Shown here piece after piece: positions 1 through 64,000 of a DNA stretch of 64,000 nucleotides (positions are counted from its first letter, which is position 1; each line of letters starts with the position of its first letter). The translations under genes and the position numbers were made by a program. The notes beneath the pieces were generated by a model that was not told the DNA's origin, ran no database searches, and worked only from the letters and a program-made list of their open reading frames with translations. The stretch is taken from contig OY970223.1 of assembly GCA_963714015.1 (NCBI GenBank), forward strand, positions 416,001-480,000. Reading direction: 5' to 3'. This DNA is from Vulcanimicrobiota bacterium. GTDB taxonomy: Bacteria > Vulcanimicrobiota > Vulcanimicrobiia > Vulcanimicrobiales > Vulcanimicrobiaceae.

Positions 1-1433
1 GCTCGAATCAGCGCATCGATAACTTTTTCCAGCCGCACCCGGTCGACGGATCGATTTCTGCGAATCAATTCGAGCGCGTACCGGTAGTGAGCGGCGAGCC
101 GCTCCGAATCGTCCGCGGCCGCTTCGACTGCCCGTTCGAACAACGCATCGCAACGGGCGAAGTCCGCCGATTTGGAAGCCAGCACGGCGCGAAGCAGCAA
201 CAGGGCGGTAGGTTGCTGTTCGGCGCGATCGCTTTCGGCGTCGAGCGCCGCTTGAACGATGTCGGAGCGTCCGGAATCGAGAAGCGCCATTCCGTTGCGC
301 ACGAGCAGCTCGCGAATCTCTTGGCGCGCACCCGCGCGAATGTAGAGAACCAGCGCTTCCGAGATCCGGGCTCCGCGCTCCAGCCGTTTTGCCCCCTTCA
401 CGGAGGAAGCACGAACCGCCGCTTTTCCGCGCAACGATAATCTGCTCTGCAAGAAGTCGGCGAAGAGACCGTCGCAGTGCAGGACCGCGTGGGATTCGAC
501 GTGCAGAAACGGCACGTAGCGCCGCAAATCGTCGACTAATGCCTGCGCATCTTCCCATTCCTCCAAAAGCAGGTCGAACTCAATTGCCTTGTAGTGGCAG
601 ATATCGAACAAGAACTGCTGTTGCCGCTCAGTCAGATTTTGGAAGACTTGCTGCGCGAGGTACTCGTAGATCATCTCGCGAGATCCGGCGTTCGATTCAA
701 CGGCCGAAACACTCGGCGTCATGCGATTCGCGCGAACCGCCAGCACGAAGCCGGCCGGCCATCCACCGGTTAACCGATAAGCTTCCCGCGCGGCCTGTTC
801 CCCTTCGGCGCCGATCAGGCGGCGCGCGCATTCCTGCGCCTCTTCCTCCGTGAAGCGGAGCATACGCTCGTCGATGACCGAGCGCAGCCGATTGTACGCG
901 GTCCACGAAGCGATAGGAAAGCGGCTTGCACGCCGCGCGGCAAGTATCCAACGGATATTCGACGGCGCCGCGTCCAGAAGCATCATCAGGAACTTCTCGA
1001 CGTCCGAATCCGCTCCGGTGAAGTGCAGATCGTCGATATGGATATATCCGGAGTAGCCTTGCAGATGCTCTCGAATGCTGGCAACGAGCCATTCCACCGG
1101 CGGTGCGTTGACATTCGCGTGCGCGCTGTCGTACACCATCTGCAGCCCGGGCGCGACCGGGAGCAGAGAATCGATGAATCCCCGCACAAAACCGGCGAGG
1201 CTGACTCCCTCGAACGTGACGCCGTATCGAATCCACGATGCTTGGCTGGCATCGAGGTACTGACGAATCGCGGTTGATTTGCCGAAACCGGCGGGCGCCG
1301 CTACAACGGCGATCGGATAGGCGGTTGCATCCGCGAGGGCATTGAGAATTCGGCGTCGCTCTATGATGTCGCCACCAGTGATTTCTATGCTTCCAATGCC
1401 GTTAGGCGGCCCTGATAAGGCCTGCTGCACCAC
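1..1433 (-). CDS. MalT-like STAND ATPase / LuxR-family regulator (3' end runs off the window)
   Basis: Own translation: GAGGA RBS then GTG; IAVVAAPAGFGKST Walker A, IHIDDLHF Walker B, LTGGWPAG and MIYEYLAQQVF motifs shared with the regulator at 60775. Confidence 0.8.
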   Translation of the reverse strand, partial: MVQQALSGPPNGIGSIEITGGDIIERRRILNALADATAYPIAVVAAPAGFGKSTAIRQYLDASQASWIRYGVTFEGVSLAGFVRGFIDSLLPVAPGLQMVYDSAHANVNAPPVEWLVASIREHLQGYSGYIHIDDLHFTGADSDVEKFLMMLLDAAPSNIRWILAARRASRFPIASWTAYNRLRSVIDERMLRFTEEEAQECARRLIGAEGEQAAREAYRLTGGWPAGFVLAVRANRMTPSVSAVESNAGSREMIYEYLAQQVFQNLTERQQQFLFDICHYKAIEFDLLLEEWEDAQALVDDLRRYVPFLHVESHAVLHCDGLFADFLQSRLSLRGKAAVRASSVKGAKRLERGARISEALVLYIRAGARQEIRELLVRNGMALLDSGRSDIVQAALDAESDRAEQQPTALLLLRAVLASKSADFARCDALFERAVEAAADDSERLAAHYRYALELIRRNRSVDRVRLEKVIDALIR

Positions 1434-1528
1434 GGTCCTCCAAGCGCGGCGCCGGCTCCCGCCGGCGTCGAAACGCTGTAAATGGCACTTTGCCGTCAAG
1501 CGCATGCGACCCTTCGCCGGCACTGCAT

Positions 1529-1999
1529 CTAATCCAAAGCGAGTTCCATGAAGGTTGGGCAGCGATAATCGACTTCGCCGTACGGCTCGCATTCTCGAAA
1601 TCCCAGCGCTCGATACAGTTGGTATGCCGCCGTCAGCCTCGTCTTGTCGGTGTCCAGGACCAACCGACGAATCTTCGCGTTCCGCGAGAATTCGACTGCA
1701 CGGGACATGAGCTTGCGGGCCAATCCGGCGCCTCGGAACTCGGGACGAACGTAGAGTTTACGGATCACCGCGGTCGATGGATCGAGCCGCACCAGCGCGA
1801 CGCAGCCTGCGGCTTCGTCGTCGACTGTAGCGACCAGCGCCAGATTCTGGGGACCGTAGAACGCCGGCAGATCTTGCAACTCGTTTTCAAAGGTTCGATG
1901 GCGCAAGTCCGGGTCCAAGCTGTCCTCGTACTCCAACGCAAGGTTCCGAAAGTGCTCGAAACTGCGCTCGTCTTGGGCAGCGCACAAAAAATCGTTCAC
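1529..1999 (-). CDS. GNAT family N-acetyltransferase
   Basis: RKLYVRPEFRGAGLAR acetyl-CoA binding motif, AYQLYRALGF. Confidence 0.9.
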   Translation of the reverse strand: MNDFLCAAQDERSFEHFRNLALEYEDSLDPDLRHRTFENELQDLPAFYGPQNLALVATVDDEAAGCVALVRLDPSTAVIRKLYVRPEFRGAGLARKLMSRAVEFSRNAKIRRLVLDTDKTRLTAAYQLYRALGFRECEPYGEVDYRCPTFMELALD

Positions 2000-2058
2000 G
2001 GCAAACAGCCGAGCACACGCCCGCGCGCAACGGCAGGCTCGAGGGGAATCAGAAGGTC

Positions 2059-3027
2059 GTGAAGCTCTATGGCGTGACCCTCGTGGGCACCGGCCAATTG
2101 ACCGGGAAGCACGTTCTGCTCACGCTCGCGCTCATCGCGATCGTCGCGATCGTGCGGTACTCGCTGCATTACCTGGTCCGCGCGGCGCGGCCTATCCAAA
2201 GGCTCGACCGGTTCCGATTTTGGGCGCACCAGGGTATCAATCTCGGCACCACAGCGTTTTTCATCGCAGCGCTTCTCTCCATTTGGATTGGACCGAACTC
2301 CCACCTGGCAACGGTCGGCGGCCTCATTGGAGCCGGCATAGCTTTCGCGCTACAGCAATTTCTGATCGCCATCGCCGGCTATTTCGTCATTTTGCGCGGA
2401 AAACATTACAGCATCGGCGATCGCATCATCATCGGCGGCGTTCGCGGCGAAGTTATCGCCCTGGATTTCATTCAAACGACTGTGCTCGAAATGGGTCAGC
2501 CTCCTTCCGTGGAGTCGCAGACGGATCCGGCGATGTGGGTGATGGCCAGGCAGTACACGGGGCGGATCGTCGTCGTCAGTAACGGTCAAATCTTCACGCA
2601 GCCCGTCTACAACTACTCCCGCGATTTCCCGTTCATTTGGGAAGAGATTCAGGTCGGCGTGGGCTACTCGGACAAATACGAACGCGCGGAGCAGATCCTT
2701 CTGGACGTTGCCCACAAGCATGTGCGGAAGATCGAAGACATGACCGAGGCCAGCCGGCAGCACCTGCACCGCATCTACGATCTGGACGAACCATCGGTGC
2801 GTCCGCGCGTTTACTACCGCATGACCGACAATTGGGTCGAGTTAGCGCTGCGATTCATTGTGCCGGATCGCGGCATTCGAGAGATCAAGGACGCAATGTA
2901 TCGTGACATCCTGCGCGCGTTCAAGGAAGAAGGCATCAGCGTGGCATCCGGAACGTACGACATCGTCGGATTTCCGCCCGTGCGGATCGAAGGCTCCATT
3001 CCTACGGAATGTCCTCCTCCGGCTTAA
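2059..3027 (+). CDS. Small-conductance mechanosensitive channel (MscS family)
   Basis: N-terminal TM helices, GLIGAGIAFALQ, YSIGDRIIIGGVRGEV. Confidence 0.9.
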   Translation: MKLYGVTLVGTGQLTGKHVLLTLALIAIVAIVRYSLHYLVRAARPIQRLDRFRFWAHQGINLGTTAFFIAALLSIWIGPNSHLATVGGLIGAGIAFALQQFLIAIAGYFVILRGKHYSIGDRIIIGGVRGEVIALDFIQTTVLEMGQPPSVESQTDPAMWVMARQYTGRIVVVSNGQIFTQPVYNYSRDFPFIWEEIQVGVGYSDKYERAEQILLDVAHKHVRKIEDMTEASRQHLHRIYDLDEPSVRPRVYYRMTDNWVELALRFIVPDRGIREIKDAMYRDILRAFKEEGISVASGTYDIVGFPPVRIEGSIPTECPPPA

Positions 3028-3088
3028 TTGAGCGCCGGCCGGAGCGCGCCCGCGAGCGGGCGCGCTCTGCGCGTGCTAAGCGTTGTGC

Positions 3089-4045
3089 TTACTTTACGAT
3101 CACGGTGCCCAGCATGTGTTCGCCGCCGTCGTGGAAGAGGCACCCATACGCGTACGTTCCGGGTTTGGTGAACGTCAGGCTGAAACTCTGCCGTCCGAAG
3201 AGCGGTCCGGAGTTTACCACAGCGGAGCCGTCATACGTGTTCCCTCCGGAGGGCGGCGAGAACGGATTCAAGTTGGGCACCGCCTGGCCCGCGACGGGAA
3301 ATGTTATGGTATGCGGAAGATTCGTATCGAGATTTGTCCAGGTTACCGTAGTGCCCGTCGCAACGGTGACCGTGGAGTCGCTCAGCGAGTCGCCGTCCAG
3401 AAACCGCACGATGCTCGCGTTGGTGAGCGGCGGCTGGCCTAGCCCGGCTGAAATACCCGCAGATAAGTGTGGTCCGCCGTTCGCGTACGGAAATTGCGCA
3501 ACCGAATCACTTGCCGTTTTCAAGTCCGCCGCCATGGCACCGGGAAGCTGTTGGAGGATTGCGTCATTCGTCATCGGGTATGGTGTGCCCGCGGGTTGAA
3601 CGACGACTTTGCCAATCATCTCGCCATGGATCAAGCAGTAGTATGTGTACGTCCCCGCTTTCGGAAACTTTAACGTATAATTTTTGCCCCCTAAGAGAAA
3701 GCCGGAATTCGTGTACGTGCTGCCGTCGTAGCTGGAACCACCCGCAGGAATCTGGACGCTTGGATCGTTCGGGGGCGGTGGCGCAGTCTTAGGTCCCAGA
3801 AACGTGACGGTGTGCGGTTCGGCCGCTGGATAACTCCACGTAATCGAATCACCCGCATCGATCGTGATGGACGACGGATAGAAGCTCAGCGCCTGGATCG
3901 CTCCGGTTTGATCTGAACCGCCCGCCTGAACGTTCCAGGTCTGCGGTTCGCTATTTGCGCCGGCCGGTGCTACGGTGCCGCTCGATCCGCAGCCGGCCAG
4001 CGCCAGCGAGAGAGCCGCCGCCAAAAGAAGAGCGCGTTTCGTCAT
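3089..4045 (-). CDS. Lipoprotein with two cupredoxin (plastocyanin/azurin-like) domains
   Basis: Lipobox LALAGC; two HT(V/I)TF ... YxCLxH...M type-1 copper ligand sets; start at MTKRALL overlaps the upstream stop (ATGA). Confidence 0.8.
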   Translation of the reverse strand: MTKRALLLAAALSLALAGCGSSGTVAPAGANSEPQTWNVQAGGSDQTGAIQALSFYPSSITIDAGDSITWSYPAAEPHTVTFLGPKTAPPPPNDPSVQIPAGGSSYDGSTYTNSGFLLGGKNYTLKFPKAGTYTYYCLIHGEMIGKVVVQPAGTPYPMTNDAILQQLPGAMAADLKTASDSVAQFPYANGGPHLSAGISAGLGQPPLTNASIVRFLDGDSLSDSTVTVATGTTVTWTNLDTNLPHTITFPVAGQAVPNLNPFSPPSGGNTYDGSAVVNSGPLFGRQSFSLTFTKPGTYAYGCLFHDGGEHMLGTVIVK

Positions 4046-4479
4046 GATGCCACCTCCGGGTCGGGAATGCCGTGCGGGCAATATGCTTCATGCACGGCGT
4101 GAGGTACGTAATAGGCGTGCACGTCGTAATGCGGGACGGGGTATCCCTGATGACCGTGCGGGTTGAATCCGATGTCGACGTGATCGATACGATAACCGGG
4201 AAGCGGGCGCAGGATATCGTGCCATCCCTTCCCTTGTACGAGCGATTTCTGATCGATCATGACTTCGGTGAAGACGATCCGACCGTTGTACACGCCGTAG
4301 ATCGGCCCGAACGGAAGATCGCGCGGATTTGCCCAGTGCTCGCCCATTCGGGCGACGCACGGACTGATCTGTACTGCGCCGGCGGGCATGCCGGCGGGAG
4401 GAGCCGGCGCTGCCGAACTGGAGCCTTGGACGAGCGGGCCGAAGACGGCCAGCAATGAGAGGATGCGAAGCAGTTTCAT
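4042..4479 (-). CDS. Secreted His-motif protein (DUF5602/TTHB210-like)
   Basis: Signal peptide; MGEHW, DHVDIGFNPHGHQG, PHYDVHAY motifs. Confidence 0.6.
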   Translation of the reverse strand: MKLLRILSLLAVFGPLVQGSSSAAPAPPAGMPAGAVQISPCVARMGEHWANPRDLPFGPIYGVYNGRIVFTEVMIDQKSLVQGKGWHDILRPLPGYRIDHVDIGFNPHGHQGYPVPHYDVHAYYVPHAVHEAYCPHGIPDPEVAS

Positions 4480-4527
4480 GACTGTAAATTTAAAGGAATG
4501 CCGCGAGCGGGAGGATGGGGCGAATCC

Positions 4528-4968
4528 CTACCCTTTGCCGATCGCCGGGTAGAGTTCGCAGTCGTCCGCTTCGAGCAGGTCCAGCGCAATGGGGTAGCGG
4601 CTGCGCAAATAGTCGGGATAGAGCGACTGGAAGTTCGCGCGATAATCGTCCGTGAGAGTATCATGCCGGAATCCGGACAACAGCGCGTTGGCGCGTTCGT
4701 ATTGCGTCGCGTCGGCATGCGCACGAAGCCAGGCCGCGATCTCTTCCTCGCCTCCTGCCTCGAACACGGCAACGCGCAACTTCGGAAGATCGACGCGTAT
4801 TACGTCCAGGAGCATCTGGCTCATTCCCGGCACGATGTGGTACGGGCCTAAGTGGCCTCCCGGGAGCGTGGCGCAGATTTTGTCGATCGTGCGAGGCATG
4901 AAGAGCAGGTTGTCCAGCCGCTCTCGCGGGCTTCGCGGCGAACGTATACGCAAGTCCAAAGCTATCAT
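4528..4968 (-). CDS. DUF5069-like protein
   Basis: DLRIRSPRSPRERL..MPRTIDK..ATLPGG.LGPY, LDLLEADD; start uncertain. Confidence 0.7.
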   Translation of the reverse strand: MIALDLRIRSPRSPRERLDNLLFMPRTIDKICATLPGGHLGPYHIVPGMSQMLLDVIRVDLPKLRVAVFEAGGEEEIAAWLRAHADATQYERANALLSGFRHDTLTDDYRANFQSLYPDYLRSRYPIALDLLEADDCELYPAIGKG

Positions 4969-5016
4969 GCCGCTAAGCGTACGGCGTGCCATGCGCCGCG
5001 CGTATGGGGTGAATCC

Positions 5017-7586
5017 CTACTTCGGTGCGGTTTGCTGCGCCAGCGCCCGGACCGCCGAAGCGCGGTTGTTGACCTGAAGTTTTTCGTACAGACGCGCGAG
5101 GTGTTTTTCTACCGTCTTTTCGCTTATGAAGAGCTCGGCCGCCATCGCGCGATTGCTGCGCCCTTCTTGCAGGAGATGGGCTATTTGCATTTCACGCTCG
5201 GAGAAGCGTTCCACTTGCGGCACGCAGCCGAGTTCCGATGCGCGGCGCTCGTGATGCACCCAGCCGATCGCGCTATAAAGCTCGCGGGCCCGAGCGGCAG
5301 AGCGATCGCGGGTGTTTGTATCGCGAACCCGGTGGGCGGACAACGCCTTCACCATTGCGGCAGTTGCCGCGAATGCCGGCGCGGGGGAATCTTCGTAAGG
5401 CGCAAGCAGTCCGAGCGCTTTGTCCCGCGCCGCGCTGCTGCCGAATTCCGCCATTGCGCTCAACGTTTCCCATGCGGCGTAGGGACGCTCGAGCCGCTCT
5501 GCCGCGGCATCGAGAATGCGTACCGCCCCGCGCAGATCGCCTTTACCGGCAAGCCGCCGGGCAAACACGCCCGCCAGCGGTCCAAAAAATTCGTTATGTC
5601 CGCCCGAGACGACCGCCTCGACCTCGCGCAGCGACGGGAGACGCGCGGTTTCGGCAAGCATTGCATTCAGAAGCACGTATGCGTGCAGCGCGGGAATCGG
5701 CGCATCGTGCGCCGCGGCAAACTCGGCGTAGCGCGCAAACGCGCCGAGGTCGCCGTGCAGCCATCGATCGTACGCCGCGTGCGAACTGAAGGCGGCTTCG
5801 TAAACGTCCATCTTCAGTGGCCGAAGAAGAGCAAAACATTGCTCGTACAGCGTTATGGCGGACAAGCCCAGGAACATTGCGTGCGCGGCAAGATTACCGA
5901 AATGCGCGATGTACTGCGGGTCGGCGCCGACGATCGCTGCGTTCCTTTGGAGTGCCGCCTGCGCGCCCTTCCAACCGTCGGCGTTTCCCATAGGGGCGTA
6001 AACGGAAGCGGCGATCGCGTAGTAGCTTCCGCCGGCGCGCGTGTGGCTGATGGACTGTTCGTCGATGCGGCTGAGCCACTCCAATCCCAGCTCGGGCGTA
6101 ATATCGGAGGCGTAGAAGGCAGCCTGTAGGCTCAGTTCCGTATGCAGCCCCCGCGGCAGAGCGTCGAGCTCCGCTACGGCATGCTGGATAGTTGCCAGCG
6201 CATCGCGGATGCGATTTTGATTGAAGAGACAGCGCGCGAGGCTTTGATAGAGGCTTGCCGGTTCTTCTACCGCACCGGAGGCGCGGTAGATCGCAATTGC
6301 TTCGGTATAGGCGCGTTCAGCGTCGGCGACCGTCGCGGTTCTAATGAGCGCGTCGCCCTGACGTGCAAGGGCTCGGGCCCGCTCGAGCGAGCCGTTATCT
6401 GCACACGCGGCAGCATCGGCGTAGAACGTGGCGGCATCAGCGTACGCGTGCACCGTGTACGCCATTCCTCCGGCGCGCATGAGGTATGCGTAGGCCTTCT
6501 CGCGATCGTGCGCACCGGCGTAATGATGCGCCAGCTGAGCGAATCCCAGTGCATCGAAGCGGCGGCGGCGCTCGAGTGCGCGAGCAGCGCGTTTGTGAAG
6601 ATCGAGCCGCTGTGCCGAGGTGAGTTGCGCAGAAAGGACCGCGCGGGTCAAGGCATGAGCAAATCGAAAACGCGCGCTTGTGTCTTCTACGACGATTTCC
6701 GCTTTCTGCGCATTCTCCATCAATTTGGCTGCCTTAGCGGAAGAGCACCCGAGTGCGTCGCCGAGCAATTGCAGTTCGAACTCTTCGCCCAGAACGGCCG
6801 CAGCTTGCAAAGCTCCGGCTTCCGCGATGCTTAGCCGCGCGATACGCACTTCGATTGCGCTGCTGAGTGTAAGCGGTATGTCCCCCGTCTGCGCGTTCTT
6901 CGAGAGTTCCGTCGCGAAAAATGGGTTTCCACCCGACAAGGCCGCGATTCGCTCGATACTCGCCGAAGCGCTCGCCGGCGCAGCCACCAACGTTCGCACG
7001 AGCGTCGTGCAGTCCGGCGCCGACAGCGCACGAAGTTGCAGCACCGTCGCGTGCGGGCTGCTGAAGATGTTTCGAAGTGCGTCCGTCACCTCCGACGAGC
7101 GCACCGTCGCGATTACGAGCAGGCGCCGAAGCGCGCCCACTTGCGGGAGCAGCACTTGCAGCAGATCGAGAGAGCCGGCATCGGCCCACTGCAGATCTTC
7201 GAGGACTAAGATCGTCGAACGGCGCTGCGCGCACGCGCGCAATGTGCCGTAACCACCGTTTCGTACATTGCCGCCTTATCCGAAAAAGCCGAATCGCTCG
7301 GCCGTATGGCCTTAGCGGCTTCCGGAGCTACGCTTTGAAGCGCGGAGATCCACGGCGCAAAGGGCGAACGGACATGTTCGAAACCGTGACCGACGCCGAT
7401 TGCGGAGCGCCCGCGCGGAACGTCGCGCAGAAACTCTTTCACCAGGCGCGACTTCCCGATGCCCGGCTCGCCGGTAAGCAGGATTACACGGCCATAGCGA
7501 TGGGAATCCCGCCGCATCTGCGCAAGACTCGCGAGCTCATCTGCGCGTCCGACGAACGGACCCCGCACGTCCCGATCAATCGCCAC
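5017..7586 (-). CDS. AAA/STAND ATPase-TPR-LuxR HTH regulator (frameshift at ~7245)
   Basis: FVGRADEL and TGEPGIGKS (7206-7586) continue into LVLEDLQWAD, SGGNPFF and a C-terminal LuxR HTH GRSNRAMAAELFISEKTVEKHL (5017-7242). Confidence 0.85.
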
Positions 7587-8025
7587 GCAGTTTTATGTTC
7601 GCGGCCTTGCTAATGCGCTCCGCTCGCTTGCGAAACGACCCGATCGATCATCGCGTCGATAACCGGCTTGGCAGGCAGTGAAGGCTGCGCGCTTATGCTA
7701 GTGCGTATAGCGAGCAGCGTGTAGGTGCACGGTTTTTCCGAAAGTGCTGAGCGAGTTAAGGAGAGTTCCTCGGCCAGCGCGACGATGATGTCGCAGGACT
7801 CCCACGTAGCAGCGTTTGTACCGACCGCGTATTGGCTATGTCGCTGACGAGTTGGGCGCCGTGGCGCGCACCCGAACGACAGTGTAGTCGACGCTTTAGA
7901 TCAATTATCGTTTTGGCGACTCCGCTTGAGCACTTTTCCACTAGGAACCCGCATCGAACCGTACGAGCACGTCCTGATCAGCGATGGGTGCGCGACGACA
8001 GCGCCGCAACAAAAACAAGGTACCC

Positions 8026-8135
8026 AACCCGTCCGCACTGCGGCTAATGCACGCTCATACTTTCTGCCTATGTTTTCGACGAATTTGGCGTATGACTGCG
8101 ATTTTATTCGTTCTATTGCGGCTAGTCGGTAAATG
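8026..8135. repeat. Diverged copy of the island left-end sequence (10472-10585)
   Basis: tccgcactg-cggctaatgc (8032-8050) vs tccgcactgccggctaatgc (10481-10500); further collinear blocks gccta..ttttcg.cga.ttt.gc and actgcg.t.t.at.cg.tct..tgcg.cta. Confidence 0.65.
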
Positions 8136-8223
8136 GATGACGCTCGGACTCGGTAAGCTGATCACTGCGCGAGATCGGACGAGCGGCCGCTCAAGCCTCT
8201 ATACTGCACATTGTCATCGAGGC

Positions 8224-8481
8224 CTATCCGACGATACGGTGATCTGTCAAGAGGGCAAAGAGATACGACGGCGCCTGACGATTCTGGAGCGGCACGGTAC
8301 TCTTCAACGGCAGCAACGGAACGGCTTTAGCGACGTCGCTCTTCGGTATTTGCCGGTTCGTGGTATGGAGTACGATCGAGTTCCCACGAATGCTGTACGT
8401 GAACGGCTTGCCGCGGACCTGAAGGAATACTTGACCCTCGCAGGCGACGATCTTGTTCCAAACATTGTCGATGTTATGCAT
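8224..8481 (-). CDS. Small hypothetical protein coupled to the NucS-like gene
   Basis: ATG 8481 overlaps the corrected stop (TAA 8476-8474) of the upstream gene; 85 aa MHNIDNVWNKIVACEGQVF... Confidence 0.6.
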   Translation of the reverse strand: MHNIDNVWNKIVACEGQVFLQVRGKPFTYSIRGNSIVLHTTNRQIPKSDVAKAVPLLPLKSTVPLQNRQAPSYLFALLTDHRIVG

Positions 8482-9254
8482 TGATGCGTTCAACCTTTAC
8501 CGATAAGTTGTACTCAAACAGTTCAATGTCGGGAAACTTACGACACGCCAGTATCAGATACCGCGGATATCGTGCGCGCAATAATTATCCCGCGAATGCG
8601 TTTGCCTTCGTCAACATATCCGTTCTCCTCCAGCCACGCCATATATCGAGCGATCTGACCAACCACGCGATCGTAGCCGCGCGACACCTTGAGTTCGATA
8701 ACGACCATATTATCGTGCGCATCGGTAGCGAGGATATCGACATATCGCCCACCAACGGGAAATTCCACACCAGAGGCGCCGTCACGCTCATACAGCGTCA
8801 AACCGTCCTCAATTTGGAAGAGATTAGCGGCCAGGTAGTTTTTGAGATCCGCCTCGTAAGCAAATTCGCCCGCGTCATATAAACCCGCTTGCCCGTCTTC
8901 CGCTACGTTGTCCGCTTCGTCATGGACGTCAAGGGACTCGGCGGCGGTTGCGCCGTCGGTTCCAATATAGATCGGCGGGGGATCGTTGTCAGGATCATAT
9001 AGCCTTAGCGTATTCCGACCCACTTGAAAGAAAATATCGTTGCGCTTTGTCGCGTTGTAATAAACGCGCGTCCGATTGTTCGTCGAAGCGGCTATGGTTT
9101 GCGCCTGAACCGTGCTCGGTTTTACCTTCGGATACTTCTGTCGAAACCACGCGGCCAGGTCGTTTTTAGAGAAGACTTGTCCGTACCCAATAGAGCGATC
9201 GCCGATGAACTCGCGAAAGAGGCTCTCTAACCGGACGGTCGTATATGGGCACAT
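8474..9254 (-). CDS. NucS/DUF91-like PD-(D/E)xK endonuclease with N-terminal domain (frameshifted)
   Basis: EFAYEADLKNYL, GVEFPVGGRYVDILA, VVIELKVSRGYDRVVGQIARYM; indel near 8560 restores C-terminus LILACRKFPDIELFEY. Confidence 0.85.
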
Positions 9255-10450
9255 TAAACATTACCCTGCTGGGCATCGCTTTCACCAAGGGTAAGGTATC
9301 AACCGAGGGTTAGCTCGCGCTTTGCCCTTTTCCAAGCGTTTCCTTCGTCGACACGGTACGCTTTTGTCGACGCGTAGGATCCTGTTGCAACACAATGTGC
9401 GGAAAGCCCTCACGTCGCATACGCGACGCAATGTCGTATGCTTTGATTCATGATGGTGGCATCCAAGATGCAAAAGCGCGGCCGGAAATTTGGCGTGCGA
9501 TGACACGCTAAGGAATCTTATGCGGTACGCGGATGATCCAGGCGCTGGCCCGCTTGAATTGAATAAAAAAGCGAACGCCGTGCACTCAGTACTTCACATC
9601 TTATACAACCAGCAACTTTTCAATAGTCGAAGGGAAGTGGGGCGTTCCAGAGCGGCGCGATTCCGGTAACGAACCGCCGGAAAGAGGTTTGAAACTACGG
9701 CGGAGATTCAGGGATCGTCCAGGTCCGGTCTTTCAATGTGTCAGGCCCGCCTCGGTGCATTAGCGATAGCTTGTTTGGCGCCGCCGCTTGCTTACGCTAG
9801 TTGGGATGTGCGAGGAGTAGATGTGCTCGCGGCGCAAGAGCGCAGACTCGATCGACGAACCTTGCTCGTACTCGTCCAGAATACGCGCCTTGCTGCGGCA
9901 GAAAAGTGCCCGTGTAGCTTTTGCCGCGACCTCAGGGTCGATTAGAATTGGATTGCATGCATGAGACCTTTTATGCCCTGACTAATTTATTCCGGTCGAA
10001 TGGTCTCACGCGAAACTGAAACGGACGGATACGAACTTCTGGTCAGTGCAGAGGACCCAACGGCATTCTATGCATCACGCACGACAACCGACAAAGACGG
10101 ACGATTTTCGGATATCGTTGGCTCCGATACGCCGAACGTTAACGAACACTACGTGATTACGCAAACATCCATCGGAAGCAATTCCGCCCCATGTTTAAGC
10201 ACGACATTCCCTCACCACATCTTGGTAACCAACGGTTTCGTGATAATCAACTTTGCGGCGGTTCAGCCATGAACATTATGAAGGTCTTATGCCTATGCTT
10301 CCTTACCCTGATCGGATCGTCGCTGGAGCTCGTTTCGAGTTGCGGGCGAATTTCCCGGGCAGCCTAGCGCCGGAAGATGAAAAGACGGCGGTGTAATCGT
10401 GGATTGCTGGAAGCGTGCCATAAAAACGCTCGATAAGATCGGTGGAACTA

Positions 10451-10476
10451 TGGTAGCGCCAACGGGAATCGAACCC
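10451..10476. repeat. att direct repeat (copy of tRNA-Glu 3' end)
   Basis: tggtagcgccaacgggaatcgaaccc identical to 24799-24824. Confidence 0.95.
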
Positions 10477-10580
10477 CTTCTCCGCACTGCCGGCTAATGC
10501 GGCCTGTACGGGTTTTGGCCTATTTTCGCCGATTTTCGCAATCGGGTACTGCGGTCTGATGCGGTCTGCTGCGACTATTA

Positions 10581-10599
10581 AGTAGAACTTCAAGTAGAA
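10581..10599. repeat. Terminal motif AGTAGAACTTCAAGTAGAA (candidate integrase arm-type site), left
   Basis: Identical to 24736-24754; internal direct repeat AGTAGAA. Confidence 0.75.
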
Positions 10600-10658
10600 G
10601 CACCTCGGGAGCATTCCGCCGTAAGGCCCGGCCATCGTTGCCCGGGCAACGCCGGGGT

Positions 10659-11417
10659 TCAGGCGCTCTGTCCCGTCGCCGCCAGCCACGCAGCATAACT
10701 CTCGTCATAATAGTCTTGCTGCGCTTGGTCTACTATCACATGTGCGAGAATGCGGCCCGAGTCGAACCCCGCACTGCGTGTATCATTGACCACGCCGTGC
10801 GCAATATATTCGTTCGGGCATTGATACACTTCAAAAAGCGACCGTGCTCCATTGGCTCGCAGAATGTCCGTCGATATAGTGTAGAACGCCGCACCATCGT
10901 ATTCTATGCTCCGAACCATGGCAGGGTTAGTCCGAAGTCGATCGACGATCCGGATAGGCTCTGGTGCTGCGATACACGCTACGTACACCGGCGGGCTTTC
11001 CCGAGAGTTCAAAAATATCGCCTGCACGCAAAAGTAAGGCCGGATATTTCGTTCGCCATCCAACTCAACATAGTACCGTCGCAATCGTTCGAACTCGACA
11101 TTGCTGTTATTCCCCCTTCGGTACCGCAGCGAAAAGCCTGTATAGACATGCCACTCGTTACCCGTGCCGAAGGGTTGAGGCCTCGCCACTAACGTGCGAC
11201 TTGCAATGCCAATCAGGCCGCCGTGCTTCTCAACTTGAATCGCATCGATTCCGCATTTGTCTAGGTACTCTGCGAGCTCGTCTTGTCGGCCTTCAACCAT
11301 GAGCACTTCACGCCCAAGGTGGCTGCGCAAAATAGGCCACACGTGCTGGCGGAATGCGACAGCGGACTCGGCCTTGTCTCGCTCTAATCTATTTGAGGAA
11401 TCGTCCTGGGCTGGCAT
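10659..11417 (-). CDS. Hypothetical protein, putative restriction-endonuclease-fold nuclease
   Basis: GGAG RBS before MPAQDD; VEG...LDKCGIDAIQ...GIASR...FSLR..R...VE pattern of acidic/basic residues; fold is an inference. Confidence 0.5.
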   Translation of the reverse strand: MPAQDDSSNRLERDKAESAVAFRQHVWPILRSHLGREVLMVEGRQDELAEYLDKCGIDAIQVEKHGGLIGIASRTLVARPQPFGTGNEWHVYTGFSLRYRRGNNSNVEFERLRRYYVELDGERNIRPYFCVQAIFLNSRESPPVYVACIAAPEPIRIVDRLRTNPAMVRSIEYDGAAFYTISTDILRANGARSLFEVYQCPNEYIAHGVVNDTRSAGFDSGRILAHVIVDQAQQDYYDESYAAWLAATGQSA

Positions 11418-11509
11418 CTGGTACTCCGATCTACGTTGGTTTTTGTTTACGACGCAATCTACTTCACGCACATCCACGATGCCCATGCTATTGAGGTACA
11501 GCCTAGATG

Positions 11510-12481
11510 TCACACCGGAATGCGATCGGCACCAATGTAAGTCTGTGGCCACGACATGGTCGCCGCTTCCGAGTTGTATTGGAACTGATGCGAGGGTGTG
11601 ATTGAACCTTCCCATTCATCAATTTCTTCCCACCGCGCGACACTAAGTAGGTGCGATTCAAAAACCTGCACCGGAGTAGCCGGACCATTTCGTCGCCATC
11701 GGAGCACGGGATAGCCATCTGGTTGCTCGACTTGGCCGAAAAGTCAGGCCTTCAAATACGGGGGCGCCGAGGTCCGCGACGCGATCGTGATGCGCACCAT
11801 CAGTGCGCAGCGATCCGTAGACCGCAAGGCGGGTAGTTGGCATATTGAGGAGCGAATTGAAAAAGATCACGCAATACAGGTGCCGCGAGCTGGCACAACT
11901 TCAAGATCGCGGCGAGGCTTCGTACCATCATATCCGAACTCGGATTTACCCGGATGGCTCAGGTTGTTCCGAACAAGATATAACAAAGCCGCGAGGCGAC
12001 GCATGGCCATTCGAAGATTGTTTTCGGCGCCGGTTTTCAAAGCCGTGTTGCGCGCGGCGACGAATCCACGGTGCAGTGAGCGAGCCTGCTCAAATACATC
12101 GGCGGCAAGCTGCTCTTTTGGAACACCAAGATTGTGCATCATTCGCGCCACATACGCTTCGTTGTAGATCGGCGGTTGCAATGCAGCGAGAGCGTCGACG
12201 TTCTTGCTCGCTAATATGTGCTGCAGCATCGGTTTTGAGAGACCGTCCCCGCTATAATAACGGATGGTCTGGCCTTCCCTTACATTCCCTCCGACGTCAA
12301 CGAAGTCGCCAGATAAACCACCAAAACGGGCATACACGTATCCCTTCGCGAATGCGGCAAACGCCGTTGCGAGATCGCGATATTCGTGGCGCGTGTCGCG
12401 ATCGTTCCAGGCGAGGCTAAATGCTTCAAGCCCAAGTACTAAATCCGAAAGCGCGACCGCATTCGTGTCCCACCAGGTCAC
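11510..12481 (-). CDS. HEPN-domain protein fused (or tightly coupled) to a gamma-glutamylcyclotransferase/AIG2-like domain; several indels
   Basis: Strong RBS GGAGGAGG; LYLVRNNLSHPGK (Rx4H); then RLAVYGSLR..G.HH, DGYPVLRW, WEEIDEWEG typical of the GGCT fold. Confidence 0.65.
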
Positions 12482-12857
12482 GTACTCCTCCTCCCAGAGC
12501 CAAGTTCGCTATCGTATCACGCTTGTCAAGTCCGGTCTGGGACGTGAACCGCCCCACGTTCTGAACGGCATGGTCGTTACCTACGCGACCGCTGTTCGAT
12601 TGCGCGCCTCGATTCTTCAGCCAGGCTCGCCAAAAGCGCGTCCGAATACGGCTTGCTGTGAGCGAGCAGCACATAGGTGGCAATACGCGTTCCCGTTCTG
12701 ATCGCCGTGAAGTGGGAAGCCGCCGACTCGGTCTGAAGGAGCCAGCCTTCCGCACTCGGCGCATGATGTGACGTCATACCGATCATTGCTGCCATCATGC
12801 GCGCACGGAAGCATGCTGCGCCGCACTTCATGATGATCGTTCTGTTCGTTAGTGTAA

Positions 12858-13368
12858 TCACCCATGGATTGTAATCTCGATTGCGCTGGGGTCGACTCCA
12901 TACGTCATGGACAATCCTTGTTTTGCGGTGGCGATTGTCAAGGGTACAAACTCGCGGGGTCACCGAGGAGTGGTCGACGACCTGGACTTCGACCGGTTCA
13001 AACTTCAGCGCCGTTACCTCAATACCGAGGTCGGATAGGGAAGTGTACCATACTGGATTTCGCTGCGCGTTCCACGCCTGCGGTACCGAGATACGCGCGA
13101 CAGAAGTGAAGCGAATTATCGAGCGTCCTACCGGCTCGGGCGCCGCCGCCGGCTCTATCGACGCAATCGGCGCCACGAGGAAAGCCTCCCCGTGATCGTA
13201 TGGCTCGTTCGCGGAGGCGAATTCCCCCTGGGCATTCCAGATGCACACAAGGTAGCGACAGCGACGCGCCGATGATCCAATCTTCCACGCCTGAGAACCA
13301 CCATCGCGCAGCATACGTTCAATGTTGCGGCTCGTCAGGACCGCAATGCATGAGTCCGCGTCCTTCAC
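12858..13368 (-). CDS. Hypothetical protein, PUA/EVE-like (frameshift at ~12945)
   Basis: GGSQAWK..ARRCRYLVC.WN...HGEAFL...RNPVWY; alternative frame gives LTIATAKQGLSMTYGVDPSAIEITIHG* ending at 12858. Confidence 0.55.
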
Positions 13369-13590
13369 ATAAATATTATATCGATTTTATATGACTATTT
13401 CAACCCTCCGAGGCAAATATCGATTCACGTCCTTAATAGCGCGAGAATCCGGATGTATTCTGCGGAGCGAACCCGACCGATCTCCACAATGCCATACTGT
13501 TAGCATCACACCAAATTATGCTTAGCCGCGAACGCACCGCGAAGATCGCCTAGAAGGATCTTTTTGTGACAGGCATATTTAACACGTGCA

Positions 13591-14543
13591 ATGCTGGCAA
13601 GAAAGTCTAGCCCTAAAATCCCCGTAACCGATACGCTGCCTCGAAGAGTCCCAGGAGGATCTTCTATGGCACGGCGATGTCGAGGCTTTGCTCGACGACC
13701 TTCCCGAAGCACCGCTCTTCGATCTCATCGTGAGTTCGCCGCCCTATAACATCGGAAAGGCTTACGAATGGAGGGCGGATATGGCGAAATACCAAGAATG
13801 GCAGGAGCGGGTGCTGCGCAAGATGGTCCAGCGCCTATCACCGAGTGGCAGTTTGTGCTGGCAAGTCGGGAATTACGTTGCCGATAACGAGATATTGCCG
13901 CTTGATATTCTCTTTCACCCGATTATGAAAAGCCTCGGCTTAAGACTGCGAAATCGAATCATCTGGACTTTCGGACACGGATTGCACACAAGGCGAAGGT
14001 TCAGCGGCCGTTACGAAGTCATTTTGTGGTACACGAGGAGCGACGAATACGAATTTGACCTCGACGCGGTCCGCGTGCCAGCGAAATACCCGGGTAAGAG
14101 ATCTTTTCGCGGCCCGCGCCAGGGCATGCCCTCGGGAAACCCCCTCGGCAAAAATCCGGAGGATGTATGGGAGTTTCCGTTCACAGAAATTGACGATGTC
14201 TGGCGGAACATTCCTAACGTCAAATCAAATCACATCGAAAAAACCGACCACCCATGTCAGTTTCCGGTTGGCCTAATTGAGGAGGCTGATTTTTGCGCTC
14301 ACTAAACCAGGAGCGCTCGTCTTCGATCCGTTCGCCGGCGTTGGATCGGCGGGCGTTGCTGCGTTGCTGCACAACCGGCACTTCTGGGGTTGCGAGATCG
14401 ATGCGAAATACATTGCGATCGCGCGCGAGCGGCTTGAAGGCGCCGCAGCAGGTCTCGCTTCCTATCGGCCGCACACAAAGCCACTATACGATCACACCAA
14501 GTCGCGACTGGCGCTAGTCCCACCGGAATGGGATTCGGAGTGA
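13591..14543 (+). CDS. Site-specific DNA methyltransferase (N4C/N6A, beta class; frameshifted)
   Basis: DLIVSSPPYNIGK catalytic motif, LRNRIIW, HPCQFP, VFDPFAGVGS SAM motif (14277-14543 frame); probable ATG at 13591. Confidence 0.9.
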
Positions 14544-15009
14544 ACTTTCTGCTGTACGACCATCGCGGCGGAGCAGCGGTATTGAATCGATCTTGCGTTG
14601 AATCGGTGAAAAGCGTTATAAACGGCGTGGCGCTCACGAAAAGAGAGCGGACAACTCAGAGAGTGCGGGCCCGAATCCTTGAAGGGCTGCATCACGCGGG
14701 TTGGTCGGATGAAACGAAACTAGACCCTGGGCTCGGCTATTACAGTGACGAGTGTTCGAAACTCCGTCGGACTTGTGTTTTCAGACGGGCAACACAAGCA
14801 GAATGTACGCAGACCTGTTGAAATTGCAGTTGCTCTTCAGCCGCAAGAAAATTGCTGGCGCAATTCTGTTGCTGTACTCGAAAGTTTCTGCACGCGAATT
14901 AGGCGAAAACCTTGCACACTTCGACAGATTGACGAGAGAGCTCGAACTTTTCAAGGAGATAATAACCGTGCCGGCACTTGTTTTTGGCCTGGAAGTAATT
15001 GAATCATGA
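14540..15009 (+). CDS. BglII/BstYI-like type II restriction endonuclease (frameshifted)
   Basis: GTGA overlap with MTase stop; GWS.E, GLCFQTGNTSRMYADLLKLQ, GENLAHFDRLTREL, IITVPALVFGLE. Confidence 0.7.
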
Positions 15010-16261
15010 AGCTCGGCTGGGAAAAACCACGACGCTTGACGACGCTTCAGGAGTGGAGCACGCAACCAGCGGCTACCACGTATCCGGTGCCATTCCAAGG
15101 TACACTACAGCATCTACCTATCAGAACCGCATCGATCGAGATGCCCAAGTACCGGTTAGACAACGGCAGAACTGAGGCGGCGCATCTCAATACCTCGCAA
15201 TGCATCCCGAATTTGATCCCGATATCTTCACAAAGGATCTCGAATCTGAAGCCCGCACAGAACGCACAACACGAAATACTCTCCACACTCATCAACGAAA
15301 AGGACCTACTTCCCTGACTTTCGGGATCACGAGCAAGAAGAACCCCTCATCCTGACGCATGACGGTTTCGTACTGAACGGCAACCGGCGGCTCTGTGTTT
15401 TTAGGACCTTATTTTACGACTCGCCGAAGACGTACCCCAACTTCGCAAATGTTTCTGTTGTGGTTTTGCCATACGGTGACGAAAAGGACCACGACCGCCT
15501 CGAGTCCCGGCTGCAACGCGAGCGCGATCTCCGCGCCGACTATCCGTGGTACTCCGATGCAGTCAAGTATCGAAAACGGTTAAGGAAATTCGGCGATGCC
15601 GAAGTCGCCGCAATGGAAGATGTTAGCAAGGAACACATCATCAAGTACATTTCGATGCTTGACCTTGCGGAAAAATACCTAGAATATCGGGGCGCTCGGC
15701 TTCGATACGCGCTATTGAGTGAAGCCAAGGCTGGAGGAGGCGATGGCTTCTTTGCGTTTGAAGTGATTTTCAAGAACCGCACCAAATTTAAAGATGCGGC
15801 GGAGAAAGAGGCCTTCATCTACGCCTGCTTTGCGGAGCTCCAAACGAAAAGGTAGAGCGTATGAAACAATTCCTAAAATCGCTGAGTACTTCGCGTACGT
15901 CACAAAAGAGATACCAGCCCCTACACATGCGACCGAAGGTGGTGCCAATGCCGTTGACGAGTTCTTCGGAAAAGACAAGAACAATGAATTCGCACCCGTG
16001 GCCGAATATGCGACGAAATTCGAGCACGCGGAAGCGCTTCGCGCAATTGCGCAAGAGGTCGTCGAAGAACGGGAGCGGATAAAGAGCGATACCAAAAAGC
16101 AAAACTTTGTGTATCAGCAGGTCAAAAAGGCCACCACCATCCTGAAGGAGGCATTTAACGGCATTCGCGACGGGTCGAGCCAGGCTGGAGTGAACGAGCA
16201 ACTCGCTGAAGCACAAGAATATATCGAGAGACTGCGGGAGTGGGCGACACCAAAAGCCTAG
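15006..16261 (+). CDS. ParB/Srx-like N-terminal domain protein (frameshifted)
   Basis: ATGA overlap with REase; KYRLDNGRT, QEEPLILTHDGFVLNGNRRL, acidic helical C-terminus; pieces 15006-15317, 15460-15855, 15794-16261. Confidence 0.7.
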
Positions 16262-18030
16262 TTCGCGCCGCGTATCTGTCGAGAAGCGCGCGCGTGAAGT
16301 TGAGTCGCGACGCACCATCCACAGCGTGGATGGCTATTTGGGATAAACGCCACGAGCTTTCGGACGACGTGCACGATGAGAGCCTCACCGAGATTTCGAT
16401 CCCGGTTTGGCTGCTGTTCGGTCTCGGCTCGACCTTTCGGCATTACGCGCGCGTCGGTCGCTTGGCATTTGAACCTGACAGTGGGACCGCAACCATACTC
16501 AGAAACGGCTTAGCAAGCCGTCAAGAGCGCTGGAGCGGGCTGCTCCAATTGAGTTGACCGCCACCGAGGTGCAAGAACAACTGCGCGCCGCCGGTTTCAT
16601 CAGAACTCTGACACCTGAGCAGGCACGCAACGTCGCGCGGCTACAACGTTATTCGGCCGGCGCGGATTTTTCGGTTCCCGGCGCCGGCAAGACAACCGAT
16701 GCCTTGGCGTTCTTCGCGCTAAAACGCAGGGCCAGGGAAGGTCTCGTCGTCATTTCGCCTCTGAACGCGTTTGCTCCATGGGAAGAACAAATCCAATTTT
16801 GCTTTGGTGTCGGCAAATTGCGCACCGTACGCCTCGTTGGAAGCGTCCAGCATATCCAAGAACTGCTTAATTACGAACCAGACGTCGCGCTGATCGATTA
16901 CCATAAGTTTTCGCAAGCCGCGGTTCACAGTGTCCTTGCAGATTACATTGCTGCGAAGCGAACGTTCGTCTTCCTCGACGAGAGTCATAAAATAAAGCGG
17001 GGTGAGGATGGTGCCTGGGGAAACGTGGTGCTCAGCATTGCGCACCTGCCCACGTACAAGCTTGTCTTATCTGGCACGCCGCTACCGAATTCGGAAGCCG
17101 ATCTTGTGGCGCAGATGCGCTTCCTCCACTATGAAGAAGATATCGACGAGCAAAACGTAACGCAGCTGATTCAGCCAATTTTCGTCCGTACGACCAAAGA
17201 CGAACTTGGGCTTCCGGAGGTTATCCGGCGGGCTGTTCCGGTCGCGCTCAGACCCGGCCAACGGAATCTGTACGAGATTCTCTCAACATCGCTTTCCCAA
17301 GAAATACAGATGGCATTGAGCCGGCGTGAGCGCGTCTCTGTTCGTCAGAGTCGGCAAAAGCGTCCTCAGGCTACTCAAGTTTGTTTCCAATCCGGCATTG
17401 CTGATTGCGGAACTTCAAGCGCAGCAAGCTGCGGCGCTACGTGACGTTCTCCTCAGTGAGGATTCGCGAAAAATCGAGTACGCCGTAACCCGTGCGAGAG
17501 AGCTCGCCGCCAACGGCCGCAAATGCATAATTTGGTCTTCATTCATAGACAATGTCGAAGTCATAGCCGGAAGGCTGTCCGATTTGGGTGCCGAGTACAT
17601 ACACGGTGACGTTAGCGTAGGTTCAGAAGAGGACGACACTCGCGAACGACGGATCAAACAATTTCATGAAGACGATGACCGCTTTGTTCTGGTAGCAAAC
17701 CCAGTGCGGCTGGGGAAGCGATCAGTTTGATACGGTCTGCCACAACGCGATTTACGTTGATCGCACGTACAACGCTGCACAGTTCTTGCAGTCCGAAGAA
17801 CGAATCCATCGTGTCGGTTTGTCAAAGGATACCGTTACCGAGGTCGAGATACTTGTTGCGCCGAGAACGATTGACGAGTCTGTGAACCGGCGGTTGATCC
17901 AAAAGGTAGCGACCATGAGCCGTGTGCTAAATGATCCGGCTCTGCACATTGACCCTGAATATGAGGATTCCGGATGATGACGAGGACGTTGCCGTCGACG
18001 ATCTACGAGATTTTCTACAGGACGTGAGCA
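16240..18030 (+). CDS. SNF2-like (SF2) helicase/ATPase (frameshifted)
   Basis: FSVPGAGKT (I), FLDESHKIK (II), LSGTPLPN (III), KCIIWSSF, VLVANP, FLQSEERIHRVG (VI). Confidence 0.85.
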
Positions 18031-18043
18031 CGGAAGCGGCATC

Positions 18044-18955
18044 ATGAACCTTTCCGTGGGTGTGTTGTACGATTGCCAGAAATTCATCGAACTGTGCGAA
18101 TCACGGGCATTTGCACTCAATGACGTTAGGCAGGCCTTCCAGCACCGTTATGAGGCAGCCCGATAGGTGCAGTGCTCGATATGATCCGGGCCACAAATTG
18201 GATACCACTTTGAGGATGACGGTCTACTACGCCTCACCGAACGAGGACGGCGCATATTGCACTGCCGGATGCGGTCGCGGCTCTGCGGCTGCAGCTTATG
18301 GATTTCATTGAGCAGATTGTTAAGCCGACGTGGGCGAGCTTGATCCCACGCGGCCGAAGGGAGACATTGGCGTATCTTCCCGTAGATGTGCGTCAGTGCT
18401 TCAACGAGGCGTACCTGAGTTCCGGATACGACGAACAGGTTGTTGCCTTTTGGGATCGCGCGGCAAATTTATCACGCGGACGCACTGACGACATTCTGTT
18501 GCAGATCGGACGTGAGGGCGAGCGGCTCAGTATCGCGTACGAAACTGAACGTACTGGCCGTGTCCCGGGGTGAAGGCGATCGATTCAAACGTCGCTGGCT
18601 ATGACCTACTCTCGACGGTCGCCCGTGAGGACTCGACCCGCTGAAAATTGAGGTAAAGGCCGTAAAGCGTGTCGATGAACAAGCCTTTTACCTGACCCGC
18701 AACGAGTGGTCGTGCGCCACTGGCCACGGCAAATATGTGCTTCACCTTTGGCTTCTGGGAAAAGTGCCAACGCTCGTCATCAAGTTACCTGACGAGATCG
18801 CGGAACATGTGCCCATAGACAGCGGCTGCGGGCTGTGGCGATCAGTTAAGATTTTGACGTTCGAGGGCGGCGCGACACAGATTAGGCTGACAAAATCGGA
18901 TCGAATTATTGATACGCGCGACGCAAAAAGTGCCGGCTACTTTACTGACTCCTAG
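18044..18955 (+). CDS. DUF3883 (NO VEIN C-terminal) PD-(D/E)xK nuclease-domain protein (frameshifted)
   Basis: MNLSVGVLYD start; IGREGERLSIAYE, AGYDLLS, KIEVKA, FYLTRNEW, YVLHLW. Confidence 0.75.
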
Positions 18956-19197
18956 GAAGAATCCACGCCACCTATTTTTTCCAGGCTGGATTTAACTGTT
19001 GGAAAGATCTGCCGAGCGTTTTGGGACTCGCGCAAGTCACTGGCGCATTCCGACCCATGGCCATAAGACTCCAGGAATGCGTCGATCTCGTCGGCGGGCC
19101 CAAACGTCACCGTATTTATGATGTTGCCAGCGTTTACGCAGTCAGGAACTTCGCAGATGACGGTAAGCGTGATGTCGCCGACGGACTTAAGCGCCAT
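18952..19197 (-). CDS. Small hypothetical protein
   Basis: Purine-rich RBS-like sequence upstream, ATG, 81 aa; no recognised motif. Confidence 0.35.
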   Translation of the reverse strand: MALKSVGDITLTVICEVPDCVNAGNIINTVTFGPADEIDAFLESYGHGSECASDLRESQNARQIFPTVKSSLEKIGGVDSS

Positions 19198-19420
19198 GAT
19201 GTTTTTAGCCGCCCTCTTTCAGTCGTTCTTTGCTCGTGTCCCCATCCTGCCCGACGAGTCCGCCAATGGGTTGCGCTAGTTCCAGCCCGAGGTTCACAAA
19301 CTTAGCGCGGGTAACTCCAGTCATCGGGAGGCGCGTCTAAGCCGCGCGGCACTTTATGATGTCGCCGATAGACCGCCTCCGGGTTGAAAAACATCTGGAA
19401 GAAGTCCCGAAGGCCTGCGA

Positions 19421-20308
19421 GTGCTGGAATACCATAGTGCTATGTTACCGCCAAGTGACGCGATTGTTCCTCGTGATCTGCGCCGTCCGAGCCGCCTAGT
19501 CGGTCGGCCTCGCGTTCATGGCTGCCTTCGCGCCCCGCATTACGATTACGATTGCACCGACGTTCGATGCTTGAAGACGCGAGTATGCGAACGTATACGG
19601 CAATCTACGTATACCTTCGTAGATTTTCGTAGGCTCCGCAAATTTTTAGAGTCTTTCCCCGGTTCGCCGCCGGCTGGCAGGGTCGGACACCCGCAGACGT
19701 TGGCGCGCCCAGCTGCCGCAGCCAGGCGGCCGCACCCCGGCGGGCTGGTAGGCCTTTGGGCACTGGCCCCTGGGACGGCGCATATGCCGCGGCATATTCA
19801 CCGTGGTCATAATGCCGCGGCATAACGGACAATCTCCTCCGGTGGGAACCCCGAACCAAATCCGCGCTGGCTGCCCATGGCCATCCAGGAGCGACGCCAG
19901 TCCCTGGGCGCACGTGCCACCCGAGAAGAGATCGCGCATAAGGCGCACCTGAACTTACGGCATTTGCGTGCAGCGGTATCATGCGGCAGTTGCAGAAGTG
20001 ATGAGGACTAAGCGAATCGTTGTGCGCGGCTATAGCGGTTCTGATCCGCATATCAACGCATGGCTATATGAAAGCGCCAGACTTCACGGCGAATCGTTTT
20101 GCATGGCGTATGTCACAAAGCAGGAGAATTTCAGTCCTGTAATCGCCACACGCGAAATGGAATTCATTCAAGGTGTAACCCGGTTACGGAGCACCATCAC
20201 GAATTGCTGGGCATGTGCGCTACATCGGCAGCAACGTCGCTGGAACTGGCGTAGGCCTACCGCTAGACGATGAGGCGCAGGCAAAACTCCTGCATTTCGT
20301 ACTTAGTT
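19421..20308 (+). pseudogene. Possible SIR2-like domain gene remnant
   Basis: IVVRGYSGSDPHINAWL resembles the SIR2_2 GYSxxDxHI motif; no continuous ORF; N-terminal motifs not recognised. Confidence 0.4.
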
Positions 20309-20406
20309 AACGTCACAAGAACAGAGTTGGCTCTGCCACAAGCGGCTAACCGCGGTCCTTATCCGTCGGGCATATCCGTGGCCCTATCGGTGGAGTCACG
20401 CACGCA

Positions 20407-23400
20407 CTAGTTGGAAACAGCGCGCCGCCACCTTTCGTACGAATCAAGTACCGATGGCCAATCACGCAAACGTTCAAAGTGTTTGTGCACGTCACCAATG
20501 TAAGATTCATCCCGTATCTGGCTTAGTAATAAACCGGCGAAATTCGCCAGCTGCCACATCTGATTGTTATAGCCGTTCGCTATCATTGAATCTGCGAATT
20601 GCATCGCGCGCTTTGGTGGTACGTATGCTGCGTACGAATCAATCGCTTGTAAATCGACATAAACATAAACGCAGTTGCGAAGAGCCCGCTCACACAGATC
20701 GACAATGGCTCCCATTGCGTATTCTGGGTCCTCAGCGATATGCTCGCTTAGCAGACGGCTTATTGTAGAATCTGCGTTAGCGCTCCCACAAGCAATAAAA
20801 AACGCAATCAGCCTTCTAACCGGAGGCTGAAGCGAAATATTTTCGTTGCTGGTCGGGTTCCAGTACTCGCCAGAGCGCCCAGGCCAGCCAGTCTGCAGAT
20901 TTTTCAGGAAGCGATGGCACCACACTCAGCAAAGCCTCAAGTGATGGCTCATCGCCCTTGAACACTACGTCCGCAAGGCGCATACCTAATGCACACTTCG
21001 TCGTGCCAAAGCGGAACCAAAACATGACACGTTCGTCGTCCGTCAGTTTAGGCCAGTATAGCCTGAAAAAATACGCGGTTTGTTCCGCGACAGTTTCATT
21101 TTCTACACGCATCGACAACTGGGCTGCGAAACGAACCATGTTGCCAGCCAGTTCAAATTCATTAGCGCGAACTGCTGCACTATAGATGGCGGTGACTGCC
21201 ATCAGCCCGAAATGAATGGTATATGCCGTGGTTTCTTGGCCAACGGCTTGCATCAGGTCGTCAAGTAAAGGCCTGATGAACCTAAGCCCGTCTTTAGATA
21301 CTAAGCGTGCCGTGGTCCAGTAAGACCAAACACGAACCCCACTAATTGACGAGAAGGAAAACGTCCCATCGTCGTATTTTCTCACTGTCTCCACAGTGGG
21401 GTCTGTATCGCCATATCCGAGTCGGAGAATCGTAAGTACTGTCGATCGATCTGCCTCCTCACTCTTGCGAACAATTTCCGCCTTTCCTCCGGGAGATAAT
21501 CTCGAAAACTCCTTTAACGCATAGCTGGAAAACGTGGCGTCCGAAGGCTGAATTACGTCAGGGACGAGCTGCTTTAGCCGTGAATCATCCAAAACTCGAT
21601 CGCGCAAATGTTTATACTGCAGTGCCGTCGCGACGATCGAAGTTAAGTAACGTTCTCCTGCGAGGCGTGGTTCGTATCCGCTTCTAATTGCCGTTTGCAA
21701 TAAATCCAACGCCCATTCCGGCCTTCCATCCGCCCAATCCAGTTGAGCGAAGAAGCCGAGAGTCGAGCTCTTCATGCTGCACAAAAAAGGGGCGCTTGAC
21801 TATATTAATGGCGTATTGGTATGCGTCGTACGCGACATCACTCGACTTAATAAGCAGGTGGAGCAAAGCCGATTCATCAGGGCTATAGATATCTGAATTG
21901 TCGCCGGATTGTAGCCACTCAAGATAGCACTTCGCAAGAGCAATACTTTCCTTAGCCCTTCGAGCGATCGCATCCCGTATGGAGGGGATACCGTCTCGAA
22001 TGTTTATTAACGCAATAATATTTTGCGCGTGTTCATCGAGATCGTTATCGGAAAATGCAAGCATGAGCTGCGCGTATGCGAAACGCTGGATGAAGCGGGC
22101 CAACTGGCGTAGTAAGTAATCTGCTTAGGAGCTTGCGGCAGTCGACCCTGGTTTCCCGGAGCTAGCGTTGCATGGCCGGGATAACGACTCGTACAAGCCA
22201 ACCGTTATCTTCGTAGTCAAATGCACCACTAATTTGAGAGTGCCCAGGGCCGCTTAATTCAGCCCCGCTATAATCGCCGTAGCGCTCCCACTCCGCTACG
22301 TTTGCGTATTGAAGGACTGCTAATGACCATGCGAGCGCGGCTTGGGGGCTGAGCCGCTGCGAAATAAGGTTTCCACAATCATAAAGCGTCTGACCGGCCC
22401 CATGAATAAAGTCCGGCATACGCCGCTCATTTCCGTATGCTGCCGAGCACTACTTGATATAGCAAATGGGCTCACCGAACGGCAAAAATAGCGCTTTGAG
22501 TTGCGGATATCCAGCCGCTTGAGCAACACGGGAAGCAGCGCAAAAAATCTTCGAATTTCGCTTCTAAAAGGTCATCACGAGAGATATTCGCCGCAGCCGA
22601 GGCCATGGGCTCAGTTACTTCAGCTGCCTCTTCAGGCGAAACCACCTGGTGCTCCAGTAGGCGTTTAAGTAAGGTCGCAAGCAGGTCGGATGGCAGATCA
22701 CGCACGCGAGTTCGTAGCACATCCCACACTAATGGAAGGTTGTCGTCGTACGCCCCCATACTCGCTCGAAACGCCACATCTTCCGGTATAGCGCCAGCAA
22801 TCGCCTTGAAGATGTGACTGTAAGTTGACGCGCGGCGATCTAGGAGACGCATCGCCAAGTGAGCCGCTTCAGGACGAAGCTCCTCTGTTATTACGGCGTC
22901 GAGATCGCGCCACCAGTCGTGTGACTGCGCCAGGTCTATCGCTACGATGTCGTCGGCCTTGAGCAGCGCCCGGAAAAGTCAAAGCGCGTCGACTCATCGT
23001 ACGTTGCGGCGTACTCTGCCGCGCTACGCCCGACGAGGGACAGTTTGTTGCGCGCGGACTCGTTCGCGCCCATTATTCCTCTTTCGCAGGGCCGAAGAGC
23101 AGATCTTCGATACCCATCCGTTGACTGCGGGCGACATCCCACACGAGATGGTCTCGCAAGTTTCCGTACGGAAATTGTAGCATTCCATTCAAGTGTGAGC
23201 CGGCGACCGGCTCTAATAGACCTGAGTCCACGAGCACCTCGATCTCAGCGTCGCTCAACAGACTTTTTCAATTGCAGATAACTAGCGGCGAGTACGTCGT
23301 GCTCCCGCATATAGTTCGCAATTTCCTGAATTTTCCAAATATAGCGTTCTGGCTGACCGCCGCACCGAAGCGCTAATTTTGTGGCTTTGTGCTTAATGAA

Positions 23401-24571
23401 ATTCTCATATACCTCACTTGCCTGCAAGTCCGCGTCGAATCTCGGAACTACCGGCGAATGTCTCGCTGACGATCGACAGCATCGCTGGGTTGCGGCAGAT
23501 TTTCCGTGCATTACCGCTCAGCGTTCCACCGATTTGGAATACAGTGAAGTATTTCTGGATGAATTCGTCGAGTTGCTCGTCTTCGAGCTCGCCAAGGGTT
23601 ATAACTTCGGATTCATTGGTGAAGCGGGCAAGCAAGGTGCTATTCAACAGGCGATGCTTTTCACTCGGTCGGCTTAGTATGATAATCTTGCAGTTGAATG
23701 CACTTAGGCGATCTATCATCGCGGGCAGATCGTGCAGCTCAGACGATACCGCCATCCAGTCGTCGAATCCGTCGAGCACTACGCCTAGCGGCACCCCACG
23801 TTCGGCCAATGAAACCTCGGCGACGCGTTGCAGAAACGCCATGACGTCATCACACCGCTCGTAGACCGCTACAATATCACGTCGGATAACTGCCTCTACG
23901 CCGTCCGTAAGCGCGGCGCCGTCAAGCCTTATAGCATTCCAATGTGGTGATTCAGCCAGGGTCCATGAAAGAGCCGATTTACCGATATCGGAAACGCCAA
24001 GGATTATGTGAACCGGATTTTGCGATCGAAAAAGGGCGACGAAACTGAAGCCGCTCGGAAAGCGGCGCGGTACATACAGATTCGCTGGGATTGACAGCGG
24101 GTGCTTTTGCCGTTGCCGTTCCGGAAACAGCAAGAACTCTTCCGATACCCATCCCGGCCGATCCAGTGTAGGGCTGAAACCGATCCGTAAAGCGCTCTTC
24201 GCGAATGACAGGAGCTCACGTTCTTGAGTTTTGCCCGTGTTCACATTGATCGCGATGTACGTTGTGCCGTCGGTAATACCGACTTCGACGCACCCCTCCG
24301 CTTTCGCATAAGCGACGACCTGCTTGTTTGCCTTCTCGCGTTGTGTCGGCGTCTTGAATTTATCAGGACGCTTGACTTCTATTATGAAAACGACTTTGCC
24401 AAAATGGCGGACCACAATGTCTTTGCGGCGCCGCGATCCAATTTCACGCTCCTCAAGAATGACGTCGTCCATGGGCCAAAGCCGGCGCAGCTCCGCCGCA
24501 ACATGCGCGACGTAGTCGTTTTCTGAGGGCGCCGGTTGTGCGGAGTTGCCGCTCGCCTTTTTGCGAGCCAT
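20407..24571 (-). CDS. Large nuclease-STAND/NACHT-helical repeat protein (Avs-like), many frameshifts
   Basis: MARKKASG start; RRRKDIVV...FIIEVKRP (HsdR-N-like PD-(D/E)xK), ILGVSDIGKS Walker A, VVLDGFDD Walker B, CRNPAML; collinear helical ORF pieces down to 20407. Confidence 0.7.
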
Positions 24572-24735
24572 TGCACGTCGCGTTCGGTTTTCCGGAGCAC
24601 TCTGCCTGTACCGTACGCTTGACCCACATGTTAATGGCTGCCCTCGGCTACGCTGATCTGCCTGCAACTGTCACCTGGGCTTTTGCCTGCCCGGTGCAAC
24701 CGCCATACGGAGACTCGTGCATCTCCGCGACGCTG

Positions 24736-24754
24736 AGTAGAACTTCAAGTAGAA
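24736..24754. repeat. Terminal motif AGTAGAACTTCAAGTAGAA (candidate arm-type site), right
   Basis: Identical to 10581-10599; here AGTAGAACT-TCA-AGTAGAACT. Confidence 0.75.
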
Positions 24755-24769
24755 CTGGCAATCCTAGAT

Positions 24770-24796
24770 AAAAAAGCCGCGTAAATACGCAGCTCT
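24770..24796 (-). terminator. Intrinsic terminator after tRNA-Glu
   Basis: Minus strand AGCTGCGT-ATTT-ACGCGGCT stem followed by a T run. Confidence 0.7.
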
Positions 24797-24798
24797 AT

Positions 24799-24873
24799 TG
24801 GTAGCGCCAACGGGAATCGAACCCGTCTTTCCGCCTTGAAAGGGCGATGTCCTAACCGATAGACGATGGCGCC
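24799..24873 (-). tRNA. tRNA-Glu (UUC)
   Basis: GGCGCCATCGTCTATCGGTTAGGACATCGCCCTTTCAAGGCGGAAAGACGGGTTCGATTCCCGTTGGCGCTACCA cloverleaf, anticodon TTC, encoded CCA. Confidence 0.97.
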
Positions 24874-24947
24874 GTGGCCCTGCCTAATTCACCATAACCT
24901 CGAGCAGGCTGTCAACCACTTCGCCCGCCCGAAGCGGCCGGCCTGGA

Positions 24948-25433
24948 TTACTGGCGGCCTACCGGAGCCTGTGCCGCGATGAAGGTTTTCGAGGTTTGGC
25001 CTTTAGCGGGCGAATGCGGTGTGACGGTAACCGTCATGACGGCCTTTTTCAGCGTACCGACGGTCACGGTACCGGATCCGTTCTTGGCCGTTCGCTCCCA
25101 CTGCACCGCGATCGTGTTCGCGTGACCGCGCATATCCGGCGTGATCTCAACGGTCGCTTTCGACGTCACGATGGACGTGATGGGCCGGCCGTTCGCCCAG
25201 ATGCTAAACGTCACGCCATGGGTCTTGGCGCTGGTCTTTGCATAATAGCGATCGCCGGGGGTTTTCGAAAGCGCCTGTTCCGGCGGTGCGTTCGTCGAAT
25301 TTGCCTGGGCCATCGTCGTTTGACCGGGCAGCGGCGTCTGTCCGGACGACGATGGATTGTTCGCATTGCACGCGGTAAGGCCGAACGCGATCAAAAGCGC
25401 GCCCAGCGAACGGAGGAGGACGAAGCCTTGCAT
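24948..25433 (-). CDS. Hypothetical lipoprotein
   Basis: MQGFVLLRSLGALLIAFGLTAC lipobox. Confidence 0.7.
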   Translation of the reverse strand: MQGFVLLRSLGALLIAFGLTACNANNPSSSGQTPLPGQTTMAQANSTNAPPEQALSKTPGDRYYAKTSAKTHGVTFSIWANGRPITSIVTSKATVEITPDMRGHANTIAVQWERTAKNGSGTVTVGTLKKAVMTVTVTPHSPAKGQTSKTFIAAQAPVGRQ

Positions 25434-25471
25434 GCCTGCGTCATTCCCCGCCCGACCGGCGCTAAACCGCA

Positions 25472-25543
25472 TGGGCCCGGTAGGATTCGAACCTACGCGC
25501 AACCAGTTATGAGCCGGCCGCTCTACCGCTGAGCTACGGGCCC
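25472..25543 (-). tRNA. tRNA with CAU anticodon (probably Ile2, lysidine type; Met not excluded)
   Basis: GGGCCCGTAGCTCAGCGGTAGAGCGGCCGGCTCATAACTGGTTGCGCGTAGGTTCGAATCCTACCGGGCCCA; no encoded CCA. Confidence 0.9.
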
Positions 25544-25629
25544 GGTGGGCCTCTCCGTATTCCAAGACCGGGTCGCCGTTCCCTTACGGCGTGCACCGTC
25601 CGGCCGAGCAAATCTTTACCGCCCGCCTT

Positions 25630-25669
25630 TAGTTGACTTCGTCAAATACTTAGTTGATAATGTCAACTA
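25630..25669. promoter_or_regulatory. Two tandem palindromic operators, TAGTTGA-N5-TCAA(A/C)TA, before the MarR-GNAT gene
   Basis: tagttgacttcgtcaaata (25630-25648) and tagttgataatgtcaacta (25651-25669), ending 3 bp before the ATG. Confidence 0.7.
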
Positions 25670-25672
25670 TCT

Positions 25673-26587
25673 ATGCAACAAGACGTCGAACGTTTGCGCC
25701 GCTTCAATCGCTTCTACACCCGGCGGCTCGGCATTCTGGATAAGGGATTTTTGGGCAGCGATTTCGCGCTCATCGAGGTTCGCGTTCTGTACGAACTTGC
25801 CCACCGCGATAACGTCTTCGCATCGGAACTGGTCGACGAATTAACCGTCGATCCGGGATATTTGAGCCGGATTCTGCGCGGATTCGAGCAACAAGGCCTG
25901 ATCCGCAAGCAGCGCAGCCGTACCGACTCGCGGCGCAGCATGCTCGCGCTCACTGCAAAAGGGCGTCGCGTCTTCGAACGTCTGGATAAACGTCAGCACG
26001 ATGAAGTCGCGGCGATGTTGCAGGATCTCCATGAAACCGATCGTCGCCGTTTACTGGCAGCCGCCGGAGCAGTCGAAGATCTTTTGGAGCGCCGACAGTT
26101 CAACGGCACGCCGTTCGTGCTTCGCGACCCGCGTCCGGGCGACATCGGCTGGGTCGTCGAGCGGCATGGCGCGATCTATTCGATGGAGTACGGCTGGAAC
26201 GAGCAGTTTGAAGCGCTCGTTGCAGAAATCGCCGGCGGCTTTTTGAAGCAGCACGATGCCGAACGGGAACATTGCTGGATCGCAGAACTCGACGGACGCA
26301 ATGCCGGCTGCATCTTCCTCGTGGCGAAAGATGCCTCTGTCGCCCAACTTCGGCTGCTGCTCGTAGAGCCGGATGCGCGCGGCTTGGGCATCGGACGTGC
26401 CCTTATTCGCCGATGCATCGAATTCGCGCGAACGGCGGGCTACCGTAAGATAACGCTCTGGACCAATCACGTCCTCGAGGCCGCTCGTCATCTCTATGAA
26501 GAAGCGGGATTCACGTTGTTAAAAGAAGAGCCGCACGAGCGGTTCGGGACCCCGCTCGTGGGCCAAACTTGGGAACTTCGACTGTAA
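25673..26587 (+). CDS. Bifunctional MarR HTH / GNAT acetyltransferase
   Basis: RRFNRFYT, DPGYLSRIL, DSRRS; LRLLLVEPDARGLGIG. Confidence 0.9.
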   Translation: MQQDVERLRRFNRFYTRRLGILDKGFLGSDFALIEVRVLYELAHRDNVFASELVDELTVDPGYLSRILRGFEQQGLIRKQRSRTDSRRSMLALTAKGRRVFERLDKRQHDEVAAMLQDLHETDRRRLLAAAGAVEDLLERRQFNGTPFVLRDPRPGDIGWVVERHGAIYSMEYGWNEQFEALVAEIAGGFLKQHDAEREHCWIAELDGRNAGCIFLVAKDASVAQLRLLLVEPDARGLGIGRALIRRCIEFARTAGYRKITLWTNHVLEAARHLYEEAGFTLLKEEPHERFGTPLVGQTWELRL

Positions 26588-26590
26588 ACG

Positions 26591-27013
26591 CTAGCCTTCG
26601 GAAATATCGGCGACGACCGACCCCGTCTCTTCCGACGGCAGCTGGCGCGCGATGTCGGCTTGGCTCACCATTCCGACGAGCGTCTTCCCACGCGTTACCG
26701 GCAATCGCCGAACCTGACGCGACCGCATCAGTTGCGTAGCGCGGTCTATCGGATCGTCCGGCGAAACCGCTTCGATATCCGACGAATCTATTTCTCCGAC
26801 TTTTGTGGTCGAGGGATCTTTGCGCTCGGCTATTGCGCGCACGACGATATCGCGATCGGTAATGATTCCGCGCAGTTCGCCGGTGTCCGAGATTACGGGA
26901 ATTGCTCCGACGTTGGCTTGCGCCATTCGCTGCGCGGCATTTGCGACGGTGTCGTTCTCGCGGACCGTTTCGACCGATTCAGTCATGACGTCCGCAACTC
27001 GTACACTGGTCAT
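26591..27013 (-). CDS. CBS-domain protein
   Basis: VADVMT, VGAIPV, GIITDRDIV, VRRLPV. Confidence 0.9.
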   Translation of the reverse strand: MTSVRVADVMTESVETVRENDTVANAAQRMAQANVGAIPVISDTGELRGIITDRDIVVRAIAERKDPSTTKVGEIDSSDIEAVSPDDPIDRATQLMRSRQVRRLPVTRGKTLVGMVSQADIARQLPSEETGSVVADISEG

Positions 27014-27109
27014 ATCGGCCTCCTTATTTCTTTCAGATAGAACCGATTCCCAAAGAGCGCCCAATCCAACGTACCGGGCGGCAGGCTCCCCCCACGTCGG
27101 GCCGGCGGC

Positions 27110-28117
27110 TCATATCGTGGAGAGCGAGTGACCAACATAGGTCTGTAACTGTTTTGAGCCGGTGTCGTACGCAGTGTACCCGACGAAAAGTACGAGCGTC
27201 AGCAGTTCTGCCGCGATCAAGGCAAAAACAATGCTGCGAATCAAGCCCCAGTACACCGCGTGGCGAGCATGCGCGTCGGTCACTCCAATGATGCCCGCTA
27301 TATCTTTTGCACAATGATGGAATGCCTTCGGACCGGCAAAGACTGCGTAGACAAATGGCGCGCCCCCGACTAAGGCGACGGCCCAAAGCAGCCCCGACAG
27401 TATGCCGAACGAAACCGGAAACGTCTGCGGGATTTCATCGTAGGTCGAGAGCAGGCTGTACCTGAGCAGAAAGAAGTAGATAGAACCGCCCGTCACCAGA
27501 AAGAACATCGGCCAAAACGTTCGCGCGGTGAAGTAGTAGTAGACGATCTGCCGCGCTTTGCCGGCGTGCTCGGCCGCTTTCGTCCGTCGTCTGATGAACC
27601 ATGGAAAAAACACGCCGAGGAAATAGACGACGAGAGGCGCTCCGACCGTCAATAACAGCCCTTCGTGTGGTAACGTCAGTTCGCTGTCGTGATCGGTGAG
27701 GTCGTTTTCCAATTGGCTGCGTTTATAGAGCAGCGATTGGCGCTGTTCGGGGCCGGGTTGAGCGGCAAGCTGACTATTGACGCTGCGAATCTGGGTCTGA
27801 AGTGCGTGCGAAATCCAGTCGCTCTTTACGTTGGGATCGGGAAACAGAAAGTGAAATCCGAATCCGATGATTGCGACGATGGAAAACGTGAGCGTCGCGG
27901 CGCTCAGGGCGAATTCAAACGGATTTTTCCAACCTTCGTACGGGGCTTGCGTGCAGTACGAACTCTCGGGATGCCTGACGATGGTGTCGCGCTGGCGCAG
28001 GAACGCCTTGAAGTCTAGGAGCGGACGCAAATGGTCATTCCACCACGTTCCTAATTCGCCGCGCGGCGTGGGAAGGTCGTCTCGCACCTGCGCATGGGCG
28101 TCGACTACATCCTGCAT
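27110..28117 (-). CDS. Hypothetical multi-pass membrane protein
   Basis: 335-aa ORF with several hydrophobic helices. Confidence 0.65.
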   Translation of the reverse strand: MQDVVDAHAQVRDDLPTPRGELGTWWNDHLRPLLDFKAFLRQRDTIVRHPESSYCTQAPYEGWKNPFEFALSAATLTFSIVAIIGFGFHFLFPDPNVKSDWISHALQTQIRSVNSQLAAQPGPEQRQSLLYKRSQLENDLTDHDSELTLPHEGLLLTVGAPLVVYFLGVFFPWFIRRRTKAAEHAGKARQIVYYYFTARTFWPMFFLVTGGSIYFFLLRYSLLSTYDEIPQTFPVSFGILSGLLWAVALVGGAPFVYAVFAGPKAFHHCAKDIAGIIGVTDAHARHAVYWGLIRSIVFALIAAELLTLVLFVGYTAYDTGSKQLQTYVGHSLSTI

Positions 28118-28188
28118 GGCCTACCGCCTTTACTGCCGGTGGTACTTCTCGCAAGCGGGTTTGCACGCCCTCCACGGTTCGTGAGCCT

Positions 28189-29954
<1,766 letters not shown>

Positions 29955-30012
29955 AACGCGCCCTCAATACGGGCCGCGGGCGAAGCAGGCCTGCACCCCG
30001 AAGCGGCCTGCG

Positions 30013-30750
30013 GTGAGCCGTTTCAGCCGGATTTTGCGCGTTCCCGTAACGGGAAGCACCAACGAAGACATGGCGGCGATGTTGGGCGAGGAGCGCGCGA
30101 GGGGTCTGACGCTCGTGGCCGATTATCAGCAGCACGGAAGCGGACGCAAGGGCCGCTCATGGATTGCAGCACCCGGCACGGCGCTGCTCTGCACGGTCGC
30201 GCTTCCTGACCCGCTCCCGAGCAGCAACCTGTGGATCGTGCCGTTCTGGTCGGCACTCGTGGTGCGCGCGGCGCTCGGTGAATTCGGACTGAAAACACAA
30301 CTGCAATGGCCCAACGACGTCTTGACCGGCGGCCGCAAGATCGCCGGAATTCTGTGCATCTCGCGCATAACCGGCGTATCTGCGTGGGCTGCAAGCGGAA
30401 TCGGCGTGAACGTGCATCGCCCCAAGGACGATCCGGAGCAGCCACGGATCGCGCCGCCGCCGGCATATCTCTCCGATTATGCGGATGCGGATCGCGATGC
30501 GGTCTTGGATGCAGTACTGAGTCAAGCGGAGGCAACCTATGACGATCTGTCCTCACCGCAACGGATCGCCCGCGCTTGGGAAACCGCAGCCGGCATTCCC
30601 GGCATGGTTTATCGCATCGCTCTCGACGGCGAAAAACAGCCATTTGAAGCAGAGGCGCTTCGCCTAATGACCGGCGGCGCGCTGATGGTAAAGCACGAAG
30701 GCGTCGAACGCACGATCGCGCTCGCCGACGCGCGTATTTTGAGAGAGTAG
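30013..30750 (+). CDS. birA: Biotin--protein ligase
   Basis: GSTN, QQHGSGRKGRSW, QWPNDV, RKIAGIL, GIGVNV; no N-terminal HTH. Confidence 0.9.
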   Translation: MSRFSRILRVPVTGSTNEDMAAMLGEERARGLTLVADYQQHGSGRKGRSWIAAPGTALLCTVALPDPLPSSNLWIVPFWSALVVRAALGEFGLKTQLQWPNDVLTGGRKIAGILCISRITGVSAWAASGIGVNVHRPKDDPEQPRIAPPPAYLSDYADADRDAVLDAVLSQAEATYDDLSSPQRIARAWETAAGIPGMVYRIALDGEKQPFEAEALRLMTGGALMVKHEGVERTIALADARILRE

Positions 30751-30762
30751 GCCGCGCCTATT

Positions 30763-30978
30763 CTATTTTACGACGCCGCCGATGGAGATGTTCGCGCCAT
30801 GAAGAGCGCTGACCGCCGCAGTTTCGGCGCCGCCGTCGATGCTCAGGCATAGATTCGACGCCGTGTTGACGGTCGAGGGTTTCGGAATCATTTTCGCGCT
30901 AACGCCGGCATCCTTGAGCGCCTTGGTGGCGATCATCGTGTCGGCATTGCTCGAGAAAAAGAGGATGACGTCTGCCAC
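30763..30978 (-). CDS. DUF3343-like small protein
   Basis: ILFFSSNADTM.A.KALK..G....MIPKP pattern. Confidence 0.6.
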   Translation of the reverse strand: MADVILFFSSNADTMIATKALKDAGVSAKMIPKPSTVNTASNLCLSIDGGAETAAVSALHGANISIGGVVK

Positions 30979-30985
30979 GCTGCGC

Positions 30986-32314
30986 CTACTTCGCTGAAGC
31001 TCCGTGCACCAATTTGTCCAATGCCGCAGCCACGTCGTTCAGTTCCGAGACTCGCGTGACGGCTTGCTGCAAGCGATTGCTCATCTCTTGCGAGAGCGTG
31101 TCAATCACGATCATATCGCCGACGAGCTCTTCGTTGACGGCCTTGAGTTCGCGGACCTTTCCGCCGGAATCCGTGGCGCCGAGCTGTTCGATCAGCTCGC
31201 CGGCGCGCTCCACCGCGGCCTTCGTCGCGGCGACGTGATCGCCCGAGACTTCCCCGCCGACGATTGCGACGCCGAGTTCCTTGGCCGCCGCGCTGACCTG
31301 TTCGCTGCGCGTCGCCAGATGGTTCGAGATCCGCTGCACGATGGGAATGGCTACGAGCAGCGCCGCCATCATCGAGATGAAGCCCCAAAGCGCGAAGGTC
31401 TCAGTCATGTGGTTAATGATGCCGCTGATCTGCGACATCGGGACGCCGTACCAGCGCGCACCGATAACGGCGCCTTGATCGTCGGTAATCGGATCCAAAC
31501 GCGTCAAGTACTCCGTGCCGCCTTCTCGATCCGCCCCGACCCACGGCTGACCTGTGCGCAGGTTGTTTGCGTCAAAGGCGTCGACCCGCGAGTCGATGAG
31601 ACGCGTGCCGTCCGGCTGAGCAATCGTGCTGGACACGACGGCGTCGCCTTCGAGAATCGCTGTCTGCGCTCCAAGCGAATGCGTGCTGTCGTCGACGAGA
31701 TCGTAATAATGGTTCAGCAGAACGCCGCCGTAGATTGCGCCGAGCGTCCGTTCGTTGGCGTCGCTCATCGGCGCCGCTGCTACCAGCGCTAGGCCGTTCG
31801 TAATGTGCTCGACGGTTTTGGAACCGTCGATGATGTCGGCTCCGGCCTGCGCAACAAGCCCTTCGCCCTGCAGATCCTGCACCGGTATCAGCGCGGCCGT
31901 GCTCACCGATTCACCCGTGAGCGCGCGCTGCACGTACTTGTTGCCCGCAAACGACCCGCCGTCTCCGCCATTCGCGCGAGCCACCACTTTGCCGTCGGTG
32001 TCGACAATCGTTAGGAAGGAGAGCCCCGACGTGCGCTCGATGCTCGCCAGTTGGTCCTGCAACGTCTTCGAATCATGAGTCTGCAGACTGTGGCGGAGCG
32101 CGTCGGAGACCGCGTCCTGCGAGATCAGCAGACGGATTTGCTCCTTATGCGAATCCCAGTAGCCCGAGAATGCATTCGAGCCGTTCGTCACTTCGGAGCG
32201 CCCTTGCGCCATCAAATCGCGCGTAAGCGCGAGGCGGGCGGCTCCTACACTGATGACAAAAAATAGGAAGATCGCTCCGGCGATCGTTCCCAGCAATCGA
32301 ACACGCAGGCTCAT
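30986..32314 (-). CDS. Membrane-anchored Cache-domain sensor protein with short coiled tail
   Basis: TM - extracytoplasmic FLTIVDTDGKVVARA / IGARWYGVP - TM - ~110-aa helical tail. Confidence 0.7.
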   Translation of the reverse strand: MSLRVRLLGTIAGAIFLFFVISVGAARLALTRDLMAQGRSEVTNGSNAFSGYWDSHKEQIRLLISQDAVSDALRHSLQTHDSKTLQDQLASIERTSGLSFLTIVDTDGKVVARANGGDGGSFAGNKYVQRALTGESVSTAALIPVQDLQGEGLVAQAGADIIDGSKTVEHITNGLALVAAAPMSDANERTLGAIYGGVLLNHYYDLVDDSTHSLGAQTAILEGDAVVSSTIAQPDGTRLIDSRVDAFDANNLRTGQPWVGADREGGTEYLTRLDPITDDQGAVIGARWYGVPMSQISGIINHMTETFALWGFISMMAALLVAIPIVQRISNHLATRSEQVSAAAKELGVAIVGGEVSGDHVAATKAAVERAGELIEQLGATDSGGKVRELKAVNEELVGDMIVIDTLSQEMSNRLQQAVTRVSELNDVAAALDKLVHGASAK

Positions 32315-33980
32315 ACGGTTTCTCCCTGGGCGGCTTCATGGACTTTGAATTGCGAGAGCCGGACATCAATGCGGCCGGCAAAATCGTTCATTTGGTTCAC
32401 CGACGCCTGCATGCGCTGTGCTGCGTCGGTGACTTCCTTGTTGACGTAAGTGAGCACCTCGACGGACGAGGCGTTCTGTTGCGAGATCTCGGAGATGTTG
32501 CGGAACGCGGAGTTTACTTCGGTCGAATGCGACGACATCTGCTGCGTCGCCTGAACGTTGAGTTGAACCGAGCGCGTGATCTCCTCGATCGAGCGGATCA
32601 CTTGATAAGAGTTGCTGCTCATCTCCCGCGCGACCGACGAGATCTCCGCAATCTGCTGGTTGGCGCTCAGGACCGCCGTGACGATCTCACGCAGCGCGCC
32701 CGAGGCAGAGGTCGTGCTAGTGACGCCTTCTTCCACGCGTTCCGTCAAACGCTCCATGGCACGGACGACTTCATTGATCACGTTCTGGGTGGAGAGAATG
32801 TGGCCGGCGATCTCCTTCGTGGCTTGGACGCTGCCGTCGGCCAGTTTGCGGATCTCGGTGGCGACCACCGCAAAACCGCGGCCGTGTTCTCCCGCGCGCG
32901 CCGCCTCGATTGCGGCATTGAGCGCGAGCAGGTTCGTCTGTTCGGCGATTCGATCGATCACTTTGACGATGTCGCCGATCTGCTCCGAGTTCGTGCCGAG
33001 CTGCGCGATGTCGCCCGCGAGCTCGCCGATCGTCGAGCGAATCGTATCCATGCCTTCGACGATCGTGTGAATCGCCGATCCGCCCCGCTGCGCGGTTTGA
33101 GAGGTTTCTTGCGAAATCGACGAGAGTGAATCGACCTGAGCCGTAACTTGCTCGATCGACGTTGCCATGTTCGTGACGGCCAGTGAGGTCTCGTCCAAGC
33201 TGCGCGTCTGCTCTTCGGCGGCCGCGGCGATCGCGTTGATGGTCTCAGTTAATTGGTTGATCTTGTTCGTTGCCTGCTCGACGATCCGCGATTGTTCGTT
33301 GATGCCTTCGTCAAGCTGGCCCTGTGCCAGGGAGGCGCCTTCGATGACGGCGAGCGCGGTGGAGGCGGTCGTCTGCAGATCGGAGCCGGCGGTTCCCAGA
33401 TTGTCCGCGTTCGCGTGCAGATTGCTCAAAAACTCGCGCATCCCGAAGATGAGTTTGTTGATGGCGATCGCCAGTTCGGTGAGCGTCCCGTCCGAGACGG
33501 CTAAATTCTTTGTAAAGTCACCCTGCGAGACTTCACGGACGCCCGAGGCCAGCGCCGAAATCGAACCTTGGAGCGCTTCGCTTCGCGGCAGTGCGGTGCG
33601 GCTGCGCCCGAAGAGCACCGGGAACGCCTCTTCAATCGACGAGCCGATAGGCACGATTTCGCCGGAGAAGAGCAAGCTGATGAGCGCGCCGGTAACCGCA
33701 AGAGCGATACTGGAACCCGCAGTGCCGTGAAGATGATGACCGGCGCGGGATGTGTAGTCCGCGGCGGCTGCCGACACCGCGAGCACGACCCCAATCGGCG
33801 TTCCGACCAGCGCAGCCGTGAGAGCAACGATTCCGAGAACGAGCAGTTCATAGCCCGCAAACGAGCTGCCGTACCAGCAGAGCGAGCCGCAAAGCAGCAC
33901 GGCCGCAGCAGCGATTGCGATTCGCGGCAGAGTGGCCAGCCGGGCGCGCCAGGCAACAAGTCGAGTCTGGATCACGTGCA
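32311..33980 (-). CDS. Methyl-accepting chemotaxis protein
   Basis: IAEQTNLLALNAAIEAARAGEHGRGFAVVA; N-terminal TMs and HAMP; start uncertain. Confidence 0.92.
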
Positions 33981-34131
33981 CCTCTAGTTGTGGCGGGACC
34001 AAAGAGCGCACACAGGCGCTCCGAAAAGACCCACTATCCGAGATTACGGCGCAACGGGGTATTTTTTTTAGTTTGGCGGGCTCGAACCAAGGCGAGGAGG
34101 GCAAGCAAGCGCTTGTTGCAGGAGGAGTGTC

Positions 34132-34665
34132 CTAGTTACGGGCGCGGCTACGCTTCTCGCAAATCTCGCAAAAATGCGACATTTTGTTGTCCGTCTCGAA
34201 GATCGAGTTGGAATAATACATCGCGCAGCGCGCATTGAAGCAGTGCTTCAGTCCGGAGGCGTGTCCTAGTTCGTGCACGCACTCTTTGAGCGTGCGCTGG
34301 AACAGCACGTTCTCGTCCGGGTCCTCGCCGTAAAATTCGCTGCGAAGCCGGTGAACGGAGACGACTGCGATACGCCGCTGTTCATCGGCGTCCCCGAAAA
34401 TATAGCGTTGTGACGTTTTATAGAGATCGAAATCTGTGACGGCAAGCAGAAACCCGTCACCGTCGGGATACTGCCGGAATACCTTGTTCGTGAGCGTCGA
34501 AAGAAACATCTGGCGGCGCGAACTGTTGACCGCGTTTTGCGGAACCGCGACGTGGCGCTCGACGAAGATCCGATATAAGAACCGCTCTTCCAAGCAGAGC
34601 GCTAAACGCGAAAGAAATGCCGGCTCAATAGTGTTGATCGGTACGATCCGCAGTTGGCTGTCCAT
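34132..34665 (-). CDS. Archaemetzincin-family Zn metalloprotease
   Basis: HELGHASGLKHC...CAM.YSNS...D.K...FCEIC. Confidence 0.9.
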   Translation of the reverse strand: MDSQLRIVPINTIEPAFLSRLALCLEERFLYRIFVERHVAVPQNAVNSSRRQMFLSTLTNKVFRQYPDGDGFLLAVTDFDLYKTSQRYIFGDADEQRRIAVVSVHRLRSEFYGEDPDENVLFQRTLKECVHELGHASGLKHCFNARCAMYYSNSIFETDNKMSHFCEICEKRSRARN

Positions 34666-34707
34666 CCTTGGGCGGTCTCTTTCGACGCGGCCGCGAACAC
34701 GCCCCGC

Positions 34708-35073
34708 ATGGTCGTCGGCATCGGAATCGATCTGGCCGAGGTGGAACGCTATCGCTTCAGTGACGCCGAGCTGGCGTGGTTCGCTCGCAAGGTCTATACC
34801 GAAGAAGAAATGGCCTACGCCGCTCGCAAGCGCAACCGCGCAGAGCGCTATGCCGGATTCTTTGCCGCTAAGGAAGCCGCCCGAAAGGCTTTCGGTCACG
34901 CGATTCCCTGGAGGCTCGTGGGCGTCTCGCACGCTCCAAGCGGCAAACCGCTCATCAAGCTTTACGGCGATGCGGCTGATTTGTTGGAGAAACGCGGCGT
35001 AACGGTTGTCCACCTGACGATAACGCACACCGCTACGACGGCGGCCGCGGTCGTGATCCTGGAGAGAAATTGA
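34708..35073 (+). CDS. acpS: Holo-ACP synthase
   Basis: GIGIDL, FAAKEA, HLTITH. Confidence 0.92.
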   Translation: MVVGIGIDLAEVERYRFSDAELAWFARKVYTEEEMAYAARKRNRAERYAGFFAAKEAARKAFGHAIPWRLVGVSHAPSGKPLIKLYGDAADLLEKRGVTVVHLTITHTATTAAAVVILERN

Positions 35074-36589
35074 GTTCAGTCTTTACACCGGCGCAGATGC
35101 GCGCCGCCGATGCCCAGGCCTGCGCAGAAGTAGGCGACGTCGCGCTGATGCGAGCCGCCGGCGAGTGCATCGCGCAAGTCGCGAAGCAGTACGCGCGGGA
35201 GCCGACCGCCGTCGCGTTCGCCGGCGCGGGAAACAACGGCGGCGACGCTTTTGCCGCAATGGCGTGTATGGACGGATTCCAACGAACGATCTATGCCCAG
35301 GAAGCGAAAACTCCGTCCGATGCGCGCGCGGATGCGGAGCGCCGGGCTCTGGAGAGCGGTGTGCGCCTGATGCCGTTTCCGCAGACGAAGCAAGAAGCGT
35401 TGCAGGCAATGCACGGCGCCGGCATCGTGATTGCCGGATTAGTCGGTACCGGCGCACGGCTGCCCTTGGATCCGCTTCACGCGAACGTCGTTGAAGCCGC
35501 GAACCCGTCGGGTGTGTCCGTTCTAGCCATAGATATACCGCCCGGAATCGATGCCGAGCTCGGCAGGATTGTCGAGCCCGCTCTTCGCCCTACGGTCACG
35601 GTAACGCTCGGCGCGCTCAAAATCGGCCTGCTGCTCGCGCCCGCACGATCGTATGTAGGCGATCTTTGGTTAGCCGATATCGAAATGCCGGCGGAAACAA
35701 TCGAGGGACAGCATTCCGGCATCCAGGCGCTGAACGACGCCGAGTTTCTCGCGCTGCTTCCCCGGCGCGAGCAGGCATCGGATAAACGCAGTGCCGGCGC
35801 ACCGCTCATTGTCGCGGGCTCGCAGCAGTTTCCCGGCGCGGCGATCCTCTGCGCGATGGGCGCGGCGCGAGCCGGTGCCGGCTACGTAACGGTGGCAACG
35901 CCGAAAGCGGCTGCACCGGCGCTCAGAACGCATCTCATCGAGCAAGTCGTCGTCGAGATCGAACCGGACGGCGACGCCGATCGAACGGTTTCGGATTTGC
36001 TCGAGCTGGCCAAGCGCAGCTCTTCCGTCGGACTGGGCCCCGGTCTTGGCTTGGACGATCGGACGGGCGAGATCGTTCGCGAGTTTTGTCGCCGTGTCGA
36101 TCTTCCGCTCGTCGTCGATGCGAGCGGGCTCTTCCACTTTGCGAAACATCTCGAGATTCTGCGCGACAAGAAAGCCGTGCTGACGCCGCACGCCGGAGAG
36201 TTCGCGCGCCTGTCGGGCAAGGGCACCGTACGCGAAGAAGATCGGATTGCGCGGCTGAGGGAATTCGTCGACCGCACCGGCGTGACGACGCTGCTCAAAG
36301 GACAGACGACGCTGGTGTATGACGGTACCACGCTGCATGTGAACACGACCGGATCTTCCGCGCTTGCCACAGCCGGGACGGGCGACGTGTTGACGGGACT
36401 AATCTCCACGCTGCTGGCGCAGGGTCTTCATCCTGTAGATGCGGCGCGAGCCGGTGCGTACTGGCACGGCTTGGCGGGAAAACACGCGCAAAAGGATCGC
36501 GCCCGTGGGGTCATAGCGCGCGACGTTTACGAATCCTTGGCGGCGGCTCTTCCTGCAGCAGCAAAGCCCGAGCGCTTGACGCGCGTCTT

Positions 36590-36593
<4 letters not shown>
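35070..36593 (+). CDS. nnr: NAD(P)H-hydrate epimerase/dehydratase
   Basis: GAGNNGGD, AIDIPPG, LTPHAGEF, LATAGTGDVL. Confidence 0.93.
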
Positions 36594-39353
<2,760 letters not shown>

Positions 39354-39362
39354 CAGCTCGGG

Positions 39363-42300
39363 CTAAGCTTCTACGGGAACGCGCCCACCCTTCGCGAGAT
39401 CGTCCAAAACGCGAAGATTCTCGCGCTCGAGTTCATCGACCGATCGCGAATCCGCGTGGCGATGACCCACTGCCCGTTCGTCCGAAAGAACCGGTCCGAG
39501 GTATTGACCGGTATACGACTGCTCGTTGAGCGCAAGCTCCTCGGGCGTTCCGGCTCCCACGACTGTTCCTCCCCGATCTCCGCCTTCGGGGCCGAGATCG
39601 ATGAGATAGTCCGCCGTTTTGATGACGTCGAGATTGTGCTCGATCACCAGCACCGTGTTTCCGCTTTGAACCAGGCGCTGCAGCACTTCCAGCAGCTTGT
39701 GAATGTCGGCAAAGTGCAACCCTGTCGTCGGCTCGTCCAGAACGTAGAACGTGCGGCCCGTGGAACGGCGGGAAAGCTCGGTCGCGAGCTTTACGCGCTG
39801 GGCCTCGCCGCCCGAAAGCGTGGTCGCCGGCTGCCCCATTTTGATGTAGCCCAGACCCACGTCGCAGATCGTCCGCAACTTGTTGTGAATGCGCGGAATT
39901 GCCGAGAAAAATTCGTTCGCTTCGTCTACGCGCATCTCCAGCACGTCGGAGATCGTCTTGCCTTTATACTTGACCTCGAGCGTCTGCGCGTTGTAGCGCT
40001 TGCCTTTGCAGACTTCGCACGGCACGTAGACGTCGGGCAAAAAGTGCATCTCGATCTTGATGATTCCGTCACCCTGGCACGCTTCGCAGCGGCCGCCTTT
40101 GACGTTGAACGAGAAGCGGCCCGGCGTGTATCCGCGTATCTTTGCATCGGGAACCAGCGAGAAAAGTTCGCGGATCAAATCGAACGCGCCGGTGTACGTC
40201 GCGGGGTTACTTCGCGGCGTGCGGCCGATGGGGGATTGGTCGATAACGACCATCTTGTCGAGCTGTTCGACGCCCTTGACGCTGCCGTACGTGCCGCTTG
40301 CCGGATGGCCATGCAGATGCTGGTTGAGCGCCTTGTTCAAAACCTCGTTGACGAGTGTGGACTTCCCGCTGCCGCTCACGCCCGTAACGCAGGCAAAGAC
40401 GCCGATCGGAAAGTCGACGTCGACGCCCGTGAGGTTGTTGGCCTTGGCGCCTTTGACGCGCAGCCAGCCGCGCGGTTCGCGGCGGCGCTTCGGAATCGGA
40501 ATGAATTTGCGGCCCGAAATATATGCGCCGGTCTCAGAGTTGGGATGCGCTACAACGGCGTCGAGATCGCCCACCGTCAAGATTTCGCCGCCCTCGGCGC
40601 CTGCACCGGGACCGATGTCGACGATAATGTCCGCCGTGCGAATCGTGTCCTCGTCGTGTTCGACGACGATCAGCGTGTTGCCGATATCACGCAGCGTGCG
40701 CAGCGTCGCCAGCAGGCGGTCGTTATCCCGCTGATGCAGTCCGATGGATGGTTCGTCGAGGATATACAGCACGCCGACGAGCGAACTGCCTATCTGCGTC
40801 GCGAGGCGGATGCGTTGGGATTCGCCTCCGGAGAGCGTGGTCGCGGAGCGCCCGAGCGTCAGGTAATTCAGCCCCACGTTCGTCAAGAATCCCAAGCGTC
40901 CACGAATTTCCTTGAGCACCTGATGCGCGATCTGCTCTTCGCGCTCGTTCGTCTTGAATTCGCGGAAAAACCGTTCGCACTGCTCGATCGACATCCGCGT
41001 TACGGCGTCGATGTTCGCGCCGCCGATCGTTACCGCCAACGCTTCAGGCTTCAGTCTGGCGCCCTTGCACTGCGGACACGTGGACGCCGACATGTATTTT
41101 TCGATGTCTTCTTTGACGTAGTCGCTCGACGTTTCGCTATGCCGGCGCTGAAGATTGTTGACGACGCCCTCAAACGTGGAGCGGTACTCCCAAACCGAGC
41201 CCGAGCGCGATTCGTAAGAGAAATTTTGCTCGCGATCGGTACCGTACAGAATGACCTCCAGGACTTCGTCCGAGAGCCTCTCCACCGGAGTCGAGGTCTT
41301 CACGCGGTACTTGCGCAGCACGCGCTCGAGTTGCTGCATGTAGTAGGGATTCATCGAAGGGAACCGTCCGCCGCCGACGGACTTGCTCCACGGCACGATG
41401 GCGCCTTCGGCGATCGACTTGCTGCGATCCGGAATGACCTTCCACGGGTCGATCTCGATTTTCTCGCCCAAACCGCTGCAGCCCGGACAAGCGCCGTACG
41501 GTGAGTTGAAGGAGAACAATCGCGGCGCCAGCTCTTCGAAAGAAAGCCCGCAATGCACGCACGCGAACGCCTCGCTGAAGGTCAGCTCGCCCGGCTGTCC
41601 CGAGCCGCTCGAAGCGTCCAGAAGCGCCGTGGCGATTCCGGAAGACAAACGCAGCGTCGTCTCCACGGAGTCAGTCAATCGTTTGCGGATGTCGGGCTTC
41701 ATGACGAGCCGATCGACGATGACCTCGATCGTGTGCTTGCGCTTCTTATCCAGGACGATTTTCTCGCGCAGCTCTTTCGTTTCGCCGTCGACGCGCACGC
41801 GCGAAAAGCCCTCCTTTGCGACCTCCTCGAAGAGCTTCGTATACTCGCCTTTGCGTCCGCGCACGAGCGGCGCGAGCAATTGGATGCGGGAACCTTCGGG
41901 CAATTCCATGATCGAATCGACGATCTGCTCGCTGCTCTGCGAACTAATTTCGCGGCCGCAGTTGTAGCAGTGCGGAATGCCGATGCGGGCGAACAGCAAG
42001 CGCAGATAGTCGTAAATCTCGGTGACCGTTCCGACCGTCGAGCGCGGATTGCGGGACGTCGACTTCTGGTCGATCGAGATTGCCGGGGAGAGGCCCTCGA
42101 TGTAATCGACGTCGGGCTTCTCCATCTGGCCGAGGAATTGGCGCGCGTACGAAGAGAGCGACTCGACGTAGCGGCGCTGACCCTCAGCGTAGATTGTGTC
42201 GAAGGCCAGTGACGACTTGCCCGAGCCGGAGAGTCCGGTAATGACTGCCAGACGGTTTCGCGGCAGCACGAGGTCGACGTTCTTGAGATTGTGCTCGCGC

Positions 42301-42386
42301 GCGCCCTTGATCACAATGGAGTCAAGCCCGCGGGGCTTGGCTCCATTCTCATGAGCTTGGCGAAGCGGCGTGGAAGTATCTGGCAT
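39363..42386 (-). CDS. uvrA: Excinuclease ABC subunit A
   Basis: [18 protein letters not shown], two LSGGE signatures. Confidence 0.98.
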
Positions 42387-42452
42387 GCCTAGTCGTTCAA
42401 CACAGGGCCGCCTTCAAATGTTTCAGCGAGCCCTTGCCGGCAGGTTGAAACG

Positions 42453-43229
42453 CTAGGCGGGCGGCGCAGGCGGCGGAGCGGTCGGCGGCGCTCCAACGGC
42501 TACCGCCTGTACGCCTGCGCGCAACTTGAGGTACTCTCCGACGACGACGAGCGTCGCGTACGCGGCCACGGCCTGCGTGATGATCTGCCGAATGAGCGCA
42601 CCGATTAGCGGTATGCCGTTGAAGAGGCCCGAGATCCACGTCGCGATGATGAACGCGATCGCAAGAAGTACGACGATGGCCAGCGTCGCAACGAAGTTCT
42701 TGGCCGTGATGCGCGCCGATTCACTCAGTCCGTCCGTCGCGCTGTGATTACCAACGATTACGCTGGGAAGCGCGTAAAGAAAGAAAAGATAAAATGCGAG
42801 CAGCGCGAGTCCCAACGTCGGAATGGAAAGCGCAACGGCAACGGCTCCGAGCAAGAACAGCAAGACGACCGCTATCATGACTTGAGCGCCGTCGATGTTG
42901 AATGCGGCTGCGCCGTCGGCCAGCGTTGCCGTGCCCGTGCGCCAGGCCGCCCCCGCCATTCCGGTCGTGTACGCGATAACGAGGATGGTCGCGACCATCG
43001 CGACGATACCGATGATAAATGCACTCAGAAATGCGGATGCGAGGCCGGCGCCCGGCAAGCCCGCCGATGCGAGCGTCGTGCCCGTGGCAATCCCGAAGAG
43101 ACCCAGGATGCCGACGACCACGGCCGCTACGATGCCGATGACGATGCCGGGAACGATGATAATCCAGTTCCGGCTGAGGAGTTCCCAAGAATGGGAGAAC
43201 GTGTTGCCCAAGTCTTCCGAGGATTGCAT
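42453..43229 (-). CDS. Multi-pass membrane protein (paralog A)
   Basis: Hydrophobic; YTTGMAGAAW, LPSVIVG, AYATLVVVGEYLKL. Confidence 0.75.
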   Translation of the reverse strand: MQSSEDLGNTFSHSWELLSRNWIIIVPGIVIGIVAAVVVGILGLFGIATGTTLASAGLPGAGLASAFLSAFIIGIVAMVATILVIAYTTGMAGAAWRTGTATLADGAAAFNIDGAQVMIAVVLLFLLGAVAVALSIPTLGLALLAFYLFFLYALPSVIVGNHSATDGLSESARITAKNFVATLAIVVLLAIAFIIATWISGLFNGIPLIGALIRQIITQAVAAYATLVVVGEYLKLRAGVQAVAVGAPPTAPPPAPPA

Positions 43230-43293
43230 GAGGATCAACCTCCAAGCTTTGGAAGGGCCTTGTTTTCAGGTTCTTAAGGTTCGGAGCGGTTCG

Positions 43294-44007
43294 TTACGGC
43301 GCCTGGTCGACCGGCGCCAGTTTGAGGTACTCCCCCACCACGAGCAGCGTCGCGTACGCCACGACGGCCTCCATGACGACCCATTGCACCGCCTCTCCCA
43401 CTCCCGAAACGGGCCCGGCAAAGCCGCCGGCCAATCCGCCCAGCACGGAGAGGATCACGATCAGGACTACGGCGCAGAACGTTACGGCGAAATTTCGAGC
43501 GGCAATGCGGATCGATTCGACGATGCCGTCAACGGGGGAACGTCCGCCCACGATTACCGACGGCATCGTGTAGAGCACGAACGTCGCGTAAAGCAGAACC
43601 GAGATGCCGAAGGTCGGCACAGCCAGGACCGCCGCCGCCAGGCCGATCAGAAACAGCAAGAGCAGCGCGCCGGTCGCGCGGAGGCCACTCCGGCGAAAGG
43701 CACTTACCCCGTCCGAGATGCTCGCCGTGCCGTGCGTCCACGCTGCGCCGGCCATTCCGGTCGTGAATGCGATGACGATCAACGCCCCTAGGATCCGCAC
43801 GCCGAAAGCCACGATCGTTTCGAAGAAGAGCCAAAACCCGTGCGGCCCTTGCGCGTCGAGATCGCCGAAGAACTGCCACGAGGAATCTCCCGAAGCGGCA
43901 AGCGTGTAGGAAATTGCCGCGCCGGCAAGCGCGACGGCAAGGGAGGGCACCACGATAATCGCGTTCTTGCGCAGCAGATCGAAGGCGCTCCCGAAAATTT
44001 CGCTCAT
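43294..44007 (-). CDS. Multi-pass membrane protein (paralog B)
   Basis: Start MSEIFGSA overlapping HAD stop; FTTGMAGAAW, MPSVIVG, AYATLLVVGEYLKL. Confidence 0.75.
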   Translation of the reverse strand: MSEIFGSAFDLLRKNAIIVVPSLAVALAGAAISYTLAASGDSSWQFFGDLDAQGPHGFWLFFETIVAFGVRILGALIVIAFTTGMAGAAWTHGTASISDGVSAFRRSGLRATGALLLLFLIGLAAAVLAVPTFGISVLLYATFVLYTMPSVIVGGRSPVDGIVESIRIAARNFAVTFCAVVLIVILSVLGGLAGGFAGPVSGVGEAVQWVVMEAVVAYATLLVVGEYLKLAPVDQAP

Positions 44008-44714
44008 CGCAGATGCGCGGCCGCTTCGGTAATATTCTTGACGGTTGCGTCGGGCGGCGGAGCGCCTTGCGGCACGCGCTCGCCGCGCACGTTCACCCAA
44101 ACGGTGTACAGCCCCGCCTCCAGTGCGCCTGCGATGTCGCGGTCGTACCGGTCGCCGACCATCGCGCTGTTCGCGGGCGATGTCTGTAACTTCCGGCAAG
44201 CGTGCGAGAAGAGCAGCGGATCCGGTTTGATCATGCCGACCTCGTCCGCCAAAAAAATCGCGTCGAAATACTGAGCGATCTGCAGCAACGCAATCTTCTC
44301 GTGATGCGTTTCGGATATGCCGTTGGTCAGAATCCCGAGCTTTTTCCCTTGCGCCTTCAAATCACGGAGCAGATCGATTGCTCCCGGATAAGGCGAGAAG
44401 TACTTCTTGCGGTAGTCGTTATAATTGGTCGCACTGCGTTCGGCGAGCGCCGCGTCCTCCAACCCGACCGCCGTCAATGCGTTGCTCCACATCGTCGCGC
44501 GCAGCCGCGAGAGCTTCGTCTTCACCTGGTCCGCGGTGAGCCGCTGCCAAAAGCCTTCGGCCTCGGCGACGTACGCTTCTTTCAGGGCCAGGGCATCGAT
44601 ACCGTGCTCGGCTGCAACTTCGCGAGCGACCTCTTCGGCTGCGCTCGTGAACGCGAGCGTATCGTCGTGCAGCGTGTCGTCCAAATCGAACAGGACGGCG
44701 CGAATGTCACGCAT
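44004..44714 (-). CDS. HAD-family hydrolase
   Basis: FDLDDTL, LTNG, KPDP, MVGDRYDRDI. Confidence 0.92.
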   Translation of the reverse strand: MRDIRAVLFDLDDTLHDDTLAFTSAAEEVAREVAAEHGIDALALKEAYVAEAEGFWQRLTADQVKTKLSRLRATMWSNALTAVGLEDAALAERSATNYNDYRKKYFSPYPGAIDLLRDLKAQGKKLGILTNGISETHHEKIALLQIAQYFDAIFLADEVGMIKPDPLLFSHACRKLQTSPANSAMVGDRYDRDIAGALEAGLYTVWVNVRGERVPQGAPPPDATVKNITEAAAHLR

Positions 44715-47182
44715 GATGTGAAAAACGAACGCGGAAAGAACGCAGCTCGAACGGCTCGAGCGTAAATTGCAAGTACTCGCCTTCGATTTCGCACGGCGCC
44801 TCAACCGGCCGTTCGAGGGCGTCGACGGCTGCAGCTTCGGTCATTCTGGCGCCGCACCGCACGCCCGCCCGTATCGTGCGTCCGTCACACTCTCGCACGC
44901 GCACAATCACGCCGTCGCCATCGTGCGCAGGCTTGCACGCCGCAACGAGGACCGAACGATCCTCGCACGTGAAGAGCCGCACCCGCCGTTCGTGCGCAAA
45001 CGCTTCCCACATACGCTCCAAGTCGCCGTTGCCGGCGTCAACGAGCGGAGCAAACGCGTACGAGAACCGGTGTTCCCCCTTGTCGGCACGCGCATCGGGC
45101 CAGGTCGTACCCCGCAGCAACGAGTGCCCAAGGCGCATGCCGCCTTTGGGCAGCGCGCGCGCGCTCCAGCCGTAGGTGTCCAACGACAAGACCGCGACGC
45201 CGTTGCCCTCGCCGTCGCGTACGGCAGCGAAACGCTGTCCCGGCACCTCAAATTTCGCCTGCTCGGCCGGCGTTCGATTCCGGGCGCTGCGCGAAATGGT
45301 TCCGTGCGGTGACCCGTACGTCACGCTATCCGTGCCGATCGCAAGCCAATTCTCGACACGCAGCAGCTTTCTGCGCTCGGTCCAGTCCACTCGCAAATCG
45401 ATTCGAAGAAACGGTTCATCCCCGGCCAGGCTGACCTGCATCGTTGCCGGAGAGCGCCCGAACGTAAAATCTACAGCCAAAGCGCCGTTCTCCGGCCGCG
45501 CTCCAAGCGGCTTGGCGTTGCGCATGGTCTGCTCGTACCCGCGATCGATGTTCCACGCTTCCCATTGCTTCGGTTTATCGCGGTAGAGCGCGAGCACGTT
45601 AGCCTGACTGCAAAAACTGCTTCGCCCGCGCGCTGCAAGTTCGACGATGGATCCGCTGCGATTCACCACTGCGCGAATGAGGCCGTTATCGAAGACGTAG
45701 TCGCCGTCTTCTTGCTCGTGCGGCGCTACCGTACCGGGCTGCGCGTGATGCTGCGCGCGCGGGAGCATCGCCTGCGCGGCCGCAATGACGGAAGCGACGA
45801 TTTCCTCGGCCTGCGCGTATTCGGCGGCGACGTCATCGTAAACCGGCGTTATGGACGTCCCCGGCAGAACGTCGTGGAATTGATTGCGCAGAACGATCTC
45901 CCATGCCGCGTGCAAACCGTTTCGATATTGCGCGATTGCAGCCGCCGGAGCGTGTACGGCAGTGCACCACGCGAGCAGCTCTTCGGCTAATGCGAGGGAT
46001 CGTTCCAGCAGGGCGTTGTGAAACTTGACGTCGTGATGCGTCGTGTACACGCCGCGATGATACTCGAGGTAAAGTTCGTCGCGATGAACCGGCAGCGCCG
46101 CCCGGCGGGACGAAAGATCCCGGAACCACGTTACCGGATGAATCCACGATCCGATGCCGCGCGCCTGCTCGAGCATCTTTGAAGTGACGCCGCCGCCGCC
46201 GTCGCCATAACCGAGAACGATCGGTTCGCTGCGTTCGCGCGCGCGAATCAAGCGCCACGGATATGGTCCGCCGTCGTAGGACTGAATCAGCGCGGCGACT
46301 ACACCGCTGCCGTCGGGCCCTTCCCAAACGAACTGCGGGTACGGAAACTTCGTCGTGTCGTTCCACTGCAGCTTCGTCGTGGAGAAATAGGGAATCCGCG
46401 CATGCGCCAGCAGCTGAGGCAGCGTGTTCGCAAAGCCGAACGTATCCGGCAGCCACGCAATCTGCGGCGTCAAACCGAACCGGCGCCGGCAATATTCAGC
46501 GCCGTAGAGCATTTGGCGCACCAGCGACTCTCCCGAAGGCACGTTGCAGTCGCTCTCGACCCAAAGCGCGGCGACGCCGGGATCGAACCGTCCGGCTGCG
46601 ATGTGATCGCGCACGCGCGCATACAGCTGTGGGTCTTCCGCTTCGACGAAAGCGTAGAGCTGCGGCTGGCTTTGAATGAAGACGAATGACGGATCGCGAT
46701 CGAGCAGATCGCACGCAATCGCGAACGTGCGCTGCGCCTTACGCCGCGTCTGTTCATAAGTCCACAACCAGGCGACGTCCAAGTGGCTATGGCCCAGCAG
46801 CATGAAGCCGTTCTCGCCTTCCGCATGCGGATTGGAACTGCCGTCTATCGCGGCGTGCGTTACGGTGACCGTGCGCGACGGCTCTTGGTGAGCGCGCACG
46901 TTGAGGAACCACCAGATGAGGCCGGGTCCGGACGGAAGGCCGTTCGTCGGAAGCGCCTCGAGTTCGACGTCCAGCGCGAGTTCGCGAGCGCGCTCGCACG
47001 GCTGCACGACGACCTCATGATGCTCCCGGTCAAACGCGCCCGCGGCGACGCCGTCGACGCGCAGCAGCGCACCGGTCCAGGTCTTGTATTGTAGAGCAGC
47101 GGGCGCAGACTGCGGCGCGAGCGTTGCGGTCAGCGTCGCGATTCCATCCCGACGCCCGCTCTCGGTCAGACGCAGGCTGCAT
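44707..47182 (-). CDS. GH38 alpha-mannosidase (probable indel near the start)
   Basis: GHSHLDVAWLW, WLPDTFG, GYGDGGGG, ELYLEYHRG, NQFHDVLPG; frame stays open up to ~47180 next to an ATG overlapping the uvrB stop. Confidence 0.92.
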
Positions 47183-49227
47183 CAGTTGCCGACGAGTTCC
47201 TTCAGCGCGTGCTCGAAGATCTTCGGAGCTTTCCCCTGGAAGAGCAGCGACTCGTTGCCGCCGATTTGTTTTCGAAGCTCGATGAGTTCGTCGCGCAGCG
47301 CGGCGGCCTTTTCGAACTCGAGACTGGCGGCGTACTCCCGCATCTTGCGATCGAGTTCTGCCGCCATCTTCATGGCGACGTCGCGCGGGAGCTTTTCACG
47401 CCGGATATCGCTGCGCGTTTCTTCGTTTGCGCCGACCATCGCGAGAATGTCCCGAACTTCCTTTCGCACGGATCGCGGCTCGATGCCGTGCTCCGTATTG
47501 TAAGCCACCTGGCGTTCACGCCGGCGCCGCGTCTCGCCGATGGCTCGTGCCATCGACTCCGTGACGACGTCGGCATACATGATGACTTTGCCCTCGACGT
47601 TGCGGGCCGCGCGTCCGATAGTCTGAATGAGCGACGTGCCGCTGCGCAGGTACCCTTCCTTGTCGGCGTCGAGAATGCCGACGAGCGATACTTCGGGCAG
47701 ATCGAGTCCTTCACGCAGTAAATTGATGCCCACGAGTACGTCGAATACCCCTAAACGCAAGTCGCGCAGAATCGCCACCCGTTCGAGCGTGTCGACCTCG
47801 CTGTGAAGATAGCGGACGCGGAAGTTCATTTCGATCAGAAAATCGGTGAGATCTTCGGCCATCTTTTTCGTGAGCGTCGTCACCAGTACGCGCTCCTTGC
47901 GCTCGACGCGCAAGCGGATCTCTTCCATCAGGTCGTCCACCTGATTGCGTGTGGGACGTACGTCGACTTCGGGATCCACCAGGCCCGTGGGCCGAATGAT
48001 CATTTCAACGACTTGAGTGCTGTGCGAGGTCTCGTACGTTCCGGGGGTTGCAGAAAGGTAGACGAACTGTTTGACGTGCTCCTCGAACTCTTCGTACGTG
48101 AGCGGACGATTGTCGAGCGCGCTGGGAAGACGGAAGCCGTGCTCCACAAGGGAGAGTTTGCGCGACCGGTCGCCGCCGTACATCGCGTGCACCTGCGGCA
48201 GCGTGGCGTGCGATTCGTCGATGAAGACGAGCCAATCTTCCGGAAAGAAGTCCAGCAGGCACCATGGCGTAGATCCGGGCTCGCGTCCCGTCAGGTGGCG
48301 CGAGTAGTTCTCGATCCCGTTGCAGTATCCGACCTCGCGCAGCATGTCCAGGTCGTATCGCGTGCGCATCTCCAGACGCTGCGCCTCCAGCAACTTGCCG
48401 TTTTCCTTGAAGTAGCGCAAGCGTTCCTCGAGCTCTTGCTCGATCGACTGCACCGCGCGCCGCAGCTTCTCGTCCGGCGTGATGAAGTGCTTGGCGGGAA
48501 AGATCATCAGATCGTCTTTGCTCTCGACGTATTCGCCGGTCATCAGATTGACGACGTTGATCGCGTCGACCGTGTCTCCGAAAAATTCGATGCGGTGAAC
48601 GAGCTCCTCGTCGACGCCCACGAATTCGAGCGTGTCGCCGCGAACGCGGAAAGTGCCGCGGACCAGGTTCAAATCGTTGCGGCGGTACTGCATGTCGACG
48701 AGCTTTCGGAGCAGCGCATCGCGCTCGATCTCGTCGCCGACCGAAATGCGCACCGACATCTCCACATAGTCCGAAGGCGATCCCAAACCGTAGATGCACG
48801 ACACCGACGCGACGATCAGCGTGTCGCGCCGCGTTATCAGCGACTGCGTCGCCGAGTGGCGAAGACGTTCGATCTCGTCATTGATGGAGCTGTCCTTCTC
48901 GATGTAGGTATCGGTGTGCGCGATGTACGCTTCGGGCTGATAATAGTCGAAGTAGGAGACGAAATACTCCACCGCGTTCTCGGGGAAGAACTCGCGGAAT
49001 TCGGCACAGAGCTGCGCTGCGAGCGTCTTATTGTGACACAGAACCAGGGTCGGCTTCTGAACCAGCTCGACCACACGAGCCATTGCCATCGTCTTGCCGC
49101 TGCCGGTGACGCCTAGGAGCGTCTGTGCTCGATCGCCGTTTTTGACGCCCTGTGCCAACGCGGCCGTGGCCTTGGGCTGGTCGCCGGCGAGTTGGAAGGG
49201 GCTGACGAGTTTGAACTTCTGGGCCAT
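47182..49227 (-). CDS. uvrB: Excinuclease ABC subunit B
   Basis: [38 protein letters not shown]. Confidence 0.98.
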
Positions 49228-49339
49228 CGCTACTCTGACATATCTTCCCGGAGTGGAGTTTCGCGGCTTGAGGGTAGGGTTGAGTCGCCGGGCGCGGGAA
49301 CTTCAAGCACCGCCCTGCCCGCATCCTGGAGACCGCCTT

Positions 49340-50362
49340 TTGAGCCACAACCCGTTGATCTTTAGCGGCAACTCGAACGTACAGTTGGCCGAGGAGATTG
49401 CCAAACGCCTGCGCCTGCACGTAGGAAAAGCGCTCGTTTCGAAATTCAAGAACGAAGAGACGCGGGTTCAGATCCAGGAGAACGTCCGCGGTTCCGAGGT
49501 TTTCGTGGTCCAATCCCTTTGCAAGGCGCTCAACGGGAACTCCGTCAACGATTCGCTGATGGAGATTCTGCTGATGATCGACGCGCTCAAGCGCGCGTCC
49601 GCGGCTCGAATCACCGCCGTCATTCCGTATTACGGCTACGCCAAACAGGACAAGAAGACGACCGGGCGCGAGCCGATCTCCGCAAAGGTCGTCGCCAACA
49701 TGCTGAAGATTTCCGGAGCCAAGCGAATGGTCACCATGGATCTTCACGCGGCGCAGATTCAGGGCTTCTTCGACGGTCCGGTCGACAATTTGATGGCGAT
49801 GCCGACGCTCTGCAACTACCTCAAGAAGGAAGGTCTGCACGAGAACCGCATCGTGGTCGTCTCTCCGGACGCAGGGGGCGTGCATCGAGCCGAACTCTTC
49901 GCCAAGCGGCTGGGGAGCTCGCTCGCGATCGTCTTCAAGCGCCGTCCCGAGCCAGACGTTTCCGAGGTCACCGACATCGTCGGCGACGTTCGGGGCAAGA
50001 TCGCGGTCGTCGTGGACGACATGATCTCCACCGGCGGGACCCTTGCGAAAGCAGCCGAAGCCATTCTCGCGCGTGGCGCGACGGAAGTGCACACTGTCGC
50101 CTCGCACGGCATCTTCGCGGGCGATGCGATCGGGGTGCTCGAAGAGTCTCCGATCCAGAAGGTAATCGTCACGAACACGATTCCGCTCCCGGCACTGAGC
50201 GCGCACCCCAAGTTCGCGCAGCTCTCCATCGCTCAGACCTTCGCCGATGCGATCAATCGCATTACGACCAACCGCTCCGTCTCCGAGCTCTTTACGGACG
50301 ACGGTGAAAAAAAAATGAATGAGACACCGCAACTGATTCCCGAACCAGTCGTGGTCTCGTAA
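49340..50362 (+). CDS. prs: Ribose-phosphate pyrophosphokinase
   Basis: GGAGA RBS + TTG; PYYGYAKQD, DLHAAQIQGFF, VVSPDAGG, DDMISTGGT. Confidence 0.96.
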   Translation: MSHNPLIFSGNSNVQLAEEIAKRLRLHVGKALVSKFKNEETRVQIQENVRGSEVFVVQSLCKALNGNSVNDSLMEILLMIDALKRASAARITAVIPYYGYAKQDKKTTGREPISAKVVANMLKISGAKRMVTMDLHAAQIQGFFDGPVDNLMAMPTLCNYLKKEGLHENRIVVVSPDAGGVHRAELFAKRLGSSLAIVFKRRPEPDVSEVTDIVGDVRGKIAVVVDDMISTGGTLAKAAEAILARGATEVHTVASHGIFAGDAIGVLEESPIQKVIVTNTIPLPALSAHPKFAQLSIAQTFADAINRITTNRSVSELFTDDGEKKMNETPQLIPEPVVVS

Positions 50363-50382
50363 CGCTTCAAAAGGATAGCAAT

Positions 50383-51037
50383 GTGGCACAACAACTTTCA
50401 CTGTCCATCGAACGGCGCCCAGGCCGAGGCACGGCCAAGTCGCACGCGCTTCGCCGCACCGGAAAAGTTCCGGGCGTGGTCTACGGACACGGCTCGAGCG
50501 AGACGATCGCGGTCGAGCGGCGCGCGCTGGATGAGCTTCTGCATCACGGCGGACGGACCGGTCTGGTCGAGCTCCGCTTGGACGGAAAGAAGTTCGACAC
50601 CGCGCTCGTTCGTGAGATTCAGATCGATCCGGTTTCGCGCAAGGCGATCCACGTCGACCTTCAGCGCGTCGGAGCCAACGAAACCGTGCACGCCAAACTG
50701 CCCATCACCACAGCCGGCACTCCCGACGGCGTCCGCAACTTTGCCGGCGTCATGGACGTGATCGTGCACGAGCTCGACGTGGAAGGTCCGGCAAACAAGC
50801 TTCCGGACCATCTCGAGGTCGACGTCACCGAGCTGGGGATTCACGAACACGTTACGGCGGGCGAGGTCAAGCTGCCCGACGGATTCAAACTGCTCACGGC
50901 GCCCGACACGATCGTCGTCACGGTGGAATCCTCTAAGACGGCGCGCGCGCTCGAAGAGGCCGACCTGGGTGCTTCGATCGAGCAGACGCAGCCCGAACTC
51001 GTCGGCAAACCGGAGAGTGAAGGAGCTGCAGGAATAA
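50383..51037 (+). CDS. rplY: 50S ribosomal protein L25/Ctc (reads through into pth in this assembly)
   Basis: LRRTGKVPGVVYG, IQIDPV, HVDLQ, LPDHLEVDV; out-of-frame TAA at 51035-51037. Confidence 0.92.
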
Positions 51038-51039
51038 GG

Positions 51040-51615
51040 CTTCTCACCCCGCCAGAAACCCGCATCGTCGCGGGATTGGGCAACCCCGGCAAAGAGTACG
51101 AACGCACGCGCCACAACGTCGGCTTTCTGGCAGTCGACGAGGTGGCGCAACGTTTGTCCGTCGGTTCGTGGAAAGCGAAGGACGGCGCGCGCCAAGCCTA
51201 CGACTCGCAGCGCAAACTGGTACTCGTCGAGCCCCAGACCTACATGAACAACAGCGGCGTACCGCTTCGGCTCATCGCTTCGTGGTATCGCACGCCGCCG
51301 GAGTCGGTGCTGGTGGTGTACGACGACATGGATCTACCATTCGGCAAAGTGCGTATGCGGCCGTTCGGCGGACACGGCGGCCATAATGGTATGCGTTCCA
51401 TTATTGCAACGATGACGGACCGGTTTCCGCGCATTCGAATCGGTTTGGGCCGTCCGCAGAACGATGGGATCGATCACGTGCTCGGAACCTTTTCCGCCGA
51501 AGAGCGCCTGTTGCTGCCGAAGATCCTCGACATTGCGGCGCAGGGCGTGCTGACCTGGCTCGATGATGGAACCGACGCGGCAATGCGTCTCATCAATACG
51601 TCAGAGATCGCGTAA
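51040..51615 (+). CDS. pth: Peptidyl-tRNA hydrolase
   Basis: GLGNPG, TRHNVGF, PQTYMNNSG, DDMDL, GGHNG. Confidence 0.95.
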   Translation, partial: LLTPPETRIVAGLGNPGKEYERTRHNVGFLAVDEVAQRLSVGSWKAKDGARQAYDSQRKLVLVEPQTYMNNSGVPLRLIASWYRTPPESVLVVYDDMDLPFGKVRMRPFGGHGGHNGMRSIIATMTDRFPRIRIGLGRPQNDGIDHVLGTFSAEERLLLPKILDIAAQGVLTWLDDGTDAAMRLINTSEIA

Positions 51616-52446
51616 AGCAAAGCTGCGCATCGCGACGGCGTAGACCGCGACGATCCAGCCAATCGTCCACAGTACGGTTGCAAGCGGCGGCGGCGAGGTT
51701 ACGAAGAAGGGCCCGGGCCACCCATGGCCGGCGGCGGTGGCCAGTACGGCCGCCGGTTCCAGACGAAACACGGCTTCGCGCCACATCGCGTCGGTCGGCA
51801 GCACCAGCTGCGAGACGATGCCCGCGTTCTTCATCGCCTCATTTCCGAAAAAAGCCCCCAAACTGCCCGCTATTCCTGCAATCCACGCCAGACCGAACAG
51901 CACGATCGCGATGACACTGGACGCGATAGCCGATAGCCGCGTCGATAGCGCGAACGCAAGAACGAGCATCGCCAGCGACAGCAGACACAGATACGCAACG
52001 GCGGCGTATGGATGCGGGGGAAGGTACCCGGTTACGGCGCGGACGATCGCGAACTCCGCCGCCCCCGAAAATGCAGCATATGCGCAGATGATAAAGCCGA
52101 GCGCGAGAATCTTTCCGCTCATCAACGCCGCTCGCGAGATCGGGCGTGTCAGAACCGGGAGCAGAACGCCGCTCTCCACGTCGTTCGCCACGCTGGGCGC
52201 CGCGATAAAGACGCCGACTACGGCCAGCACGAAACTGAACATATAAGCAATGAGAATCAGCATAATTGCGGAGATTGCCAATACCTGAACGCGCCCGATG
52301 GGAGCGCCGCTGCGGTCGTGGGCCCAGACCAAATGCGAAAAGCCCCATGCGGTGAGCCCGGCGACAACCAAAGTCAAAACGATCGCTGCCGTGATGAAGC
52401 GCCGCCGCAATAGTTCCCGCAGGGTGAGTAAACCTACGTCGATCAT
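51601..52446 (-). CDS. ABC-2 type permease
   Basis: Multiple TMs, DVESG...LTRPISR...GK motif. Confidence 0.85.
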   Translation of the reverse strand: MIDVGLLTLRELLRRRFITAAIVLTLVVAGLTAWGFSHLVWAHDRSGAPIGRVQVLAISAIMLILIAYMFSFVLAVVGVFIAAPSVANDVESGVLLPVLTRPISRAALMSGKILALGFIICAYAAFSGAAEFAIVRAVTGYLPPHPYAAVAYLCLLSLAMLVLAFALSTRLSAIASSVIAIVLFGLAWIAGIAGSLGAFFGNEAMKNAGIVSQLVLPTDAMWREAVFRLEPAAVLATAAGHGWPGPFFVTSPPPLATVLWTIGWIVAVYAVAMRSFALRDL

Positions 52447-53366
52447 GCTTGCGCGCCTCCCGCTATCTGCAGGAAACGCTCCTCCAGACTGGCTGCCAGC
52501 GGCTCGACGGCAAAAACGCGCGCATCTACGGCGACGAGCGCCTGCACCAGATCGGGAACGCGATCGCGCGCGAGGCCTGTGACGACGAATGCATCCGTGT
52601 GGCGCGAGACTGCGCCGAATCGTTGGAGCACCGGCTCCAGCGGCGTCCCGTTCGCAGCGGCGCGCACGCGAACGGCACTCTGAACGCCGACGATCTCCGC
52701 AATGGTGCCTTCCGCGACGACGCTGCCTTGCGAAACGATTGCTATCCGATCGCACACCTGCTCCACCTCCGTCAGCAGATGCGAGTTCAAGAAGACCGAC
52801 GTTCCGTTTGCTTTGAGAGAACGAAGAATCTCGCGGACGTCATGGCGGCCAATCGGATCCAGTGCCGAAGTCGGTTCGTCCAGCATGACCAGCGCCGGAT
52901 CGCCCAGCAGCGCCACGCCGAGCCCCAATCGCTGCTGCATTCCCTTCGAATATGTCCCGACGCGATCGCCGGAGCGCCCGGATAGTCCAATCAACTCCAG
53001 AACCCGATCGATCGCCGCCTGATGATGGCGGCCGCCGGCCCTTCCAGGCAATGCTAACCTCGCATGAAAACGCAAAACTTCGCGAGCCGTCAGCCAATCC
53101 GGATATCGGAAAAGCTCCGGCAGGTAGCCGAGTCTTTTTCGCGCGGCGCGGTCGCCCAAGCGCGCGCCGAGCACGGTTCCTTCGCCCGCCGTGGGCCGCA
53201 CCAGGCCTACGAGCATCTTCACGGACGTCGTTTTGCCGGCGCCGTTCGGGCCGAGGAATCCGAATATCTCGCCGGGCTTGACCGTTAGATTTAGACGCGC
53301 GACCGCAGTCACGTTGCCGTACGTCTTGGCTAGACCTCGAACGTCAATGGGATTAGCGTAAGTCAT
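52443..53366 (-). CDS. ABC transporter ATP-binding protein
   Basis: GPNGAGKTT, YSKGMQQR, LDEPT, SH. Confidence 0.95.
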   Translation of the reverse strand: MTYANPIDVRGLAKTYGNVTAVARLNLTVKPGEIFGFLGPNGAGKTTSVKMLVGLVRPTAGEGTVLGARLGDRAARKRLGYLPELFRYPDWLTAREVLRFHARLALPGRAGGRHHQAAIDRVLELIGLSGRSGDRVGTYSKGMQQRLGLGVALLGDPALVMLDEPTSALDPIGRHDVREILRSLKANGTSVFLNSHLLTEVEQVCDRIAIVSQGSVVAEGTIAEIVGVQSAVRVRAAANGTPLEPVLQRFGAVSRHTDAFVVTGLARDRVPDLVQALVAVDARVFAVEPLAASLEERFLQIAGGAQA

Positions 53367-54414
53367 TAGCGACGGCCAGCACCTGATCCATCGTCAGTGC
53401 GCCGCCGAGCACGCCGTAGACCAACCCGTTCTTCTCCCAAACGACACCGGCGCCCAAGCCCGTGTTGTCGCCAATCGCCAGGCCCCGGACGCCGTCCACG
53501 GCAACCTGCTGTGCGTTCTGTTTTGAAATGTTCACCGGCACGGGCATCTGATTCTGCAGGTCGCCGAGCGCCCGAATCTGCTGCGCCAAATCGGCTGAGA
53601 TTCCGGGCATTGCCAGCATGTAGCGTTCCAACTGCTGAAACGATGCGCCCTTGGACGAGACCGTCGGAATCTGCAGCTGGACCACGGTCAGTCCGGCTTT
53701 CGGTTCATCCGAATCGCCGCCGATCTTCGAAACACCGTAATTCGCGCCGAACATTTCGCCGATGCGCACCGTCACAGTCGTGCCGTTCAGGCCAGGCGGC
53801 ATCGGCGGGAGCCTGCGGCGGGACTTCGCCTCGAAAGACGCAGCTTTCGCAGCGCTGAACGTATATTGATACACCGCGGGCGATCCGACGATGAACGATC
53901 GCCGGCGTCCGATCTCCGAAGGAATCTTCTGCGGAAGACGGGGCGTAAAGATCATTTGCGCTCGCGCAGCCGCAACACTGGAGAAGGGCCTCATGCGCTG
54001 ACGCCGGATCACGCGCATGGTGCCGAGCTCGCCGGCTTGAGGAGAAACGCGCAACTGCCGCAGATCGGCGCTCGTGACGTTGATAGGGACGAATTCCTTT
54101 GGCTGGAAAATCGTTAGAAATGCGCTGGCGTAACCGCCGAGCGGCGTAAAGATGAAGCCGCAAATGAGGATTGCCGCCGCGGCTGCCGCGGCGATCGAAC
54201 GATAAATGGGCCGGTCCTGCCATTTGCTCCGCCTTGCAGTCAGGTGGACCTCCCCTTGCAGCATCCGCCGTGCAAAAGCCGCATTCGACTGCAGTTCGCC
54301 GGTCAGCGCGCTGCAGCGATCGCACGCGCGCGCATGCGCCTGCGCATCCGGCGTAAGCGATTCGGGCTCGTCGATCCAGCGGCGCAGGTCGCCTTCAGTC
54401 AAATGTTCCACCAT
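53353..54414 (-). CDS. Zinc-finger anti-sigma factor (ZAS) membrane protein
   Basis: HARACDRC (Hx3Cx2C), single TM, overlaps the ECF sigma gene. Confidence 0.75.
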   Translation of the reverse strand: MVEHLTEGDLRRWIDEPESLTPDAQAHARACDRCSALTGELQSNAAFARRMLQGEVHLTARRSKWQDRPIYRSIAAAAAAAILICGFIFTPLGGYASAFLTIFQPKEFVPINVTSADLRQLRVSPQAGELGTMRVIRRQRMRPFSSVAAARAQMIFTPRLPQKIPSEIGRRRSFIVGSPAVYQYTFSAAKAASFEAKSRRRLPPMPPGLNGTTVTVRIGEMFGANYGVSKIGGDSDEPKAGLTVVQLQIPTVSSKGASFQQLERYMLAMPGISADLAQQIRALGDLQNQMPVPVNISKQNAQQVAVDGVRGLAIGDNTGLGAGVVWEKNGLVYGVLGGALTMDQVLAVANDLR

Positions 54415-54928
54415 CGATCTCCTTTTTGAGCGCGCGTTCCGCGCGAGCCAGCCGCGTGCCGATCTGCGCGTGATCCACCCCGAGCACATCGCCGATCTCC
54501 CGGTACGAGAATCCGCTGTAGCGCAGTGCGAGGATCTCGGCGTCCCGATTGCTCAATCGCGCCAGGGCCGTCCGCAGCATCGCGCGGTAAACTCGCGATT
54601 CGATCACGTGCTGGGGATCGTTCGAGGCCTCCGCGTAGCCGCGCAGCGATTGCGAAAGCCTGAATTCACGGCGTTCGCGAACGGTCCGGCGCCGGCGGCT
54701 GCGTATCGCGTTGAGCGCCGTATGGACGACCGCCGTGTAAATCCAAGCGCGAGACCACTTGCGCGGAAAGGCCGCGCACTGGGCGAAGACCTCTTGCGCA
54801 ACGTCCTCGGCTTCCGCAGCATCGCGCGTTATCCGGAACGCCACGGATACGGCTCTGCCGTACTCGCGCGCGAAAAAACGCTCGAACGCTTCGTCGGGCC
54901 CGTCCGGAACCGCCGCTACAGCCACCAT
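54395..54928 (-). CDS. ECF RNA polymerase sigma factor
   Basis: AEDVAQEVF, LRYSGFSYREIG, GTRLARA. Confidence 0.92.
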   Translation of the reverse strand: MVAVAAVPDGPDEAFERFFAREYGRAVSVAFRITRDAAEAEDVAQEVFAQCAAFPRKWSRAWIYTAVVHTALNAIRSRRRRTVRERREFRLSQSLRGYAEASNDPQHVIESRVYRAMLRTALARLSNRDAEILALRYSGFSYREIGDVLGVDHAQIGTRLARAERALKKEIDGGTFD

Positions 54929-55023
54929 GCTCGTTATAGCACTGCGCCGGACGTTTTTGTAACGAGGAGCGTTATCTTTGGGCATATATGGTCGATAAAG
55001 TAAGAACGACGGAGGCCGTTTGA

Positions 55024-55702
55024 ATGCAAGGATTCGCCGGAAAGGCATTCGTGGTACGCGTCGACGAGGCAACCGCCTTCGCCGAGCAGACCACGCTGGT
55101 CGATGACCTGACCTACCTGGCCCGGCGCAACGTCCATCCGATCGTCGTGGCCCCCTCCCGCCGCGCGAGCCGGTCCCTCGTGCGCACGATCAACCGCAGC
55201 GGCAACATGGCCGTGGGACTTTCCGGAGCGGACGCGGCAATGCTTCCCGGAACCGGCAACGGGATCGGTAACGTGCAGATCGGTATTCTTCAAACCCTCA
55301 CCGGAGCCGGATACATTCCGGTGATCGAACCCACGGCGTTCTCCGCGTTCGGCGAACACGACCGAGCCGTGGCGGCGGATGAAGTCGCTCGCGCCGTCGC
55401 CGCTGCTACGGATGCGGTACGCGCGATGTTTTTTCACGCGCTCGGCGGCGTCGTCGACCCGCAGAGCGAAGCCGTGATCAGCGAATTGACGCCGGCCGAA
55501 GCGCTGGCGATCGCGGACGATCCCCGCGTGCCGCGCGATCTGCGTGCGGCGATACGGGCGGCTGCGTTAGGCGTGCGCGCGGGCGTCCAGAGCGCACAGA
55601 TCGTCGACGGCAGAATCAGCTCACGCGACGGTGGTCGAACTTCTGACGGCGCACCATCTGGGCACCAGAGTGACCGGCAGCGTCTTTACCGGTGCCGCGT
55701 AG
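55024..55702 (+). CDS. Acetylglutamate-kinase-like (AAK fold) protein, degenerate; indel at ~55620
   Basis: AVGLSGADA, GYIPVI, ADEVA..VA, AQIVDGR, alternative frame HATVVELLT...GT. Confidence 0.7.
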
Positions 55703-56903
55703 CGCAGTAGTCGGGCAGGTTTTGAAGTACCGCTACCCGTTCGCCTACTGAGGGCCGAGCGCCCAAATACCAATTCGCGAGCATCCGCGGACAGATTGTC
55801 TGAAGGTCTTGGTCGGCGTCGCGGATCTGCGATCGTACGGCCGCGACCCGATCGCCCGTAACGGCGACGGCCGCTCCGTCCGTGACTATCTCGGAGCGGC
55901 GCACGTAGCCGTTGTAAAACGGCAATGCGACTAAATAGACGATGCCGATTACCGCACCGAGCAGCGCGAGCCGCGAGACGGGATCGTCGTCGCGGCGGAA
56001 TCCGATGCGATCCGCGATCAGCACCGAGATCGCCACGCCGACTACCAAAAAAGCGCTCTGCACCAGCGCCGTCTGAAGTCCCAGATTCTCGTCGATCCAT
56101 GCCAGCGATCGGGTGATGAAAAAGTGCAGTTCGGGTGCCGTCGATCCGGCCACGATCGTGTCGGGCAGAACGATGCGCTGAGTGTTTCCCCAGCCCATGA
56201 CGTAAGGGGCGCCGGCGCGCGTTCGTTGCGAGACGTGTTCTTCGAGCATCGGAACGGGCACGCGGCTTGCCGTGTATGGCGTATAGCTGGACGTAAGGGG
56301 AGCAATAACGAACGGCGTCACGTACGCAACGAGCAACGTGAACCCGAAGACCGCTCCAATGGTGTAGAGATACCATTGGTGCGTGCGGTCCGCCATCCAC
56401 AGCACGACGGCAGCGGTGATTCCGATCACAATCGTCGTTACGACGGTCCCCACGATCCAATGACCCAGCCACGTGCGAAACAGCAGCTCGTTCAGATCCA
56501 TCAGGCGAAGAAAACGGTACTGAACCGCCTGCGGAATGAGCGCCGCGGCTTTGTCGATGAGCGCCAGCGCCGCACCAAAGCAGAATCGAACGCCGAATTC
56601 CCAGCCGATGCGCCGGCGGAGCCAATCGCGCAACTGAGCGGACTGACCCGAGGCCCAAAATCGCGCAAGTACCAAAATCTGCGCCGCAATCGTCACCAGC
56701 CACACCGGCACGCGAAAACTCTCGAGACGTCCGGCCGCAGCCTCGCGCGCCCGGTCGATGAGCGCGGCGGGCGCCGCGGTCAGCAGCGCATGTGCGGAAA
56801 GAGCGTTGACCTGAACGTCTAAGGCATTGGGGCGTCCTAATACGACCGCGAGCAAGTCGACCACGCAAGCCTTGTTTACGGCGCTCCAGCGGAACTCCCG
56901 CAC
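55686..56903 (-). CDS. M48/Ste24-like membrane protein lacking HExxH
   Basis: Multi-TM, PFVIAPL, AYVMGWG-like YVMGWGNTQRIVLPDT, RRSE..D, RPSVGERV; start uncertain. Confidence 0.7.
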   Translation of the reverse strand: MREFRWSAVNKACVVDLLAVVLGRPNALDVQVNALSAHALLTAAPAALIDRAREAAAGRLESFRVPVWLVTIAAQILVLARFWASGQSAQLRDWLRRRIGWEFGVRFCFGAALALIDKAAALIPQAVQYRFLRLMDLNELLFRTWLGHWIVGTVVTTIVIGITAAVVLWMADRTHQWYLYTIGAVFGFTLLVAYVTPFVIAPLTSSYTPYTASRVPVPMLEEHVSQRTRAGAPYVMGWGNTQRIVLPDTIVAGSTAPELHFFITRSLAWIDENLGLQTALVQSAFLVVGVAISVLIADRIGFRRDDDPVSRLALLGAVIGIVYLVALPFYNGYVRRSEIVTDGAAVAVTGDRVAAVRSQIRDADQDLQTICPRMLANWYLGARPSVGERVAVLQNLPDYCATRHR

Positions 56904-56914
56904 CGCGCGATTTT

Positions 56915-58031
56915 CTACTGCGCTGAGTCGTCGTACACCGCGAAGCCACCGCCGCAAGCCGGAAATGAAACCCTGTCGCGCCCCGACCTTTTGCTGTGAT
57001 ACATCGCGGCATCGGCGACTTCGAGCAATTCATTCGCCGTGAGGGCGTCGCTCGGATACGCCGCAATTCCGACGCTCGCGCTGATCGGCAGATCGACGCC
57101 GAAGTCGAAAGTGCGGACCGCTCGGCAAAAGCGCTGCGCGCGTTCGATACAGGCGATTTTCTGCACGTTGTGCAGGATCGCGCAGAATTCATCTCCGCCG
57201 TTGCGCGCGGCGATGTCGATCGCGGGAATCGCATGCAGCCGAAGGAGCGCCGCCATACGTTGAAGCACCATGTCGCCGGCGGCGTGACCGTACGTGTCGT
57301 TGACGCGCTTGAAGTGATCGGTGTCCACGAACCATAACGCCAGGGCGACGTTTCCGCTGATCCGTGCTGCGGCGATCTCTTCCTGCAGTTTGTCTCGAAA
57401 GGCACGGGGCGTATACAGTCCGGTCAGCGCGTCGTAGGTCGCGTTTGCCCGATCGGATTCCCGCTCGGCTGCAAGTGCATACGGGGCGGCTGCTTGTGCG
57501 ACGGTGCTGACGACCGAATCGGCGTTTCGAAACTCGTCCGCAGCGGAAGACACGTAGACTACGGCGGATAACCGATCTCCGCAGGACATGGGAATGGCCA
57601 AAGCGGCGCGGTCGGTGGGAATCAACGGTCTGCCTTCTGCAACCAGTTCTACGCGATGCCCGCAGATTGCAGCACGGGACGGCAGTGCCGCCGCGTCGTC
57701 CCTGCGCAAGCGCAACGTTGCAAAATGTTCGCTGCGCGGGCCGGCTGCATGCACGCAGCGCAGACTCTTCGGCCTCGGGAGCAAACACCAGCACCGCGTC
57801 GATTGACGGATCGAGCACCTTGAGCGTGCGTTCGAGCGCCGTAAGCACGGCCTTAGTCGAATCGCGCGAGGCCGCGGTGACGACACGCACCGCTTCAAGC
57901 AATTGCGACTGCCGGCGGGATGCGTCGTCCAGCGCGCCGCGGGAAGCCTCGGCTTGGCGCTTCATCGTCGCGGCGTAGGCGCCGAAGCACAAACAGAGAA
58001 CCGCCAGGAAAGCCAGACCGGCCGCGTACAC
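56915..58031 (-). CDS. GAF-GGDEF diguanylate cyclase (frameshift at ~57760)
   Basis: DALTGL, DTDHFKRVNDTYGHAAGD, ARNGGDEF. Confidence 0.9.
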
Positions 58032-58040
58032 AGGAGGTAA

Positions 58041-59336
58041 GTGCCCATCCCCGCCGCCGACAAGTCATCCGAGGTCCTCGCGGCCGCGAGCGATGCAAAT
58101 CGCCGCGGCGTTCAACTCCACAGTCAGGGACGCCTCGAAGAAGCCGTTATCGCGTTTCGCCAAGGAATCGATCTGCAGCCCTCCCTGGGCGAACTTCACG
58201 TAAACCTCGCAACGACGCTGATGACGCTGGGGCGTTTCGATGAAGCGCGGTCGGTTTACGAACGCGTTCTCGAAATCGACCCGTCCGACATGCGCGCGCA
58301 CTTGGCGATGTACGAACTAGAACAAATCGCGGGGAACACGGAAAAAGCCCTCGCGCATCAGGATCGGCTGCTGCAGCAGCAGACGCTTTTCACGCAGCTT
58401 GCACCGGCGGAACGGCGCAGCATGCTCGTATTGATGGCCCCGGGCGATTGGCAGGCAAACGTCCCGCTCGACTTTCTCGTGGACCGGGCCACGACGACGT
58501 TGCACCGGCTTTATGTAACGTCGCCGGAGAAAGCCTTTGCCGGCGAGCTGCCGCGCGCGGATCTGGTTTTCAACGCCATCGCCGAATCGGATGAAAACAC
58601 CGCTCGATTGCACTACGCGCAAAGGTTCGTCGCTACGCTCGGACTGCCGGTGCTCAACGCGCCGGAACGCGTATTGGCGACGAGCCGCACGCGCGTCTGG
58701 GAAGCGCTGCACGACCTCGACGGCATTACCGTGCCTCGAACGCTGCGCGTACCGGCGCAAGCACTGATCGGCGCCGAACCCCCCATCGCTTATCCGCTCG
58801 TCGTCCGGCCGGTCGGATCGCACGCCGGCCACGGTTTGGAACGGGTCGCAAATCGCGCAGAATTGGACGCGTATCTGCGCGGCACGGTGTCCGAAGATTA
58901 CTATTTGATGCCGTTCGTCGACTTTTCCAAGCCGGACGGCTTCTACCGCAAATACCGCATCATCGTCGTAGACGGCGTTCCCTACGCTTATCACTTGGCG
59001 ATTTCGCCGCGCTGGATGATTCACTACTACAACGCCCCGATGAGCGCGCACGAGTGGATGCGCGCGGAGGAAGAGCATTTTCTGACCCACTTCGAGGACG
59101 TCTTCGGCGCCGAACTGCAGCGGGCACTGCGCGAGATCGCGCGCGTGCTGCGTTTAGAGTACTTCGGCATCGATTGCTCGATCGATCGCGACGGCAACCT
59201 GCTCCTCTTCGAAGCCGATCCGGCAATGATCGTGCATGCCGGAGACGATCCCGCAATGTTCGGCTACAAAATACCGGCCGCCAAGCGAATTTTCAACGCG
59301 TTCGAGAAGCTGATTGACCGTGTTGGATCCCGCTGA
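58041..59336 (+). CDS. TPR + ATP-grasp (RimK-like) protein
   Basis: N-terminal TPRs; YPLVVRPVGSHAG, YRKYR, EYFGIDC, LLFEAD. Confidence 0.8.
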   Translation: MPIPAADKSSEVLAAASDANRRGVQLHSQGRLEEAVIAFRQGIDLQPSLGELHVNLATTLMTLGRFDEARSVYERVLEIDPSDMRAHLAMYELEQIAGNTEKALAHQDRLLQQQTLFTQLAPAERRSMLVLMAPGDWQANVPLDFLVDRATTTLHRLYVTSPEKAFAGELPRADLVFNAIAESDENTARLHYAQRFVATLGLPVLNAPERVLATSRTRVWEALHDLDGITVPRTLRVPAQALIGAEPPIAYPLVVRPVGSHAGHGLERVANRAELDAYLRGTVSEDYYLMPFVDFSKPDGFYRKYRIIVVDGVPYAYHLAISPRWMIHYYNAPMSAHEWMRAEEEHFLTHFEDVFGAELQRALREIARVLRLEYFGIDCSIDRDGNLLLFEADPAMIVHAGDDPAMFGYKIPAAKRIFNAFEKLIDRVGSR

Positions 59337-60766
59337 CTGGGAGAGCTTCCGCGCGCAAGCGCACGAAGCGCTGGACGAGGCGATCGACTATCTTCGGGGC
59401 GTGCGCGAGCGCCCGGTCTGGCAAGCGGTCCCGGACGCGGTCAAAGCGGCCTTCGATCTGCCCTTGCCTGCGCAGGGCGCCCCGTTCGCCGACGTTTACC
59501 GCGAGTTCGCGCAAACGATTCTTCCGTACCCCACGGGAAACATCCATCCGCGCTTCTGGGGCTGGGTGCACGGATCCGGTACGCCGAGCGGCGCCATCGC
59601 CGACATGCTGGCCGCGTTCATGAATTCAAACGTCGGCGGCCGCGATCACGGAGCTGTCTACGTCGAGCGTCAAGTCGTCGCGTGGTTTCGCGATCTTTAC
59701 GGCTGGCCGAAGAGCTCCAGCGGAATACTCGTAACGGGTACCTCCGCCGCAAATCTCATCGCGATCCTTGCGGCGCGCACGAACGCGCTCGGCCATGCCG
59801 CCCGGGAACAGGGTCTGGATCAGCGCGGCGAGGGAGCGTTGATCGGCTATGCATCCGCTGCGACGCACGCTTGCGTCCGCAAGGCATTCGAGATTGCCGG
59901 GTTGGGCGCCGCGAACTTGCGCGTGCTCCCCATTGACGCCGAACATCGAATCGACACGCAGACCGTTCGCGAAGCAATCGCTGCCGATCGCGCGGCCGGA
60001 AAACGTCCGTTTTTGATCGTCGGAAATGCGGGAACGGTCGACGTGGGTGCCGTCGATCCGCTCGCGGATCTCGCCGAACTCGCCGATCTCGAAAACGTGT
60101 GGTTTCACGTGGACGGCGCTTTCGGCGCTACGGCGTATCTCTCGGAGCGCTTGCGGCCCAAGCTGCGTGGAATCGAACGGGCCGATTCCTTGGCTTTCGA
60201 CTTTCATAAGTGGCTGCACGTGCCGTACGACGCCGCATGCGTTTTGGTACGAGAGGCAGAGACGCATCGCGCGGCGTTCGCCGGCGAAGGCCCGTACATC
60301 ACCCGCATGACGCGCGGCCTTGCGGCCGGAGACTCCTTGGTTTGCCGATTATGGGCCGGATCTCTCGCGCGGTTTTCGCGCTCTCAAGGTGTGGTTCGCC
60401 GTAAAGGAATTCGGTGCAGCCGGCCTTGCGGCAGCGATCGAACGCAACTGCGATCAGGCACGGCTTCTCCAGTCGCTGATTGAAGCGGACGAGTTCTTCG
60501 AACTGGTCGCCCCGGTCGAACTGCAGATCGTCTGCTTTCGCCCGCGGCGGCCTCACCTTTCCGCCGAGCAGATCGACCGGCTTACGGACGAGAGCGTGAT
60601 CCGGCTGCAAGAGAGCGGCATCGCGGTCATCTCGTCGACGACCATCTTCGGACGGCGCGCCATGCGCGCATGCATCACGAATCATCGTACGCGGGACGAG
60701 GATCTTCCCATGCTCCTGAATGCCCTGCGGGAGTCGATGCGGGAAGCTGAAGAAGCCCTGACGTAG
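59314..60766 (+). CDS. Group II PLP-dependent amino-acid decarboxylase (frameshift at ~60335)
   Basis: HPRFWGWV, AGTVDVGAVD, WFHVDGAFG, DFHKWL, SRGFRALKVW. Confidence 0.9.
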
Positions 60767-60774
60767 GGCCATTC

Positions 60775-63325
60775 ATGCGGTCGCGCATTACCGAACGGCT
60801 CAGGCGGGCTGCCCGTTTTCCGGTCACATTAATCGTCGCTCCCGCCGGTTTCGGGAAAAGCGTCGCGTTGCGAGATTTTTTGGAAGAGTCCGGCCTCGAA
60901 GCAGTCCGCTGCAACGCGCGGCGCGAGGACGGGACGCTGCTTGCGTTCGTCCGCAGTCTGAGCGAAGCGCTCGAACGGGTCGCTCCCAGCGCGCTCGCAT
61001 CCTATCCTTCGGTTCAGCAGCGCGTTCTGGGGTCGGAAGAGCCCGTGCGGCAATTGGCCGATTGGTTCGCAGAGCATTTGAAAACTGTTTCGTGCACGAT
61101 TGCCATCGACGATCTGCATTTTGCGTCCGTGGACCCCGCCTCTATCGCCCTGCTCGCTGATCTGATCGAACGCACGAGCGAACATCTCAAATGGATCATC
61201 GCGGCGCGCTCGGACGTGGGGTTGCCGGTCGGAACCTGGATTGCGTATGGGCGCATGGACATCGCCGTGGGCGAGGAGGAACTGCGTTTTACGACCGGCG
61301 AGGCTCTTGCCGTGGCCGGGGAATCCGGCTCCGAAATCGATCCTCAGGAAGTGGAAGCGCTGCGCCAGCTCACCGAAGGGTGGCCCGTTGCCCTGACCAT
61401 CGCGTTGCGCACCCGTACGCACGCTCACGATTTGCGAACTGCATCGTTCGGAACTCGCGAGATGGTTTACCGGTACCTCGCCGAGCAGGTTTTCGCCGCA
61501 TTGACGTTGCCGCAGCGCGCATTCGCGCTCTCGACGAGCGTATTCTCGGCATTCGACACGTCCGTAACACGAGCGCTCGGCGCGACGCCGGAGTTCGTTT
61601 CGGAAATTCGCCGCAAAGTGACTTTTCTGCAGGAAACCGAACCGGGCCGCTACCGCTATCACGATTTGTTCCGCGACTTTCTGGAAACGGAGCTCCGGCG
61701 CTCGGGCGAAGGTGAATGGGTGCGCGCAGTTTGCGAAGGCGCTGCCGCACTCGGCCGATCGGGACAAGAGCCTGCCGCACTGCTCCTCTTCGCGAAAGCA
61801 CGCTCGGCGGAAGGCATCGTTTCGATCGTCGACCGCTCGGGCTTCAATCTCTTCGAGAGCGGTGAAGCCGATACGCTCGCAACGGCGCTCGAAGCGTTGC
61901 CGGACGAGGTGCGCCGCACCAATCCGAGCGCACTCGGCTTGAGCGCGATGCTCGAGTCCGGACGGGGACATTTTGAAATTGCGGAGCGAGACTTCAAAGA
62001 AGCGATCGGGCTCGCAGCGGATCCGCATCTTCGCGCGGAACTGGTGCTGCGCTACGCCATAGAGATGGTTCGTCAAGACCGCGACTGCACGCCGCTGCTC
62101 GAACCGTATGCCGGCGCATCCGAGCTCTCACCGGAAGAACAGGCGCCGTTGCTCGCTACGCTGGCGACGGCATATGCGCGCGCCCGCCGCACAGCGGATG
62201 CCGTCAACACCATCCAGCGCGCTCTGGAGATTTTGCCGGCCCGCGCTAACGAAACCGTTCGCGCCCGGATCTACCATCAAGCCGCGTACGTCCATCAGTT
62301 CGTCCACGATCCGGATAAGACGGAGCGCTATGCATCACTGGCAGTCGAAATTGCGCTGCGGCGCAACCTTTACGAGCTGGCGGCGCGGGCGTACAGCATT
62401 CTGTACGCCATACGCTACGAAGCCGACGATCCGCTGGGCAGTCTGACCATTCTCGATCGCCTCGTGGAGTCTGCGCGTAAAGCCGCGTCCAATCAGGCGC
62501 GCCTCTTTGCGTTGATGGCGTCGTATGAAATCCAAGTCGAACGCGGCGACGAAGGAGCGCTGGACGAGCTGGACGGCTCGCTGCAAGAGACCCGCACGAC
62601 CTTTACGCTGGCGCGCGCGGAGGCGCTCGTTCCGGCGCTGGCGATGCGCACGGCGTGGTCCGGTGATTTTCGGGCCGCTTACGAGCTCTGCGCGGGGAAC
62701 GTGCAACAGCAATCTACGGCAGAGCGTCGCGCGCTGCTCTCCGCTCAAGCCAGCTTCTACGCTTTGGCCAGCGGACTCCAAAACGAAGGCGAAGACGCCT
62801 ACCGTGAAGCGGCGTCGGCGCTCGAGCGTACGGGGAAACCGAGCCTGCGGGCGACGCTGACACGCGTATTCTTGGCGCTGGCCGACTTGATTCGCGGGCA
62901 TCACGCCGCGGCGCACCGCCTCCTCACGGACGCCGAAGAAGTGACGGCATGGCCGCGGCCGAGGGCATTTGCGCATGCCGTTCGCATTCTGTACCGAGTG
63001 CATTTGGGGCAAGCCGATGCCGCTGCACTCGAAGTCTCACTCGAACGCTTGAGAACCGCGCAATTCGGCGGCGCCGCGCGTCTTATCGCGGCACTTCCGC
63101 TGCCTCAGAGCAAAGGGGGCGGCTACATGCAGCTCTACGCCCGCCGAGCGCGAGATTCTGGAGCTGCTGTCCGCAGGAGCGAGCACCAAAGAGATTGCGA
63201 ATCGGACCGCCCGCAGCGCCCACACCGTAGACACCCATATACGTGCGATTTGCCGCAAGCTGCAGTGCAGCGGCCGGCGAGAAGCGGTAGCGTTAGCCGT
63301 AGGGGCGGGCTGGGTACATAGGTAG
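60775..63325 (+). CDS. MalT-like STAND ATPase / LuxR regulator (frameshift at ~63138)
   Basis: APAGFGKS, IDDLH, TEGWP; alternative frame gives LuxR HTH EREILELLSAGASTKEIA...TVDTHIRAICRKL ending at 63325. Confidence 0.88.
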
Positions 63326-63367
63326 GCGCACCAGGCGGGGTGGTGGCGACTTGCTTTGGAGTTGCAC

Positions 63368-64000
63368 GTGGAATTCGGATTTCGGCGCACGTGGCTGTTA
63401 GCCGGCTGCACGCTCTTGGCGGCTTGCAGTGTGTCGAATTTGCCGGCGTTGCAGCAGACTGAACGAGCCTCGCAAGGCACGGGCAGCGGACTTCCGGCAA
63501 ACGGCGCCAGCGGTTTGCCCGCGAACGGCGCAAGCGGCATGCCGGCGGGCGACAACCTTAGCCTGCAATCTGCTCGATACGCCCGGTCAGGTAGACTGCA
63601 CCATCGCAATCAATCTCAACGTTCAGCCGAACGGCAATCCGAATACTCCGGGCGGCCTGCTTCCGGGATACCATCCTGCGGATCTTCAGGCGGCATACGC
63701 GTTGCCTTCACAACTCAAAGGCGGAACGGTCGCAATCGTGGACGCATACGACGACCCGCTAGCCGAAATCGATTTGGCGGTGTACCGCGCTACGTTCGAC
63801 CTGCCGGCATGCACGACGTCGAACGGATGCTTCAAACGCGTCAACGAAGAGGGCGGCACGAAAAGCTACCCGTTGCCGAACCTGCAATGGCAGCAAGAGA
63901 TCTCGCTCGACATGGACATGGTTTCGGCCATCTGTCCCAACTGCAGCATTCTGCTGGTCGAAGCGAACACGCCGAGCATCCAGGATCTCGGCACGTCGGT
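63368..64000 (+). CDS. S53 (sedolisin-like) / S8 peptidase lipoprotein, partial
   Basis: GTG start with lipobox LLAAC; GYHPADLQAAY, TVAIVDAYDD, EISLDMDMVSAICP, ILLVEA. Confidence 0.85.
   Translation, partial: MEFGFRRTWLLAGCTLLAACSVSNLPALQQTERASQGTGSGLPANGASGLPANGASGMPAGDNLSLQSARYARSGRLHHRNQSQRSAERQSEYSGRPASGIPSCGSSGGIRVAFTTQRRNGRNRGRIRRPASRNRFGGVPRYVRPAGMHDVERMLQTRQRRGRHEKLPVAEPAMAARDLARHGHGFGHLSQLQHSAGRSEHAEHPGSRHVG

Follow-up and report, generated by a model that had tools for sequence, protein, structure and literature searches.

How does a block of defence-type genes come to lie between two perfect copies of a tRNA gene end when it holds no recombinase, and could it leave again? The question is raised by a 64,000-nt window (the whole stretch analysed: positions 416,001 to 480,000 of contig OY970223.1, assembly GCA_963714015.1) from a bacterium of the family Vulcanimicrobiaceae. 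An initial annotation of this DNA offered two answers, mobilisation in trans by an integrase encoded elsewhere or recent loss of the integrase. Our analysis leads to the view that the 14.3-kb segment is probably what is left of a tyrosine-integrase island, integrated into the 3′ end of tRNA-Glu(UUC) and now decaying, and that it resembles a cis-mobilizable element (CIME). The host genome is a single contig of 3,562,638 bp with a completeness of 89.6%. Features are collected in Table 1, numbered from the first letter of the window; the island is element A, and an older neighbor is element B.

Table 1. Features of the tRNA-Glu locus, in window coordinates
Feature	Position	Strand	Basis
Degenerate third core copy, distal end of element B (approximate limits)	7996-8031		Sequence reading and alignment; G+C drop starts here
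Third, diverged P′ arm copy (element B)	8032-8124		Local alignment to 10481-10577
Element B cargo: intact 238-aa DUF7669 + NucS_C-like nuclease	8538-9254	-	Pfam, PADLOC
Distal core copy	10451-10476		26/26 identical to tRNA-proximal core
P′ arm of element A, starts CTTCTCCGCACTGCCGGCTAATGC	10477-10600		Alignment to G100, G009
P′-arm copy of tandem motif	10581-10599		Exact 19-nt repeat
252-aa ORFan-family protein	10659-11417	-	phmmer, AF2, fold comparison
204-aa protein, no assigned family	11867-12481	-	No Pfam, PADLOC, NCBIfam or PHROG match
263-aa ORF; family match restricted to first ~140 aa	12577-13368	-	phrog_37247
Type II N6/N4 DNA methyltransferase, two frames, break near 14280-14300	13628-14540	+	PF01555; PADLOC MTase_II
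BglII-like restriction endonuclease remnant, two frames	14438-15006	+	PF09195 1.1e-5; collinear with G037
Conserved-cluster genes without assigned function, frame-split	15003-16258	+	G037 283-aa protein
SNF2-family helicase pseudogene	16273-17968	+	PF00176 2.2e-15; G037 homologue alignment
NOV_C (DUF3883-like) nuclease-domain fragments	18265-18952	+	PF13020 6.4e-5; pieces collinear with G037
Weak SIR2-like fragment	19953-20270	+	PF13289 0.0078 (below cut-off); PADLOC Aga_SIR2 2.2e-4
Eight same-strand ORFs in a run, some overlaps ~100 nt	20407-24667	-	ORF list
P-arm tandem motif AGTAGAAC-N5-AGTAGAA, candidate integrase arm-type site	24736-24754		Exact 19-nt repeat
Intrinsic-terminator hairpin and U-run, directly downstream of tRNA, element side of core	24768-24796	-	-13.6 kcal/mol
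tRNA-proximal core copy, last 26 nt of tRNA gene	24799-24824		Exact direct repeat
tRNA-Glu(UUC), integration target	24799-24873	-	ARAGORN tRNA-Glu(ttc); Rfam tRNA 60.6 bits

ARAGORN and a repeat search agree with the initial annotation that an exact 26-bp duplication of the tRNA 3′ end bounds about 14.3 kb. Positions 10451-10476 recur as a direct repeat at 24799-24824, at a spacing of 14348, and because the bases flanking the two copies differ, the repeat is exactly 26 nt long. By an arithmetic estimate, such a pair would be expected by chance about 5e-7 times in 64 kb; in the whole genome the 26-mer occurs, at up to four mismatches, at these two places only. Direct repeats from the 3′ end of the target tRNA, a membership feature of tRNA-integrated islands, are thus present at both boundaries, and the composition of the island deviates from that of the host chromosome (G+C 0.50-0.56 against about 0.61). 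The terminator hairpin beside the tRNA (z -4.0; 1 of 200 shuffles equally good) is kept in two relatives, G009 and G100. Across 7000-26500, Rfam reports nothing beyond the two tRNAs.

The “conserved terminal motifs” that had been described at the ends are real: a second exact repeat, the 19-bp AGTAGAACTTCAAGTAGAA, lies at 10581-10599 and 24736-24754 and is confined to these two sites genome-wide at up to three mismatches. Core copies and arm motifs both being exact, attL and attR are retained, as is characteristic of CIMEs. The five GTAGA tandem pairs elsewhere in the host genome (4.3 expected) fall within coding sequence of ordinary appearance and were set aside. In lambda-type attP sites, arm-type integrase sites are short repeats on both sides of the core, at a distance from it, and are specific to the integrase lineage. 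By analogy, we read the tandem GTAGAAC motifs in both arms as candidate integrase arm-binding sites, since here too short motifs are repeated on either side of the core and some way off; unlike lambda-type attP, each arm carries a direct tandem pair with a period of 12-13 nt.

Comparison within the family shows tandem motifs at the equivalent position in related elements, and the motif varies among elements while agreeing between the arms of any one of them. A word of 9 nt or more is common to both arms in 17 of 21 elements, compared with 69 of 416 cross-genome control pairs, and at least eight arm-motif classes are found among family elements using the shared core. The P′ arm of the window island (10477-10600) is 81% identical over 89 nt to that of G100 and 73% identical over 123 nt to that of G009, each lying beside a distal core. 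GTAGA-type arms adjoin the core at 11 sites in 10 of 348 genomes, and the integrase is adjacent at only two of these; the count of nine integrase-less sites is biased, as the pattern search required the motif to be present. In G021, an unpublished genome with matching GTAGAAC arms, the integrase ORF stops 3 nt before GTAGAACTTTGGGTAGAAC.

No recombinase, relaxase or phage gene had been noticed between the cores, and systematic searches return the same answer, with no recombinase gene or remnant within 10451-24824 in a six-frame search for PF00589 and resolvase families. Pfam found no Phage_integrase, Resolvase, Recombinase, excisionase or relaxase among 112 six-frame stop-to-stop ORFs of at least 70 aa (7600-25000) or 132 six-frame ORFs of 45-69 aa (7990-24830). 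Over these 244 ORFs Pfam revealed no integrase, resolvase, excisionase, relaxase or transfer gene, nor did PADLOC, NCBIfam or PHROGs. With the integrases of related elements as queries, tblastn gave no match in the window, and only scattered noise at E up to 20. Neither Pfam nor PHROGs on 38 main ORFs revealed genes for phage structure, packaging or replication; the PHROGs matches were confined to methyltransferase and helicase families plus one whose function is unknown. Six-frame searches of the whole genome yield six matches to PF00589 and two to PF00239, none of them in the window. The sole intact tyrosine recombinase of the genome is of Xer type (XerC model, 278 bits), the rest being fragments; the best match to the G021 integrase is itself a frameshifted C-terminal fragment (genome 3092469-3092761), and no other element bearing the window’s end motifs occurs in the host. 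These results do not support mobilisation in trans from within this genome, the first of the two options proposed at the outset.

The second option, integrase loss, is supported by relatives. Sister elements inserted at this tRNA-Glu encode a tyrosine integrase whose gene reads towards the tRNA and ends about 90-120 nt from the core. We also weighed, and abandoned, a general overlap between integrase gene and core: the G015 ORF runs through the core, but the others stop short of it by that distance. In a biased sample of 30 tRNA-Glu loci, the integrase beside the tRNA is full-length in 10 (two with one stop), frameshifted in three, reduced to fragments in five and absent from 12, the window included, so that every stage from intact to absent is seen; remnants include C-terminal stubs, and the deletion end points differ. 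Loss of the integrase together with breakage of most anti-phage genes is an ordinary fate for such islands. That the loss was recent, as had been suggested, is harder to sustain, for the cis sites are perfect but the cargo has already acquired several frameshifts.

The same observations may be read as a maintained class of integrase-less, att-intact defence cassettes, moved in trans by elements of the same arm specificity, with the locus as an array of exchangeable cassettes. Core and arm sites are perfect in the window, the islands of G009 and G100, both integrase-less and with wholly different cargo, share conserved arm and P′ sequences with it, and tandem arrays are common in the family; the nine of 11 GTAGA-type sites that keep their arm motifs with no adjacent integrase could mark a lineage spreading integrase-free. 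Against this stand the absence of a matching integrase from the host genome, a graded loss of the integrase whose varied deletion ends and leftover C-terminal codons fit independent decay, window cargo made up largely of pseudogenes, visible decay in the distal sites of G009 and G100, and the search bias that affects the integrase-less count. Nor is there any sign of cassette spread, because the cargo proteins tested are found nowhere else: the 252-aa protein is a one-member cluster, and the 418-aa protein is unmatched in 200 family genomes. We therefore consider a maintained class unlikely. A broader version, in which the tRNA-Glu(UUC) 3′ end would be, across the family, an integron-like landing pad where many integrase lineages share the 26-bp core and have private arm motifs, integrase-less defence cassettes with both arms kept would be more than debris, a reservoir open to excision, capture and onward transfer by an incoming element of matching arm specificity, and the window island would be one parked cassette, also strikes us as improbable.

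Nearly all recognizable cargo had been described as defence-like. Defence-type genes are indeed clustered (a type II methyltransferase with a BglII-like nuclease, an SNF2 helicase with NOV_C, SIR2-like and STAND-like fragments, and the NucS_C/PDC-S02-like gene), but most are disrupted and the description now applies largely to pseudogenes. Judged from its reading frames, the cargo is mostly broken, with the SNF2 helicase, the methylase and their neighbors split between frames; ORFs of at least 250 aa hold 34% of bases in the island against 82% genome-wide, which places it in the lowest 0.5% of 14-kb windows and marks the decay as particular to the island. PF01555 profile positions 2-173 fall in 13628-14302 and positions 171-220 in 14277-14540, and the PF09195 match that follows covers the C-terminal part alone, under the curated cut-off. 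The 283-aa G037 protein is matched in frame 1 at 15424-15789 and then in frame 2 at 15851-16246, and the intact 593-aa SNF2 homologue of the same genome aligns over four segments in frames 1/3/1/2. The 263-aa ORF matches phrog_37247, a family of unknown function, at 2.2e-20 (residues 12-141 against profile positions 5-144 of 189). In the run at 20407-24667, the first 417 aa give weak nuclease and NACHT matches (PF05729 0.0016, PF04313 0.002, both below cut-off), and the whole may be a single long STAND-NTPase-like gene disrupted by frameshifts. As no homologue was found in 200 family genomes, overlapping ORFs are the one basis for calling this run a pseudogene; longer homologues of its 418-aa and 327-aa pieces were not found in database searches, which is weak evidence. 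A rough estimate makes the perfect distal core (26/26) and arm motifs (19/19) beside such cargo compatible with decay; alternatively, the sites could be maintained by selection.

Mis-assembly or poor polishing of a population-variable region might also have produced the island or its frameshifts in a single-contig genome of 89.6% completeness, and one frameshift junction does fall at a T5 run. Most frame changes, in contrast, lie away from long homopolymers, long ORFs cover 82% of bases across the genome, a normal level of integrity, and the ends show core, terminator and matched arm motifs as in independent genomes; an artefact is highly improbable.

The 252-aa protein at 10659-11417 is probably a nuclease of PD-(D/E)xK fold, not a recombinase, to judge from a predicted structure (AF2 pLDDT 81.7) whose top-ranking folds in a structure comparison are those of restriction, Hjc and homing nucleases (Z 5-6.7). 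It belongs to no Pfam or PHROG family, an index of 5.8 billion proteins contains only itself (on one contig), and exhaustive phmmer finds 53 remote relatives. A PDB sequence search with the family profile returned nothing meaningful, and the ESM Atlas offered nothing beyond viral clusters without names and hints, below 0.9, of nuclease families.

The island has company at the tRNA. G+C is 0.59-0.63 before 8000 and 0.50-0.56 over 8001-25000 (except 0.597 at 19001-20000), with flanks at about 0.61; the compositional edge is therefore not at 10451, where the island had been taken to start, but near 8000. The segment 8032-8124 aligns to 10481-10577 with a score of 43, beyond the range of 3000 random genome segments (mean 17.5, sd 2.4, maximum 39). 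In this tandem array the window island lies nearest the tRNA, and the older remnant, element B, occupies about 7996-10450; the 238-aa protein of the latter (8538-9254) matches PF24706 at 4.6e-13, PF01939 at 7.7e-9 and the PADLOC candidate PDC-S02 at 1.3e-15. Family-wide, the tRNA-Glu site is a hot spot, several same-strand core copies lying alongside the tRNA in many of 121 genomes scanned, and relatives carry type I R-M, MazEF, RES, DpnII-like and Schlafen-like systems there.

A comparison of tRNA-Glu loci had been suggested as a check. Content proves to differ in every relative examined, so that none shares that of the window as a fixed allele, and a clean empty-site allele is not definable. 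In G001, of the same genus, what comes after the tRNA-Glu is a set of unrelated genes with a short fragment of an integrase, and the left-flank gene at 5020-7275 has an ortholog in G022 only (68%), with just ~30% paralogues in G001 and G002. No donor element with identical cargo plus an integrase was found. Such variability could mean that the att remnants are old and vertically inherited, their content being swapped at a fixed hot spot through homologous recombination or insertions of other kinds and not through site-specific integration of the 14.3-kb unit: arm sequences are common to genera g1, g8 and g21, content changes from relative to relative, and the far-side flank varies as well. Conserved genes are only about 65-72% identical in DNA between these genera, however, and neutral decay since their split is incompatible with a 26/26 core and 19/19 arms; the older copy at 7996-8124 illustrates the decay to be expected, and G001 and G002, both of the same genus as the window genome, have no second core copy in assembled sequence. 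Vertical inheritance is accordingly quite unlikely.

Under the preferred reading, a decaying integrated island, recombination within the 26-bp core at integration would have restored the end of the tRNA gene and placed a further core copy at the far end, with the element supplying its own tRNA terminator and the tandem GTAGAAC motifs in both arms. Insertion beside an older, like element (about 7996-10450) would have created the tandem array. The integrase gene, which intact relatives have between cargo and arm motifs, would later have been deleted, and frameshifts would have built up in the methylase/BglII-like nuclease/SNF2 helicase/NOV_C cluster and in the STAND-like and SIR2-like genes. With no matching integrase encoded in this genome, the island would be immobile here; it might be set moving only by an element that arrives with a matching integrase and either integrates alongside or provides the enzyme. 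Neither the island nor the related elements examined have conjugation or mobilisation genes, so the parent looks like a simple integrative island and not an ICE or IME.

Islands linked to tRNA genes and carrying phage-type tyrosine integrases are known to decay and become mosaic. The window island resembles them in its tRNA 3′-end direct repeats, its deviant G+C and, in intact relatives, an integrase adjoining the tRNA, and differs in that the integrase is wholly gone; its element-borne terminator and matched arm motifs are unusually readable because many sister elements are available. CIMEs, with attachment sites intact and recombination genes absent, and their tandem accretion are known from streptococcal ICE and IME families (PMC5704250, PMC10201445). 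Like CIMEs, the island keeps attL and attR, has no integration or transfer genes and lies in tandem with a decayed element at the 3′ end of its target gene, and the course proposed here, decay of an integrated element followed by a newcomer integrating at the gene-end site, would parallel accretion. Unlike CIMEs of ICE or IME origin, neither it nor the sister elements examined show conjugation or mobilisation genes; the host genome holds no functional partner element, the cargo consists of defence genes, mostly broken, and the host lineage is of uncultured type. A conserved chromosomal site with different defence systems in different genomes also recalls defence islands and hot spots beside conserved genes or tRNAs, whereas the defence content of the window genome is mostly pseudogenes.

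Taken alone, and on the preferred reading, there is nothing unusual about an integrative island that is dead and whose defence genes are dead as well. It nonetheless makes a clean worked example of how a defence island decays in place, the tRNA-side sites persisting while the integrase gene is whittled away. The comparison set amounts to a natural experiment on integrase and arm-site specificity, in which one 26-bp core serves at least eight arm-motif classes within one family. Two candidates for naming emerge, a family of PD-(D/E)xK-like proteins without a Pfam model and a conserved gene cluster in which a methylase and a BglII-like nuclease accompany two unknown genes, an SNF2 helicase and NOV_C. 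Should cassettes without an integrase turn out to be mobilised in trans, the locus would offer a simple model of defence-gene exchange in which each cassette need not bring its own recombinase.

Two elements of one family lie in tandem at the tRNA-Glu gene, and the arrangement is best read from their ends. The exact 26-bp duplication of the tRNA 3' end, described in the initial annotation as bounding the island, is confirmed by ARAGORN and by a repeat search of the window, which recovered a direct repeat (10451-10476 and 24799-24824) that is exactly 26 nt long because the adjacent bases differ between copies. A further exact repeat, the 19-nt AGTAGAACTTCAAGTAGAA, occupies 10581-10599 and 24736-24754. 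Throughout the window's own genome (G000, one contig of 3,562,638 bases), the 26-mer at up to four mismatches and the 19-mer at up to three each occur only at their two window sites. The extent proposed for the island holds for the core pair at 10451 and 24799, but foreign DNA starts near 8000 rather than 10451, since G+C falls from 0.59-0.63 up to 8000 to 0.50-0.56 across 8001-25000 (except one 1-kb bin at 0.597), returning to about 0.60 beyond 25000. Within this low-G+C region, the stretch 8032-8124 can be aligned to 10481-10577, the first part of the P' arm (10477-10600, beside the distal core copy), with a score of 43, compared with a mean of 17.5 (sd 2.4) and a maximum of 39 for 3000 random 300-nt genome segments. 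Given this third arm copy and the badly degraded core that precedes it (about 7996-8031), the region comprises the island, element A, and a remnant, element B. To the left of 10451 the hairpin has degenerated (-4.2 kcal/mol, z -0.27), as expected of an older, unselected copy. Tandem accretion, in which a newcomer integrates at a site containing the target-gene end, is described in PMC5704250 and PMC10201445.

Features of the window and related matches in G000 (window coordinates unless marked genome)
Feature	Coordinates	Strand	Remarks
Element B	~7996-10450		one recognisable gene
DUF7669 + NucS_C-like nuclease	8538-9254		intact; in element B
Element A	10451-24824
252-aa protein	10659-11417	minus	family-less; adjoins distal end
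204-aa protein	11867-12481	minus	contains ...LVRNNLSHPG...
SIR2-like fragment	19953-20270		weak
Eight consecutive ORFs	24667 down to 20407	minus	some overlapping by ~100 nt
tRNA-Glu(ttc)	24799-24873	minus	ARAGORN
tRNA-Met	25472-25543	minus	ARAGORN
G021-integrase match 1	genome 3092469-3092761		frameshifted fragment, 45% identity
G021-integrase match 2			Xer gene, 28% identity
G021-integrase match 3	genome 3431550		fragment

Several smaller features accompany these boundaries. A perfect 14-nt palindrome, TATGCCGCGGCATA, is present in two copies 28 nt apart (19775-19824, from an inverted-repeat search) in the island's sole 1-kb bin of host-like G+C; the two copies may form paired operators or mark one terminus of a small insertion. 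Beside the distal core, on its left, a stretch of about 80 nt (10330-10412) matches the related genome G007 at 88% (C1:74879-74962) and also G007:C1:606771-606820 and G016:C21:733192-733268; no Rfam family covers it and G000 has no other copy, and it is a short conserved element. A small variable insert may be present in the right flank (25600-28100) too: homologues of the gene adjoining tRNA-Met (25673-26587) sit elsewhere in relatives (L015, L016), and the conserved neighbour 28192-29523 comes after tRNA-Met in relatives.

The absence of a tyrosine or serine recombinase or phage gene from the island, noted initially from sequence, withstood every search. Pfam detected no integrase, resolvase, recombinase, excisionase or relaxase among the 112 stop-to-stop ORFs of 70 aa or more taken from all six frames (7600-25000), nor any of the same recombinase, excisionase and relaxase classes in 132 ORFs of 45-69 aa (7990-24830). 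Six-frame searching of the whole genome with PF00589 gave six matches and with PF00239 two, none in the window, and neither a recombinase nor a remnant appeared inside 10451-24824. Integrases of sister elements had no tblastn match in the window; relaxing E to 20 brought up nothing but scattered noise on the two strands. Among the 38 main ORFs, the only PHROG matches were to methyltransferases, helicases and a single family of unknown function.

The protein adjoining the distal end was examined as a possible unrecognised recombinase, and family and fold searches gave no sign of a site-specific recombinase in it. It has no match but itself in a 5.8-billion-protein index; exhaustive phmmer searching retrieved 53 remote relatives with lengths of about 190-230 aa, to which no Pfam or PHROG family could be assigned. 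An AlphaFold model from the alignment of these relatives (pLDDT 81.7) had weak Foldseek matches (best E 1.1e-3), and a Foldseek-independent structure search ranked restriction, homing and Hjc/RecU-type nucleases top at Z 5.0-6.7. Because these Z scores are middling, the predicted PD-(D/E)xK-like nuclease is only a lead. The family has invariant E, D, D, R and P columns. In the 204-aa protein, LVRNNLSHPG is similar to the HEPN RNase motif Rx4-6H; Pfam, PADLOC, NCBIfam and PHROGs gave no supporting match.

Comparison with relatives places these ends in a recurrent plan. A 19.9-kb query against 40 relatives found additional tRNA-Glu 3'-end copies beside the tRNA in several genomes, bounding 14.8 kb in G009, 3.3 kb and 4.3 kb in tandem in G007, 5.8 kb with an exact repeat in G015 and 21 kb in G006, with several copies across 33 kb in G011. 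A core-pattern scan matched 109 of 121 family genomes, with many further same-strand clusters, for example five copies within 27 kb in G075 (unpublished genomes are included in this query, in the 121-genome core and integrase scans and in the 348-genome motif scan). In window orientation, the common plan is cargo, a tandem pair of 7-9-nt motifs, 20-30 nt, a hairpin preceded by an A-run, about 6 nt, and the core with the tRNA. Seen on the tRNA strand, the hairpin is a terminator that follows the tRNA immediately; that of the window has -13.6 kcal/mol (z -4.0) followed by U6. The terminator region matches those of G100 and G009 at 93-97%, and the P' arm is 81% identical to G100 over 89 nt and 73% to G009 over 123 nt.

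The tandem motif recurs about 100-130 nt past the distal core, and it varies between elements while agreeing between both arms of one (examples are GTGCCAC, GGCAACC, GTTAGAC, GTGACAA, GTTACACGG, TGCAACC, GTGACCA and GTAGAAC/GTAGACA). The two arms have a word of 9 nt or more in common in 17 of 21 elements versus 69 of 416 cross-genome control pairs, which still contain elements of the same motif class. Position, covariation and a link to an integrase thus make these motifs candidate arm-type integrase sites. That link comes from scanning 348 family genomes for GTAGAM, 4-8 nt, GTAGAM, 20-50 nt and core: 11 sites occur in 10 genomes, and an integrase adjoins just two, in G150a and G021. In G021 a 402-aa open frame stops 3 nt before GTAGAACTTTGGGTAGAAC; the connection of an integrase to GTAGAAC, and to the window's exact half-site, rests on this unpublished genome.

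The G021 integrase has only three matches in G000, and the single intact tyrosine recombinase there is Xer-type (XerC model 278 bits, XerD 256 bits). With the remaining matches being fragments, no resident enzyme is evident that would move the island, which is probably immobile in this genome. The proposal of mobilisation in trans or recent integrase loss was half right: the integrase has been lost, and G000 encodes no helper integrase. The frameshifted C-terminal fragment (match 1) lies about 4.3 kb from tRNA-Glu(ctc) (genome 3088102-3088174), and the ctc-type end in relatives also has additional copies and adjacent integrases; this locus (genome 3088102-3092761) looks like another such hot spot.

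How the integrase was lost may be read from relatives. The 390-aa integrase of G006 has protein matches in 85 of 121 family genomes and none in G000. Intact integrases beside tRNA-Glu read towards the core and end about 90-120 nt from it (e.g. G090, G075, G130, G088). Integrase state was classed in the 1.6-1.7 kb beside the tRNA at 30 loci, a biased sample because loci were partly picked for repeats or integrase matches. Ten carry a full-length integrase (G090, G075, G130, G088, G150a, G021, G077, G006, and G111 and G067 with one stop each), three have it in several frames (G086, G060, G072), five retain fragments only (G125, G045, G140, G150b and, beside its tRNA-Glu, same-genus G001) and twelve have none (G000, G009, G007, G015, G011, G100, G008, G051, G143, G147, G148, G243). 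Fragments are mostly C-terminal; in G140, G143 and G150b only the last codons (..RQIDRAL) are left, just before the motif. This graded series with differing end points fits repeated independent decay, in which deletions would remove the integrase from the cargo side inward and stop before the terminator and tRNA, presumably needed by the cell. In G015, a C-terminal integrase fragment (L019 2610-3089) is open through the terminator and distal core, ending ...MVAPTGIEPE; the read-through is probably chance, other integrases having their stop about 90-120 nt short of the core.

The cargo is broken as well. Positions 13628-18952 are collinear, at 32-65% amino-acid identity, with a cluster in G037 (L025 5267-10989), a genome of a different family in the same class, in the order N6/N4 methylase, BglII-like nuclease, two unknown genes, SNF2 helicase and NOV_C. 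PADLOC recognises only the methylase in this conserved cluster, plus weak DpdE/ZorD helicase matches; the cluster is a candidate multi-gene defence system. Against the intact 593-aa SNF2 helicase of G037, the window's helicase falls into four frame segments (1, 3, 1, 2); a 283-aa G037 protein aligns in two frames, and the methylase has residues 36-230 in one frame and its C-terminal motif in another. The apparent frameshifts of this stretch fall at about 14290, 15800, 16520, 17347 and 17715. We infer that the eight minus-strand ORFs derive from a single long STAND-like gene that frameshifts have disrupted; their NACHT and HSDR_N matches are weak and sub-threshold, and no homologue was found in 200 family genomes or in database searches for longer homologues. 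ORFs of at least 250 aa hold 34% of bases in the island versus 82% genome-wide, and just 0.5% of 14-kb genome windows score as low, so the breakage is local and not a general assembly fault.

Perfect sites beside broken cargo might suggest selection on the ends. With some 15-20 disrupting indels in 14 kb, and roughly ten substitutions for each, the sequence would have diverged by about 1-1.4% since it integrated. By this rough estimate, about 64 unselected site bases should have gathered 0.6-0.9 changes and zero has close to even chances; perfect sites therefore force no selective explanation, and leave room for one.

Content at the tRNA-Glu site differs in every relative examined: an intact type I R-M system with ERCC4 and RES in G009, MazEF and a Schlafen-like gene in G007, a DpnII-like nuclease and RES in G015. 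The same content is thus not fixed, and with no recombinase remnant inside, the integrase-less reading stands. No clean empty site emerged among the relatives: G001 has an integrase fragment next to its tRNA, and the genus yielded no ortholog of the window's left-flank gene. On every sequence feature the window matches the definition of a cis-mobilizable element (CIME) in PMC5704250 and PMC10201445. A CIME would also descend from an ICE or IME and be open to mobilisation in cis; no transfer genes were seen in the sister elements of the relatives examined. Accordingly, element A is best classed as the CIME-like relic of a simple integrative island, a known type of element in a new example. The island is decaying, and it seems improbable, though worth stating, that such parked integrase-less cassettes may be reused by incoming elements with matching arm specificity.

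Follow-up and report, generated by a model that had tools for sequence, protein, structure and literature searches.

A mobile methylase, BglII-fold, ParB-fold, SNF2 and DUF3883 gene cassette in a Vulcanimicrobiota tRNA-Glu island, a candidate NTP-driven restriction-modification system present as a frame-broken copy

We examined a 64,000-nucleotide stretch of DNA from a Vulcanimicrobiota bacterium, referred to here as the window, in which five genes occupy positions 13591-18955 of the plus strand. Three-frame translation gives their order as methylase, BglII-like, ParB-like, SNF2 and DUF3883. A prior sequence-only reading had described five same-strand genes with tight junctions and characteristic motifs; translation and ORF ends agreed with it on placement and junctions, and the motifs it quoted are visible in the three-frame translation. 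The TGA of the GTGA at 14540-14543 is the stop of ORF 14277..14543, ORF 14752..15009 overlaps the ATG at 15006 (the ATGA junction of the BglII-like and ParB-like genes), and ORF 15794..16261 overlaps the GTG at 16240, where the ParB-like gene meets SNF2. The fourth junction, an ATGA at 18044, links SNF2 and DUF3883 once the frame is restored.

The cassette lies within an island of 14.4 kb, flanked on both sides by 26-nt copies of the 3′ end of a tRNA-Glu gene. ARAGORN places this tRNA-Glu(UUC) at 24799..24873 on the minus strand, and a repeat search showed that the gene's 3′-terminal 26 nt (24799-24824) are the right-hand member of a direct repeat, identical to an att-like left copy at 10451..10476. 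Together with the shift in GC content (∼0.53 for the island vs 0.61), these features uphold the earlier proposal of a tRNA-integrated island. No integrase was found in the island. The 19-23 kb region holds short ORFs only and a weak SIR2_2 fragment, and the long ORFs that the island has outside the cassette, 318, 263, 322 and 417 aa in length, are uninterrupted.

The first gene (13591..14543, plus strand; two frameshifts, at ∼13627 and ∼14282) encodes a beta-class N6/N4 DNA methyltransferase of the SPPY ... DPFAGVG type, with SSPPYNIGK and FDPFAGVGS in three-frame translation. Pfam N6_N4_Mtase matched two fragments (7.9e-30 and 4e-10) and PADLOC MTase_II matched at 5.6e-57, while frameshift-aware alignment gave 199/304 identities to the intact methylase of locus L023. 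The intact methylase of locus L044 matches N6_N4_Mtase at 1.3e-50. Aligned instead to the methylase of L037, which is longer, the gene shows four frameshifts and a stop at 13567, a position that precedes its start at 13591. The SNF2-family ATPase (∼600 aa; 16240..18047, plus strand; five frameshifts, at ∼16483-16528, 17349, 17704, 17730 and 17968-17972) shows SVPGAGKTT and DESH in three-frame translation; its N-terminal ∼100 aa form a conserved domain, and its tail is acidic. Its fragments matched Pfam SNF2-rel_dom (1.7e-15) and Helicase_C (0.004), and it is identical at 289/583 positions, by frameshift-aware alignment, to the L044 protein, for which SNF2-rel_dom scores 1e-18. The last gene (18044..18955, plus strand; five frameshifts, at ∼18161, 18205-18211, 18260-18278, 18568-18571 and 18630-18636) encodes a DUF3883/NOV_C PD-(D/E)xK nuclease of ∼280 aa with an N-terminal domain of unknown fold. 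AGYD and KIEVK are visible in three-frame translation; Pfam NOV_C gave 0.001 on a fragment (19.5 bits, cutoff 22.1) and 2.5e-10 on the intact L044 protein.

The ParB-like gene (15006..16261, plus strand; four frameshifts, at ∼15180, 15250, 15311 and 15829-15842) encodes ∼420 aa of the ParB/Srx fold with the pattern NGRT ... NGNRRLxAxR, seen as DGFVLNGNRR in three-frame translation. Its fragments had no match in Pfam or PADLOC, and in TBLASTN against L044 residues 3-412 of the ParB-like protein were matched across three frames. Its identification as a ParB protein rests on the predicted fold of this intact homologue: the AF2 model has a pLDDT of 90.8, and its best Foldseek matches are ParB, Noc, Spo0J, KorB and pNOB8 ParB-N, with probabilities of 0.99-1.00. 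The family is large, with 2290 representatives at 50% identity and E≤1e-3. The small BglII-like gene (∼155 aa; 14540..15009, plus strand; two frameshifts, at ∼14725-14729 and 14772-14773) carries the motif DLCFQTGNTSRMYADLLKL in three-frame translation. Pfam Endonuc-BglII reached 1.1e-5 on a fragment (25.7 bits, cutoff 26) and 8e-15 on the intact L044 protein, and the family profile matches BstYI (9.9e-9), BamHI (3e-5) and OkrAI (3.1e-5). The modelled structure (pLDDT 93.7; best Foldseek match BglII 1d2i, E 1.4e-9, TMq 0.88) has the predicted fold of BglII, BstYI and BamHI.

Frameshift-aware alignment thus gives 18 frameshifts in the cassette. The earlier statement that indels here need repair was correct in kind and understated in extent, and it left aside assembly error as a source of the breaks. 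All are one- or two-base indels. We weighed whether they mark a true pseudogene relic, that is, a cassette inactivated in this lineage, perhaps to escape self-restriction or its cost, and decaying in an old, immobilised tRNA-Glu island. Each of the five genes is hit, roughly half of the indel sites lie outside homopolymers and two events are 2-nt, all of which fits decay, as do the missing integrase and the sparse 19-23 kb region. However, among 1754 frame-corrected codons there is no in-frame stop apart from the terminal one, and insertions keep pace with deletions, with no bias towards the latter. A stop is created by 3.9% of random substitutions, and the probability of none among 90 neutral changes is 0.027.

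Soil-metagenome contigs from four studies provided an independent view of the breaks, with a frame-restoring indel at 12/12 readable sites of the 18; of the other six, two fall in contig pieces with one undisplayed gap each and four are uncovered. These contigs are 90-100% identical to the cassette (most at least 95%), 150-470 nt long and of depth 2-6; they end at the cassette edges and belong to carriers other than this strain. Contigs from X1 and X5 have one base fewer at each of positions 14729 and 14773 in the BglII-like gene, compensating indels occur in SNF2 at 16527, 17349, 17729 and 17968, with a loose end before 17706, and in DUF3883 at 18158, 18204, 18264 and 18571. Of 118 substitutions, 40 are displayed, of which 26 are synonymous vs 14 non-synonymous and 25 affect the third codon position. 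Within the contig pieces the ratio of indels to substitutions is ∼1:4 to 1:9; both the excess of synonymous changes relative to intact soil variants and this ratio argue against a relic. In the syntenic G037 copy we likewise counted 9 frameshifts and 0 stops, so that a second copy is broken too, as a relic would allow. Yet in the best 80 public loci the breaks cluster on megabase MAG contigs, being present in 3/5 loci on contigs of at least 1 Mb vs 2/75 on shorter ones. Genome-wide, only 9 stretches of at least 2 kb lack a 200-aa ORF, which indicates intact ORFs; the concentration of indels in the cassette of an otherwise clean genome, with the other long island ORFs unbroken, is in keeping with a relic and counts against an error reading. 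Taking these points together, we regard a decaying relic as rather unlikely. We consider it quite probable that the breaks stem for the most part from consensus error in an island that varies between strains, from which it follows that a working cassette is probably present in the organism; failing that, as a distinctly less likely case, the copy would have been inactivated very recently.

The cassette is widespread in bacteria. Of 8000 candidates scored with the SNF2 protein of the G037 copy, 3197 matched at E≤1e-3, and a scan of genome contigs by means of SNF2 returned 552 relatives, of which the best 80 loci were examined, 66 with full flanks. Conservation of the five-gene order across genomes had been suggested as a check, and the order methylase, BglII-like, ParB-like, SNF2, DUF3883 was found on one strand in 43/66 fully flanked loci, with the loci that show it spanning many phyla. 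Uninterrupted cassettes exist in the window's own family (G153 and G208). A methylase adjoins the ParB-SNF2 core in 65 of the 66 loci, and in 8/8 loci without an N6/N4 methylase a C5 methylase is next door. The BglII-like gene is missing in 11/66. All 55 fully flanked loci that have it also have ParB-SNF2, a count that shows how often the other genes accompany SNF2 but not how often SNF2 accompanies them, since loci were picked through SNF2 and stand-alone methylase/BglII-like pairs could not show up. We noted the cassette in islands and on plasmids, with C5 methylases, AIPR, a DndB-like gene and Type III restriction-modification (R-M) genes as neighbours elsewhere; on a Lactococcus plasmid, a ParB-SNF2 pair follows a Type III Mod-Res pair. 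The five genes are one conserved, tightly packed unit, its constant core being the ParB-fold protein and the SNF2 ATPase, normally followed by the DUF3883 nuclease, and its methylase usually beta-class N6/N4 and sometimes C5.

The sequence-only reading had assigned self/non-self discrimination to a short REase and the methylase, and a role as translocating or back-up nuclease to the ParB-SNF2-DUF3883 trio. The BglII fold was borne out for the small protein, but two catalytic carboxylates are missing from all 24 homologues. Catalytic carboxylates are D94, E111 and E113 in BamHI, and BglII uses D84, E93 and Q95. In a profile alignment, the column of BamHI Glu111 and BstYI Glu128 holds C, F, G or T, never an acidic residue, in 24/24 homologues, that of the Asp of OkrAI LDAVK holds S, T or N in 24/24, and the family's invariant Q aligns with BamHI E113 and BstYI Q130. 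The register is set by BamHI MEFETGN and BstYI IEVQFGK aligned to the family's lclQTGN; the aligned stretch begins at BamHI residue 103, leaving BamHI D94 outside. We therefore regard the small protein as probably not a working REase, although it may have another active site built on its invariant D90, K93, N122, R128 and E132. Among the cassette proteins only DUF3883 has an invariant nuclease motif, with E165, D186 (of GYD) and E202-x-K204 conserved in 28/28 sequences. Because the two canonical carboxylates are absent and DUF3883 keeps its invariant E...D...ExK, the small protein is more likely a site reader than a cutter, and its absence from 11/66 loci means that it cannot be the sole reader.

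These data bear on a second explanation, in which the methylase and an active short BglII-like REase form a Type IIP pair that discriminates and cuts, with ParB-SNF2-DUF3883 travelling along as a separate or back-up system. The complete BglII/BamHI fold is compatible with such a pair, as are the retained Q of E-x-Q and the D90 and K93 shared with BstYI. The methylase and BglII-like genes are moreover the variable part of the cassette, swappable or lost, and the Lactococcus ParB-SNF2 pair follows Mod-Res instead. However, neither of the two carboxylate positions is ever acidic, the BglII-like and ParB-like genes overlap start to stop both here (ATGA at 15006) and in homologues, and it is ParB-SNF2 with a methylase that is constant, not the BglII-like gene. 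In addition, a methylase of the same family directly abuts the ParB-like gene in 5 loci that lack the BglII-like gene, where no cutter would be left unless DUF3883 cuts. We judge an active Type IIP pair with a passenger trio to be improbable.

On balance we favor, with some reservation, a horizontally mobile five-gene cassette that acts like a multi-subunit, NTP-driven R-M system, present here in a copy whose breaks are probably, for the most part, consensus errors. We infer for it a defence role, dependence on the methylase and formation of a complex. The methylase would mark a short motif on host DNA, and a dimer of the BglII-fold protein would read the same motif when unmethylated, without cutting. 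The ParB-fold protein, with its Arg-rich GNRR patch and HTH, might serve as a clamp or loader on DNA, gated by NTP; translocation would fall to the SNF2 motor, and cutting to the DUF3883 subunit. What survives of the functional model in the sequence-only reading is thus a conserved, unnamed unit distinct from DISARM; its active REase and back-up trio do not. A non-defence role is also conceivable, as a module for maintenance, partition or DNA processing of a mobile element, with ParB in segregation, SNF2 in remodelling and the methylase in replication control. The ParB N-domain and HTH fold is that of partition proteins, distant plasmid homologues are annotated ParB/RepB/Spo0J, and islands and plasmids carry the cassette. 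Against this, the cassette has no ParA gene, its constant partner is a nuclease whose active site is intact, its neighbours elsewhere are of defence type, and AbiR, the comparably built system that has been studied by experiment, is a phage defence according to the consulted portion of PMC13064643. We consider a non-defence role very improbable.

The cassette matched no PADLOC v2 system model and no description of it was found in full-text literature searches, in line with the earlier failure to recognise a named system. A ParABS affiliation would call for a ParA ATPase partner and parS sites; no ParA gene lies within the cassette or next to it, whether in the window, L044 or L043. For Dpd, PADLOC gave no DpdA (TGT-like), DpdB (ParB-like) or DpdC match in the cassette, L044 or L043, and DpdE-model matches on SNF2, down to 8.9e-23 (L043), were well short of a system call. 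The Type IIP enzymes BglII, BstYI, BamHI and OkrAI share with the small protein the fold and the QTGN...D..K segment, and with the cassette an adjacent beta-class methylase. They differ in length (194-223 aa vs ∼150 aa) and in the carboxylates discussed above, and the small protein, in the SNF2-picked loci sampled, always lies between the methylase and ParB-SNF2-DUF3883. DISARM class 1 comprises the helicase DrmA, DrmB (DUF1998), DrmC (PLD) and the SNF2 protein DrmD. Like ARMADA II, it resembles the cassette as a multi-gene, restriction-like defence with a methylase and an SNF2 protein (DrmD/ArmA-like), whereas the cassette lacks DrmA/DrmB (DUF1998), a YprA-type helicase, a PLD or Vsr nuclease and a UvrD-like ArmD. 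In Pfam and PADLOC searches of the five genes, L044 and L043, DrmA, DrmB and DrmC were absent, the exceptions being weak DrmD matches (1e-3 to 1e-9) and one DrmA match at 1e-8, on the SNF2 C-lobe; with no DUF1998, DrmA or PLD and only weak generic SNF2 matches, the earlier exclusion of DISARM holds. The ARMADA II components given in the consulted part of PMC13463889 include a methylase and an ArmA-like SNF2.

The closest known systems are Hma and lactococcal AbiR. Hma likewise sets an SNF2 helicase with a DUF3883 PD-(D/E)xK nuclease beside a methyltransferase, and HmaA protects against phage T4, its isolated DUF3883 domain nicking DNA (portions of PMC11232893 and of the Tiamat preprint 10.64898/2026.09.30.754977). 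HmaA is, however, a single SNF2-DUF3883 protein of ∼1180 aa rather than the product of separate overlapping genes; Hma has a DUF1156 methylase (HmaB) and a DUF499 ATPase (HmaC) where the cassette has a PF01555 methylase and no DUF499; and it lacks the ParB-fold and BglII-fold proteins. The PADLOC HmaA model did not match the L044 or L043 SNF2 at E≤0.01. AbiR reduces phage DNA replication. It differs from the cassette in having a sigma70-like AbiRa, no counterpart of which was found here, in L044 or in L043, where the five ORFs are accounted for, and in lacking a BglII-fold protein; in AbiR the nuclease-like domain is joined to the SNF2 N-terminus instead of being a separate downstream DUF3883 gene, and the methylase comes from a Type II system next door. 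The likeness is one of fold and description; PADLOC v2 gave no AbiR match. As described in the consulted sections of PMC13064643, AbiR of Lactococcus lactis plasmid pKR223 consists of AbiRa/b/c with the methylase M.LlaKR2I; AbiRb/AbiRii has a ParB fold superposed on PDB 5K5D, a structure also among the Foldseek matches of the L044 ParB-like model, and AbiRc is an ATPase of SNF2 type with an associated domain that resembles restriction nucleases. AbiR is toxic without its DNA methylase, so that in AbiR, as we envisage for the cassette, the methylase guards the host from a ParB-SNF2-nuclease machine (same sections of PMC13064643), and by analogy loss of the cassette methylase should be toxic too.

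All five plus-strand genes that the sequence-only reading had named at 13591-18955 (methylase, BglII-like, ParB-like, SNF2 and DUF3883) were found, together with the motifs and overlapping junctions quoted for them. When the in-frame fragments of the window were compared with Pfam, the methylase pieces matched at 7.9e-30 and 4e-10 and the SNF2 domain at 1.7e-15. Two fragments narrowly missed the Pfam threshold, the BglII-like one for the BglII endonuclease family (1.1e-5; 25.7 bits, cutoff 26) and the DUF3883 one for NOV_C/DUF3883 (0.001; 19.5 bits, cutoff 22.1), and the ParB-like fragments had no Pfam match. PADLOC v2 assigned to the window genes Type II methylase models, a weak REase_II, and weak generic DpdE, ZorD and DrmD hits on the SNF2 pieces, and nothing else.

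A DNA search of 40 relatives identified a syntenic copy in G037 alone, a genome of the same class and another family. Of 8000 candidates scored against the SNF2 protein of this copy, which is intact (593 aa), 3197 matched at E<=1e-3; most are ∼590 aa long and ∼50% identical, in Bacillus, Paenibacillus, Brevibacillus, Planctomycetes, α-proteobacteria and others. From the 552 relatives that a scan of genome contigs returned with an alignment of 15 of these SNF2 sequences, we retained the 80 best loci; their architectures were read by TBLASTN with the pieces from G037 and with proteins of L044, an intact copy from Nitrospirota, as queries. Fourteen of these best 80 of 552 loci were truncated by a contig end, and we counted the 66 with full flanks. 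The methylase, BglII-like, ParB-like, SNF2 and DUF3883 genes occurred in this order on a single strand in 43 of the 66, so that gene order is conserved across genomes, in agreement, in outline, with the view of the five genes as one R-M-like system. Eight further loci lacked the N6/N4 methylase and in each case had an adjoining C5 methylase (PF00145, 1e-39 to 7e-47), five lacked the BglII-like gene, so that the methylase abuts the ParB-like gene, four had a convergent 480-aa N6/N4 methylase downstream, and six were single variants. A methylase was thus present in 65/66 fully flanked loci (none was detected in L034) and the BglII-like gene in 55/66; the presence of SNF2 in 66/66 is by construction, the loci having been collected through it. 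Overlaps of a few bases between neighbouring cassette genes were common among the sampled loci. Directly 3′ of the intact L044 cassette lies an HhH-GPD glycosylase-like gene (9637-10311 of that locus, plus strand; Pfam 8.6e-8), which PADLOC scores as 'Type II nicking endonuclease' (1.9e-5).

The ParB-like family is itself large: after clustering at 50% identity, 2290 representatives match at E<=1e-3, and 672 of them reach E<=1e-30. A hit on a Paracoccus plasmid (H1) carries no annotation. In the phylum of the window, 8 of 201 sampled genomes had a match, among them G153 and G208, which belong to the same family as the window and in whose cassettes each of the five genes is a single frame. Since their cassette DNA is only 65-71% identical to that of the window, we regard the distribution as patchy and horizontal. 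On the Lactococcus lactis plasmid pIBB109_AgSa_3 (L088, 636-8650), four genes stand in a row, encoding a Type III Mod, a Type III Res, a 'ParB N-terminal domain-containing protein' and an SNF2 helicase of 620 aa; the ParB-SNF2 pair can therefore be joined to Type III R-M genes in place of the methylase and the BglII-like gene.

The intact L044 proteins gave clear Pfam assignments (N6_N4_Mtase 1.3e-50, Endonuc-BglII 8e-15, SNF2-rel_dom 1e-18 with Helicase_C, and NOV_C 2.5e-10), and comparison of the methylase with the nearest solved methylases did not discriminate between m4C and m6A. The third protein (419 aa) had no match in Pfam, PADLOC or NCBIfam, and the profile of its family found no ParB among PDB sequences, only repeat and coiled-coil noise, so that a fold search was needed. 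Its AlphaFold model (pLDDT 90.8, pTM 0.82) returned from Foldseek, with E from 1e-4, exclusively ParB, Noc, Spo0J, KorB and pNOB8 ParB-N in all 12 listed matches at E<=0.001 and in several weaker ones, the best TMt being 0.61 over 205 columns (Spo0J, 1vz0). Among 31 homologues the invariant residues are R57, T58 (NGRT), Q62, Q90, Q112, G122, G127-N128-R129-R130, R135, E168 and W183. The nucleotide-binding box of ParB is GERRxRA, which the GNRR...A.R patch of this family resembles in sequence.

The sequence-only reading had taken the short BglII-like protein for a restriction endonuclease. The profile of 24 family members matched BstYI (9.9e-9), BamHI (3e-5) and OkrAI (3.1e-5), and BglII gave the best superposition with the model (pLDDT 93.7), followed by BstYI, OkrAI and BamHI. 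The profile alignment sets the register, placing BamHI M-E111-F-E113-T-G-N and BstYI I-E128-V-Q130-F-G-K on the family l-c-l-Q-T-G-N; the invariant family Q therefore matches BamHI E113 and BstYI Q130. The residue numbers of the BamHI active site agree with the alignment coordinates. At the essential Glu111/Glu128 position the family has C, F, G or T, and in the column of the Asp of OkrAI LDAVK it has S, T or N, with an acidic residue in 0/24 sequences at either column. The DUF3883 family (28 sequences), on the other hand, retains an invariant E165, G184-x-D186 and E202-x-K204, and is therefore the sole component with a complete nuclease site. We consider that the BglII-fold protein is probably a reader of the DNA site and not a cutter, and that the ParB-SNF2-DUF3883 trio, previously cast as a translocating or back-up nuclease, is the core and not a back-up.

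From folds, conserved residues and gene linkage we infer a mechanism in which a catalytically dead BglII/BamHI-fold dimer would read a DNA site, a ParB-type NTP-gated clamp would couple site reading to the SNF2 translocase, and the separate DUF3883 nuclease would cut the DNA. We tentatively suggest that the cassette, with this dead dimer reader, clamp, translocase and cutter, may represent a distinct unnamed class of R-M system. If so, the machinery of ATP-driven restriction would include, as functional components, a disarmed restriction fold of Type II and a nucleotide switch of the ParB type. Because intact cassettes are present in Bacillus and Paenibacillus isolates, they would also offer a tractable test case.

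The source genome is one contig of 3.56 Mb, and GC drops from ∼0.61 to ∼0.53 within 8-25 kb of the window. The cassette lies to the left of a tRNA-Glu(UUC) gene (24799-24873, minus strand), which forms the right edge of an island; the 3′ 26 nt of this tRNA recur exactly at 10451-10476, and the repeat at both sides therefore bounds an island of 14.35 kb with att-like ends. Close to both ends there is also an exact 19-nt direct repeat (10581-10599 and 24736-24754), whose order is opposite to that of the 26-nt repeat. Pfam searches of 17 and then 40 ORFs found no integrase in the island; the 417-aa ORF that adjoins the tRNA (23414-24667, minus strand) is not an integrase and has only weak matches, to NACHT (0.0016) and HSDR_N (0.002). 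A short ORF at 19953-20270 (plus strand) has a weak match to SIR2_2 (0.0078), and the island is otherwise without a long ORF at 19-23 kb, which may hold further frame-broken defence genes. Outside the repeats, in low-GC DNA at 8000-10450, a 238-aa ORF (8541-9254, minus strand) matches DUF7669 (4.6e-13) and the NucS_C endonuclease (7.6e-9); it may have been left behind by an earlier insertion at the tRNA-Glu gene.

As assembled, the window copy is unreadable. TBLASTN against L044 scattered each gene over several frames, and a frameshift-tolerant alignment of each gene with its best intact homologue gave 18 frameshifts and no in-frame stop: two in the methylase (13627, 14282), two in the BglII-like gene (about 14725 and 14772), four in the ParB-like gene (15180, about 15250, about 15311, 15829), five in SNF2 (about 16483-16528, 17349, 17704, 17730, 17972) and five in DUF3883 (18161, about 18208, about 18265, about 18570, about 18633). 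With the second-best homologue of DUF3883 a sixth appears, at 18866. If the L037 methylase, which is longer, is taken as the reference instead, the methylase gene shows four frameshifts, and a stop at 13567 that lies 5′ of the start codon (ATG, 13591). About half of the 18 sites coincide with short homopolymer runs (2-4 bases).

Four soil-metagenome studies (runs X1, X5, X6 and X7) supplied short contigs, 90-100% identical and in most pieces at least 95%, which were aligned to the cassette region, leaving 13000-13433 and 18642-19500 without cover; the runs contribute only small shares (0.05-0.13), from which we draw no conclusion on habitat or strain. At 12 of the 18 sites these contigs carry a frame-restoring indel at the exact place: -1 at both 14729 and 14773 (X1, X5), +TG at 15842 (X7), -2 at 16527 (X5), -1 at 17349 (X6), a loose contig end reading ...ANPA before 17706 (X1), +C at 17729 (X1), -1 at 17968 (X1, X6, X7), after which the SNF2 frame reaches the ATGA at 18044, +C at 18158 and -1 at 18204 (both X1, X6, X7), +C at 18264 (X1, X6) and +G at 18571 (X1). 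Sites 13627 and 15180 fall within contig pieces that have one gap each, its position not displayed, and the remaining four lie outside the cover. At 18314 the contigs differ by 3 nt, which leaves the frame unchanged. Among the 40 substitutions displayed (78 further ones were not), 25 were at codon position 3, nine at position 2 and six at position 1, and 26 were synonymous and 14 non-synonymous.

These breaks could reflect natural decay to a pseudogene, and it speaks for decay that elsewhere in the island the long ORFs are intact and that two of the indel events are of 2 nt. After frame correction, a random substitution in the cassette would create a stop in 3.9% of cases, and the probability of finding none is 0.11, 0.027 or 0.0007 for 54, 90 or 180 neutral substitutions. 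The whole source genome is not frame-broken (ORFs of at least 200 aa cover 89%, with nine stretches of at least 2 kb without one). The G037 copy has nine frameshifts, again with no stops; by eye, genes flanking that cassette (8075-8938 and 15382-16526 of locus L006, minus strand) are apparently split into overlapping ORFs, and the translation of one fragment contains an IDGNQRL motif. Five of the 80 public loci (L036, L037, L063, L073, L085) have a frame break in one cassette gene, namely three of the five loci on contigs of at least 1 Mb versus two of the 75 others; those three are on MAG contigs of 1.1-4.2 Mb, which points to a general assembly problem for the mobile cassette. Because the window has indels only and mostly synonymous substitutions, because G037 presents the same picture and because breaks are enriched on megabase MAG contigs, we judge decay the less likely and consensus error, with reads of several near-identical carriers of the mobile cassette mixed, the more likely cause. 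If the cassette is indeed a distinct R-M class, this soil bacterium would then carry a working copy that its assembly misreports. For genome scans, 18 indels and no stops in a mobile cassette that is near-identical in other strains should first suggest a probable consensus artefact, and only then a pseudogene.

With regard to known systems, the cassette is not DISARM, in agreement with the sequence-only reading; the two have only the methylase and the SNF2 protein in common. A full-text search of the literature found no description of the five-gene set, which supplementary gene-neighbourhood tables could list. Passages of papers on MoDMP (PMC3459991), HEPN (PMC3710099), BREX (PMC12839542), Dnd (PMC10853773) and Asgard (PMC11529989) do not describe the cassette, and their supplements might list it. 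ARMADA II, to judge from the text consulted, shares only the methylase and SNF2 protein (PMC13463889). HmaA is described as an SNF2-DUF3883 fusion with a DUF1156 methylase and a DUF499 ATPase as partners (PMC11232893; also PMC3710099), and the isolated DUF3883 domain is described as nicking DNA (preprint 10.64898/2026.09.30.754977). Of the systems that have been studied, lactococcal AbiR comes closest in architecture. According to a review (PMC13064643), its components are AbiRb, which is ParB-like, AbiRc, which combines an SNF2 ATPase with an N-terminal domain resembling a restriction nuclease, and AbiRa, which is σ70-like; without the LlaKR2I methylase, on which it depends, AbiR is toxic. 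If our reading of the cassette is correct, AbiR, Hma and classical R-M would be linked in one family.
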